Part shown: positions 1 to 64,000 of the stretch, piece by piece
How the letters are laid out: each line of letters opens with the position of its first letter
Numbering within the stretch: the stretch's first letter is position 1
From: Takakia lepidozioides
Taxonomy: Eukaryota; Plantae; Bryophyta
NCBI GenBank assembly: GCA_030704615.1
Contig: CM060734.1
Location: 52,018,001-52,082,000 of the forward strand
Direction of reading: 5' to 3'
Length of the DNA stretch: 64,000 nt
Notes under the pieces: model-generated
Databases searched by the model: none
Told to the model about the DNA's origin: nothing
The model's input: the letters and a program-made list of their open reading frames with translations, nothing else
Made by a program: the position numbers and the translations under genes

Positions 1-3000
1 TATTCAACAGATTACAATGGAACCAAAGGTCAGCATGCCCGAGAAATTTGATGGGACGAGATCAAGATTTCGCGGTTTTGTTCAACAAGTACGATTGTTC
101 CTACCACTACATCCACAATGCTACTCTGATGAAGGTATTCAAGTGGGATTCGTAGGCACCCTTCTATCAGGCCCTGCCCTATCTTGGTTTACACCGCTAT
201 TAGAGAAAAATTCACATTTATTATACAATTTTGAAGCGTTCATGTCCGAGTTCACTGCAACGTTTGGAGAGAATGATAGAGAGAGAGTTGCAGAGACAAA
301 GATGCGAAATCTTCGACAAGGAGCACGTCCAGCTTCCATTTATGCTGCCGAATTTCGACAACTTGCGTGCGACCTCGACTGAAATAAGAAGAGCCTCATT
401 AGTCAGTTTCGATGTGGCCTAAAAGATGATGTAAAATTTTTGTTGCTGACAATGCCAAACATGAGTACACTGAGCGAATTCATCACACAAGTCATATTAT
501 ACGATAATCATTTGTTCGAAAGACGTCAAAAGAAGCGATCTGGATGATCGACGATGCACCATGCCGCTGCTACTACGGCACCAAATACAACGATCCATCA
601 GACATCCGGTAATGATCCTATGCAAATTGATGTTGTCTGATTCAAGCCATTGACGCCACAAGAAAAACAAAGACGGCGCTCGAATGGATTATGCCTTTAT
701 TGCGGAGAAGATGATCACATAGCATTAAACTGCCCCAACAAGAGAAGATTTAAAGCTCGGGGCACCACTCAAGTGTTCGATACGAGGAGGGGGAAACGAA
801 GATGTTTAGTCACAGTAGGGACCATGCGGCTAGACAACTTAAATTCCTCACCAAAAAAAGGTCTTTTTCTACCTCTAGACCCTGTACCTTGTTTCACAGT
901 TCCAATAAAGATCAGGATGCAAATTCGAGATATCTCCGTAGAAGCACTTTTAGACTCGGGCGCTTCAGAGTGTTTTATTGACAAAGACTTTGCGAAGCAA
1001 CACAATTTAACGCTCGTAAGAAAGAAATTCTCGGCCCTTGTTAAAGTCATCAATGGACGACCGTTAGCATCAGAAAATATTCACCATGAAACTCGATCCC
1101 TTGAAGTGAAGCTTAAAAATCAAGCATCACATATTGTTTTCAATGTCATCCAGTCTCCAACGAATCTTGTGATCCTTGGACTTCCCTGGTTTGTACTTTA
1201 TAATCCTGACATCGACTGACGATCACGAAAAATTTCGGCAAGACAAAAATGCAAAAGTACCAAAGGTATTCAACCTTTGTTTCTTGGAGCTAGAGCCTTC
1301 ATGAGAACTACAAGAAAGATGCGACATTTGTACTTTATACGACTCCGATCAAAACCACAACAGACCAAGGTACTTCGACATTACCCACTCAATATCAAGA
1401 TTTCAAGGATGTCTTCAAGAAGAAAAATGCAGACATGTTGCCAGAACATCGACCTTATGATTGTGCAATTGAGTTGCAAGAATGAGCTCAACCACCATTT
1501 GGCCCGATCTACAATTTATCTCAGACGGAACTGGTTGCTTTACGCGAATACATTGATGAAAATTTGTCAAAGAATTTCATTCGACATTTGAAATCACCCG
1601 CGGGAGCACCTATCTTATTTGTGAAGAAGAAGGACGGATCGTTATGCATGTGTGTGGACTATCGTGGGCTCAACAAAGTCACTATAAAAAATCGTTACCC
1701 ACTACCGTTGATTTCCGGACTCCTCGAACAACTTGGACGAACAAATTTTTTCACAAAGATCGACTTGAGAGGAGCTTACAACCTTGTACGAATAAAAGAA
1801 GGAGACGAATGGAAGACTGATTTTCGCACAAGGTACGGACATTTCGAATACAGTGTTATGTCTTTCGGTCTTACAAATGCTCCAGCAATTTTTCAACACA
1901 TGATGAATGACATCTTTCGAGAAATTTTAGATGACTTTGTAGTCATCTATTTGGACGACATTTTGATATTTTCACAGAATGAATAAGAACATGGTCGCCA
2001 TGTACGCTTTGTCCTTGATAAATTGAGGAAAAAATGACTATATGCCAAGTTGGAAAAATGTCTTTTCTACCAATTTGAAGTCGAATTCTTGGGCTACATT
2101 ATTCCCGACAAATGAGTCTTTATAGATCAAAAGAAAATACAAACCATCATCGAGTGGATTAAACCAATTTCGGTCCGAGATGTACAATATTTTCTAGGAT
2201 TTGCAAATTTTATAGAATCTTCATCCATGACTACTCCAAAATTGCTGCATCAATGACACGACTCACAGGGAAGGACAATTTTGTATGGGACGAGAAGACT
2301 GACCAAGCATTGGAAAGGCTGAAGCAGGCATTTACAACGGCTCCAATATTGGTACATGCAGACCCATCTAAACCATTCTTTTTTTAAGCATATGCATCGG
2401 ACTTTGCACTTGGCGCGGTACTATCACAATACGGTACAGATGGCTGACTTCACACTGTTGGTTTTCGTTCTCGCAAATTTTCCGCTGCGGAGATCAATTA
2501 TGAAATCCATGACAAAGAACTTCTAGCGATTATCGATGCTTTTGAGGAGTGACGTTATCTATTGGAGGGAGCCCAACATCAGGTCACTATCTATACCGAT
2601 CACAAAAACCTCGAGTATTTTATTAGTGCTCGTGTTTTGAATCGACGTCAAGCAAGATGGAATATGTCACTAGCAAGGTTTGATTTTGTTATTATCTACC
2701 GTCCCGGACATCTTCAAGGAAAACCAGATGCTCTTTCTCGACGATCGTATCTTGCGCCAAAGGAAGGAGATGCAGCTTTTGACCAACAGAAATCCATCAT
2801 CTTGAAACCAGCAAATCTCCAATTGAATATGCTATCCATGTCTACCTATGACGATGTAGAGATCATAAAGGAGATTCAGGAAGCACTGAAGAGCGACCAA
2901 TTTGCTACGACACTACGAAGTTAACTAAATCGACCTTGAGACAACCCACATGTTACAAACGACTTCGAGTTTAAAGATGACTTATTTTATTTCAAGGGAT

Positions 3001-3330
3001 TTCTCTATGTACCTCCAGGACCTACACGACTTTGAATTCTTCAAATATGTCATGATCTTCCGGCTGCAGGACATTTTGGCTTCAACAAAACAATAGAATT
3101 GATATCCAGGGACTATTGGTGCCCGCAGATGTGGAAACTCGTGAAAGAATGTATAAAATCTTGCGACACGTGTGCTAGAGCGAAGGGACCACGATCTCTA
3201 CCTTACGGCATTCTTCAACCATTACCCATTCTCAAGGGTCCATGGTCGTCCGTGTCTATGGACTTTATTACGGACCTTCCAATCTCTAAGACCACCGATT
3301 CAATCATTCTTATTGTAGATCGTTTCACGT
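1..3330 (+). mobile_element. Decayed Ty3/Gypsy LTR retrotransposon (Tcn1/Tf1-like chromovirus-type gag-pol), 5' part outside window, integrase truncated
   Basis: Gag (MPEKFDGTRSRFRGF, LRQG), zinc knuckle CLYCGEDDHIALNC, protease ALLDSGAS, RT ([15 protein letters not shown]), RNase H (YTDHKNL, RQARW), integrase HHCC and SMDFITDLP...VDRFT ending ~3330. Many stops and frameshifts. Confidence 0.92.
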
Positions 3331-3767
3331 TCATCCCACATTCATCCATGTCTCTTTCATCCGTCCGTTTTTTATGACATATTAATCCCACATTGCATGC
3401 ATGAAGCACGACATGGAATGGTCCCTGGCCGCCTACGTGAATTTGCATTCAGAACAGTTTGCGTCCACGGCAATAGGCCATGTATTACCTTGGCTGTAGG
3501 CTCTGCTTTTTTAATCTGCTCACGCTTAAAGAATTCTGCTCATGCTTAAGGATTCTGTTCACTATTAGTGTGCAAGCGTGAGCATGCTCACGTGAGTTGC
3601 TCATACGATAGCTACCCAGAGATATAGGCTTGGTGCAAAGCCTCATTAACAAATATAATATTATCAAGAATAGACTGATTCTTAAGAAAAGAGAGAGAAG
3701 ACGCCGGCCGAAGCCACTTCGCCTTGCGGCTACTGCCCATTTTCCCTCATTTTTCATGGGTGGACCT

Positions 3768-4294
3768 TGTCAAGGACGAGAACATGACTGAACACAAACA
3801 AGAGATCAGACTAGAGGTACAAGACTAGACAAGAAGTCAAGGTCGGTGTGGCCGAATGCATGGTGGGTAAACATGAATCAAGATAATCTTTATAACAATG
3901 GACAAGAGTACAAGATACTGGAACTCGACTCGAATGCTGGAATGCTGGAAACTGGACTAGAGTACTGGAAGCTGGACTGGAGTACTGGGACTGGGAACAA
4001 GAGTAGCTTGAACTTGTGTTGACGAGACTGAAGAGTGTCTAGTCTCGCCTCCTATATATACTGGCTACTAAGAAGCTTCCCTAAGAAGCTTCTCCTATGG
4101 AGGTTTCTTCCAAGAACTAACACATATCTAACCTCTGTCATGTCTGCACCATATTCCCGCACTGCCTCTTTGTTCATGCCATGTGCTTGTGCTTGCCGGA
4201 CATGTACATGTATGATATGTAGATAAGGTTTATGCTGTCTTACATGCTTGCAGAACTCCATGGGTGTCGATGACATACTCCGGTGTCGATGACA
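3768..4294 (-). mobile_element. Probable solo LTR
   Basis: TGTCA...TGACA termini, TATATATAGG box on minus strand, LTR-like composition, short terminal duplication at 4263-4297. No clean TSD found. Confidence 0.45.
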
Positions 4295-4309
4295 TACGAC
4301 CCTGTCCAG

Positions 4310-6960
4310 GTATCAGTGTTGCTATGGACCAGATGACAAGCGCACCAACAATTTGACTGTCACGGATCCTAAAGTCAAGCGAGGAGGTCCGGACGTTGGG
4401 GCTGGAAGCAGTAATCCTCACAAAGGTCCAAGACAAAAGAAAAGCCAATACGGCGAGTCTTACAAGCGTGGGTGTCTTTGTTGTTTCAAAGTCTCGCAAT
4501 GTTATCTTGCTCCAGACATTGGGGTCATCACATATTATAACAACATGCAACACCTGGATGTGTCCGGAAAACCCTCTCATGGCGGATATGCTGAGTTCCA
4601 GTTCAGCTGATATGCTTATGCTCCACATATTAGCGAGGAGCTCAAAAAGTGGATCATGGAATGCTTGTCTCGAGGCTTGAGTGTCGCCCAAGTCATGATT
4701 GAACACAAGGAGCACGTCATCCAGAACAGTGGTTTGGGAGACGCATCAACACGCGACGACTTTCTCCTCGAGCAAGATGTCCGAAATCTCGCTGAAAAAC
4801 GAGCCTAGCAGACCTTCAAAAAACACGCTGATGACGCACAATCCGTGTGTATGTGGAAAGATCAAAACCCGGACTCGGTCTTCTTCTACCAAGATGAATC
4901 ATTGGCACCCACATTTCAACATTTTGATGGAGATTTGACCTTCACCATTGGGATTCAGACTCCTTGGCAGTAGCAGAAGATGTTGGACTTGGGCCATGCA
5001 CGCATCGTAGTTTGCGACGCTACATTTGGAACTAACCATCACAAGGTCTGCCATGGACCCTCTCCAGGGGCTTCTGCTAGCATGATAGCATACTACAATG
5101 GTCTCCCACTCTTGTGGTGCATTGCTTATTCGTCCTCAATCCCGATAGACCTAACTGTTGTAGACCCTGTCCCAGTACACCCTGTTCCAGCAGACCTTCC
5201 ACTGCACTCTGTTTTAGGGCAGATCCTTTTGCGTGTTCACCCTATTACAGTAGACCTTGTGCGTGTTCACCAAGTTGCAGTACACCCTGTGCGTGTTCAC
5301 CAAGTTGCAATACACCATGTGCGTTTTCACCCTATTGCAGTAGACCATGTGTCTGTCAGTACGACACTGGTCTACTAATTACAAATTGTCATTTCATGTA
5401 GTTCCCCTTGTACACGTTGATGGTGTTCGACCAATGGTTGAACGGAATTCCGGTTGCATACATATTGTCAGCACGCAATCGAACATCAGACCTTATCCCG
5501 TGGATGCTAGCATTGCGTGATGCCCTCCTTCAGGAAAAGCCCAACTGGCGGCCAAATGCCTTCATTGTCGACGACGCTGAAGCAGAAATCAATGCAATCC
5601 GGTATGCCACATCTCATTCTGCCCTATGGTCCGCTCCAGGGTCTGCTATATGGTCTGCCCTATATGGTCTGCCCTGTTTAATCTCATGCTTTGTGGCAGT
5701 GCTGAATACGAATGCCCAGTTCAAGCACTTCTGACTTTGTGGCCGCATGCAGGTCTGTTTTCACAGGAGTATGCATTTTCCTTTGCCTTTGGCATGTACG
5801 GAAGGCCTGGGTCAAGCAATCATGCCAGAAAATCAGTGATCCGGGAACATCCTCGAAACTGTTGGCAGATATGGGCGACCTTATGTACTGTAGAGGTGGA
5901 CCGCAAAAAGAAGACGAAGCTGTGAAATGGGTTAAGAAAAAATTGAAGGCAATGAAAAAGAAATATCCGTCTGGTCAGTTGTTCCTCCACTACATTCATG
6001 TGTACTGGGTTCCCAAAATCGCTATGTGGTGTACTGCTGCCCGCAGCATTCCACATGCAAGCCAAGATACTAATGCAAGCATCGAGGCATACCACGGAAA
6101 CTTAAAGGTGAGACTTAATATGGGCAAAAGCAAAATGACCGGTCGAAGAGCCGATTGGCCTATATGGGAGTTGACTGGGCGTGTACTGGTCCACTACTGG
6201 TACGACATTCATCTGAAGACACGTGGGTTTATTCGCAACGATAAATAGGAAAAGCACATTTCCAGTGCAATATGTGCAGCCCGTGACATACTTCTTTCAC
6301 GTGTGACTTTGCCTGCAGTGCCTGGGCAGCCTGCTTACGTGATCAGCTCCTCCGATCCGATTACAACGTATACCGTGTTCAATCCAGAGTCGCAGTGGGC
6401 CTGCTGCACCTGCCCGTGGGCGCTGAAAGGCAATCTGTGCAAGCACCAGGTTCGGGTCATAAAGTTGCTAAAACCAGACCTACAAGACGGTCTCATTGTC
6501 CGGACATGTGGTTCCCACTTCGGTACTGTTCACGGTGGGCTGGAGAATTTGGACAAACACGACGACATGACAGCATGCGACCTCGAAAGCGGTCACGTGC
6601 GTGCAAGCGCAACCCCAAACACGGCAGAGTCATTGCTCATGGCAGACCTGTTGGAAGCTATTTTGAAACGGGAGATAACCGACCTGCTTGACCTCGTACA
6701 CAACGACGCATACTTTATACACCATTGCTTGTCTGCGGTGCAGATGCAGGACATCCTCGTCAAAAAAACTTCCGGCATGTTACACCCGGCTGTAGCACGA
6801 GCGTTCAATCGTGTAAAAGACAACAACAACATGTCATTGAAGAGGACAAAGGATTTTGTGGAACATTTTCAAGCTCGGCGGAAAATGAAACTAAATGGGG
6901 GGGAACGTGTGTCTGCCCTTCCCCCTGTTAGCCATATTTACTCGGCTCTAAGGCGGGTGT
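4310..6960 (+). pseudogene. Mutator-like (MULE) transposase with SWIM zinc finger; exons ~4310-5045, 5402-5601, 5753-6960; several in-frame stops
   Basis: YQCCYGPDD, KRGCLCCF, GIQTPWQ, CDATFGTN, GIPVAYI, FIVDDAEAE, CLWHVRKAW, DTNASIEAYHGNLK, SWIM CCTCPWALKGNLCKH. GT-AG introns join the frames. Confidence 0.87.
5150..5350 (+). repeat. ~30-bp tandem repeat in transposase intron 1
   Basis: Units like CAGTAGACCTTGTGCGTGTTCACCAAGTTG, 4-5 copies. Confidence 0.85.
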
Positions 6961-7042
6961 CTCATCATCCACAACTGAGAAAGATGGATCAATCTAACTA
7001 AGGAAAGGACCTGCAGTTGTCCAAATGCGATAGATCAATTCT

Positions 7043-7250
7043 CACCTGCAGTAGACCAATTCGGCAGACCATTATTGCAGACCACCTGAAGTAGACCAAT
7101 TCGGCAGACCATAATCGCACACCACCTGTAGTAGACCAGATTGGCAGACCGTTATTGCAGACTACCTGAAGTAGACCATTTCGGCAGACCATGATCGCAC
7201 ACCACCTGCAGTAGACCGGCACTGACTTGTAATAGACCAATGCGGCAGAG
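7043..7250 (+). repeat. ~40-bp tandem repeat carrying AGACC motifs
   Basis: CACCTGCAGTAGACCAATTCGGCAGACCATTATTGCAGAC-like unit, about 5 copies. An imperfect ~280-bp duplication follows (7380-7920). Confidence 0.85.
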
Positions 7251-10200
7251 CATCTGCGACTCCCTTAATGTGCTTTTTAAAGATTTGATGAAGGAGACCA
7301 ATGAAGTCAAAAAATGAGCCAAAGTGAACCAGTAAACGAATGTAGTAGAGTAATGCAACAAGCATAGTTCAATGAAGCAGACCAAAGACAGTACACTCGA
7401 CTAACGATGGGACTGACTTGTGCCCCACATTTAGCCAACCACCGAATTTAGTATACCACTATCTCATGGAGCAGACCAATAACATTAATTCAGTAGCAGA
7501 CCACGTCGAGGAGTACTGCATACATCGACAGATCAATAACAGCGGACCAGCACACCACGTGAAAACGTCAACCAGAAGTAGTAGCGATAGAACACGACAA
7601 CAGACTCATGAAATGTTCCACAGACCATATGAAGCAGACCAATACAGTACAGGGGTAGCCCAAGACAGTACACTTGACTAACGATGGGACTGACCTGTGC
7701 CACCGAATTTGGTATACCACTATCTCATGGAGGAGACCAACAACCGTGGCCCAAACTAAGTCCACTCCGTGGAGATAGCAGACCAATCAGTTCAGAAGCA
7801 GACCACGGCCAGGAGTACAGCATACATCGATTCACAAGCAGACCACGTGGAGCACTACTCAATACAAAACATCGACCAGAAATGTTTAACAGTAGACCAT
7901 GACAGCAGACTAATGAAATAATCCACAAAAGTAGAATGTACATCATATATAAAAATGAACAGACCTGCACCACAGACCACATGAGTGAATTTTCATTTAT
8001 TGCCAGGCCTAGATGAAACAACCCGGACTTCGAAAGAGTCTGACACGTCCGACATCTTCCTAGATGACAACTGCCTTTCTACAACTACATTCTCCATAGT
8101 ACTGAGTGCTTTCAAAATGTACTCAACACACTTTAGGCGTTGCCTGCAAGCATAGCGGAATGTAAACCACTTTGAGGTAAACGGCTTTCCTCTCTCTCTA
8201 AGTCCTTTGCCACGATCGCCCTTCAACCAGTCGTAGAACCCCTCGATAGAGGACATGACGTAAAAGCCACATTCCCAAGAGAAGGGTTGTTGTGGCACTT
8301 CAGGGACATGAAAATTGAATCCAGTGGCCTCGTCCCACGACGCAGTGTGCGGCTCCAAGCTCGAACCCATGGCAATATCTCCACGGGTTTGTGCAGAATC
8401 TTGATTGAGTTCAGATGAGTGAAGACGCGGAGCACCCGGTCAATAATCACCAAAATCCAATGAGACCTGCCACAACGCAAGGCGCATCAGCATAAGGGAA
8501 CAGTTGCAAATCAAAATGGCAGACCCATTGAGCAGACTGGTAGACTTGGGCAGACCAATGTTGCAGACCAGTGATGGTGGACCAATGATAAAGGGCAGAG
8601 AAACAGTGGTACGCACGAACGCAAAGCACTTACCCATCAACTATTGGTACCAGTATGTACTTGCAGGTCTTCAGGTCCTTCCCCATACGATGCACTGTCA
8701 ATCCGTGCTCCACTTGCGAGCGAACCCGTTCCTGACCTGCACTCCAATGAATCTTCACTACATTCCAAACCCACGTCGGCAAAATAGCAACATCATTATA
8801 TATCCAGATCCTTCTGATAAAACCTACACCACAACTCAAGCAATCGGTCTGTAACCTCGGATTCATGTTTCTCTAGCGATTTGAGGTCCTCGGTGGAAAT
8901 ACTGCACTCAAACTGTGGGTCGTTTTCGAAAAAGTACAACATTGTTTTTCCCTCAGAGATATGTGCGTTGAAAGTGGAGCCAATTCGGGCAGTGAACCTG
9001 CACAAACTCGGAAAAACCCTTTAAGAACCGGGCTGGCGGACCCAAAAGGACCAGACCTATAACGGATACAGTTCCAGACCCAAGGACCAGACCAACGGAG
9101 CAGGCCAATGGAGCGGACGAACGGCAGCCACATCTAACCCAGTAGACCCATGAAGCAGACCCATACAACCTTTTTGCTGCAGATCCATACACTTGGTGTG
9201 TTCAGAGCATCGCAAGCAGACCAACGACACTTACTTTTGTTTGTTACGCAGCTCCGCAACTTCGCTCTCCACTTCCAAGCAGACCTTCCGGTCAGCACTC
9301 ATGTATACTCCGGACTTCGGTTTTTTGCCACGTCTTTTGGGGGGGAAATTGTTTTTAGCCTCGGGTCTGCCATGCCATCTGATATGCGCTTCTTCCCAGC
9401 TCTATTTGGTGAAGCAGGTTCCTCCAACTTCTCTTACAATGCAACAGCCGCCTCCTTCATACCCTCCTGGAGCTGGCTAGCTCGGCTTCACAACAAAATT
9501 TTGTCCTGGGGTTTATTAACACTCAGTGGTCCCGTTCTAGATGCTTCCTGCACTCTATGGGTCGAACTGGCCCCTACGGTGGGGGTTATCACTGGTACAC
9601 CCTTTGTGCTTGACCGCAAGTTCAACACCTGCGACGTACCACGAGCTGAGACCTCAGATGCCATAACCTTCACACGAATATCAGATCACAAAACATCAGC
9701 AATGACCACCCAAATGCACTGGGAAAAAAAATGGAGTGCAAAAATGCAATGGAATCAGACCTTTGTGGGCGCTGTGGGTGTCTGCAATTGCACCACTCCT
9801 GTGGCAGGTATATCTTCGACTACAGTGATTGGTTCCACAGAATGAGAAGGGACAGAATCATGTGTATGGGTTTCGACAAGGTCTGATGAATGGTTTGCTA
9901 TGGGGTCGAACATGTGGAGCACCTTATCAACGGATTGGTCTATTGCCAGTAGTGGGTCTACAGACGAGTCAGGGTCCACAAAAGTAAGCGGCAAAACGGC
10001 CAAAGATGCATCCTCATCTGCAGTAGACCCTGCCTCTAACAGATAGGGAAGATCACCGACCAAACTGTCACAGCCATAGTCCATTGTTGCAATTGCAGAA
10101 TTGGTCTGTACTATGGATAAATGAGCACTGACGCCTTCCCGGTTCTGTTCAGGCAGTGCTGTGTCAGAAGGTCTGGTGGCAAAGGTAAGGTCCACTACCA

Positions 10201-10700
10201 TTCTCTGCTTCTCAGTAGTGTTGCAGTGGGGGGGAAAAGAATTGCTCATCTCATTTTCAGCAACTCGTATGTGCCAGGGAGGATGGGCGTTGCTTTCTGG
10301 GTTATCGCCAGGTCTCCAGGTGGTCTGATGTCCTGCACTGGCAAGGTCTGCTGATGTTGGAATGGCGTCCATACCTGCGTCGCGATGCACTTCTGCGGTG
10401 CATTTGTCAAGCAATATACCAGCCAGGGTGTCCTCCGGCAAGGTCTGATCTTCTCTCCTCTGCTCCAACAAGGCCTGATCAGGTCTACACTGGTCGGGAA
10501 ATGTCTGCTTTGAGACGGTCTGGTGTGGTGTGGTGTGGTGTGGTATCCTCTGGTCTTTTGGGGTACGGTCTGTTGCGCACTCGGATCGTCTGGAGTCCTG
10601 CGCTCTGGTCTGGTCTGCTGTGGTCTGCTCTTGTCTGGTCTGGTTTTGTCGGGTCTGCTGTGGTGTGCTCTGGTCTGCTCAGGTCTGATTTCCACTGCAG

Positions 10701-11511
10701 GGGGGATGCCTCCGCGTGAGCCTGGCCGCGTGAGCGTGTGAGCGCGGCCAAGCTCACGCCACGTCACCGGTTCTCGCCACATTGGCTCAAGGGTCCGACA
10801 CCACATCAGCAGTCTTTGCCAGCGTGGTTGACGCCACATCACGCCTCGCCATGTTATTTCCACGGGCGTACCTATGACCGCGGACAGAACAGGGAGAAAG
10901 GGGCCTATAGTCGCGGAATTGGTAGCCGTAGACTGTTTTTTATTATATTTTTGCATTTGACATTCGGCATTTGGGTGGATGTGATGATTGGTGCCGATCT
11001 TTATTTCTAGTTATTTATTTATTTATTTATTTAATTTTATTTTTTGCTTTTGATATTTGGCATTTGGGTGGATGTGATGATTGGTGCCGGCCATCACTTC
11101 TGTCGGTGCCGCCGATCTTTTTTTTTAATTTTTTTATATAAATACTTTTATTTCATTCGGCATTTGGGTGCTGACCATCACATCTGTCGGTGCCGCCGAT
11201 TATCACTCTCCGTTTATTTTATTTTTTGGTTTTTGGTTTTTGGGACATTCGGCATTTGGGTGGATGTGATGGTCAGCACCGACCATCACTTCTGTCGGTG
11301 CCGCTGATCATCATTTTTATTTTTATTTTCTTATTTAATTTTAAATTGGCTTTTTGACATTCGGCACTTGGGCGGATGCGATGGTCGGTGCCGACCATCA
11401 CTTCTGCCGATCATATATATATATATATATATATTTGGACATTCGGCATTTGGGTGGACGCGATGGTCGGTGCCGACAATCACTTCTGTCAGCCGCCGAT
11501 CATCACTTTCC

Positions 11512-11552
<41 letters not shown>

Positions 11553-12598
11553 CGGCATTTGACATTCGGCATTTGGGTGGGATGTGATGGTCGGTGCCGA
11601 CCATCACTTCTGTCAGTGCCGCCGATCTTTTTTTTTGGCTTTTGACATTCGGCATTAGGGCGGATGCGATGGTCGGTGCCGACTATCTCTTCTGTCAATA
11701 TCGCCGATCATCACTTTCTGTTTTGTTTTGTTTTGTTTTTTTTGGCTTTTGACATTCGGCATTTGGGTGGATGTGATGGTCGGTGCCGACCATCACTTCT
11801 GTCAATGCCGCCGATCTTTTTTTTTGGCTTTTGACATTCGGCATTAGGGCGGATGCGATGGTCGGTGCCGACCATCACTTCTGTCAATATCGCCGATCAT
11901 CATTTTTATTTTTTATTTTTTATTTTTTATTTTTTTTGGCTTTTGATATTCGGCATTTGGGTGGATGGACAATTTGCAACATTGTCATGGAAATTCAATT
12001 CAAATCAATTCGTTTGCAACATTGTCGGCGGTGCAATGATATGGCGTCCCTTATCCCTCCATTATGCTTCCAACTATACTGAGTGATCTCTGAGTGACAA
12101 CTTTTAAAAGCACATGCATCATTGCACCTTTCGAAGTCTACATGTTTTCTTGTCACTATGCACTGCAATCATCTTTTGAAGATGATCCTAACTCTCATTG
12201 TTATTTGGGGAGGGAGCAAGGTCTTCCCGTGGCAGCCTCTATGGCGCATATTTTGTGAGGATATTTTCTCGTCCTTGTAATTGTAAAAGTAAAACAAACA
12301 TTTGTAATTGCACAATGTTGGATGCTACAATTGTAGGCCCCATGGTAGTCTTCATTGTATTCAGCCAAGGATTCCCTACATTAATCCCACAGTCATAGGA
12401 CCATCCTTGGTTATAGGCGGCGCATGTTCATGTTGACGTGGCAGATGACGGCGCAGTGCCACATCAGCATTTGTCGCCATATCAGCCTGCTGACATCATG
12501 CTCACGCCACGTCAGCTGGCGCGAGCATACACCACGTCACTCCTGCGTGAGCGTACGCTCGCGCGCTCACGCGCAAGGCTCATGCCATTGCGTCGTTG
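10701..12598. mobile_element. Non-autonomous DNA element with 9-bp TSD (MULE-like) nested in the Ulp1 gene
   Basis: CCACTGCAG at 10692-10700 and 12599-12607. Degenerate inverted termini rich in GCGTGAGC. Removing it restores the minus-strand frame (KHTAAV|EIRPEQ). Confidence 0.8.
10958..11967 (+). repeat. Array of ~11 conserved ~65-bp hairpin-containing units separated by variable T-rich spacers
   Basis: GACATTCGGCATTTGGGTGGATGTGATGGTCGGTGCCGACCATCACTTCTGTCGGTGCCGCCGATC. Internal stem GTGATGGTCGG-TG-CCGACCATCAC. Confidence 0.95.
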
Positions 12599-15500
12599 CC
12601 ACTGCAGCGGTATGCTTTGCCAAGGTGATGGGTGCCTGCTGATCTGGAAAGGTCTGCCCATGACCGATGTGGAAGTTGTTATGTGCAGAGGTCTGCATAA
12701 CCAAGGTCTCCCCGTGCAATGCCTCCACAAAAGTCTGTTTTGGCAACGAAAAGTTTTTGTCACCCACATTCTCTGGCTTGGGATCACTGGCAATCCAGTC
12801 GGGGTCTGCTGTTCCTTGTTCTCCGTAATCTAGTCGGGGGTTTGCTGGTTCGCATGTTGGTACTTGGGATTTGGCTAGGAAGGGTCTGCTCGCTCCACAG
12901 TCTGCTCGCTGCGGGTCTCCTGGGTCTCCATGGGAGTTGGGTTCCATGTGTCTGCTGTTGTACGAACTCCAATGAGCCTACACTTAACGGGTGACTCGAC
13001 TCCAGTATGGCCACGGAGAGCTCGTAGAAGTTGCCTTGCGCCATTGGCATACTGGTCAAGAGCATTCCGAACAAGCTCGTCCTCTGGATCATACACTGCA
13101 ACATGTCACAAACACGTCAAAAACAAAGCACTCATCCCTGGTCTGCTAACAAACGGAAGAATGCATGGGGGTTTGATTCACATGGGGCTCTGTTGGTTGT
13201 TATGGTTCATAAAGTCTGCTAGAAAATCTGCGTTCGTGGTCAACGTCAAGATCTGTTCAAAGGTCTATTCAAAGGTCTGTGTAAAAGGTCTGTTAACAAG
13301 GTCTGTTAGGTCTGATGACATACCATGATCTAGGACTGTGGTCCACAGCCCAATATCTTTCATAAGCCAATCCATGAAGGCCTCATCAAGCTCTCCCAGA
13401 GTTGCAACACGGTCCTCTGCTGGAAACCCGCTCCAGAGCACTTGGAAAACATGTCGTTTGTTGAATGCAATGTCGAAAACCGCACGCTCCTGCACAGTCA
13501 CAAACCACATCATGGCGTCTTGCGTGATACTTTCCCCAGCCTCTTCGCTTCCGTGCAGCAGGTCCATCGGCAGGTTGTGAAGGTCTTTTTTTAATTTGGT
13601 GTAAGACCTGAAATTGCCAAATTGCATCCATTGACGGCGGAGGAAACAATCTGCCATCTCCTCAAAAGCAGTCTCTGTCAAGCTCGCTAAGTGCTTTGGA
13701 CGAACACCAAATATTGGGTGGGCGATGGCCATGTGCCTTATCTCCAGTGGGCGTGGGTCGTGCATGAGAAAGAGATTCGCGATAAGCGCGATAAGCGGTG
13801 GCTCGGTCTCCTCCACCAGAAGCGCCACTCCATACTCACGGGCTTTGTCCAAAACACGGGTGGCCTCCTTCGCTGTGAACTCCATTGAGGAGTGTTGCGG
13901 AGCAAAGGTCCACCGGGAGGCGACGATGAGGTGAAGCTCATTGTACCAGTCCAGATGCCGATTGCTTTCCCCACAACGAAACTTCGGAAGAGTGGGGTCC
14001 TCCTCATCAGTTGCAGACCGCTGCGGAGGATGCCATGGTCTGCCAAATGGGAAAACAATTCGACCACCCAATGTGGTCTGCTGAGGGTGTGCTGAAGAGG
14101 TACGAAGGTCCGCTGGAGGACGGGTCACGGAAGAAAGGTCCACTGAGCCGGGTCTGCTGGTCTGACCGGCACTCTCGAAAGCCTTTACAACAGACGGAGG
14201 GAGGCCTGCTGCGCGGCCAGTGGTACCATCCTGAATTGATGCAATGACATCAGCCGACTGTGGATACAGACTCAGGATGTAGTCATGAATATCACGGACC
14301 TCATTCTGGACAAGTGTATTTTCCAAGGGAGGACCGTTCAACCTGTACTTCCAGATTTACAAAGCCTTGTACACTCGGTTGTCTTGCGCATTCGCCTCCT
14401 GAAAACAAACAACAATATTGGCCTTCACATTAGACCAGTAGACCATAGAGCAGTAGACCAGTCAAGATTGGGCCTGACAGTGGACCTGACAGCAGACCAG
14501 TAGACCATACACCAGTAGGCCATTACAGTAGACCAGTAGAGCATAGTAGTAGACCATAGCCGTGGACCCATGCAGCAGACCACAACCACGACAGTAGTGC
14601 GCCTTTCAAAGCAACTGCAGTACCATGTTGCGCAAAGCAGACCCAAAACAGTACACGGTTCGCAGCAGACCACATATATAATAATAATAATAAAACACTA
14701 TGATTTGCAACAGGGGAAAGTAGTCGCACGGTTCTGGACCTATAGAGCAGACCACAGCTAGAACAAGTAATGCAGTACCATGTATAGAATAGCAGACCCA
14801 GAACTGTAGACCGACAGCAGCGGACCACACATACAACACCCAACATAACATATCACTAATTGCAACCAGGAAATCGAAAGACTCAAATATGATAGACCAT
14901 AGAAAGAGTGGTTCAAGTACCTGGAGGCCGTTGTAGTCTTCATCCCTTGGGTATGATCGTGCCTCCACCCATTTCTTATCGGCTGTGTCAATGGTTTGCT
15001 GTATCTGCCCCGATCTCACATAAGCATACAAAAAAGGGAAAAAGTCCGGATCTGATTCATCTGGGTACTGGTCTGGCAGAAGACCGTGGGGAAGTAGGTA
15101 CAATGTGCTAGGGCGGACAGGGGTGCCCGTTACATCTCCATGAGCGTCAGTCAGGGTCTGCTGTTTCTTGGTCTGCTTGTTGGGTTTGATATGTGGTGGG
15201 CGTCGTGGGTCTGTTTGAGGGTGTGATTCCTCCATAGGGATGTCCGAGTCAAGGGTTATGTCATGTACCGGCGGGGTGTACCCAATGGGGTCGTTCACCA
15301 AGTACGGTCTCACAAGTAGTACCGGCCGCTCCGTCGACATGTCCTGAACACGATCCTCCTCTTCATGAGAGTCTTCCTCACTTGAGTCATCCCCACTCAC
15401 TTGAGTCATCCCCACTGGACGACAAAGTTGAAACGGCAGCCTGTGGTTTGCTGGTGTTGGTCTGCTGGGACTGACCTGGTTGCAATTCTTTGCTACTCAC

Positions 15501-17764
15501 TCTCATATCCCGTGGTCTGCCAGTACTGGTACTGCCAGATCTGTGACTTTTGCGGTCTACATTTTTTTTAGCTCCATCACTGAGCTTCCTTTTTTTCAGT
15601 GGCACAACGAGGCCGGGGCCCAGCAGGCCAGCTTCAGTGTAATAACGCTACCGCACTTCCTCAGCAGACCGAGCGACGGCATGCGCACCCCTACACTTTG
15701 CAGTGATTTCTTTTGCGGCCTTAGACGAACTTGGCTTGGGCCAAGGCTTGAAGTTCTCAGGGACCATACCTTTGCATCCTCCATCAAGGGCATGGCGGTT
15801 TAGAGTCTCTTTGTCCTTGATAATATCGGGGCAAAAGGGGCACTGAAACCGATCCTTTGACCAGTTCTCTTTCTCCTTCGCTACGCGCAAGTCCAAAAAT
15901 GCTTCTACTATTTTAGCATCGTACCCACTTGGCTCATACCAGTACCTTCTCTTGGCTTTGTGGCGAGGGGCATGCACATATTCCACCCAATCAACTCCGC
16001 CCTTTGGGCAAGCTTCTTCCATGGCTGCAATCTAAGGAGGAATTGTGTCAGAGACGGTCTGCTAAATGCAAATGAAGAAGAGCAAGCAAAAAAGGAAATG
16101 AAGGTCTGGTGGTGAAGAAGTCTGGTGAAGTTGATACCTTTGCACTTCGGCAACGACGGGCACGCGGCCTTTGAAGAGTGGGCGGGCGCTACAAACGAAT
16201 TGTCAAGTCAAAGAGGCACAAACCGCGAAGCGCAAAACACTGTGCAGTCGCAAAGTGGAGAGACGCGAAAGACGCAAGAGGAGGAAGAGGCGAGGACCCC
16301 AACGTAACGGCTCACTGCTAAGCGTGACAGGAGCACGCGTGCGACCGCCGAGGCCATGCACGTCGGCCATTGGACTGCCATCGAAACATCAAACGTCCTG
16401 GAGGCACAATAATGGCCGCCGCCAAGGACTTCCATGGTCTGCCCTAAGTCTCCACCAAAAAGGTCGGCCAAAAAGGTCTGCTAAAAGGGTCTCTGGCACT
16501 GGTCTGTTGCATTCGTGCGGCAAAGATTGTCTGCACTCGGTCTGCCGTCGGGGTCTGACCAGAGTTCTCCAGGCTGGTCTGTTGGTTCGGTCTTCTCGTC
16601 TGGACTGGTATGGTGCACTCTTCTCCTGTCCTGCTCTGCCTATCTGGTCTGCCCATCTGGTCCGCCCTCTGTCTGCAGTGTGTCCCCACCCGTTTCACCA
16701 TTTCAATGGTCCCTCGGCTGGGTCTCTGCATCCCCGCACTGTCATGGTAACACTTGGAAGGTCCACTGGTTCGTTGCACAAAAAATTCCGCCACACATGC
16801 CCATTTCGTCCTGCATCGATGGGTCCACCTGCAAACAACATCCAAGAGACGGAACTCGGGAGGAAATCGGAATTTTATACAGCCAGCCATGCACATATGT
16901 TTCCGCTATTTTTGCAATGCCATTCCACACATGCTATATGGAGGACAGGCCTCGAACAAGACAGTGTGACAAGGGAAAGGCCGATTCCCAATTGTTGTCC
17001 GTTAAATGATTCGTACTTGTTAGCAAAGACCTAAATACTTCCATTCAAGTCTGCACTGTAAACTCAATGTAACTCACTTCCCCGCGCTCAAACATTCCAA
17101 TGAATAGGCGAACAACAAAGCAAAAATAGTAGAAGCATATGAACAAAAGAGGCTGTGGCTTGAAACGATGGACTCCGACGTTGCCAGAGAGTCCATGGAG
17201 TCATGCAAAGGGATTCTTCACAACCGCCGAGTCTGTTGGTTCTAAACAGTCAAACAACAAACAGCAGCAAGCAACACGAGAAAAAAAAGAAGAGCAAAGG
17301 GGGTCTTCGGAGATCGGCGAGTGCCATGGCATGCCCTAAATCCGGACGGTCTAGATAAAACCGGATCTGGACGAGCAGATGCGCGCCACGTAGGTCTGGG
17401 TCTGTTGTGCCGGTCTGGGGTGGTCTGCCGGACGACAGGCGCAAACCGAGCTTGGGCAGACCCCAGCAAGGGCAGACCCACTAGGGACCCGATGGCGGGC
17501 GGACTCAGCGGCGAGGGCGGGCGGGCGGGGCCGTGGTCCGGGGCTGGCCGGCGTGCGGGCGGCTGCGGGGCTGCCGACCGCGCTTCGCGGCTAGCAGGTG
17601 GGGGTGGGCGGGGTGGGAGGGCGACCCCGCGTCCGTGCGGGCGTGCGCGCCCTGTCCCACACGCGCGACATAAACTCCCAATTATTAAAAAATGAGAGGC
17701 CTTCAACGACAGGTGGCAAGCTTTTGTGAACTGGAAAATACAGATACCCTAGAAAGTAGGAAGG

Positions 17765-17857
17765 AAACCCTAAAGCCGTTGGGAGAAGTTGGTGCGAGGC
17801 AAATTGTAGCGTTAGTGTGGTGATGTTCCGAGATTGGGTTTAGGGTTTAGGGTTTAG
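17765..17857. promoter_or_regulatory. Telo-box elements upstream of WDR82
   Basis: AAACCCTAA at 17765 and GGGTTTAGGGTTTAGGGTTTAG at ~17836-17857, within 150 bp of the ATG. Confidence 0.7.
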
Positions 17858-17909
17858 CCTGCAGCATGATGCGACGGGAGAATCCAGTCTGAGGAAGGAA
17901 GGGGAGACA

Positions 17910-20900
17910 ATGGATCTAACGGAGAATGTGATGCGCAACATGAGCATCGGGGCCGTCTTTAAGGACTATGTATGTGGTGGGACTGGTTTGTTTGCTCCTC
18001 CCCTCGCCCTGGATTTGCGTTGGGGATTCTTTCACAGTCTGTTGCGACTGGACCTAATTTCTGGGCTGTCTGCTTCTTTTTATTTTGAGTAACCTCGATC
18101 CTTTCTTCTATTTCGCCGAGCGTGGTTTTCGCTCATTCGTTGCAGCTCATTTGGATTTTTCCTGCACTCTTGTATTTTTTGGACATGTTCCAGTGTCAGC
18201 GTTGTGGTTTGGAGTGTTTCGTTGGAGAAGTCGAGTGACAATTTGACATACAATTTGACATTTGACTGTTCGCAACACCCCTGAGACTCTGACAAACGCT
18301 CTTGTTACTCCTCCTGCATATGCAAACCGTGGTTCTGGCAGGGGAGAGAATTTTAGAATACAAAAGAGAAAAAGAACTAGAGAGCAGAGCAACCATGAAT
18401 GTAGAATTTGGGCTCGGCGTGAAAGGAGTATTTACAGACAAAAGATATAAGTTCTCAAGGGTGATGTGGAATTCTGAGAGACAAATACAAGAATGTATGG
18501 TGAGAGTTAACAACAGCAAGGAGACCCAAGGACTGGAGCACGAAGGCCTGGAAACTATTACAAACAACACAGTTGTTTGACTGGCATTTGCAAACTATTA
18601 GCACCACGGATGCCAACAGGAAAGGATTGCAAACATTGCTTGATCCACATAGTCCTGAAAGTGTATATTCCATGCTAAGAAATCGACCTAGATAAAATAG
18701 CGTTGGGACCCATCGGTCACCCTTCAGCACTCTCTGACATTTGCATTAAAATTGGCTGGACCAACTCCAGGCCAACTCCATTGCGCGAAGGCATCTGCAC
18801 GAAAAAAAAAAAACTCACCGGAGGATGTGGTCTCTATATGGACTTTTTCTCCTGCCTCTGTAGACACAGCTGCAGTCTTTGATGCATGCACAGTCTCTAC
18901 TTCATGCACATGGGCACTCTCCAGAGACAGGGGAAGGCTAAGCTGTATCAGATCAGGAGGATGATGCAGTGATAATGACTAGAATTGCACCTCTTCTGGG
19001 AGGGTTGCAGGGAGGTAAGATCAATTCTTTGGATTTCCATCGAACCGAGGACCTTCTAGTGACTGCTAGTGACGATGAGTCAATCCGTCTGTATGACACT
19101 GCAACTGCTTCGTAAGCTCTTAGTCCTTCTGTCTTCATATACTTTGAGATGCCTTATGAGATTTATTGACAACTTGCTTGAAAATGCTACAGCTTGTGCA
19201 TGTTCTGGTAGTCTGCCTGCCGTGGCTGGTTTCTGGGTTATATGTTTCTGATGAGTCCATTGGTCCAGCAGGCTGTTGAAGACAATACATAGCAAGAAGT
19301 ATGGGGTGGACCAGATCTGCTTCACACATCACACCAGCTCTGTTGTCTACTCCTCCAAGAATGGTTGGGATGGTGAGTCTGTGTGTGTGAAAAATATGTT
19401 GTGCATGTGATTGCATTGCTAGGAGATATGAGTTGGTGGCAAGCAGGCTGAGGCGCGACATTGCATGGGTGTGCGGAGGGGCAGAATCACTGCGTTACTT
19501 GTCGTTGTATGACAACCGCTATCTGCGCTATTTCAAAGGCCATCGAGACAGGTTGCTACTCTCAAAGCTCAGACTGATTCGAAACTAAATGTATTTACTC
19601 CTTGGTTTTGGACAGGAACAATGAGAGTGTGTGTACCTGCACCTGTCATCTATTGCATGGATGTGTGATCTCAAGAATGGGGATTGCAATGCAGGGTGGT
19701 ATCATTGTGCATGTCACCAAAGAACGATAGCTTCATGTCGGGTTCTTTGGACCACACAGTGCGCCTTTGGGATCTACGCACGAATGTGTGCCAGGTAACT
19801 GTTCTTGTCTCCTGCCTGGAGCACTTTTCCAATGGACAGGTTCTGTAAGGTGCAGTCACCCCCTTGTTGAATTAGTGCACATGACAAAGGAAGATGCTAG
19901 ATTTTGCTGTTCTAACCATGGTGTAAATTGTCAAGCAGGGGCTGCTGCGAGTACGGGGAAGACCAGCAGTGGCTTATGATCAGCAAGGCCTTGTGTTTGC
20001 AGTGGCTATGGAGGGTGGAGCAATCAAGCTCTTTGATGTGCGCTATTATGACAAGGTTTGTGTGTTTTGCTTTGGTTCTAGAGGGTTACTATCGGCCCTA
20101 TCATCCCAGTTGCTGCATATGTGTTCTAAAGGAACTGATTGATGGGCTGTGCAGGGACCTTTTGATACATTCTTGGTGGGTGGTGATACAGCCGAGGTCT
20201 CTGGCATGAAGTTCAGCAATGATAGCAAGCTGATGCTGCTCTCCACCACAAGCGGCCATATCTATGTACTGGATGCTTACACTGGCCGCAAGGTATGTGC
20301 ATTATGGGTGCTGTGTCTGCATAAGCATGCCAACATAATTTCCATATGAGAGCTGGAACGTATAATTTTGGGGGTTGGGGGAGCTCACTGATCTGTGATA
20401 ATGAAGGGTCTGGTTGTGGGGTGGGCAGCTTCAAGGGTTGACTCTGGAGCCAAATGTAGATGGAGGAGCGCTGGAGGCATCATTCAGCCCAGATGCCCAA
20501 TTCGTAATCTCTGGTCTGTGACAGATTGGGGTTACTGATCTGTCCAGTTATGTCCTGCATATGCTGTATTTGAGTAGCAGCCTTTACTTTGATGCACAAC
20601 TGGCATCTTCAGGTGCTAAACAGTATGAGAAGTAGATGTTAATGTAGGATTAGTCTCTTCAATGGAGAACTATGCAAAATATGACCAAATGGACATTTGA
20701 CGTCATACTGGGATGTTTGACCGAAGTTTATATTCTGTGGCTGTTAACACCAGGGGAGAGAGCTGGTTGGTTAACACTCATGCTCTATGGTAGTTGCAGA
20801 GATATGGATGTGGTGAGCCATTGTCAGGGAACATTGTTACCTGTGAGTCACATCTATAGTTTACAAGCTACATAGGCTGCATTCTAGTGAAGGACTCACA

Positions 20901-21281
20901 CATGAGCTTCTCACATAAAAAGGATGAATTAACAAGGTGGTGGCATTGCAGGGTCGGGAGATGGCAGCCTCCGGGCATGGCACACGTCCTCTGGCTCTGA
21001 GGTAGGTATTCTTTTTAAGAGTGATAATGTTCTGGCAGCATCATGAAGATGATGTAGGTGAGGGATGCTGTGATATACACAAGTGGTGTTTGAAGGAAGA
21101 ATGCGTAAAGTGCAGGGGGCTTGGGGCATTGCAGGTAGCCTGTTGGACCAACAATGCAGGGGTGCCTGCATGTGTCAAGTGGGCACCACGGCGCCTCATG
21201 TTTGCTAGTGCCTCGGTGGCATTGTTGTTGTGGATTCCAGATCTGTCCAAGCTTCCTCAACCAGATACTGCACCTGCTTGA
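17910..21281 (+). CDS. WDR82: WD40 protein WDR82/Swd2 (plant APRF1/S2L-type); exons 17910-17969, 19011-19111, 19272-19372, 19485-19551, 19695-19794, 19939-20055, 20155-20292, 20429-20513, 20952-21001, 21135-21281
   Basis: Spliced protein [49 protein letters not shown]...[14 protein letters not shown]...[31 protein letters not shown]...[13 protein letters not shown]. All introns are GT-AG and in phase. Confidence 0.96.
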
Positions 21282-21884
21282 TGGTCTTTGCAATACTTAC
21301 ATTTTTCCAAGGTTGCCTCCATGTACTGTATCTACTTAGTTGGCCAGTGTATCACTGAGCATATCCATCAACTGTGAACAGAGGAATCAAGGGTTTCAGT
21401 TCCTATCATAGTCTGAGTTGTCTATAATGGTTTCATGGCAGTGGGGCACTTTGAAAAATTTGGCATCAGTGCCATGCTATAACTGTATAGGAAACTAGCA
21501 TAGATACTGAAGGGGGATGGTTTTAGTGGCAATTACTAGCAATTGCAACTTCGCATCAAAATAAATATGTAGAGCAATTTTAGTAAAGAGGGATTATTTT
21601 GAAGGTCCAATAAAAAGACATCGAGGTTCAGTAGAATGGGGTGGTGCGGAAAGGGGTGCGGGTAGGGGTAATTTGTCTTGTGAGGTGTCAAGTAAAGCGA
21701 GTAAGAAGGAACCAGATGGAGCCCACCTGGGACGCAAGGGAGTTTTGCTGTGGCTTGCCATCTCACCCAGGATTATCAAACCCATCAAGTAAAAAATTGT
21801 TAACATCTGTCAATATAGCTAAATTATATTAGTAATTTCAAACCACAAAATTTTATAAAATCTTTTACTATATTTTTGTCTTAA

Positions 21885-22708
21885 CCCTTAAGTTCCCAAG
21901 CGACCTGAATCGGGTCACTTTGAATTTGCAGGGTCGACCTAATTCTTGCAGATCTAATCTGATGGGGCCCACTCCTGAAGCTTTAATGACAAGGGATTTG
22001 TCTCGTGTATGATGCAAAAACAAAAACAAAAAAAAACAAAAGCTGCGACTTACAAAAAATATCTTAGATCTTTAATTTACATTTTGGGGCCTGAAATGGG
22101 CTGTTGACCGCTGACGTGGCAGGTAAACAAGCCCAAAACAGATTGCACTCCAAAGGCCATTTTTGGCAGAAAATTAGCAATTTTGGAAAAAACACTTCAC
22201 CTTGTGGTGTGTGAGCATTACATACACACATCCACCGTTAGCTTTTAAAAAATTTGTAGAAAAAAAAGTACTTCATTTGGAGGCACATTTTCTGTTGTCA
22301 ATTTTGAGATTTCAACCCCCATGTAATTGCATGAATAGCAAGCATAGGTGAAAAAATCATTTGGACCTGCAATTTAGTGGGGTCATGGCCACTCCACTAT
22401 TGATTTGGAAATGGTGGGTCTTGGGGCAAGCAAAATTGGATAAAGCTAGGTTTTGATTTGGTCAAACCTATTTCTTTCTCACTTTTTCTTTGGGACCTGA
22501 TATTTGAGGTCCGGGGCCAACGCTATAATCTCACAATTTCCACGGTGGAGTTGGCTCATTTTTTGGTATGTCATGCATAAATGAGCTGGGCCCATTGCTA
22601 TAAGGCTGGAATCTGTGGATGATTTTTGGTAGGTTTCTAGGGGCTATTTACTGCAGCTGGGTACTCAAAATTGGTAAAAAGTCAAAAAAGCGCTTGGGAA
22701 CTTAAGGG
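21885..22708. mobile_element. piggyBac-like non-autonomous element (824 bp)
   Basis: Perfect 18-bp TIRs CCCTTAAGTTCCCAAGCG / CGCTTGGGAACTTAAGGG flanked by TTAA at 21881-21884 and 22709-22712. Confidence 0.82.
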
Positions 22709-22924
22709 TTAATGAGATCCCTGAATTTTAGTTGAAATACTTGAATACAGGACCTCGGGCATCAAAGGGTTTTAATTTTTTTCCCTTCAATAATTCTAAT
22801 AAAATTCTCCAGGGCCACTTTCCCCTGTTCTTGAAAACAAAAAATAAAACAAATGTGCCAACTAATTTCCGAGTCTGATAAAACGTTTCAAAGTTAATTA
22901 GATTAGATAAGTATAGTCTGAAAA

Positions 22925-23122
22925 TAGAACCGGAACCTAACCCAAAATGGTGGCTTTTCTCAGCAATTAACCGGTAACTAGAACTGCCCCAATGTCAAAA
23001 AGTTGGATCCGGAATCAGACCGGAACCAGCTCAATAAAAAGGAACCGAAACTGATCCGGAACCCTCTCTTGAAACAATTATGCAACCGGAACCTTCACAA
23101 ATGCAAGAACCGCCCAACACTA
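22925..23122. mobile_element. Possible hAT-like MITE end
   Basis: Cluster of GAACCG/CCGGAAC subterminal motifs ending in CCAACACTA. The other end was not identified. Confidence 0.35.
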
Positions 23123-23553
23123 CTTGTAACCATCACAGGGTTACGCCAATGCACAAAAAAATAATAACTGATGGTGTTGATAAATGTTACCACTGCTATC
23201 CCTACCATTATGACATTGTGCCAAAACACATTGATCAAAGACCTACTATTCCTCATAATGGTAACTTCAGTTTTATGAAAGTAACCTGCAAGCTCTCTTT
23301 CTCTTCCAGAGCATAACAGAATCGTGTTTGGTGGTGGCAGCTTTAAGAGCAGTTCAACCTCAGGTGAATTTACTGGACGTTAAAGAAACTTTAACTTTAA
23401 CCTCAAAGTAAAATCACCTGAGTTTCTAGAGCAGCTAGCTCTCAAAAATGCTGGAAAATCACTGGTCAGCAAAGAGGGTATGAAGTGTACATTTACTGCA
23501 TATTTTCATCTTAAACTAATCCCTACTTCCATCAAGTGGAGCCGGGTGTGCAC

Positions 23554-24397
23554 CAGAGAGGGAAAGCGAAGAAAAATAGATCCCCATCTCCCAAGAAACC
23601 CTGTGCTCAGTCTGCGTAGGATGGAGAGGGGGGGGCAGAAAAGCCGAAATGGAGCTACGTATGAGTATATGTTAGTGCAGCTAGTTGTAATCTGTACTAC
23701 CATCAATATATGAAGCAAGCCATCAAGCCTAGTCTGCTCCACCAGTTTCTGCCGATCTCGAGAGAGATCGACCTTCTTCTTGAAGCAACTTTCCTGTCAG
23801 ATTAACTCTTCATGTACCTCTCACCTATCTTGTATATAATTACATGACCAAGTAGCAAACAAATGAAGAGAAAACATGAAAGATGATTCTGACCAGAGAA
23901 AAGGAGATGGAGGGTGTGCATAGGTACTTCAAACTAGAAGCCTTGAATAACTGCCATTGAATTGAGATGGGAAGGCAAGAACTCGAAAACAACTTTGACG
24001 GAATCGTCAGTGGCAGCACTAAGCAAGATAGGTTCATTGGCCAAGAAGTGAAGAGTGTAGTCAACTGAATCATGGGCATGCTTTATAACCACCTATTCCA
24101 TTTTTCCTGAATCCAAATGCTGATCACACCAGATGGGCCCTCCAGTTGCCAAGAAAGGCTGTAGTTTATCATTTACCCTTTTACTATTTACCCTCCAAAA
24201 ATATATATTTACCTGCAGGTAAAGGGTATATGGAAACTATTTACCCGGCACACGGGTAAGGGTATCTCAGATTATTTACCCCTCTGAAGGGTAAGGATAA
24301 GGGTAAATGAAATGGGCCAATCCGAGTAAATCATTAACCCTTATCCTGATTTACCCGCCGGGTAAATCCAGGTAAATGATTTACCCGCACAACACTG
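23554..24397. mobile_element. Possible hAT-like non-autonomous element
   Basis: 8-bp direct repeat GTGTGCAC (23546-23553, 24398-24405) flanking CAG...CTG ends. TTTACCC/GGGTAA subterminal repeats at 24170-24390. The left TIR is poorly matched. Confidence 0.45.
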
Positions 24398-24503
24398 GTG
24401 TGCACATGAGCATAAGGTGGGATGTGCTTGAAGAGGAGATCAACCAGTGAAGCTTAATAAAATGTGGGTTGTGTTTGTTGCGGTGTAGAAGAAAGGGAAC
24501 ACA

Positions 24504-24893
24504 TGTCACAGACTAGGTTAGTATGCCTAGGTTAGTGGCTAAGCAAGGCTGAAGACAGAAAGCCATAACGGAAGCTGAAGAGGCTTATGGCTAACCAAGA
24601 GAAAGAAATAGTCAGAATGGCAAAGGCCAAGTGTTAGGCCTTTGGATGGCAAGGAAATACCAAAGGGTATCCTTAAACAAGGGGGGGGAGTCCTTGGGGA
24701 GCATTTAGGAGGACCTGGTGTGACATTCGAGGAGAGGGAGATGGGCCTGCAGGGCTGAGAACAAAGTAGACAGTTGGTCTTGGTAAACACTCCCTAGCAA
24801 GTGGCAAGTTGAGGACTCTAGGTTGGGTGGTTAGCTCGCTCATAAAATATTAATGTGGAGACCATTTTACTATAATAAGACAGGACTGTAACA
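24504..24893 (+). mobile_element. LTR copy 1 (TGTCACAG...CTGTAACA)
   Basis: TG...CA ends. Near-identical inverted copy at 26848-27236. Confidence 0.8.
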
Positions 24894-25654
24894 ACAAGAG
24901 GAAGGAAATTCATGGTTATGGGTGTGTGATAAGGAGTTGGGCCCCATGGAGGAGCATGATGGCCTGGGGACTGGCGAGGGTTATGTAGTCATAACCTAGG
25001 AGGACATTGTGGATGGCGTTGCCTTCTTCGTGGCAAGCTACATCTCTTCTCTTCCTCAGACCATAGTTAGTGCTGTGTGTGGTCATTATCAGCTACTTGG
25101 CATGCAAGAAACTTTCCACACCCGTTGGTCTACATATCAAGAGGCTGGTTATGCCTTCAATCAGCTGGGCCGTAAAATAGATAAGCCAACCGACCTGTCC
25201 TGACATGTCAACAACACATTTGTGTACTACCCCACGTTCTTTCCTTTCAATGAATACCTGGTACTACTGTAGGACATTGGAGAGGTCAATTAGTACACAC
25301 TTACTTCGTGTCTCGTTCTTCCAAGGAAGATACTTAGCAATCAAGAGCAGCGCTGGCTGTGCAGAATATGACCCCAGGAGAGCTACAAGAAGTTAATTGA
25401 ATGGTTGAACGAGAAGCTACCTGCTAGCACTTGCTTTGAATGATGATACTCCAGAAAGGTTGCAGTCCTTCAATTTTATGCAAAGGATGTTTCAGTTACC
25501 AGCCACCATGGAATGTCATCCCAGGGATTGCTGAATTTGTATATTCTGCAGAGCAACCTGACAGATATTGTTGCATGGCAACCGTATGTGCTGCATTCGC
25601 AGATCTGAAGCAAACAGGGAAATAGGGACTTTTCTTCATTCGGGCTTCCACCGC

Positions 25655-25837
25655 CAGTTTCTTGACTGTCTCTGTCATTATTGGACGCACTGCCGACTGC
25701 GTCGCCTTCAAAGAGGGATGGAGGGGTTTTGCGGCAGACAACAACTTGGAGATGGAAAACACTCTAGTGTTCACGCTGACTGGAAGGTCTGAGTTTTCAG
25801 TCCAGGTATTCGACATCAAAACCGGAGTTCAGAAGGT
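25655..25837 (+). pseudogene. B3 (REM-type) DNA-binding domain exon fragment, copy 1
   Basis: AFKEGWRGFAADNNLEMENTLVFTLTGRSEFSVQVFD matches the C-terminal half of B3. Bounded by AG...GT. Confidence 0.75.
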
Positions 25838-26029
25838 CTTGACTGTCTCTGTCCTTCTGCTTTCCTTGCAGCATTGGGGAAGCTTTACAATTAGAAACCC
25901 CAGTGAGGGTGTTCTCCTTTGGAACAATGGTTTTGGTGTCAACCACCTTGACTGCAAACTCTGAATTTCCCCCTTGCGGCATTGGGGCTTGACAGCAAAA
26001 AGTCCCAATGTTCGGCTGTGACAACGCTC

Positions 26030-26212
26030 ACCTTCTGAACTCCGATTTTGATGTCGAATACCTGGACTGAAAACTTGGACCTTCCAGTCAGCGTGAACAC
26101 TAGAGTGTCATCCATCTCCAAGTTGATGTCTGCCGCAAAACCCTTCCATCCCTCTTTGAAGGTTACTCAGTCGGCAGTGCGTCCAATAATGACAGAGACA
26201 GTCAAGAAACTG
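26030..26212 (-). pseudogene. B3 domain exon fragment, inverted copy 2
   Basis: Reverse complement is highly similar to 25655-25837 (LEMDDTLVFTLTGRSKFSVQVFD). Confidence 0.75.
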
Positions 26213-26833
26213 CAAGTCTCCATCCAGGCCTGAAAAAGCTTTCTAGTCCAACATGAGTACACAAAGGGGCAAATGCTCCTGAGTCAACAAGTCCAGTGGA
26301 AGAAAATGCATGGAACTGTACAAAGTTTCTCTACACGGCTGCGTCCTGGGGTACTACAGCTGTCGGGTAAGTTTCCTGGGATTCTACCACACATGGTGAA
26401 AGTGCTTGTTGCACATCAGTGTTCTATGTATTGTCCAACAATCATGGAAACCAGGGTATAATGGATGTCTCAGGCTGTACAAGAACCCAGTGATATTGCG
26501 GGCAGCTTATGGCGGTGTGGACCTCCTGTTGCATCATCCTCCACCTCGGCACCTGATGCACATCCTCTTTGCTGCATGCCTACTCCAGGCTCAGCATTGG
26601 CAACAGTTCATTGTTACCCCTCCAATACCAACCTGTCTTTCGAGCCCTATAGCCTGGCTGATTCGTTGCATTTCGCCATAAACCTTCACAAATTCCTGGT
26701 GAATTTGTTGAAACAACAATGGTGGGGGCTGACTGAATTCAGGTCTGATTCCTGGTGCCTCACCCCCTTACTTCTCTGGTGCCTCACCTCCTGGATTTTC
26801 CATCCTACAAGGCTCCAACCTCCACCTAACCTC

Positions 26834-27236
26834 GCTCTGATACGAAAGGTTACAGTCCTGTCTTATTATAGTAAAATGGTCTCCACATTAATACTGTATG
26901 AGCAAGCTAACCACCCAACCTAGGGTCCTCAACTTGCCACTTGCTAGGGAGTGTTTACCAAGACCAACTGTCTACTTTGTTCTCAGCCCTGCAGGCCCGT
27001 CTCCCTCTCCTCGAATGTCACACCAGGTCCTCCTAAATACTCCCCAAGGACTCCCCCCCTTGCTCTAAGGATACCCTTTGGTATTTCCTTGCTATCCAAA
27101 GGCCTAACACTTGGCCTTTGCCATTCTGACTGTTTCTTTCTCTTGCTTAGCCATAAGTCTCTTCAGCTTCCGTTATGGCTTTCTGTCTTCAGCCTTGCTT
27201 AGCCCTAACCTAGGCATACTAACCTAGTCTGTGACA
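26834..27236 (-). mobile_element. LTR copy 2 (5' LTR) with tRNA-iMet-type PBS
   Basis: Inverted copy of 24504-24893. On the minus strand it is followed by TCGTATCAGAGC (26845-26834), one mismatch from TGGTATCAGAGC. Confidence 0.8.
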
Positions 27237-28464
27237 TACAGCTTTTGGTGCATGAAAGTGAAAGAGGTTTGACATTTTGCTACTAAACATACTAATGCCA
27301 CAGTCATAGGTTAAGAAGTTCTATTGGAGAAAATAAACCAATCTCATGGTGACAGGTCAAAACTGAATGGGCATAACAATTAAGGTGAGCTGCCAAGCTC
27401 TATATCATAATCCTACCATATATTACAATGATTGAGAACTCCACACTTGCATATGCTCTTAAACTGCTCCCAGCCCAACTTTCAATACAGCAGTAAGAAA
27501 CATACAACTCCAGCCATGTACCTGTTCGAACATCATGCGAGTGGAACCTGTGACTATAAATGGCTAAGTGTGGAATCTGCTGTGCACCACATACTTGCAA
27601 GAGACCTGTTGCAGCTGTCTTCATTTTCAAGTTTCCAGAGGACTGGGTGGGGGAGCTCCTTTCCCACCCATGTATGCAAGAGCTGCTCGGTCAAGCATCA
27701 GCCGCTGCAATCCCACACAAGCAGCACTTGCTGTATTACTGGTCTGATATGCCATAGCTGAGCAGACCAAAGACGTCCTTTATCCACTAGCTTAAATCAG
27801 TGAATACTCCTGAAGTCACCAGTACAAGACGTTCTATTAATCTTTATGGACAACTCTTATAGAGCATTATCTGGAGTGACTGCATTGCATGCTCTCAAAT
27901 CCACATCCTCTAGAGGAGTTCCCTGCTGCTTCAGCAACTGCACTCACCCTATCTTCCACTGCTTGGAAGATGTTGACAGTGTCAGGAATGTGCACAAAGC
28001 GTATATTGCTTCCCCTCACAAAGAGAAGTGGTAGCTGTCTCTGCAATCCCTGTCACATGATGCAAAACCATCAAGTCTTGCCTGAGCAAGGGACTTCTGT
28101 GGCTATAAAAGGAACTCATGCTGTCTATATTTCATCCTGCTCTTACCGCAATCATGGGACTGTATTGAGCATGGCTAAAACCAAGGTGACCCAGTTGTGG
28201 GAGGAAGGGGCATTGAAGGGTTGTTGGGAGGAAGGAGTGCAACCAGAAAGCAACACTTTGGACAAAAATCAACTAGCAGTACCTTGATAAGCCGAACCTC
28301 TTATAGTTAACTCATTCCGCCTAAATTGTCCCCACCCTTCTCAACAGTGATAAAACTAATGAGGTCAGCAATCAGGTGAGTTGTCCTGAGGGGTTGTGTA
28401 AGGGGACTCCTATGGGAGCTCACCTCCTGCTAAAGATGAAAAAATCCCCTGTGGAATGGATAGA

Positions 28465-29440
28465 TTGTACTCCTAAGACATTGTTTGCCGTAGCCTTGTG
28501 GCCATTGAGCCCACGCCCAGTTTGAGCGGAACTCAAAGGGACAGAACCTACCTCTGTCAGGGGCTGACGTCGGTAGTAAGACTTACCTTGATACATTGAT
28601 CCGGGTTTTCCAGATACCCTCTAGAAATCCCTTCACACAAGCATGGTTTGCCCAGTAACTAGGCCACAGAAGGGCCTGGGCTTTTGGCTCAGCCTCAAGA
28701 CTTTCAAAGTTGGTAAACTGAGGTACAGGCACAATTCCCTTGATAGATTTGAGGAGAGCGTCTCTCTGGTGAGAGAACCCCGGACAGTGAATCAGGAAAT
28801 GAATATTGTCTTCGGGTTGCCCACACAACGGGCAATTGCACTCTCCCTTTCCTCTCTGCTTCTGTTTGCTGTTCAAAGATAGGCTTCCTGCCCTGAGCTA
28901 AAGTTTCAGTCTGGTGTCGTGAGTGGGTAGACCCTTGAGGTCATCCATGATGTCCTCCCCCATGTCACAGACTGGAAACAAGTTCAGGGAAGTTTTCTAC
29001 CTAACTTCATTTTCATCAGACAATTTGCTGGTAACAGACATGGCTTTGGACACTACAGCCTCTAAGTCAGATTTATCCAGCAGGGTCAAGACTTGCAGAT
29101 CCAGATTCAGATCCTTGAGAATCTCGTCTACTCTCATCTGACCTTGAATTCATCTCGTCAGGAGCTTAAGGAAGGGATGCCAAAATCATCCCGACATGCA
29201 CTCCTTAAGCACCCCCACTTGAATGGATTCTAGAGACTTAGCCTGGTTGAGTTATCAACCTATATTGCAGATGCGTACTCCAAGGCAGGTCTAATAACAC
29301 GACAAAGCAAGTTCTTCTTGACCTCAGAGTTGATCCCTCTGCAGTGGAAAAATTTAGTGAGACCAGAAGCAGAGTCTAAGCAGGCCACAACTACATCAGC
29401 ACCTGTAAGTAAGGCCATAAGGTCAAAAACACTGGAAGAC
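28465..29440 (-). mobile_element. 5'-truncated non-LTR retrotransposon (LINE) ORF2 C-terminus and 3' UTR
   Basis: VIRPALEYAS post-RT motif, CPLCGQPEDNIHFLIHC zinc knuckle, FLEGIWKTR. The 3' tail GCCACAAGGCTACGGCAAACAATGTCTTAGGAGTACA is shared with three other loci. Confidence 0.8.
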
Positions 29441-31234
29441 ACACTAATTCAGCACAAGCAGTAGAGTACAATGATACGAGGAAGGCACCTCCACATCCTC
29501 GGTGGTTGCATCCTTTATAATCATGCTGCACCCCAATACCCATTGCGAGTCATGACAAAGAGGGAAAATGCACAAGGAGGTAGTGAAGACAGATGCAAAG
29601 ACGGGGCTTGCTTACTTCATGGCATCATCACAGTCATCAAGAATCCCACGGATGGAAAGATCGTTTTGCAGCTCCACCACCACTTCTAGCCCCATGAGTG
29701 ACTGAATAACACAGACCAGCGTCTGCTCTGCTTGCCTGCCCCTCCTACCCATCTTGCCTTACTCTCTAACTGTTTATATCCAGATAGTGATGTTTCCTCA
29801 ATCAGATGATTTTCAAACTAGTGAGAGAATCATGCTTCCTGCAAATGCACAAAGAGCACCATCTTATAACCACAGACTTCGCATTACATATGAAGCCCCC
29901 TATTTTCCTTTTCCATTTGAAAGAAAAGATGCTGCAGATATCTGACAGCAAAGACATTAAGTTATTGAATTATTAATGCTGTTGCTATGAGGTCTCTAGA
30001 CACCAGGGAAACTAACTCTGGACTGTTTATGACCTGGTGTACTCGTCAGACATTGGACACCAAATACTGCTGCTTTGACCTTGCCAGATCAAACCTGCCT
30101 GAAGTGGCTGAGAAGGGTATTGATACTTGAAATCAAACGTCAACGAAGGAAACCAAGCTGAATACTTCACTTTGGGTTGTGGCTGGCTTAACATTTGAAG
30201 TCAATATTACTGTTGCTAATCCAGACACTGATAAACAAAACTGTAGAGACCATCACTGACATTCTCCAACCCAGCATGTGAAATTGCAACTTTGTTGTCA
30301 CAAAGCCAAGTCTTCTCAACTTGCTCCGACAGGAACAAACTAGTGCGTAGAAAGCCTGGAAAAGGAGGCGTTGTTCACTGCCTACCTTCATTCCGTGTCA
30401 AAATTATACCTTTGTGTGTGATGGGTGTACATGGTCTTACTGTATGAACCTCTGAAAAAGGAACCTACTTTGCTTACACCTGCAAGAGCCAAACGAGACA
30501 AAAAGAGGCCCACTTTCACTCATATACATTACATACTGGAAAGGAACATTGGGGGCTGGATTTCCAGCGTAAGCTGGACTTCAGAAGACAGCAAAAAGAA
30601 ACCTTCATCGAAGCACATTCTTACACAAAAAACAGTTTGAATCCATCACAAGGTCAAGACTCAATGGTGCGGTGGTCACTTTCTCAAGATGACGAGGATG
30701 AAACGAGCTCCACAGTACTTTCCTGCGCAGCCTTCGCAAAGCCGGCCTACAGCATCCAGAATCTGCACCACACTGCCAGGATATCTGAACAAGAAATTAA
30801 CCGAACCACAATACAAAGTGACGAACCTCCCTACAACAATCATGACAATGCAGCTGAGAGTCTCACGCACCCAAAACTGAGTGCAGCTAAAGAAATCAGA
30901 ACATACCCTCAACGGTAGCCAGCCCTTCGAAGAAACATCATGTGCACCTTCCCGTGATGCACCAAAGCCTAAAACCTAATCCGACTCTCAACACTGATGC
31001 CGCCATCGCCGAAGCGCTAGAAGTGCCTAGGCGTGAGAACTTCTACCTACTGTGTACACGAGACGGAGTTTAGCTAGCGAGCTCTTTTCATCCACACTTC
31101 TATCGAGTTATGCAAATGATCTCCTCAAGATGATGGATCCTATGGCTTCTACTCCTTGAATGCAGATAGGCTACCCACATACAGAAGAGGAGCGGGGCAC
31201 ATCATGGCGGGGCACATCACTCCTCTTGGAAGCC

Positions 31235-31927
31235 ATGGCGATGGTGTCAGCGTGCTCTGTGTCCGTGTGCGTCTACGCTGGTCTCTGCGTACCGCCGCGC
31301 CAACCCTCATCTCCCTCGCATTGTCCAGGTACCCAGCTACCGATGGTCTCCATGTACGATAAACGTCCCCTTTCTAGCTGGAGGCGTCGGAGATGTTGCT
31401 GAATTGGGATTGGTTTTGTAAAACATTGCATGAATGCACAACTCATCTGTATGTTTCTGGGGACTTGGCAAATGGCAAACTCAAATCGTATTTTCAATTA
31501 ACATGCAGGATTTCGAGCTCTTCGTCTGGTAGTGTCGTCTGGTGGTGTATGTGCTCTCCGGAGGACTCGATGGAGAGGGCGAGAAGGGAGAAGAAGAGCA
31601 GTTGAAGATGAAGAGGCTAGTGTGGACACTGATGTTCCAACAATTACCTCAGAGAAACCTCTTCCTGGGAGCGATAAGAAGGCTAAAGGTATGTACTTCT
31701 CTTTTACTCCTCACCATAATGCTGGTCATCACGCAGATAGTCCCTAAGATTCTCATTTTCAATTGAGTGGTGCAGCCAGGGCAGTAAAAGAGAAGGGCCA
31801 AGCAACGGCCATGGTGACAGGGGCGGTCGCAGTGTTGCTGGGAGTGGCTTACCTTGTGCTTGTTCAGTTACTTGATACTCGAGGTGTCAATCTTATTCCT
31901 CCTCCGCCAGAAGCATTTGAACCATGA
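31235..31927 (+). CDS. Small (141 aa) probable plastid-targeted single-pass membrane protein; exons 31235-31328, 31509-31688, 31776-31927
   Basis: In-phase GT-AG splicing and a Ser/Arg-rich N-terminus. The C-terminal TGAVAVLLGVAYLVLVQLLDTRGVNLIPPPPEAFEP resembles small conserved cyanobacterial membrane proteins (recalled similarity). Confidence 0.8.
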
Positions 31928-33638
31928 AATGTCTCATGTTTTCTGGTTTGGAATGTCAGAGTGCAATGAGATCTCCCCATTTCTGCCAGAATCACCTCTT
32001 GCTATTACTCTCCAATGGTGACTGACAACAATCTTTGATCATGCCGCCGTAGCATTGCATCTGCCATTGTATAAGGGTTAAAAAAATTGCCAGGTTTTTG
32101 TGCCATTCAAGTTGGATGGATTGGGGATATGTCGCCGTCGGTCTTATTTTCAGGTTTAACTCTGATTGCAGTTTAGCCAAGTCCAACACAACGATGCAAT
32201 GCCACTGAAAGAGAATTAGCTCATCTTCTTTGGACTACAATCCAGAGATTTTGGCTGGAAAAGGATCATTTGAAAGGCTGAAACTTTTGAGTGCATGAGG
32301 ATGTAATCTTACCAGTTAGGAGGCCAGCATGCATCTTCATAAGTGGCATTTGAATGTTGTGTTGTCCCCTTGTATAGGAAACCTTTCGACAGCATGATTG
32401 GCTCTCTTGTTTGGTCATTGAGTGTTAATCTCTCATTGGCTGCATGTCAAGATGACAGACTAATATTGCCCGTTGTTTTGCTTGAAGTCCCCTTAGTCTT
32501 GGATGCATGAAGAACCACATTCTCCAGAGAGACTGTCTCTCTCCTCTCGGTCACAGATAAACAGTCAGGGCCTTCGATGTATCCTTTGGTTTCCTCTTGT
32601 AATTCCACCTGCTCTCATATGGCCTCTGCACAAGGCTCATGCTCCCTTCATGTAGGTCCTTACAACTAGAGACGTTGGTTGCTATCTTCTTAAACTTACT
32701 CTGACTGAAGCTAATATGATTATGAACTTATTTGAAAAACTACCCTCACTGGGGTACAGTTGGTAGGAGCCACCATCAGCCTCGGCTCCATCTACCTGGT
32801 TAACATTAAGAACTGACCTGAAAGGCAAGGCAGTGACCAGGAGAAATCCAAGACAAGTTGAGTTTGAGATGAGAGACACCAAGTGCTCGGGGCTCTCTAG
32901 AAAATTGTTACACAATATTGCCATGCCTCTGAGGACAAAATCTTCCTGATCTACTGTTTGCTTCACATTATACAAGTTCAGATTATACGAGTAGTGGGAT
33001 CCCACTGGGATTTTAACTTCACATGATACTGTAAGATGAATCCAATCCCAGTTTTAAGTGTGATGCACATGCATTATTCTTCCCTTTGTAACCAGAAAGG
33101 ATCTAGAATTTTTGTTTGGTCCTTAATCTCAATTCCACTCTTGGCTGTGAGCCAAGAAAAGCACCAGCTAAACTCAGGCCTTGGACAAATTTGACATTCA
33201 CGGTAGAAATGCAAAATTTAGGGTGTCAGTCCACAACCCCATCATAAAACATTTCCCAAACATCTAATTAAAAGGCCTTCCCCACTCTGCAGCTGGCAAC
33301 AACATTATAGATCCCCCACATCCAGATGGTAGGTGATTCAGGTTGAGAAGTTACTATGCGCACTTTTTACACAGGATGTGTTTGGATTGTAACTGTCGTA
33401 AGGATGGTGAGACTGTTTAGTCAGAGCCTCACCAACTTCGGAGGCCATGATCCAACAAACCTGTGATCTCCACAGAGTTTAACAATTGTGTGAACTGTGA
33501 AGCATTGAGATTCTCAGTTTGAAATACAAAGGGCATAAGAGGTTGGCATGACAGGGACTGAAGCTGCATGGACAACCAATTTGAACCCTGTGGACTTCCC
33601 ACAGGTTAACCCGGCTAGCAACATGCATGAATTCTATT

Positions 33639-36189
33639 TTATCCACCACCTTGGCGTTTTTTCACACCCAAATTACTATAGTCAGAGAGGTTGCAGCCCA
33701 CGTCCTCATCTGTCTCAATACCGAGCTCCTCCTGCACCAACCAGTCTTAATTAGTCGATGTCAATACTGAAAGCAATAACTGGTTTTGTGCTCCAACAAG
33801 CATAGAAGGCTACCTGGAAGTCTGCCAAATTCTGTGGCATTGCCTCAGTTATCATGGCCCATAGCTCCCGAAATATCTGCTTTCTTTTCCTCCACAGTCT
33901 TAATTTGAGGTCATAGCCTTCCTCCACTTTCAGCCGCTCCTCAGGAGTCACCAGCACAGAGCCTTGGCGCAACACATTCAACTTTGCCTCCATCTCACGC
34001 ATCTGCATACACCTAGTGACCGTGTATGAGTGCTGGCTGTAACATACTCAAAACTTCAAGCAAATAAACAAAACCTTGCTGCCCATTAGGATAGTAAGTG
34101 GGTGCCTATATTTCCCATGTTGAGTAGATGACAAACATGCCTCTGAATGCAGCTTCTTCAACCTGTCCCTGATTTGCACAAGTGTCAAATTGGCTTTCAT
34201 GGAGCGAATTTCTGCAAACATAGAACATGCACAGGGAAACCGTAAGGGCTTGCTACAGCCTAATCTAAACTCCTGCAGAACATAGAACAAGCACAAGGAA
34301 GGCCTGCTACCACATTCAAAGAAAGCATTCATCTGCATCCATACAGAATGATCTCCAACGCATGCATCCATCTCATTGACCTTACTGTCCTCCCCGTTCC
34401 TGTCCAATACATTGCTTCCAGAGTTTATGTGCTCCTAAAATGTAGAGAACTATATTCATGCTCTATCTGCTCCCTCTCCAACAGAAAATACTTCACCGAA
34501 TTGTACCACGACTGACCTGCATCCAGCTCAGAGACTTGAGCACGGACTGCAGCAACATTAGTGTGCAAGAGGTCATTATGTTTTTTCATCTGCTCCAGCT
34601 CATCAATGTTGGGGATGTCAAACTGTGCCTGACTGGCAAGGTACACCTTCTGTTTTCCATACTCCTTATACGTAATTTTCTCCGCGGTCACCAGTGTGTC
34701 CAATGCCTTCTGTACTGCCATCTTTCTGAAGCCGTACTTTTGCAGTGCATCTGCCACATTCTGGGTGTTCAAAGGCCTGTTTTGCTGTCACATACCGTTG
34801 GTCCAACAATTGTTCAGCTGCTCTCTCTCTCTCTCTCTCTTCCGCCCAAACTGGACGCGGCGTCTAGGGCCACAAGGCTACGGCAAACAAAGTCTTATGA
34901 GTACATTTCTTTTTCTGTCTCCAGCCCTGGCCCTGTGGGGGTCTAATTGCTGGGCAGCTCGCACACAGCAGATTGATGCTTGTGTGAAGGGCTTCCTAGA
35001 TGAAATCTGGAAAGCCAGAACTAATTGCTTATATCAAGGGAAGTCCCACTACTGGAGTGAGCCCTGGAGTCTGTTCCCTCTTGATTTGCCCAAACTGGGC
35101 GCAGGGTCTATGGTCACATGGCTACAGCAGACAACATCTTATGAGTACATTCTCTCTCTGTCTCCCTCTGAAGTTCTCCTTGTGTCCCTTGGACCTCCAC
35201 ACCTCCCATAAACATAGGAAATTCTTTCTTTTTTTCTGTGTGGACGCTCCTCCATCCATGTTGCTTTCACAATGCTGCTCTATCCAATCACTGACCACAG
35301 GTAAGTCTTCCGACACCAAGGCTCATTTTCTTCTACCACTCTACACTGCTGTTTCACAGATTCTGTGCTTCAGTGCTCAGAAATGGCTAGTGTAACTGTG
35401 ATATGTTTCAAAGAAATGCCACTCTAGCAAGTACAGAAGTCTTGCAGGTTTGTAACCGAGTAGGATGTTATCATCTAAGGCCAAGTACCTCATGAGAGAG
35501 CTAGTACTCCCGTTTTTCATATTTTTCATTCTACTCAAAGAATTTTCATCCTGGCAGATTCAGCAAAAACTCAATTGCCAGTCTCATGTCTGAAATCGAG
35601 AGAAAGTGTTTATAAAAGGAGGGGTTAAGACTGTGGGACTGGGAAATCAAGGAGAGGCACTCCCGCGTACCTTGTTGATGAAGTTCAGCACAACACCTGA
35701 AAGGCATTACAAAATACTAAAGCAAGGTTATGCATTCCTCAAGTAGAGATTTCCTTTTCCGTTTATTCTCAATTCACTCTCCGACCTACTAGGCATAAAA
35801 TGGAGGAAAAGAAAATATTCACCATGCCACACCACCCTGTTGTGTGCACATAATTTTCTAAGCTAAGAATTTGCTTCGTGTGCACCTGATTTTGTTGGAC
35901 GAGCAATAAAAGCAGTCTTATTTCGCCCTACTTTCTTAGAAATTGCAAATTATCAGGTGATCATAAATTTCAAGGCACCAATTCTTAATCTCTCTGTCTT
36001 GTAGTTCTACATTGCTCATGGGCCACGTGGGGGGACGTTATAAAGTACCATTTCATTTCTTCTTCTTTAACTCTCTATCTCTTCTCTCCTCCTTTCCACA
36101 CACACAGATGCGACCTTGAGTGTTGTTACTTAAGAAGGAGTAACAGTTCTAGAAATAGTACCTTCAACATCATCCCTCTTGGGAGGCAT
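33639..36189 (-). CDS. HOP2: Homologous-pairing protein 2 (HOP2/TBPIP), 224 aa; exons 36189-36162, 35696-35671, 34784-34517, 34211-34141, 34002-33814, 33731-33639
   Basis: MPPKRDDVEGVVLNFINKQNRPLNTQNVADALQKYGFRKMAVQKALDTL...KEYGKQKVYLASQ...WRKRKQIFRELWAMITE...EELGIETDEDVG. Exon phases are consistent (675 nt). Confidence 0.95.
34841..35150 (+). mobile_element. Two tandem LINE 3'-end fragments in HOP2 intron 2
   Basis: ACVKGFLDEIWKAR plus two copies of the ...GGCTACGGCAAAC...TCTTATGAGTACAT tail, next to (CT)n. Confidence 0.75.
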
Positions 36190-36905
36190 TGTGAGGGAAA
36201 CAGGCACAGAACACTCAAGAAGAGGAAGTAGACAATTGATGACAATGCCTGCTTTCTACATTTGTTGGCGCTCCTCGCCAACACAGCCGCCACGTCCCCT
36301 CTCTGTCCTTTCTATATTCTACCGATCCAGAGATTCTACGATTTTCGATTCCTTAGATATGCAAGATGCTGTCACAGGCGCCCCCTTTTTTGTCAAGCTG
36401 AGTGATCGAACTAGGATGAAACCCGTAGTCAGCGCTGCAATGTCTCCGGACCTTTGAATGACAGAGACGAAAGCTACACAATCAGAATTTCCAGCACTCT
36501 TCCTGAAAAACCGATGGATCCGATTTCGAAGACGGGAATTCACAAGCAGCTCTGGAACTGGCCTCCTTCAAAGTTCACCACAAGTGAAAAGGAAATACGA
36601 AATTCAAAAGCCCCCTAATGCAGTCGTTCAAATTTCCCAGCAGTCTGCGTCGTCCTTTCCACAAAACAGGAGCGGTCGTCGTCGCAGAAAAAAAATCGAA
36701 ATGACCACTCCAGTGACCCCTACGATGTGACAGAATCCTCAAGGACCTAACGCAGTCATTCAAAACAACCAGCACTTTGTTTGTTTGGATGCACCAGTCC
36801 TCGCAGAAAAAATCAAGACGACAATGTGCCTCCTATACGAAATGTTCTTTTACAATTTCCTCAATCTCTGACCTGTATGATTCCAGAAGCAAACATTCGG
36901 CTACA

Positions 36906-36908
<3 letters not shown>

Positions 36909-36945
<37 letters not shown>
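36909..36945. repeat. (CT)n microsatellite (others at ~34821, 51214, 61643, 63897)
   Basis: Direct reading. Confidence 0.95.
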
Positions 36946-36949
<4 letters not shown>

Positions 36950-37696
36950 GCAAAGCAAAGCAGAGATGGCGGTGCGCAGTACAAAAGGGCGGGACTCCAT
37001 CAGGCGCCTTTGTTTTCATCCAGAAGTGGATGCATATCATCCCTCGTCCAATTCTGTCCGCCACATTAATAGGATAGATGAATGAAGGTCACGAGTTACG
37101 TAAATCAATTACTGTGCTCTCAAGGCCCCGGCCGCACCTGCCGGTTAGCTAACCGACGGCTAACCGGACAGTTAAGTGACCGGCCCGATAGTTCATTAAG
37201 GACCCGGACGCACCTGCCATCTAGTTAACTGGGCACGTCGTGGTTAACAAACCGTGCTGCTGCCCGGTTTTCTTTGCTGCCCGCGAACCACTTTCTCTCT
37301 CCCCCTGTTTAGCCTCCAGGGTCGTCCCTGAAATCCTGTTTCTTCACTGGTACTTCTCTACTTGGTCACTGGCATGGACACTTCTCACTGCGCCGCACAA
37401 CTGCACTCCAAAATGGTGTCTTTTTTTTCCCACATGGGTTACGAAGCTTCCCAGCTCAGGAAAAATGTAGTTTTCTCTTGGATCAAAGGCTGATACATGT
37501 GTTGTATGCTTCAGTTTCAAGTTTGTGGCACAAGTAGACACTGAATGCCGTGAACATATGTAGGTCTTTAGCTGAGAGTGAGGGGCGGTTGGTTGTGTAG
37601 TACAAGCATATATGCAGAAGCTTGAATCAAGTCGCATCAAGTTGAATAAACTTGAGCAAGAATTAGCTTAAGTTTAGGGGGTTGGATGTCATGGCA

Positions 37697-38006
37697 GTGG
37701 GCCCAGTCAGGTAAAGGACGTGTACATCAAGAGGAGCTTGTGCGGACTCTCACTAATACGCTGGAAACTGGAAATGTGTGTTTCTCTTTTACATTAATGA
37801 AGCTGTTGTGATAATCACAATGTGAATGCTCTTGCTTGAAGCTAATTTTATGGTCTGGCTTGTGGAAGTTGAGGGGGCTTGACAAGGAGGGAGAATACTG
37901 AGTTGGGTAATGGGGAAAGGCATGCAGTTACCACACCTACTGTTTTATGGGCTCCTAGTACTGGCAAAACATCCACTGCACCAGCAACTGCTCATCAACT
38001 TTTTAG
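37697..38006 (+). pseudogene. Captured fragment of a replication factor C small subunit gene (two exons plus intron)
   Basis: PSQVKDV.HQEELVRTLTNTLETGN | LPHLLFYG..STGKTSTA..TAHQLF with GT-AG intron, frameshifted. Confidence 0.8.
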
Positions 38007-39351
38007 GTGAGATGTCTCTCTTGCCCTCTGATTGTTGTAAGCGCAAGAGGTGATTAATCAGACAAATGATTTACTGTTCGCTGAATTATTGTTTTCACTT
38101 GTCTGAATCTGAATTACGTTCCAGCCCGCACAGCAGATTCTCAGTTTTCCTAATCGGATCGGCCTCAGCTTGGTGCAAGGTACCATGTGCAACCCACACT
38201 TAACCCATAATCTTACGTAGTAGGCGGTGTTTCCAGGGAATGGTGAATGAGCACACTAGCTTTTCATCAAACCTATAACTAGACATGCTTTACAACATTC
38301 TATGTCATGATGGTCACTGAATTCTAACCAGCTTCCAACTATATTAATGCAGGTAAAGTTTGATGAGTTCATAACCAGACATCTTGGTGAGCAGGAAGAC
38401 CCATCCAGGATCAGCATTGCCACAAACCAGTCTCCATGAGAGCAAAGGAAGTGTGTACCAAGGTCCATTGGAGAGGCCCAGGCCTTGGCATTGACCTATT
38501 GTGTAAAACCAAAACCCTCTATGAATTAAGAACTCTCTAGTCTCTGCTTCAAGGAGGCCTCTCTCCCTCCTTTGGGCCAACCCAACACCCTCTCTTCAAT
38601 CTGCTTGTCCTTATTTGTCAGACCATTTAGGAAGGAAATTTGTGCCACCTGAATTGAATCTGTGTCATCTGCTCTTTGTTTAGGTTTGTAGTCGCCAAAG
38701 ATGTGGAGCATAATGTAGTGTCTATAGTGAGGAAGTATTACTCAGATGACAAGAGACGGCGGACATTCGGGATCTAGTGGTGTCTCTTCCTTTGTGACTG
38801 AAGATGTTTTCTCATAGGTCATGGATTGGTAAAGGAGGAATGTCTTCAATTGGATCTCACTGTTTTCTCCCACTAACGTGGCTGGTCTGCGCCGCAAGGT
38901 AACTCCCAACTCTAATTTCTTTTTGTAGATGTGATATTGATTCAGTGTTGTCCGTGGCTGGCATCAACATTTTATCAGAAAAGAGGGAGGGAGAGAGAGT
39001 TCTTTTTTTTGGTTGATAATGGAGTTTTTCCCCTGGACTCCATGAGTGTCTCTGATTGCTAATGTAGGGGTTCACTACAGGTTCGCTATACGCCAGTACA
39101 AAGCATTTTACCTGGGGGAGGTTTGTTTTTGCTGTCAACAATGAAAGGTTGACCTCACAGTTTAGATGTTCCAGTCTTGGAGTGAGCTGCCACTTAGGCA
39201 ATATCTGATCCCTTTAGCCAAGTCATGCCTGCCTTTTAGTTTTGTGAGGAATCAATCTGAAAAAGGCCTCCTATTGCAGGTTTTATAGTGGCAGTGTTTT
39301 TTGGGCTGTCTTACTATTCCTTTTTGCCCAATCAAGGGGGTGATTTGAACG

Positions 39352-40614
39352 ATGACAAGTGACAAAATGTTGTCCGCCATGGGAGAGATCATGCTATTTT
39401 TGCAATTCATGCTTATGGAGGCTCCAGAGCTATTTGGGATCAAGAGATACTCACAAGAGGCTTTACCATCATTCTTGCATGATGTTGGCCTATTCGAGGA
39501 GGAGGATCCAAATATCAACCTCATCGCATGTAGGAGCTCCTTGCAGCGGCTTCTCACAATTATGAAATTCAAGCCAAGAGCTCGTCCATCTTCAGGGATG
39601 TGGGTCAAGCATAGGTCGAGAGCGTGGTTTGAGGACTTTCTTTTACAGTATGACGATGAAAGATGGCTAGATATCATGAAGATGAGCTCAGGCACGTTTG
39701 AGTGGTTGTGCAATACTCTTGCACCAGTTATAAAGATGCAGGATGCCAAGTATCGAAAGAGCTTATCTGTACCTATGAGAGTAGGGGCAGTACTTTACAA
39801 ACTACTATGGGGCGGCCACAACCATTGAAATATCGGAGGGTTTTGGAATCAGTCGTTCAACTTTATACGAGCTTCTTCGACAAGTAGTCCCTGCCATAAT
39901 TTGTCTATTGGGTCACCGTCTGCAATGGCAAGGTGGTGAAACTCTAAAAAGAACCATGCTCGAAAATGAGAGGAGATCAGGGATTCCGAATATTATTGGT
40001 GCAATTGATTGCACACAAATACGAATCAAGGCCCCAAACACTGACATCAAGTTCGACTACAGGAACAGAAATGGATACTATTCTATGGTTCTACAAGGAG
40101 TAGTGGAAGCAGATGCAAAGTTCGTGGACATCTACGTTGGAGAACCCGGAAGCATGAATGATGGTAGGGTGTTGCGGAATTCCCCACTATTCCATCCGGC
40201 TTCTCAAGGAACTCTACTACGTGGTGAGAACGTAATTCTTGAGAATGGGCACCCAATTCCGCCACTCCTCATCGGTGACGCCATTTATCCTGCACTCCCA
40301 TGGCTCATTCCTAGTTACAAGAGGGCTCCCAATGCTCCAGCCCTATCTAGAGCCAAATCAATCATCAATTATCGAAGGCAAGAATCTTCTTAGAAATTGC
40401 TTTTGGACGAATGAAAGGCACATTCAAATAGGTGGGTTGGAGGAGCGAGCTCGACCTTGATTTTCTGCCACAAGTGGTCCATGCCTGTTGCATCTTGTAC
40501 AACATCTTGGTCGATTTCAAGGAGATTGATTTCGAGGACATCTACAATGAAATGGATGCTCTTGCAGCCATCAGGGAGCGAGACAATGTTGCCCACAGTC
40601 AAGAAGCCACATAG
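39352..40614 (+). pseudogene. Harbinger DDE transposase (HARBI1-like)
   Basis: MSSGTFEWLC, IIGAIDCTQIRI, SMVLQGVV, GSMNDGRV, LIGDAIYPALPWL, ACCILYN. One stop and frameshifts. Confidence 0.9.
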
Positions 40615-41139
40615 TTGGTGCTGCTTTGCGGGAGATATTATGCAACCACGTCATTAACACATGAATGAAGAAACCGCAAGTCTGCAAGGTTAGCTCCCCA
40701 ACACCCTACACAACAATTTCAACATGTTGGTGATCAACATTCTAGCATCATGAAAAATGTTCAAAAATTGTGGGGTTTGACATCCATGAAGCAAGGTTTT
40801 CAACAGATGGGTTGCTGAGGTACTAGTGGTAATTTCACATTGCCTCAATGTGGGGGGCCTTGATTGGTGCTTTTAGAATCCATGGCAATGTGGAGCTAAA
40901 TTTCTATGTGGGAGGGGCTGGTTGTTGAAAGGTCCAATATCCATCCACTTAGTTCTCACAAGCATATCTGAAAACCATCTATGCATGTATCTGCCCCAGG
41001 GATTACCAGTGAGGTAAACATGCAAGTAGAGCTGCCACCCAGGGTGTGTAGGGCATAGCCATCCAGGGAGAGGGTGAGATTTAACACCTCCTCCATGGAG
41101 GTGTTAAATCTCGGTCAACAATTAAAAATCGGGCAACGG

Positions 41140-41365
41140 CAGAGAGGTTTTGCAGTTGCCATACGCTCGCGATGGCGGGGAGAGTAGAGAGGTTCTTGCA
41201 GGGTAGGCGCTCGCGATGGCATAGAATGCAGAGGGAGAGTGGAGAGGTTCTTGCAGGGCAGGGGCTCGCGATGGCATAGAGTGCAGAGGGGAGAGTGCAG
41301 AGGTTCTTGCAGGGCAGGCGCTCGTGATGGCGTAGAGTGCAGAGGGGAGAGGCTCTTGCAGGCAG
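41140..41365 (+). repeat. ~55-bp minisatellite upstream of the Myb gene
   Basis: GAGAGGTTCTTGCAGGGCAGGCGCTCGCGATGGCATAGAGTGCAGAGGG units, about 4 copies. Confidence 0.85.
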
Positions 41366-41412
41366 TGTGTGTCTCATTTTTTTAATCCAGAGATTGCAAG
41401 AGAGAGTGTAGC

Positions 41413-42386
41413 ATGTCTTCCACAGACACCACAGGCACCACAGGCGGTGGTGATGGCTTTAGGGCTGGTGAGGTTGAATTGCAAAGCTCCAAGACTCCTA
41501 GAAAAAGAGCTAGAGATAGAAATTGGAGTGAGACAGAAGTGCGCATCCTGGCTACCACTAAGCGGCAGGAATGGGAGGAGTGGAAGGGTTCTATCGCACG
41601 CGGCAACATGAATTGCGATAAAGTCAAGTGGGAGAGGATTGTGTTGTCATTGGAGAGACATGGTGTGCTTGGAAGGGATGCAACAAGTGGCAGAACCTCT
41701 GTAAGCATTTCAAGGATATTCGGGGCCACCAGCTTCATAGCACAGGTAATGAAGACTACTTCACTATGACCACTGAAGAACGTGGAACTGCATGACTCCC
41801 AAAATCCTTCTCAAAGGATCTTTTTGAGGACATGTCTTTTCTATCAGAGCGAGCTTGCAATGCTCCAAAGGCGACCTCATCAAGCATGAGGGTACCACTG
41901 GTACCAAATCAGCAGCATGTAGATATCAACCCAATTGATGATGTCGGTGTTGGCCCTTTAGTAGCCAACAATTTGGGTTCAGCAAGTCTAGCCTCAGAAA
42001 GCCAAGATGAGCCACATGTTCCTCCTCGGGGTCGACCTCCCAAGCCAGGGCGGGAGAGGTATACCAATTCTTCCCCTATCCCATTCAACAACTCAACCGG
42101 CAAGAAAAAGAAGGGTGTTGTGACCACTGATTTCCTCCAGGCCTTGAAGGAGGGAAATGAAGTCCTTTCCAAAAGCATGGAAGAGGATAGAAAGGAGAGG
42201 ATGGAGAGATTTGGCAAGACTCTTACCCTTCAAACTGAGATGTTCAACTTTGAGAAGCAAAAGGCCCAAGTGGCATTTGAAGCACAACAGGTAGCTTCTA
42301 GCAATCAAAGCGCCATGGTTTCCCATTTTGGAAAACTGGTTGAGCACTTTGGGAAAATGGTAGAAAAGAAGGATGGTGCAGCTTAA
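41413..42386 (+). pseudogene. Harbinger Myb/SANT-like (trihelix) DNA-binding protein
   Basis: RNWSETEVRILA...KWERI N-terminus and C-terminal coiled coil. Frameshift and stop at ~41690-41795. Confidence 0.8.
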
Positions 42387-45381
42387 GTGCATAGCCATGA
42401 TCATTACAAGTTCCCTAGTTTCTCCTAGTTTATCCTTCAGTTCAACTTGAATGAGCTCCAAGTTAGTTTCTCTCAAGAAGCATTTTAGCTGCTGATTAGA
42501 GGTTTTGGTAGTCCTCCTTTGATTGCAGCCAAGTCCTGCAGGGAATTGCACACAACATCTCTGACCACAAGGCACCTATTGAGCAAAGTAAAGTAGGTTG
42601 TTTTGTAGTGGTGGTGTAAGTGTGTGGCCTTTAGTGGCAGCCATGACAATTCTAGTGTATTGTGTAGTAGTGGATACGGCTTTTGAGCAGAGCAGTAGTT
42701 AGTAGTTTCAATGATGGGTACATCATATGCATTCAACATTCAGGTGTGGTTTCTCGTTGTGAAGGCAACTGCTTCACATATTGATGTGTTTGAGGACAAC
42801 TTGTTAATGTGATGACAATTTTGTTTCCTGGTATGTTTGTCCTAGTGTATAGTTGTTCTGTAAAACAACATTTTTTGAATTTTGATTGCTGCAGGATTTG
42901 GATATAGCAGCATGATAATTGATTGAAAGCTCCTCAGTAGCATATGAGATGGTTGTAGCGCCATACAGTGCAAGAGTAATTTTTTGCCTTTGATCATAGC
43001 AGTAATTGGCAATGGTGTGTCAGAGTGGAGCAAATTATTCACGAAGTCTGGAGTGTTGAAGTGTTATGTGCGGGCATGTCGGCCCTTGGAGGGGGCAGGT
43101 GGATGTATGCTGCTATCTAGGGGGTTGCTTTTGGGTTTGAAACATATCTAGGTAAAACTTGAGATATGGGTTGCTGGTGGAGATGTTAGATTGTGATGGG
43201 TACACGATTGCTTGATGTCAGGCCTGAGTGGGAGGCGGTGTGTATCTTGTAGTGGCGTGGTGGGTCCATTTAATGGGGCAGTGGAGTTCATGGCCAGAGC
43301 CTGAGTTTGCCCAGGTCAAGCCCTGTATGTTTCTGATTTTGCTAGCATAGTGGCAGGCCTGGTCTGGAAAGGATCTTATGCTGCAATCACCAGATAGTAG
43401 GACCAGTGGGAAGCAGTTGATGGCATTAGCTCAAGGTAGAAATAACCACGTTTATCCTTGGGAGTCCTTGACTGGGACTATGTTAGAGTTTGAAGTGCAC
43501 TCATCAAAATGATTGTGGTGGTGTCATTTCAAGGTTACATACTCCCGACCAGAAAATGGGTGACAAACAGTCTTCATAATCAGCCTCCTTGGATCTTCAG
43601 AATCACAGCCCATGTGGAAAGACGCTAACACAAAATCACATGCCCCCAGATCACATGCTTTGAATTCAGACCTATACATTGGATGGCCTCGCACTTGCTA
43701 TCTCAGCCCAAGCCTCTTGGTATGTTGTCCATCAAACTTCAGATTGCACTGAACTCTTTGTGAATGTACCACCAATTTCTGGTTGATTTACATTCAAAGA
43801 GACCTATGTGATCAGCCTCCTTGGAGCTCGATGTAACGTTGTGCATAGTTCATGACATAATCCCAACCCATGTGCCAACACGATAAGTTGTCGACTTGAT
43901 GTATCTGTGGTAGCGATATAACATAAGGTGAACATGCAGGTTCCACAGTATTTAAAGAAGCATGACATCAACATGAGAGCCAGAGGCAGTAGATACTCAT
44001 GTCTCAGAAAAAATCTTTGGAGATCAGGTTGGGTTTGCGGTCCATGTCAGAACACTGGCCAAATGAACACATCTATGTTGTTCTATATTAATACAAATGT
44101 TTCCACATGTTTGGTGTGTCTCCTCAGAATCTCCAGCATGCCCCAACTGGACAGCGCTCCCCAGAAGTTGAATGAATTTGTGCACGGGAATACGTAGCAG
44201 CTGGATGTAGTAAACATTACCGGCTGAGCCAACTGCAAGTTGGGATCTGCCTTGGCAAAGTCGGTTTTCACTGGAAGGCCTGCCAGACAAGATGACACAG
44301 TACCAACAGTCACGTCGTCACCATGTTTTCAATAAATGACATGGTTGTAACACATACAACCCACCATTACTGGCAGGAAACAAGCAGAACATAAAAACCC
44401 TTCCTTATCTCACATTGCAATGAAAAGAGAATCAGTAGGCCTCCAACAAGTCAACCATAAAGGGCAAACAACATGACTGACGATAGATGGAAAACTATAG
44501 TAACAGCTGTTAATCGGCCGGTTATCTAACCAGCTTCTTAATCGGCGTGTGCGGCTGTCTCCCTACCGCTAACGTCAATTACCTAACTTGATTGACGTAC
44601 CAATTGGCAGGTACGGCTGGGGCCCAAGAATGGTAAGGGGGAAGAGGAATGAAATGAATGGCCATGGAAAGCTCAAAGAGCTTATGGGACGAGCAAGCAT
44701 GAAACAAGAAAGGGGACTGTGTGAGGTTGTGTTTGAGCCATGCCTGATCTGCTGCTCACTCATGGTTGTTACAGAAATGTCCAAGATCACCAGACTTTAC
44801 ACATAAGAACACAAAGGAGGCCATTTGGATTGAGCCACACAATCTTGCTGAACATGGACCAGCACCACTACTTTGGAGAGAGGAGCAAGAGAGGGGACTA
44901 AACAAGAACAGGAACGGGAAAGTAGGTGCATGCCCACATCATGGAGAGTGGAATCCCACCCACAATAGTAGCTGGCAGGAAAAAGTAAAACAAAAACAAA
45001 ATTGTAATGAGGGACAAAATTGCATAAACATAAATATGTGGGCACATTTTTACCGCGCAGCCAGGGACTACTCCGTGTTTAAATTCCTATGGCTGCCCTA
45101 CACCATGCTCCGCTGACACCTGAAAAAAAGACAAAAAAGGTAAGAGAGAAACCCAAGATAAGATAGTGCAGGGCAGAGAGAGAGAGGCATTCTCCAGTTC
45201 AATTAGGGGCTGCTAAAAAATGTATGTTTATGATTCACACTCCTTCGAGACTGATGCAATCTGAAGCTATCTCATATTCTTTGGAGACCTTTTCTGCCAA
45301 GTTGAGCAATGAGCACCAAACACTCTGGCTGGAGGTCTTCTCAGATCCTTCAAACAGGATTGAGACAATTGTCCTTATATA

Positions 45382-45419
45382 ATGTACTCATAAGACATTG
45401 TTTGCCGTAGCCTTGTGGC
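45382..45419 (-). mobile_element. 38-bp LINE 3'-tail insertion with 16-bp TSD
   Basis: CAATTGTCCTTATATA at 45366-45381 and 45420-45435 flanks the reverse complement of the LINE tail. Confidence 0.88.
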
Positions 45420-45612
45420 CAATTGTCCTTATATAGAGGGAATGGCAGATTGGAATGGGTTATCCTCTTCCCTCAAATCCACTCAGGATATGTACAGGAC
45501 ACCTGCCTAGAGTCATCCTCTGATTATAGGTACCTAGATGAAGGCAAAAAGAGAAAGAAGATCAATTGCTCAGCAGATCAACAATCTCAATGAGGCAAGG
45601 CGATAAGACCAA

Positions 45613-45720
45613 GGTGAGTATCAAAACCCACCGTTGTGCATCATCGCGGAGAGGGTTTGCACCCTCACCCGCTCAGCGCGGATTGCCTCTTACTATGGCA
45701 GTCTTAATGAGATGTGCAGC
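45613..45720 (-). ncRNA. Candidate Fanzor omegaRNA scaffold
   Basis: Directly 3' of the RuvC-III region. GCGG(GT)GAGGGT-GCAA-ACCCTC(T)CCGC GNRA hairpin, TGCC/GGCA stem, enclosing TGCACATC/GATGATGCA stem, and terminal GGTGGGT/ACTCACC hairpin. Confidence 0.4.
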
Positions 45721-45759
45721 CGGGCACGCCCCTCTCCGGCCTCCTCCGCCCTGCAGAAT

Positions 45760-48740
45760 GTCGGGTGACGAGGCCGGGAGTCCCGCATTTCCCATAACCG
45801 CTACATGATGTTGACCGCCGCGTTGACGTCTCAGTTTTCCATGTAGTCCAATAGCAGGCTGTGTTGGGACACAGTCGGACCGCGTATGAGCCGCGACGCC
45901 CAGTCTTTTCGGGGAATCGGCATTGGGGCATGCCCTCCATCCTTTTCGCTGCAACTGCAGCACAGTTGGCTAGTTCGAAACTCGTCAACCATCACCATCT
46001 CGCTTGCCTTCTCCCGTATCCTCTTCTGCAGCTTGGAGGTTGGTGTGCTCTCCGTCCCGGGGCTGTTGTGCGCGAAGAGGCGTCCCCGAAGGCCACCACC
46101 GTTGTCGGGTCATTCGCCGTCACCTCCCTCGCAAACGTCGCGTAGGCCCGTTCCGTCTTTATCCATGTCGCCCACCTCAGCTCCCTCATCCTCTTGTTCA
46201 CCACGTAGAACTCGTTTAGTGCCCAGAGATGTGTCAGCACCGACGCCGCATACAAGCTATACCCCTCTACAGTTGCCACCTTAGCGGAGACGGTGTTGAC
46301 CCTCGAATTGAACTGCGTCACGGCTTCGTTCCTGGCCATCCACCTCTTCGTCAGCTTGGCCCGCCGCCGGTACCCGCACATGGTGTAGAACCGCGCCTTG
46401 CTGCAACGGATCACTTGGAACCGGTCCATTTTGTCCACCCACGACTCGTTCAGTGCGGCCTCTGCTTTGGGCGAGTACACCACTCCCGTGTAGAGGTACT
46501 TTCGGCCCGGGTCGATGGCCACGACTCGTTTCGGCAATGGCACGTGGGTGTGCAGAGTCGGTTTGGGCATCTCCTTTTTCTTGCGTCCTTTCACCTGCGA
46601 GAAAACGAGACCAACGTCCGTTTAAGAAAACGTCAGTCTACAAGATGCAGGTTTTTCCCTCAACTGAAGAGACGACATGTCTGTCCACTCCCAATCAAAC
46701 TACATCAGAAACAGTACTAAACTTTTACTTCACACATTTCCCGCACAAAAGAGAAGCTCTCAGGTATCCAACTCCTTAAATGGGGTCTTTCATCAAAACA
46801 AGGTTGCGGCGCCTGGAGGCTCTCGACCACACATATCTACAGGGAGTATATATGATCATCAACCATTCTGCTGTAGACATCCCCAACAGATCATGTTGCC
46901 ATGTTTCTAACCTTCAGCTAAAACCGATTTCGATTCATGGAAACGTCACAGAACAACTCATCTAAAGCGATGAGCCTCGCTTTCAGGTTCTGCAAAGAGG
47001 GTGGGGATACCGCCTTCCCGCACATGGCCCTTGACATTGCACATAATAAGACGATGCTGGTCGTCCAACAAGTTCACCCGCATTTGCGTCACGAGCCGGT
47101 ACGCCCAATCACTAAAGGCAATGAAAAGCAAACATGGAGAATGAAGCAGTTGTCTTACTCTGGCTGTGACGGCAGGTTGGCATCGGGGCGAGCCCAACAG
47201 CATGCTGACTGCAACCCTGTCAGTTGTTATAAAATTCTGACACTTGAGTCCTTGTCCGGATCGTTCAAACTTCCGGTCGATTTTGAAAAAGCTATTCCAT
47301 CCCCACGCTATCCACAATTAGTAAAACGAAATCAACACAAAGGGCCATATGTCATCAATGGACATGACGACGAGGGGAGCACGAGTGACCTCCCGTCGTT
47401 CCGCACGTGCGGCAGCCACGTGCTGACCGCTGCTTCATCCTCTAGTACCCCTCATCCTCTCCCCCTCCCTGCGAAAGAAAACAAGTAGGATTCGGGGGCA
47501 AACTTACAATCTCCACAGTTTGTCGTCACTCGTGCTTTGATTATTCTGCACTATCAGCGTTGCCTTTGTCGCAAACGACCACAGGATGGTAATGGTGATG
47601 GCTAATTGGACTGGCCTGACGCGCTTTTGTGATAGGAGTGGGAAGAGCCGGAGCTTGCGCTCGCCGGATGGAGGAACCGCCGTCTCAGGCGTATGCAATT
47701 CTGATGGCCTTTGGTGGCAAACCGTTGTTGATGGCCGGTTCCCGGAGCACCGTTTCCTAGAGAAATCAGTCTCACCAGTTTCGGACTCGGCTGGACGTTT
47801 CCTGCTGGCCCGTGGAATGCCGACTTCCGTCGGACTGGACAAATTTGGGACTGTCTTCGATTTTTTGTCGTTTCTTTCCCAATAATTTCCGTCTTGATAA
47901 TTTGCTACAATCCGCTGACATCAATGAAGCATCGTTTGGCGGCAAATTTGGAAATTAATCCACATCGTCGGATTCGGTGGGACATCTCCGTGTACAATGT
48001 CGTTCTAGTATCGTTGAATTCGGTGTTTCTGTCCGACGTTGGCGTGAATGCATCGGAGTCGCTGAAGTCCATGGGATCCGCCGTCTGACATTCCTGCGCT
48101 TTGCATTTTTTGATCGCGATGGTGGTGTGCCCGGTGACATTCGGCGTCAATGTGCTATCCTCACTGTCGTTGCGTAGTATGAACGTGTGACAACTCGACG
48201 ATTGCAAATATGTGCACTAATTCCATGAACTAATTCTATGCGCCGTCCATGGAGCACCTCGGAGGACAACGACGTTGTTTCTTATGATGCCGTTTCGAGG
48301 ATAGTCGGGGTATTTATAAACAACGTTGTTTTGGAAGGAGTGATCATCATCGTTTACAAATCGTCGGATGCCTCCACCTCGAATGTATCGGTGGACGGTG
48401 GATCGTTGGATGCACACGGTCGTTCCCCAGCTCCTGATTTTGTCGTTGGCTGAACACATCGTTCACTTTTTTTCGTTATTAATAATATATTTATTTTTAG
48501 AAATATTATTCGAATATATATATATATTTTCCTTTGCTCCATGGGTAGGGTGAAGCATTTATAATAAATATTTGTTTTATTGTTTTATATAATAAAATGT
48601 TAAATTTATTTCAATGGTTTACCTTTCCCGACCCGGTGCACGACGTAGTTCATCGGATCCATGTATTCCCGTTGGTGTAGCCGACGATAGGGTGGAATGT
48701 CTCGTCGTGCAGAGGCGTTTCGTCAATTGAATACCTATGT
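45760..48740 (-). pseudogene. Fanzor (eukaryotic TnpB homologue, Fanzor1-like) RNA-guided nuclease, intron-containing, frameshifted
   Basis: RuvC-I VVAIDPGRK (~46520), VVAFGDAS, RuvC-II VMVDEFRTSQLCCSC (~45980), CPNTAC, RuvC-III DVNAAVNI (~45820). Upstream WNSFF...FITTDRVAVSMLL and RLFPLL...LAITITILW segments. Splice acceptor at ~46595. The 5' extent is uncertain. Confidence 0.8.
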
Positions 48741-49406
48741 GTTCAGCCGTTGAGTTATTCGCTCAATGTCACTATTTCTGGATATTTGGGATGGTTTGTA
48801 CATGGTCTCCTCCTCGTCCTCTCCGTTCTGCTGGAGGTAGCCTGGTGCAATTGACAGAGGGTCACATGTGTAAGACATTTGCTGAACTATTTCAAACTTC
48901 AGGTTCTTTTTACATTGAAGGCGGGGATGGGATTCATCTACCAGGCTATGAATTGTTTTCAAATTGTTGTAAGGCCTAATTCCGGGGGTGATTTGCATTC
49001 CAAGAGCTGGATTTTTACCATATACGGCGCTGCGCTGTAGCGATTGGGATATCAAACTTGTCAAGTTAAATAAGCACAGTGTGAAAACAGCTAGAATAAA
49101 ACTAGTTATTTGTATTTAACACTTGGATTTAGGTCAAGTGTTAAATCAGGTGTCAAGTTTAGTTTGACACCTGGTCCGTCTTATCTTCACGAGAGCGGCA
49201 GTCGCGCGGCTCATCTTTCTCGAGTTGAGCCTGCGCGACCGAGCTCCTGCATGTGTTTAGATTTGAGTGTGCGTATGTAGGGGTACAGGTTGTTGTGGGG
49301 TGGAGTCCCCATAGCTTGGGGTGCCCCTGGCTCGACTACTATTTTCTAAGAGTGATGGTTTGGTTTTCATGTTTTGTGTCACAGTGTGTTCGATGGATTT
49401 CTATCA

Positions 49407-49419
49407 CTCGAGAAAGATG
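49407..49419 (+). promoter_or_regulatory. Self-priming (Tf1-type) primer binding site
   Basis: CTCGAGAAAGATG is the exact reverse complement of LTR positions 49212-49224. No TGG tRNA-type PBS is present. Confidence 0.75.
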
Positions 49420-49499
49420 CTCTCTTACCTGTGAGTGCAAGGTAGGAGTTGAGGGTTAGCACTTGCAAGATTACCTGCGTATAAGTAGTGATTAGTTTG

Positions 49500-49640
49500 A
49501 GAAGCATATCATTGAATGTGACCACAAGATTCAGCGTGCCCTGAAACGCCTGGAGGATGACGATGCCAGAGCCGCCATTGTTATTGCAGTCGCTGAAGCT
49601 ACCAAGTCACTAGAGGCTTTGGGGTACACAAGGAGATACT
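49500..49640 (+). pseudogene. Captured LUC7-like (U1 snRNP-associated) fragment
   Basis: IIECDHKIQRALKRLEDDDARAAIVIAVAEAT resembles the plant LUC7 coiled-coil segment (recalled similarity). Confidence 0.6.
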
Positions 49641-50157
49641 TAAAAATGCAGCAGCAAATGCTAGTTGGCACCTATGCATGATCCTTGAAGCTGGATGATC
49701 GTTTCACCAGTAAGCCTATAGAGGAGCCTGCTGTTGCAATTGATTTTTGTATCGGGGTTGGTCTTGGACCAAAATTTAGCTTCAGCTTCTTTGTCAATCA
49801 TTTGCTTTGATCATGCAAGAGCGCCATGCAGCGGGTTAAGGGGCAGGGCTATGGAGCAGAAAAGCGGCATCCTCTTCGCAATGCGCAGAGGATGGAGTTC
49901 CGTGTATATGGTTGCTATGGAGCCTCGCCAACAGCAGAACTTTGCGCTTTCCGTTCTTGGGGTTGCTGCATTGTATGCGCCCTAGGTTCCGGGCTTGGAA
50001 TTGTCTTCTGACCAATTCAGCAGAAACGAACGACGAACGTATTCTGGCCTGATTCCCTACAGTAAGCAGGCGATATATAGCTCAACGCCATCAACGAGTA
50101 CACCCAAGGAGGTTGTACACCACAACAAGTGCCGTCAGAATCTTGTCACCAAAGGAT

Positions 50158-50851
50158 TCAGGCCAAGCAGCATACGATGGCCACCTCACGGCCAGGCTTG
50201 GAACGGCTCTTACCATACCATATGAGGAACTTGTCGAAGTAGAGGAATAAACTTTCACAGACATGTCTGGCGAGATTTGAAAGAGTAGTTTTCTTGCTTT
50301 GATGTTGTTTCATGTCCTCTGGTTCATGGAGCTCATGACAACAAAAGTCGAGCGGCAGCGGACGTACTGGGCGCCGAGCAGAAAGGATGGTCAGGGGGAC
50401 GACTGTTTCCCTTGCCCAGCAGCTAAAGTCGTAAAGATTGAAGTCCACCATGTTCAGAAATCCATTTTCGAGCTGCTACCATGGATGCTTCATTGGGTTG
50501 GGATCCTGACGCTTTTAAGGCCACATAACACTTGACGGTGGTGCTAAGGTCACCTGCAGGAGCTTCATGATAAGTGTCCCAGGATCCGTCAGTTCTTTGC
50601 AGGCTCCGAATGCAACGCACGACTTTTTCTTTCTTTGGGTCATCTGTAACGCCCAGGAAATGCATAGCCAGAATCCACTCCGCTTCCATTGTACAGCTTG
50701 ATTCGACCTGGCCCGCCCAATAGTCCTCTGGATTCTGCTTACGGAAACTCCAGTCAATTGCATCGTTGATGACCTGATCAAGCGGTGTTGCATCTATGGA
50801 CTCGAATGCTCCCATACACCCACTTCCCTGCAGTAAGCAGTTCACATTCAC
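50158..50851 (-). pseudogene. shc: Captured squalene-hopene cyclase N-terminal fragment with internal deletion
   Basis: QNPEDYWAGQVESSCTMEAEWILAMHFLG, QRTDGSW (QW repeat), GDLSTTVKCYVALK, AARKWISEHGGL, then YDFSCWARETVVPLTILSARRPVRP. The DxDD active-site half is absent. Confidence 0.88.
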
Positions 50852-51557
50852 AAAAGTGCTAGAGTTTCAGCTGCAGGATGGAGACGACGGGTTTGGGAAC
50901 GGCGGAGCCGAGCTACGCTGGGGATAGACGGGCGATTCAGGAGCCAGGGCTTTCTCCCCCGTAACTGGAATGGGCCGGGGACCCGCAAGCTCCAGCACAA
51001 AGTCCAGTGCTTCCCGCTGGTAATCCTCCTCAGTGATTTATCGTTAGCCACCAAGGCCTCGAGCAGACTGTGAGTGACCCCTCGCCTGTACATGGCGTCC
51101 ATAAACATGTCCATAAACATGTCTTTCCTCCCCCTCTCTTGGTGCGCAAGCCTGCAAGCAATCACGGAATCCACTCTCTTTCACAACAAGACACTACTGA
51201 GTGCCACAATTCCCTCTCTCTCTCTCTCTCTCACTCTCGGTATGCAGAAGACTGGAGCAAGGTGCGAATTATAGGGCACGTGGCCAGGGAACCTAGGAAA
51301 GAACGTAGGGAACTGGGAACCAGTTACCAGATAGTTTGGGTAACTTTAAATTTTTAAATTTGAAAACCTTCAAAAAAAAAAAACAGGGCATTTTGATCTA
51401 ATTTAAATGATGTAAAGCCAAATTGGTCATATCTTTGTCAAATGAACTCTGTTTGACACAGTTTTTGAGGGGATAGCTGTAGAAAGGGGAAATCTACCTA
51501 TCTAGACCTGGTTTCTGTTTTTGGGACTCTGCTAAAAATCTATGGAATTTTTAGAGT

Positions 51558-52394
51558 GTGAGTGTGCCACGAAATATCCACAATCCTGTTTCTAGAACCT
51601 GTGCTGGCCTATATGAGAGACAAACCTGTGGATGTACTCCTTGCATGGCTGGGGGAAATGAGGACGTAATTGAAGGGCAGGTCTCTTCTCTTAGCCTGTG
51701 CACACAAGGGGACAGGATTTATGTTTCCCAAGGAACTCAGACTGATTTGAGTGGAGAACAGTTGGACGAGTTGATTGCATACTGGGAGTCAGGCATTAGC
51801 AGTAGACAACAGACTGCTGTAGTTGGCATTGAGGGCCTCAATATCGCCTTGGACAGTCAGAACTCTGTTGGAGCCAGCAGTTCTGCAGCTGTAGGTGAAA
51901 TACCAAAGTGGGTGAAAGCTAGGCTTGGAACACAGCCAAAGACAGCACCGGGGACCAAGGTGTTCAGCCACAAGGCCGTGGTGTACTGGAGCAGAGGAGC
52001 AGGAGCTGCACAAGTTTGTGCAATTAGACAGTGTTGCAGTCGGACACGCTCTGCACAAGGCAACCACGAGCGGGGGTTCATTAGCGAGGACAAGTTTGTT
52101 CTGTTTGAAGGCGATGCAGTCATTCGCAATGAAGACACCCGCAACCGTCTCAAAGCTTTCGAGTTGAGAGACTATCAGACCCTACCTTTGTTTTCTTTAG
52201 TGTTCAGTGAGCGGGAGATAGCAGAGTGTTGCTTTGTCTCTACCTGGCAGAAAGAGGAGGAGGGTTGGTTAGAGCGAGCTACTGTAGCTTGGGACAAGGT
52301 TAGTGGCAGGTTTCTGGACATAGATATACCTCCTACACCTTACCATCAAGCAGAGCGAGGTACTTTGAGAGAAGTCTGGAAGTTGATAGCATAG
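51558..52394 (+). CDS. Unknown open reading frame upstream of gag (278 codons)
   Basis: Uninterrupted ORF inside the element. No recognised motif. Confidence 0.35.
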   Translation: MSVPRNIHNPVSRTCAGLYERQTCGCTPCMAGGNEDVIEGQVSSLSLCTQGDRIYVSQGTQTDLSGEQLDELIAYWESGISSRQQTAVVGIEGLNIALDSQNSVGASSSAAVGEIPKWVKARLGTQPKTAPGTKVFSHKAVVYWSRGAGAAQVCAIRQCCSRTRSAQGNHERGFISEDKFVLFEGDAVIRNEDTRNRLKAFELRDYQTLPLFSLVFSEREIAECCFVSTWQKEEEGWLERATVAWDKVSGRFLDIDIPPTPYHQAERGTLREVWKLIA

Positions 52395-53093
52395 ATCAGG
52401 GTTAGATCTTGCTTGGGCGGGCTTCTATTCTTCCCCTCCATCTCTGTACTATTTTCATTACCTTGTACTTGTAGTTGCCAAAGCCTCTCTTGGTGGAGGC
52501 CAGTCAGTCCGGGGTCTTGGGCTGGGATATTCTGCAGGATCAACGTTGCTGCTGGATTTTGGTGTGGGGGTGTTGATGTTTTGATTTCTTGTGTTTGGAT
52601 CCCCCCAACACCTGCATGCTTGACTGTGCGCCATGTTGGTTTTGTGTGGGCGCTTGCTTTCATAGGGATTAGGCCGGATTTGATCACCGGTCAATCCTAG
52701 AGTATGCTGTCGGTGGTGAGGCTGGAGTGATGACCAGCAAGACCACCAGTGTTTCTTCTATGGTGAGGCTGGGTTGATGACCAGCCAACCATAGGAGTTC
52801 TTGCGGTGGATGCAGGTGCAGGTGCCCTGAGCCATTGGGATATGACCCTTAGACTGCAACAGGTGCCCACCCGTGTCACTATTAGATTAGTACTAGAGCC
52901 TTATAGTGTCACTGGAGGAGGTGCACATTGTGAGTGTCATTACGGAGTTACCCAAGGGTTTTGAGGGGAGTACGGCTACAGGCAGTAACAGTGAGAGTGG
53001 GTTCACAAGACGAGGTATTCGGTTCAGACCACCTTCACCGCCCCCTCAATTACTGTAGAGTCAGACACAGGCTCGGAGGCTTCATCAACAGGT

Positions 53094-56000
53094 GTGCACT
53101 TTCATTCGCCATTGTTGTGGGACGACATGGAGGAGATGTATGGAGCTACCAAGGGGCCTCGTAGGTACTCTGGAGCTGTGGGCACAATCGAGTTGGATGA
53201 CTTTATCCAGGAGTTCGACAGCTGGTGTGATTTGCAGCAGATGCGCAATCCACATCTATTCACCCCATTCATGGCGTGGAAGGGACTGTTCCAGCATTTG
53301 GAAGGCCCGCCTATGGACGATTACCACGAGTTCAGGCGAGGACATGAAGCAGAGATTGAGGAGTGGAGGATGTATTGGTCACCTGACTACATCTCCATTA
53401 CTCGAGGCATGACGCGACCAGTAGCTGCATCAGTACCAATAGCTCCCACTGCCAGCACTAGTAGTGGAGCAGGTAGTGCTGGTACTTCTGCAGGTGGTAC
53501 CAGTTCAGAAGGTGCTACTACTCCTCCTGCCACAGCTACAACACATGTGCCTAGATTCAACCCGGTGGTGGAGTTCTTCCAGGAGTTGCGGAGGAACTAC
53601 CAAGGTGTACGGACAGAGAAGCTACGAAGTTTGCAAGACTTCCAGCGCAAACCCAGTGAGAGCCTGCGAGAGGCGTACACTCGTATGAGGCGCTTGATAA
53701 GTGTGACCCAAGGGGTTACTGAAGCTCAGGCAATCCAGTTTTGGTATGGAATTCTGGACAAGGAGCTCAAGAGAAGGGTGCGAGATGCAACCCTGTTACA
53801 AGCAGCCCAACCCACATTAGCAGATGTGTTTCTGCTGGCTGAGCGGATTGAGCTCAACATGGTGGAGGACGAGTTGTTACAATTGGATTTGGCAAGGACA
53901 TGCCTGTACGGGGCACAGCTGTCAGCCCACAAGCACAAGGGACTGCCCAACAGCGTGGTCAGGGGGGCAAGGTTGCCCAGCCCAAGTTCCATGGAGCTTA
54001 CAGGGGGCCTCAGGTGCAAAGGCCCGTGGCATCTTTTGCAGGCCAACAGCAACCAGGGGTGATATGTTGGACATGTGGAGGACCCCATGTCAAGAGAGAT
54101 TGCCCAGAGAGTGGCAGAAGGCCGGCACAAGCACAGCCTGCACAGTTGCAGTGTGGGCATTGTGGCAATATGGGCATGGAGATGCCCAGTGTTATGACTT
54201 GCATCCTGAGTTGCGCCCAGGCCAGTTCCAAGGGAACAATGGTGGCCGGGGGCGAGGTGGACCAGCCCAGAGAGGACGAGGTGGTCGGGCACGAGGTGCA
54301 GGCCAAGGGCAAGCTCAACATGGCCAAGGACGCGGAGGTCAGGGCGTTGATCAAGGCATGGCCAACCGGCTTCAGCAGCTAGAGCAGAGGCTCGCTGCCA
54401 TGGCTATAGCTCAGGCGGTACCGGCTCCCAGGCGGGATGGTCCACCTCCTGCTCCTGAGGGAGGAGATATGGGAGGCATGGGATTTATGTGCGGAGCAGC
54501 ACTACCACTAGAGCAGGTGGAGTCTGCTGCAGCCGTGACTCGAGGAGCAGCACGAGTTCCTGAGCCACGAGGTGCAGAGGTGGAATTGGATCCACAGCGT
54601 GGGGAGGCAAGCCGTCAGGCAAGGCTTCCTCAGTCATTCACATTGGCGGAGACTGTGTCAACGCCATCCATGGCACCTAGTTCTCGCCCGACTGTTACCG
54701 AGGCGGAGGTTACTATGCCATTGGGGAGAGCTACACGTGCAGCATTGACTCCTGCTGCCAAGGCTAGTGCGGCCGGTGTGTTATTGGGGGCAGCCACCTC
54801 TGTGTGTCAGGCCCCACTGTTCTCGGCAACAATGATTGCGACGCCGGGGGTGAGACCAGCTGCAGTGTTCAGACTAGCAGCAACACTCTGTGAGAGTGGG
54901 GAGGTCACTTCATCTTCTGCGGAGTTAGTGGAAGGTGTAGTGGCAGAGGGATCCTCGGATTTGAGGGTCAAGACTGCCACGGCAGCGCCCTGGCAAGCTG
55001 CAGCTACTAGGTTGACGGAGCTGCCAGCTAGGCCAGCCATTGAGCGCGCCATGGTGACACCTGGAGTTGTCTTGTTAGACAACCAGGGAGGCATTTTCAC
55101 TTTGAGTGGACCGGCAGGCAAGAAGTACCGGCCACTGCGGGTCTTGTTGGACTCAGGAGCTCAGCCACTGATGTTGGGCAGAGCTGCTATTGCAGGTTTG
55201 GGCCTCATGGAGGCGGATATGGAGCCTTGTCCTTTCCAGATACAGACATCTCTGGGAGGATCAGAGCAGGCTCGCGGCATGACACGACATCAGTTGGCTA
55301 TTAGACTGCAGCCGGATCATCCTGTAGATGGCTCAGTGATGCGAGCCAAGGCCATTGTGACAGACGCGGTCTCTTACGATGTCCTCGTTGGTGGGGCAGT
55401 GTTATACCCCATGGGCTTCACCCTGGATTTCTGGGAGGAGTCAGCATCCTACAGGCCTGGATGGCAGTCAGGGGATGGTCGCCGTGCACAGCTCCCTGTG
55501 ACATTCATTGGGGGTATTGCAGCTGCCCAGCGGGGCAAGATGCCAACACTAGCCGCCTTCACAGCTGCCGTTAGTTGGCCTGGAGAGTTGCTGGAAGGCA
55601 ATGTCCATGCAGAGGATGTGCCACCTCCAGCAGAGCAGGATGACATGCATGGTACGGCGGAGTTGCCTGCCATGGTTGCTCACACCCCGTTGTGGGGTAC
55701 GAGCAAAGATTTGCAGCAAGCTGCTGATGGACGGGTGCAACAAGCTTGGGAAGAAGCTTTTGTACCGTCAGGAGAGGAGGAGAGTGCGGTGATTGCACCA
55801 GGGCCACCTCAGTTGTCGCCATTGGACACCACACCTCTTGTATGGCAGCGGCCGGATGAAGGCATTTGCCTTCTGGACTTGTTTGGCGGGATCAGCACCG
55901 GATTGGCTGCTGTGCTACAGGCAGGTGTGCGGGTAAGGCGTTACCTGTATGTGGAGAGGGATGAGACTGCACGACGCGTCTCACTGCGCCATGTGGCTCA

Positions 56001-57111
56001 GTTGGTACAGCAGTACCCTGACTTGTTGCCTGTGTCTGCAGTTCGTGGATACCAACAAGCCTTGCCAGCAGACATTTCCTTGTTGGGGGCGCAAGATTTG
56101 GAGCAGGTTGGCTCCATTGATCTGATAGTGGCAGGTTGGCCCTGCCAAGGGCATTCATCAGCCGGGCATGGCAATGGATTGCGAGACTCGAGGACGGGTC
56201 TGTTTTGGGAGATGGTGCGGATTTTGCGTTGCTTGCAGCTTCATCAAGCTGTATCTCCAGCATACATCTTGGAGAATGTACCACTGATGGGTGATTCTCG
56301 GGCCAGGGTGATGGCCAGTGTGCATCAAGTCCGGTCGTGGCTTGGGTCAGCAGTGTTGCTGGATGCAGCTGCAGTGGGGTCACGGGCTCATCGTCCACGA
56401 CTATGGTGGACTAACTTGATGCCACCCGCACTGCTCAAGCGTGCATTTGATGGGGTGCAGCGGCCAGCACACCTCACCGTGGATGGCATTTTGGACACAG
56501 GAAGGCAGTCTCAACGTGTGAGACACGATGACCGTTCGCCTTTGGCAGTGGTCAACAGGGTGGGTCAACCACGAGCAGCATTACCTACACTGCTCAGCTT
56601 CCCAGGATCCCATGCTTTTCGGGATGGTGGACCTGGCCTCCTGTGGGATGCTCAGTTGCAGCAGTTAGTGGAGCCTAATGCCGACGAGCGAGAGCGGGCT
56701 ATGGGGTTTTCCACTGGGACCACGGCGGTGCCTTCTCTTTCTGAGGCATCACGTCGTCAGGTGTTGGGGCAAGCAATGGATCTCAATTGCTTGACCTGGA
56801 TTGTCAGCTTGGCTATGGCTGAGCAACGTAGAGTGCGGAGTGCACTTCCCTTGATGGTCTCTCTGCCTACCGAGACGGTACAGGCAGCGAGTGGGGGCGA
56901 GCCGGTGAGGACCACGAGGTGTAGACATCCATGGCACATGTGGGAGGTGCTCGAGGTTCAGAGGGAGTTGGCAGCGAAGGCAGCTGTGATGGATGAGGTT
57001 GGGGATTCTTCTCGGGATGAGGAGGTTCTCAATGATGAGATGATGGGGCAGGATGAGGCCTTGTCATTGACTGAGCAGGAAGGGGGTACTGCTCAAGAGG
57101 TTGCAGCATAG
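53094..57111 (+). CDS. Gag (two zinc knuckles), aspartic protease and C5 cytosine DNA methyltransferase; two single-base frameshifts (~53870, ~54170)
   Basis: FQRKPSESLREAYTRM, CWTCGGPHVKRDC, CGHCG..GH...C, VLLDSGAQ. DNMT motifs at 55861-56800: LDLFGGISTG, YVERD, AGWPCQG, ILENV, HRPRLWW, ERERAMGF, VLGQAM. Confidence 0.9.
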
Positions 57112-60100
57112 CAACCACGGGACGCGTCCTCTACCTCTAAGCCCACTGGACTTAAGGTTGCAGTTACGGAGGACAATTGGGAGCCTGACATTGGACCCAT
57201 TGTCACCGGAGGAGAGAGACGACGTATACGGCGGTTCCTGAGGGCTTACAGGAATTGCTTTGCCTTCAGTTTGAAGGACTTGGGAGCACTGAAGGGTCAA
57301 GAGATCCGTATTGAGTTGGCCACTGACACGCCAATCTTTCGGAGACCCTATAGATACAGTGACATGGAGAGGTCTTTGATTCAGATGAGGACTCAAGATC
57401 TCTGGGAGGCAGGTTTGGTGGAGCTCTCTGGTGGAGAGTATGCTTCAGCCACAGTGATGCCAGCTAAGAAGGATGTCTATGGCAATTGGACGGAGAGACG
57501 TATGTGCGGTGATTACCGGCCTGTAAATCGTCAGACCAAGTCCGATAGGTATGCCATGCCAACACCAGAGGAGATCTTTGATGCCATTGGGCATTCCAAG
57601 GTCTTTAGCACGTTGGATTTACGATCCGGATATCACCAGTTGCCGATCAAGGAGGCGGATAAGCAAAAGACGGCATTCTGGGGGATCAATGAGCACGGGA
57701 AGGATTGCCTATACCAGTGGCGGTTCTTACCATTTGGGCTTAAAAACGCTCCCGCTGAGTTTCAAAGAGTCATGGACAGGATTCTAGCAGGGGTGGAGTT
57801 TGCTCGGTGCTACATAGATGACATCATCATCTTTAGTGCTACGGTGGAGGAGCATGAGAGACACCTTCAGGGGGTATTTGAGCGCTTGAGGACGCACGGA
57901 TTGAAGTTACATCCGGGCAAGTGCAAGTTTTTCCACAACCAGATTGAGTATCTGGGTCACATGATATATCCTGGAGGATTGGGGGTACAGCAGACTAAGG
58001 TAGAGTCCATTGCACAGGTTCCACGCCCCACGGATGTGAGCCGAGTTCGAGCTTTCATGGGGTTAGCAAACTATTACAGACGGTTTGTTAAGGGATTTAG
58101 TGCCATTGCAAAGGCTCTAACCAAGCTGACCAAGGTGGACCAGGAGTGGCAGTGGGAAGATGAGCAAGAACAAGCTTTTCAAGAGCTCAAGGCGAGGTTG
58201 ACCTCGGCGCCCATCTTGAGACGACCTATCAGGGGGCGTCCTTTTCAGCTGCATACAGATTGGAGCATGCTGGGGCTTGGAGCGGTGCTCACACAGGTGG
58301 ATGATGAGGGAAGAGAGTTCGTAGTGGCTTATGCTAGCCGCTCGAACAATGCTGCAGAGTCTAAGTATAGCTCATATGAGGGAGAATGCTTAGCTGCAGT
58401 GTGGGCCGTGGCACACTTCAGGTGCTATCTATACGGCAATCTCTTCACCCTTGTCACGGATCACCAACCACTCAAGTGGTTGATGGAGTCAGACAAGCTT
58501 ACGGGGAAGCTTGCACGGTGGGCACTCATCCTTCAAGAGTATGACTTTCAGGTGGTGCATCGACCGGGTTTGGTCAATCGAAATGCAGATGGGTTGAGTC
58601 GCAATCCATGCACGAGCCAGCAGGATGACACTGGAGCTCGGTGGCATGGTGAGACGGACGAGGAGATGGTGCCCGGATGGCATGCATCTGCATTTCTGTG
58701 TATCTTGGCAGCGGAAGGCCAGGTTGGACCTACAACAGGGATGACTGTAGATCAAGTGTCTGAGGACCCTGAGGCCAGCAATGAGCAGGGTGGCGCCAAA
58801 GATATACATGAGGATTCAGTTGTGTTGGACTACCTCCGCAGTGGAGACACGGCAGCCACTATGACTGCCAAGGAGAGGGATCGGATCCTACAACGAGCCA
58901 AGAGGTTCAGGTGGGAGGGGACACACCTGCTCCGAGTGTGGGAGGATGGTCGAGTGAGGATTGTGCCTCACCCAACACAGCGGGCACGGTTAGTGCGGCA
59001 TGCCCATGAGGAGTTGGGGCATTTTGGGGTGCGACGCACTCATAGTCTACTGCAGGGGCAGTATTGGTGGCGTGGTATGCACACAGAGGTGCAACAATTT
59101 GTGGCTAGGTGCATGGTGTGTGACAGGGTGCGTGCTTCATTCAACGCCCCTACTCCACAATTGCACCCTCTTCCGATCATGGGATTGGGCTACAGGTGGA
59201 GTCTTGACTTCGCAGGGCCGTTGCCACTGACCATGCGCCACAACAAGTACGTGTTGGTGATGGTGGAGCACTTCTCCAAGTGGATTGAATTGGTTCCATT
59301 GCCTGATAAGGCTAGTGAGGGAGCTGCGTATGCATTCCTGGATTGTGTGCTTAGCCGATTCGGTGCTCCAGCTGAGGTACTCACGGACCAAGGGAGAGAG
59401 TTCTTGGGGGAGTTTCAGGCTTTGTGTGACAAGGCCTTGATAGACCACCGCACCACTTCTCGGGATCATCCTGAAGCTGATGGCTTGGCAGAGAGAGTTG
59501 TTCAGACAGTGAAGAGGGGTTTGCGCAAGTATGGCTTGCAGAAGGGACACCTAGGAGATTGGGACCTTCAGTTACCCTGGTTAGCCATGGGCTACAGGTT
59601 CAGCAAGCAAGCATCACTTGCCTCTTTCTCACCATACTTTCTTCTCTTTGGCCGAGAGCCGGATTTGCCTACATCCATTCGCAGAGAAGCTGCTACAGTT
59701 CTTAACCTTGACGATCCGGACGTGTGGGCACGTGCATGTGAGCAGCGTGCAGAGTTGTTCAAGAGAGTCATGCCCATGGCTTTCGAGAACCTTGCCATTG
59801 CACAACACCGTGATACGTTGAGGTATGCTACCATACGTGGTGGGGGCTATCGTCCTGGGGTTCGGAGATTCAACCCTGGTGACTATGTCTATCTGCAGCA
59901 GACTGCTCCTACGACCCTGGATGTGACTGCAGGACGTGTTATTTTGAGGGTTCGAGAGGTCTTGCCCTCAGGCGTCTTGGTCTTGGAGGGTCGGGATGGC
60001 ATCACTTGGAAGGACCATGTGCGTAATTGTGCGCCATGCCACCTTCCGAATGTCGATGGCAGGATTGACCCAAACCTGGCAGTGGTATCTGCAGGTTTGA

Positions 60101-60246
60101 GGTGCAAGTTGTGTGGGTCTGCTAAAGGGGCAGCCACCATGCTGGTATGTGATCGGTGCTCTAGAGGTTGGCATATGGGATGCTTGACTCCACCTCTTGA
60201 GATGGTTCCAGATGGGGATTGGTTATGTCCACAATGCATTGGATAG
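57112..60246 (+). CDS. Pol: reverse transcriptase, RNase H, integrase and C-terminal PHD finger; same frame as the upstream ORF after one TAG
   Basis: RMCGDYRPVN, LPFGLKNAP, YIDDII, LHTDWS, TDHQPL, HEELGH...CMVC, WSLDFAG/LTDQG/GLAER. PHD CKLC...CDRC...H..C...W.CPQC. Intact frame. Confidence 0.96.
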   Translation, partial: QPRDASSTSKPTGLKVAVTEDNWEPDIGPIVTGGERRRIRRFLRAYRNCFAFSLKDLGALKGQEIRIELATDTPIFRRPYRYSDMERSLIQMRTQDLWEAGLVELSGGEYASATVMPAKKDVYGNWTERRMCGDYRPVNRQTKSDRYAMPTPEEIFDAIGHSKVFSTLDLRSGYHQLPIKEADKQKTAFWGINEHGKDCLYQWRFLPFGLKNAPAEFQRVMDRILAGVEFARCYIDDIIIFSATVEEHERHLQGVFERLRTHGLKLHPGKCKFFHNQIEYLGHMIYPGGLGVQQTKVESIAQVPRPTDVSRVRAFMGLANYYRRFVKGFSAIAKALTKLTKVDQEWQWEDEQEQAFQELKARLTSAPILRRPIRGRPFQLHTDWSMLGLGAVLTQVDDEGREFVVAYASRSNNAAESKYSSYEGECLAAVWAVAHFRCYLYGNLFTLVTDHQPLKWLMESDKLTGKLARWALILQEYDFQVVHRPGLVNRNADGLSRNPCTSQQDDTGARWHGETDEEMVPGWHASAFLCILAAEGQVGPTTGMTVDQVSEDPEASNEQGGAKDIHEDSVVLDYLRSGDTAATMTAKERDRILQRAKRFRWEGTHLLRVWEDGRVRIVPHPTQRARLVRHAHEELGHFGVRRTHSLLQGQYWWRGMHTEVQQFVARCMVCDRVRASFNAPTPQLHPLPIMGLGYRWSLDFAGPLPLTMRHNKYVLVMVEHFSKWIELVPLPDKASEGAAYAFLDCVLSRFGAPAEVLTDQGREFLGEFQALCDKALIDHRTTSRDHPEADGLAERVVQTVKRGLRKYGLQKGHLGDWDLQLPWLAMGYRFSKQASLASFSPYFLLFGREPDLPTSIRREAATVLNLDDPDVWARACEQRAELFKRVMPMAFENLAIAQHRDTLRYATIRGGGYRPGVRRFNPGDYVYLQQTAPTTLDVTAGRVILRVREVLPSGVLVLEGRDGITWKDHVRNCAPCHLPNVDGRIDPNLAVVSAGLRCKLCGSAKGAATMLVCDRCSRGWHMGCLTPPLEMVPDGDWLCPQCIG

Positions 60247-62230
60247 TGGGAGTGGATACAACCATGGGAGACTAACAAGCAACGCAAGGCCCAGCTACTA
60301 GGAGACCTTGAACACACGAGGTCCTGGCTCAAGTTCACAGATTGCAAGATGGCGACTAACGATGGGGCTACTCTTGTACCCGGCCTCTTGGTCTATAGAG
60401 TTTGAGTACAATAGGGACAGTGATAGAGGACTTAGTACGGCTGTGGCTATTACATCTTGTAGCTATCTGGAGGTAGAGGGACCTATCCACCAGCTAGGGG
60501 GGCGATTGTGGCAGACTACTTTATTGTGCATATATGTATGGTGTGGTTTGGACAGCGATGTAGTTGTGTAGCGATATGTATGCGCACGACAGCTGTCAAG
60601 TTAAATAAGCACAGTGTGAAAACAGCTAGAATAAAACTAGTTATTTGTATTTAACACTTGGATTTAGGTCAAGTGTTAAATCAGGTGTCAAGTTTAGTTT
60701 GACACCTGGTCCGTCTTATCTTCACGAGAGCGGCAGTCGCGCGGCTCATCTTTCTCGAGTTGAGCCTGCGCGACCGAGCTCCTGCATGTGTTTAGATTTG
60801 AGTGTGCGTATGTAGGGGTACAGGTTGTTGTGGGGTGGAGTCCCCATAGCTTGGGGTGCCCCTGGCTCGACTACTATTTTCTAAGAGTGATGGTTTGGTT
60901 TTCATGTTTTGTGTCACAGTGTGTTCGATGGATTTCTATCATTGTGGCAGACTACTTTATTGTGCATATATGTATGGTGTGGTTTGGACAGCGATGTAGT
61001 TGTGTAGCGATATGTATGCGCACGACAAACTGCATTGTGTGCTTCTTGCACAGTTTTTTCAAGGTTAATTTGTTCCAATTCAATTAGTCTATGGTCAAGA
61101 GGCGATCTTGTCTATTGAATTTGAAATCCCTTTTGTCTGTATCGCTTTTGAAGAACGATTGGGGCTGAAGCTCCTTTCAGTGCCCCGCTTTGAAAATCGG
61201 TTGAATTGGATGAAATCTGACACTGTGCACTCCAGACGATTGAAATCAGTGAACCGCATTGCAAGGACTAGCCTGGAACCTAAATCGTCTGAATCCCATG
61301 ACCTAGTTTTACTCTACGACAGTCGTCTTCCAAAATTTCCTAGCAAACGTTTTCTTTAAAAAAAGATCGAAAATGCGTTGGCTTGGTCATTGTCGTGTTG
61401 TTCAAGCTAATAATCATTCCGAGACAGGATGGACGGAACGAAGATGAGTATGGTGGGGGGGGGGGGGACGCTTGAAGAGATAGTAGCGGCTAGTGGACAA
61501 CAGTCCACTGTTCGCATGTTGATAGTGGCTCTTCTGGCATGTTATTGTACACATGTTGTTCTCGTTAAGCCTTGTTTTACTGCAGGTATGAGTGAGGGAG
61601 CGATAGATGTGAAGCAACGAGCAGTTCTGCTGACGATTGTGCAGAGAGAGAGAGAGAGAGAGTCACAATGGTGCGTCCAAAGATCACCAGTGGTCATGAT
61701 ACGGAGGTGTGGAGTAGGTTGTCTGGCAATTTACTGGGCGAATTGCTTCTATGTCGCTTAGGGATGGTGTGCAATCGGTGGAAATCGTTGCCATCAATTG
61801 CGTTTTTTTTATAAAAAATTTAAATTTAATGGTTTTTTTTTCCCCCTCCTTTCCCGTTTGTCTGCAACCAACTCATTCTCCATCACGTCGTCCTTATATG
61901 TTGAAAATGGAACTTGAAGGATTTTCCAAGCTGCCAAACTCATGTAGACAATGCATACTAATGAAACGCACACTAATACGTTGCGCAATCATCATGTAGA
62001 CAATGAATGCACAGGAAACACGTCGTATGCATCCAATATCAATATTGAAATGCTGACTCAATTCCACAGTTTGGTTGCCTATACACATACAAAGTAGATT
62101 ATACAAAGTGTTAACTTCCGCTTCTACTGTATGTCGTGTAAATGATCCATTTTCTTGTCCCTTTGTTGCCTTTATACCCCTGTGATCCGTCCTAACCGCC
62201 TGTGAGCTAACTACCTTGACTCTAACCGTT

Positions 62231-63616
62231 ATGGATCCCTTTCTTGGTTCTGATGTCAACTATTGCGCTAATGGCCCTGTTCCCCGCCATGATTGTGGGT
62301 TCCCACTCACGGCCTACGTCGTCATGGTCCACGTTCCCAGGGCAATGTGTTTTGTTTCGTGGACGAAATCGGTAGGATGGACGCGGACACCATGCCCGCG
62401 GCGGTGATGGCCGGATTCTTTGTCCCGCCTCTGGGGAGGATTCTGGAGGATGTTATGCGTGCGGTAATGAGAGATTGGGGGCGCATATGTCCGACTCCCG
62501 TTCCGCCTGTGACGACGTTGTCACGCAAAAGGAAGGGTGCGGTAGCCACTGGGGCATCGGATTCCCGGGGGAAGATGCCACCCAAGTTCAGCCACACCTT
62601 CGACATGTGCAGGAGCGGCGAGATGAAAGCTCAACTGCGGTCGGAGTTCGGCGACATGTTCCCGTTTGGGATGGACTCCCCGGCTGCGAGCGTCGATGTG
62701 CGCAACTGTGACACGGCGCGTGCCAATGTGGTGTATCGGCCTCTGAATGTGGATCACAAGGACGAGATCAAGTCCCGGCTCATGAGTTGTGTAAACATCG
62801 ATTAGAGGATGACACTGTACATTCTACCCCGACGATCAGGCTCGGATGGCTTGCATCCCGATCGGCCCGCGTCATGGGCAGAAATTGCGTCCGGCCGATT
62901 CTTCGTGATCGGCGGTCACATACTGCGATGGCGGCCAAGGTCTGTAGGATGTGCATTGGATGTTTTATTTATTTCTTATAGTTTTTTTCTTCTCGATGTG
63001 AGTGAAAGTTGAGGTTGTGGGGTGGGGTGGGGTGGGATTGGGTTCCGCTGACGATAACCATGTGCACAACGTTGCAGGAGTTGGCTTGTGTGGAAGGAAC
63101 GTGGGACGCGTTTCGACTGTGGAACGCAAAGGTGGTGTACAACACGGACGATTTGAGGCTGGTCAAACTGCCTGAATTGCTGAACAGGTCGAATTCCTAC
63201 AACTCATTCGAGCCCACGTTCCCGGAAAAGGTAAAACACTGTCGAGAGTTTTACCACTCGCGGAGGCGGCCGTCTGTTCAAGATTTCGCGAGGTGAACGG
63301 TATGGTAATTGACGAGTGAATCGTCGATTGTTGTTGCTGTAATTTGTCTTATTCGTATACTCTCCCGCTAGCCGAAATTTTGAAAACAATACAGCTGACG
63401 ATTTCCCATCCGGTGCAGGAGTTCATGTCCACGGCGAACTCCATTCTGGGATGCGAGAACGTGAAGGAGGCGCTGCCGCTAGTGAAGGTGAGCGAAGACA
63501 CATGGAGCTTGTGGGAACGGGTGTTCCGGCTATGGGAGTGCGGGGAGCTGGTGGGGCCGGACGGCGTCCCATACAGGAAGTCGTATATTCAGTTTCAACG
63601 ACCCTTCAATGAGTGA
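62231..63616 (+). pseudogene. Multi-exon degenerate gene with a possible ParB/Srx-like domain, probably transposon-associated
   Basis: YRPLNVDHKDEIK...LYILP...FFVIGG(H)HTAMAAK followed by GT-AG-bounded exons (~63078-63293, 63419-63600). Contains a stop and frameshifts. Confidence 0.45.
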
Positions 63617-63896
63617 ATATCAACATACAACTCAGAGAAATACGAAGAGACCTTGGACCAAAGTCATGAAAACTTGCAATTCTACATACCCTAAACCATT
63701 TCTTTGGAATCAAAATTGAGACAATGTTCCTAGAACGTATAGCGTAGGATTTTGAGAGATTTTTTTTTTTTTTCCCCCAAGGCTCATATCCTAGAGTCAT
63801 TGGGGTGTACGTAAACAGCGTGATCGGGAAGGAACCTTCACGCCAGGGGTGTACAAGCAGAGCTCATCCACATTGAATTTGAAGAGGGAATTGATA

Positions 63897-63927
<31 letters not shown>

Positions 63928-64000
63928 AAATAATAATAATATAAATAGATAAAAAATACGACAAACAGATGAGTAGGGCAGAGATAGAGGACAAGATCCC

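Follow-up and report, generated by a model that had tools for sequence, protein, structure and literature searches.

A DNMT3-type methyltransferase in a split-repeat Gypsy-type retrotransposon of Takakia lepidozioides

Introduction

Gypsy-type retrotransposons that carry a cytosine methyltransferase are an already known kind of element, described by de Mendoza et al. in 2018 as KnitGypsy-Dnmt3 of Klebsormidium nitens (PMC5890265). That element combines Gypsy domains and an unrearranged Dnmt3-related domain in a polyprotein, has DIRS-like split repeats and a Ka/Ks under 0.2, and was taken to have been acquired within the K. nitens lineage. It produced no methylation in yeast, a result that the authors term inconclusive, and a related retrotransposon enzyme, SymbioDIRS-Dnmt3, carried out de novo CG methylation in yeast (PMC5890265). 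Why retrotransposons should carry their own silencing enzyme has been a standing question since 2018, the sole Gypsy case being inactive in yeast.

Here, we analysed a 64,000-nucleotide stretch of the T. lepidozioides genome (the window) and identified a Gypsy-type retrotransposon of 11,969 bp (49,059–61,027). The Klebsormidium precedent to which the preliminary description of this DNA had pointed is sound, and the two elements, compared by their descriptions, share the Gypsy domains, the Dnmt3-related domain in unrearranged order, the split repeats and purifying selection on the DNMT. They differ in host, a land plant in our case, and in the path from DNMT to reverse transcriptase (RT), which lie in the same ORF in KnitGypsy-Dnmt3 according to the review file of PMC5890265, whereas a conserved amber stop separates them in Takakia. 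The Takakia element also has a PHD finger, a self-priming site, a target-site duplication and a palindromic internal junction, none of which is mentioned in the parts of PMC5890265 drawn on here. We lean towards the reading that, in this recent insertion, the intact DNMT3-like enzyme is packaged in the virus-like particle and methylates new cDNA.

A recent insertion with split repeats

The element is flanked by 4-bp target-site duplications (AACT at 49,055–49,058 and 61,028–61,031) and its repeats are arranged as A…B-A-B, all on the forward strand. Repeat A1 (348 bp, 49,059–49,406) starts with TGTC and likely provides the promoter and the R/U5 portion of the LTR; repeat B1 (86 bp, 60,506–60,591) ends in GACA and is immediately preceded by a polypurine tract (60,492–60,505, forward strand). 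These are followed by A2 (60,594–60,941) and B2 (60,942–61,027), and the A2/B2 joint brings together the primer-defined and tract-defined ends of the cDNA. Both A copies (348/348) and both B copies (86/86) are identical, and the element is recently inserted. Identical repeats and a recent copy had been proposed before, and both stand, although the repeats do not form a normal LTR pair. Among six complete A…B-A-B elements, five have the 4-bp duplication (that in the window and four of the five others); it failed in L046, which has a decayed end, and the ends of L057 were not readable.

The order of protease, RT, RNase H and integrase, the Ty3-like RT, the DDE integrase and the 4-bp duplication are those of Ty3/Gypsy elements, and the top PDB match of the pol region was Ty3 Gag-Pol (E=5e-95). 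One Ty3/Gypsy hallmark is absent, namely a complete LTR at each end with the primer-binding site after the first and the polypurine tract before the second, since the inserted copy has the permuted order A…PPT-B-A-B. SymbioDIRS-Dnmt3 and PAT/Ngaro-type elements share the A-coding-B-A-B layout and a Dnmt3 in Pol (PMC5890265), but they use a tyrosine recombinase. The Takakia element falls outside the DIRS/PAT/Ngaro group in having rve and H2C2 domains and no tyrosine recombinase match in the scanned ORFs. Permuted ends would likely escape LTR finders, which may explain why the family has been overlooked.

The gag region (53,127–54,192, forward strand) contains two zinc knuckles (54,065–54,192) and is about 65% identical to Marchantia Gag, with a Pfam PF03732 match (E=8e-4) below the cut-off. 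In this copy gag is broken by two frame changes, near 53,870 and near 54,170. An aspartic protease (55,050–55,500, forward strand) with LLDSGA at about 55,150 was recognized from sequence, and the aligned region is Pfam Asp_protease_2 in the relatives P0018 and P0082. The preliminary description had covered neither the gag breaks nor the conserved stop, the split repeats, the self-priming site and the PHD finger of the integrase.

Probable self-priming and proposed use of an internal junction for integration

In the accounts of Tf1/Sushi and Tcn1 elements on which we draw (PMC6317226, PMC4600332), the primer site complements the element's own 5′ end and not a tRNA; these are chromoviruses with ordinary LTR pairs, whereas the Takakia element has a PHD finger, a DNMT and permuted repeats. 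The likely 5′ transcript end and self-primer (49,212–49,225, forward strand) is an exact 14-nt complement of the likely primer-binding site (49,406–49,419, forward strand), a match reached in 0 of 200 shuffles, and it pairs in the predicted fold of 49,212–49,430 (z −4.6). A 14–17-nt complement was found at the equivalent place in five of seven elements, which span three lineages, the complement being kept in the two other lineages with different letters. In L044, one of the remaining two, the only match (11 nt) fell at a different place in A; in L053, the other, the match was not significant (8 nt, 32/200 shuffles). Four elements have TATAAAA about 30 nt 5′ of the self-primer, and the 64-kb window contains no tRNA gene. 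Quite probably, the 5′ end of the transcript would prime reverse transcription on its own RNA.

Foamy virus integrase is reported to cut a palindromic LTR junction (PMC1180852). In the Takakia element the B1/A2 junction is the palindrome GACA-GC-TGTC (60,588–60,597), whose two halves are the outer ends of the element, and a two-base spacer was present in all 11 junctions read. Judged from these sequences, the junction is likely the integrase cleavage site. We favour, with some confidence, a route in which linear cDNA with a true LTR (B+A) at each end would be joined end to end, and integrase would open the internal GACA-NN-TGTC, leaving a permuted A…B-A-B insertion. If true, a retroviral-type integrase routinely uses a circle junction, and two-LTR circles, usually deemed dead ends, are an obligate step.

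A simple circle model nevertheless fails on the one-sided permutation, because the two junctions of a two-LTR circle are equivalent, whereas none of the 28 5′ A repeats has B directly before it. Seeing one of the two possible permutations, together with seven loci that end in a single B, would fit a layout that did not derive from a circle and arose through another cut-and-join order on linear cDNA or through genomic rearrangement. We regard this as rather unlikely: layout, 4-bp duplication and two-base spacer repeat across three lineages, which excludes chance rearrangement, the layout is also described in Klebsormidium (PMC5890265), and single-B ends are explainable by B-B recombination, one-LTR circles or collapsed assemblies. 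Split repeats, target duplication, palindromic junction and self-priming site all four occur in relatives as well.

A DNMT3-type methyltransferase under purifying selection

The methyltransferase domain (55,846–56,820, forward strand) follows the protease in frame and matched Pfam PF00145 (E=1e-12; 48.6 bits, cut-off 22). Its top PDB sequence matches were DNMT3A, and in the PDB profile comparison DNMT3A (E=5e-22) stood ahead of 4onj, the next and non-DNMT3 entry (5e-10), and of M.HhaI (7e-9), with DNMT2 ranking last. The AlphaFold model (pLDDT 86.8) matched DNMT3A/B over its full length (Foldseek E=2e-19), with a Z score of 28.5 and an rmsd of 2.5 Å on structural comparison, against Z 24.5 for the top bacterial entry; ESM Atlas matches fell in generic C5 methylase clusters. 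Motifs I (F13), II (E37), IV (P99 C100), VI (E143 N144), VIII (R183 R185), IX and X occur in the standard I–X order, with the catalytic Cys codon of motif IV at 56,143–56,145 (forward strand). By sequence and modelled fold, the domain is of DNMT3 type.

DRM enzymes are marked by motifs VI–X placed ahead of I–V and by UBA domains. A DRM identity was rejected here, as the motifs run from I to X without rearrangement and Pfam gave no UBA match. Host PpDNMT3 and DRM, as far as they are described in PMC6453930, have a DNMT3-type catalytic domain too, the I–X order being shared with DNMT3; unlike them, the element DNMT lacks DUF3444, introns and the DRM rearrangement, and lies inside a polyprotein. 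Element-borne copies of this kind can also distort tallies of the DNMT3 genes that bryophyte and algal hosts possess.

The complete motif set and the DNMT3-like identity proposed in the preliminary description are thus borne out. Its further claim, of a lesion-free reading frame running from protease through the domain to RT, holds for the domain itself, which has no stop or frame change, but not for its surroundings, given the TAG before RT and the two frame changes in gag.

Across 195 relatives, the catalytic Cys was kept in 188, the motif VI Glu in 193 and the two motif VIII Arg residues in 188 and 191, and substitutions were frequent at the motif IV Pro (Glu in 47/195) and the motif I Phe (Cys in 36/195). 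Four pairs of intact relatives that were not saturated gave a dN/dS of 0.09–0.12 for the DNMT and similar values for the protease, and one pair of decayed copies gave 0.75. By these codon comparisons the DNMT is under purifying selection; relaxed selection on the catalytic motifs, named in the preliminary description as a result that would refute its proposal, was not what we found, with dN/dS at about 0.1 and the Cys so widely kept. DNMT and RT distances correlate across 128 elements (rho 0.55; 0/999 permutations). The rows of the DNMT tree were elements and viral contigs, with no host DNMT3 or DRM; the viral contigs held only partial phage-type methyltransferases, 25–50% identical over parts of the domain, and served as outgroup only.

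A conserved amber stop before reverse transcriptase

An in-frame TAG (57,109–57,111, forward strand) divides Gag-protease-DNMT from RT-RNase H-integrase-PHD, and two further lineages have kept this stop. Its context, TAG-CAA-CCA (57,109–57,117), matches UAG-CAR-YYA, described as the tobamovirus-type readthrough motif (PMC3159437), exactly, as do four loci (TAG-CAG-TTA or TAG-CAA-TCA) from a lineage about 50% identical. Readthrough is a prediction here and, unlike in the tobamovirus setting, the stop follows a protease and a DNMT in a retrotransposon. In a moss-like family, 31 of 32 loci have the homologous stop (22 TAG, 9 TAA), with CAA as the next codon in 31 and the context TAG-CAA-CCC, one base from the optimal motif. 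Very probably, most ribosomes would terminate at the UAG and a small fraction would read through it, setting DNMT at the level of Gag, and RT and integrase far lower. Among 292 fetched proteins, 40 are Gag-PR-DNMT proteins that end at the DNMT, and the first Met past the TAG is about 85 codons further downstream, within the region aligned with Ty3 RT.

In Ogre elements the RT-integrase part is expressed from an RNA that is spliced or distinct. A similar arrangement here, with the stop not read through, would agree with some Marchantia and Sphagnum gene models (P0006, P0008, P0011 and P0041) in which a predicted splice connects DNMT with RT, but these models describe damaged copies. It would also agree with the unexceptional RNA fold 3′ of the stop: five sequences gave z of −0.7 to −4.3, but among 21 windows taken along the frame they ranked 3–5, and covariation was seen in 1 of 34 pairs, so that we do not claim a stimulatory stem. 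DNMT-RT linkers of five lengths all hold the frame, with a single stop, followed by a CAR codon, in each intact copy, whereas a skipped linker would accumulate stops and frame changes; we consider splicing improbable. A contig that is gapless across the stop (X5) was set aside as RNA evidence, its RNA label being a guess.

In 14 loci of a sister clade there is no stop, and DNMT and RT share an open frame; with the RT tree, these loci indicate that the PR-DNMT-RT order predates the stop. Because the protease also precedes the stop and this order is older, the Gag-level supply of DNMT that readthrough would give may be incidental.

Candidate roles of the methyltransferase and PHD finger

RT, RNase H, integrase (H2C2 and rve) and a C-terminal PHD finger (60,103–60,237) occupy 57,112–60,246 on the forward strand (Pfam RVT_1, RT_RNaseH, Integrase_H2C2, rve and PHD). 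The integrase ends in a PHD finger and not in a chromodomain, which sets the element apart from chromoviruses. The top PDB matches of the finger are those of CHD4, PHF12, ATXR5 and KDM5, which are readers of unmodified H3 tails; it could quite conceivably bind such tails and steer insertion.

Under the packaging reading that we prefer, many DNMT copies would be packed per particle. The enzyme would then methylate either the cDNA or the circle, and each new copy would already be marked on arrival; we give this step an even chance. Alternatively, the DNMT might act on host chromatin, with the pre-integration complex or in trans, methylating the target site or other copies while the PHD finger plays the part of the ADD domain of animal DNMT3. 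DNMT and PHD do travel together in both domain orders among relatives, the DNMT directly precedes integrase in the chlorophyte-type order, and the PHD matches named above would suit this role. We nonetheless judge it unlikely, as in Takakia the two domains lie on opposite sides of the stop and protease would separate them, and the K. nitens methylome is described as ordinary and plant-like (PMC5890265).

The domain might also be kept because it methylates RNA, binds DNA in the particle or damps the element's own activity. Attenuation was raised in PMC5890265, where the Klebsormidium enzyme was inactive in yeast, and the motif IV and motif I substitutions and the CpG content of the element would agree: CpG observed/expected is 0.43–0.54 in the element and 0.58 in the left part of the window, so that CpG loss does not exceed background and there is no footprint of self-methylation. 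Against this reading, which we hold to be still less likely than action on chromatin, the Cys, Glu and both Arg residues that serve cytosine flipping and attack are nearly invariant, and fold and sequence are nearest to DNA enzymes, with DNMT2 last.

Relatives across green plants

Close relatives (up to 76%) occur in Marchantia, Calypogeia and Sphagnum, and the land-plant host surmised in the preliminary description is supported. Closterium elements fall within the same DNMT tree. Distant relatives in green algae (chlorophytes) have the DNMT shifted behind RNase H, that is, to the Pol level, and this RT-RH-DNMT-INT-PHD order was found in 64 of the 292 proteins. Sequence searches for relatives returned no match named Klebsormidium. 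This spread across bryophytes, Closterium and chlorophytes contrasts with the acquisition in the K. nitens lineage proposed for KnitGypsy-Dnmt3 (PMC5890265). We tentatively propose an old Gypsy-type lineage across green plants, from chlorophytes to liverworts and mosses, with a replication route that departs from that of textbook LTR elements: self-primed cDNA would be circularized and methylated by the element's DNMT3, which in the land-plant branch a leaky stop would bring up to capsid level, and integrase would cut the internal palindromic junction.

Within the literature covered, with most subscription journals and Repbase outside its scope, we found no report of the family in land plants or chlorophytes, none of a leaky stop, self-priming or internal-junction integration in such elements, and no split-repeat Gypsy element except in PMC5890265. 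Marchantia polymorpha contains full-length Gag-PR-DNMT frames (for example, Mp_4g09160, Mp_Vg00370 and Mp_5g06330) that are currently annotated as hypothetical genes; methylomes and mutants exist for this species, which makes the question of why elements carry the enzyme testable in a land plant.

Other open frames and captured cargo

A Fanzor-like reading of 45,992–47,317, based on a sequence motif, received no support from a PDB search. For the 279-codon open frame 5′ of gag (51,555–52,394, forward strand), neither Pfam nor the locus and protein searches yielded a match. Further upstream, the element carries captured, broken N-terminal fragments of a squalene-hopene cyclase in antisense (50,158–50,866, reverse strand; Pfam PF13249, E=4.5e-37 and 4e-16). 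The summed contig depth of this cargo is far below that of the remainder of the element, and its ESM Atlas matches were mostly bacterial cyclase clusters.

Gypsy element with an intact DNMT3-like domain

The element at 49,059–61,027 (+) is bounded by AACT on both sides and represents a recent insertion of an already described kind, the DNMT-bearing Gypsy elements. It encodes, in order, a gag with two zinc knuckles, protease, the DNMT, a TAG stop, reverse transcriptase (RT), RNase H, integrase and a PHD finger, with Ty3 Gag-Pol the nearest match of the RT–integrase part. The DNMT domain (55,846–56,820, +) lies within a 1,096-codon frame at 53,821–57,111, of which residues 751–860 match Pfam DNA_methylase (E=1e-12). 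DNMT3A, B and C are the closest solved enzymes by sequence, and a structure predicted from an input alignment of 11 rows superposes on DNMT3 over its full length (pLDDT 86.8). Every catalytic motif of the complete C5-MTase set reported in the preliminary description was found. Of 195 near-full-length relatives drawn from 292 fetched proteins, 188 retain the catalytic Cys and 193 the motif VI Glu; the two arginines of motif VIII are conserved in 188 and 191. The DNMT3-like domain is real and intact. The accompanying claim of an in-frame arrangement free of lesions holds for this domain, but not for the polyprotein, as the TAG (57,109–57,111, +) separates DNMT from RT and gag changes frame twice. 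Contigs from other same-species copies differ from the window by an indel at both gag sites; these breaks thus belong to the window copy or its assembly.

Relaxed selection was checked using 11 pairs. DNMT dN/dS was 0.12, 0.11, 0.09 and 0.09 in the four unsaturated pairs, showing that the DNMT is under selection; values were 0.06–0.21 in four near-saturated pairs involving the window. Two saturated pairs gave no defined ratio, and a single pair of decayed copies gave 0.75.

In run X1, summed contig depth (which does not equal copy number) was 7,800–42,000 across 51,366–60,818 and 10–16 across 49,722–50,954, a contrast that points to a large element family of which few members carry the cyclase cargo. 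This cargo consists of two adjoining broken squalene-hopene cyclase pieces (50,158–50,866, −), antisense in the element's 5' region. They cover Pfam profile positions 1–113 and 145–235 with no intron between, and probably derive from a processed transcript that was captured and is found in few members of the family. A 279-codon frame upstream of gag (51,555–52,394, +), within the high-depth part, had no match among Pfam families, fetched loci or stored proteins.

PHD fingers that read H3K4me3 typically carry a Trp, which the element's finger lacks; at this position, 121 of 137 relatives have Gly and one has Trp. Its top PDB matches are the CHD4, PHF12, ATXR5 and KDM5 fingers.

A conserved stop codon between DNMT and RT

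The window stop context, TAG-CAA-CCA, agrees with UAG-CAR-YYA, given as a readthrough motif in the available text of PMC3159437. We aligned the site in 32 moss-like loci from 80 metagenome loci (the best 80 of 311 confirmed); these represent a single family, with some copies assembled in duplicate, and count as one lineage. The stop site is TAG in 22, TAA in 9 and TAC in 1, followed by CAA in 31. A second lineage, at 49–53% DNMT identity, carries TAG-CAG-TTA (L019, L021) or TAG-CAA-TCA (L028, L067). The DNMT–RT linker has five different lengths, with frame preserved throughout. In a sister clade at ~40% DNMT identity, 14 loci have a linker without the stop, and there are also long single-frame proteins (P0082, P0281). 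Stop-bearing elements form one branch of the RT tree (support 92; 45 rows after thinning). From these sequence patterns, we infer that the stop is programmed and read through by ribosomes, in which case the DNMT would be produced at the Gag level.

Terminal repeats suggest self-priming and junction cleavage

The split repeats A1 (49,059–49,406) and A2 (60,594–60,941) are identical across 348 bp, as are B1 (60,506–60,591) and B2 (60,942–61,027) across 86 bp. The complete A…B-A-B layout recurs in five related metagenome loci (L032, L044, L046, L048 and L053), and 4-bp flanking duplications accompany the window element and four of these five. The internal B1/A2 junction reads GACA-GC-TGTC, its halves matching the TGTC and GACA at the two outer ends of the element; a two-base spacer is found both in the window and in 10/10 loci showing the junction.

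A purine tract lies directly 5' of B1, and the 14 nt right after A1 complement A positions 154–167. Equivalents of 15–17 nt, with different letters, occupy the same position in L032, L046, L048 and L057 (0/200 shuffles each), while the complement test failed in L044 and L053. In the no-stop clade, TATAAAA lies ~30 nt upstream. Such a complement marks self-priming of the Tf1 type (PMC4600332, PMC6317226, in part), which is likely here too.

With both primers, standard reverse transcription would yield cDNA of the form B-A…B-A. The genomic A…B-A-B would then be a circular permutation of this product, with both cDNA ends united at the A2/B2 joint. If both strands of the palindrome were cut after CA in a staggered fashion, recessed CA ends would result. 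Integrases use such ends, as is established in retroviral chemistry. Foamy virus integrase is reported to cleave a junction of this kind (PMC1180852, in part). However, B precedes 0/28 5' A repeats, so only one of the two possible cuts is observed, and seven loci terminate in a single B (L005, L008, L016, L031, L042, L069 and L075); this one-sided permutation and the single-B loci count against a simple circle model. The single-B ends could reflect one-LTR circles, B-B recombination or collapsed assembly. L016 retains a matching 4-bp duplication.

Host range and a second domain order

Named bryophyte relatives come from Marchantia polymorpha, M. paleacea, Calypogeia fissa, Sphagnum fallax and S. 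troendelagicum, and algal ones from Closterium, Monoraphidium, Haematococcus, Cymbomonas and Hariotina, together with a protein labelled Chrzof1, which we read as Chromochloris. None of the named relatives is from a seed plant or Klebsormidium. In a quick DNMT tree (195 rows thinned to 67), the window DNMT groups with elements of liverworts and mosses (12 rows, support 100), which makes a non-seed land plant the likely host. Chlorophyte-type elements, in which the DNMT follows RNase H and precedes integrase, form a separate branch in both DNMT and RT trees, giving this lineage a second domain order. Green-algal P0100, P0121, P0138, P0145 and P0087, and unnamed proteins, have this order and a PHD finger. 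Among representatives at 50% identity, a search with a DNMT profile that includes some flanking columns gave 611 clusters with E<1e-30. A Copia-type polyprotein (RVT_2; P0153, 2,301 aa) matched the profile weakly (E=1.7e-12, 22% identity), with no Pfam methylase match, and is possibly a separate capture.

According to the available portions of de Mendoza et al. 2018 (PMC5890265), KnitGypsy-Dnmt3 of Klebsormidium nitens shares Gypsy domains and DIRS-like repeats with the window element; cDNA methylation was proposed for it, and its enzyme showed no activity in yeast. The streptophyte and dinoflagellate cases are restated in part of PMC12344493, and bryophyte DNMT-bearing elements go unmentioned in the available portions of PMC6453930, PMC10952607, PMC8616336, PMC11244446 and PMC6317226. 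In the literature searched, we found no earlier report of the wider range or the three replication features. The role of the DNMT in the element is inferred.

Surroundings of the element

The window is rich in transposons, with remnants of another Gypsy element (protease and RT; 641–1,986), a SWIM-finger transposase (5,706–7,001) and a Harbinger-type DDE nuclease (39,349–42,386). Broken frames at 45,992–47,488 (−) contain an IDPG motif, which we take to recall TnpB/Fanzor, a reading for which PDB and Pfam searches gave no support; a ribosomal protein eS28 fragment lies at ~46,960–47,095. At 24,537–27,204, two inverted repeats (356 and 183 bp, 95–96% complementary) lie nested and are probably a foldback element.
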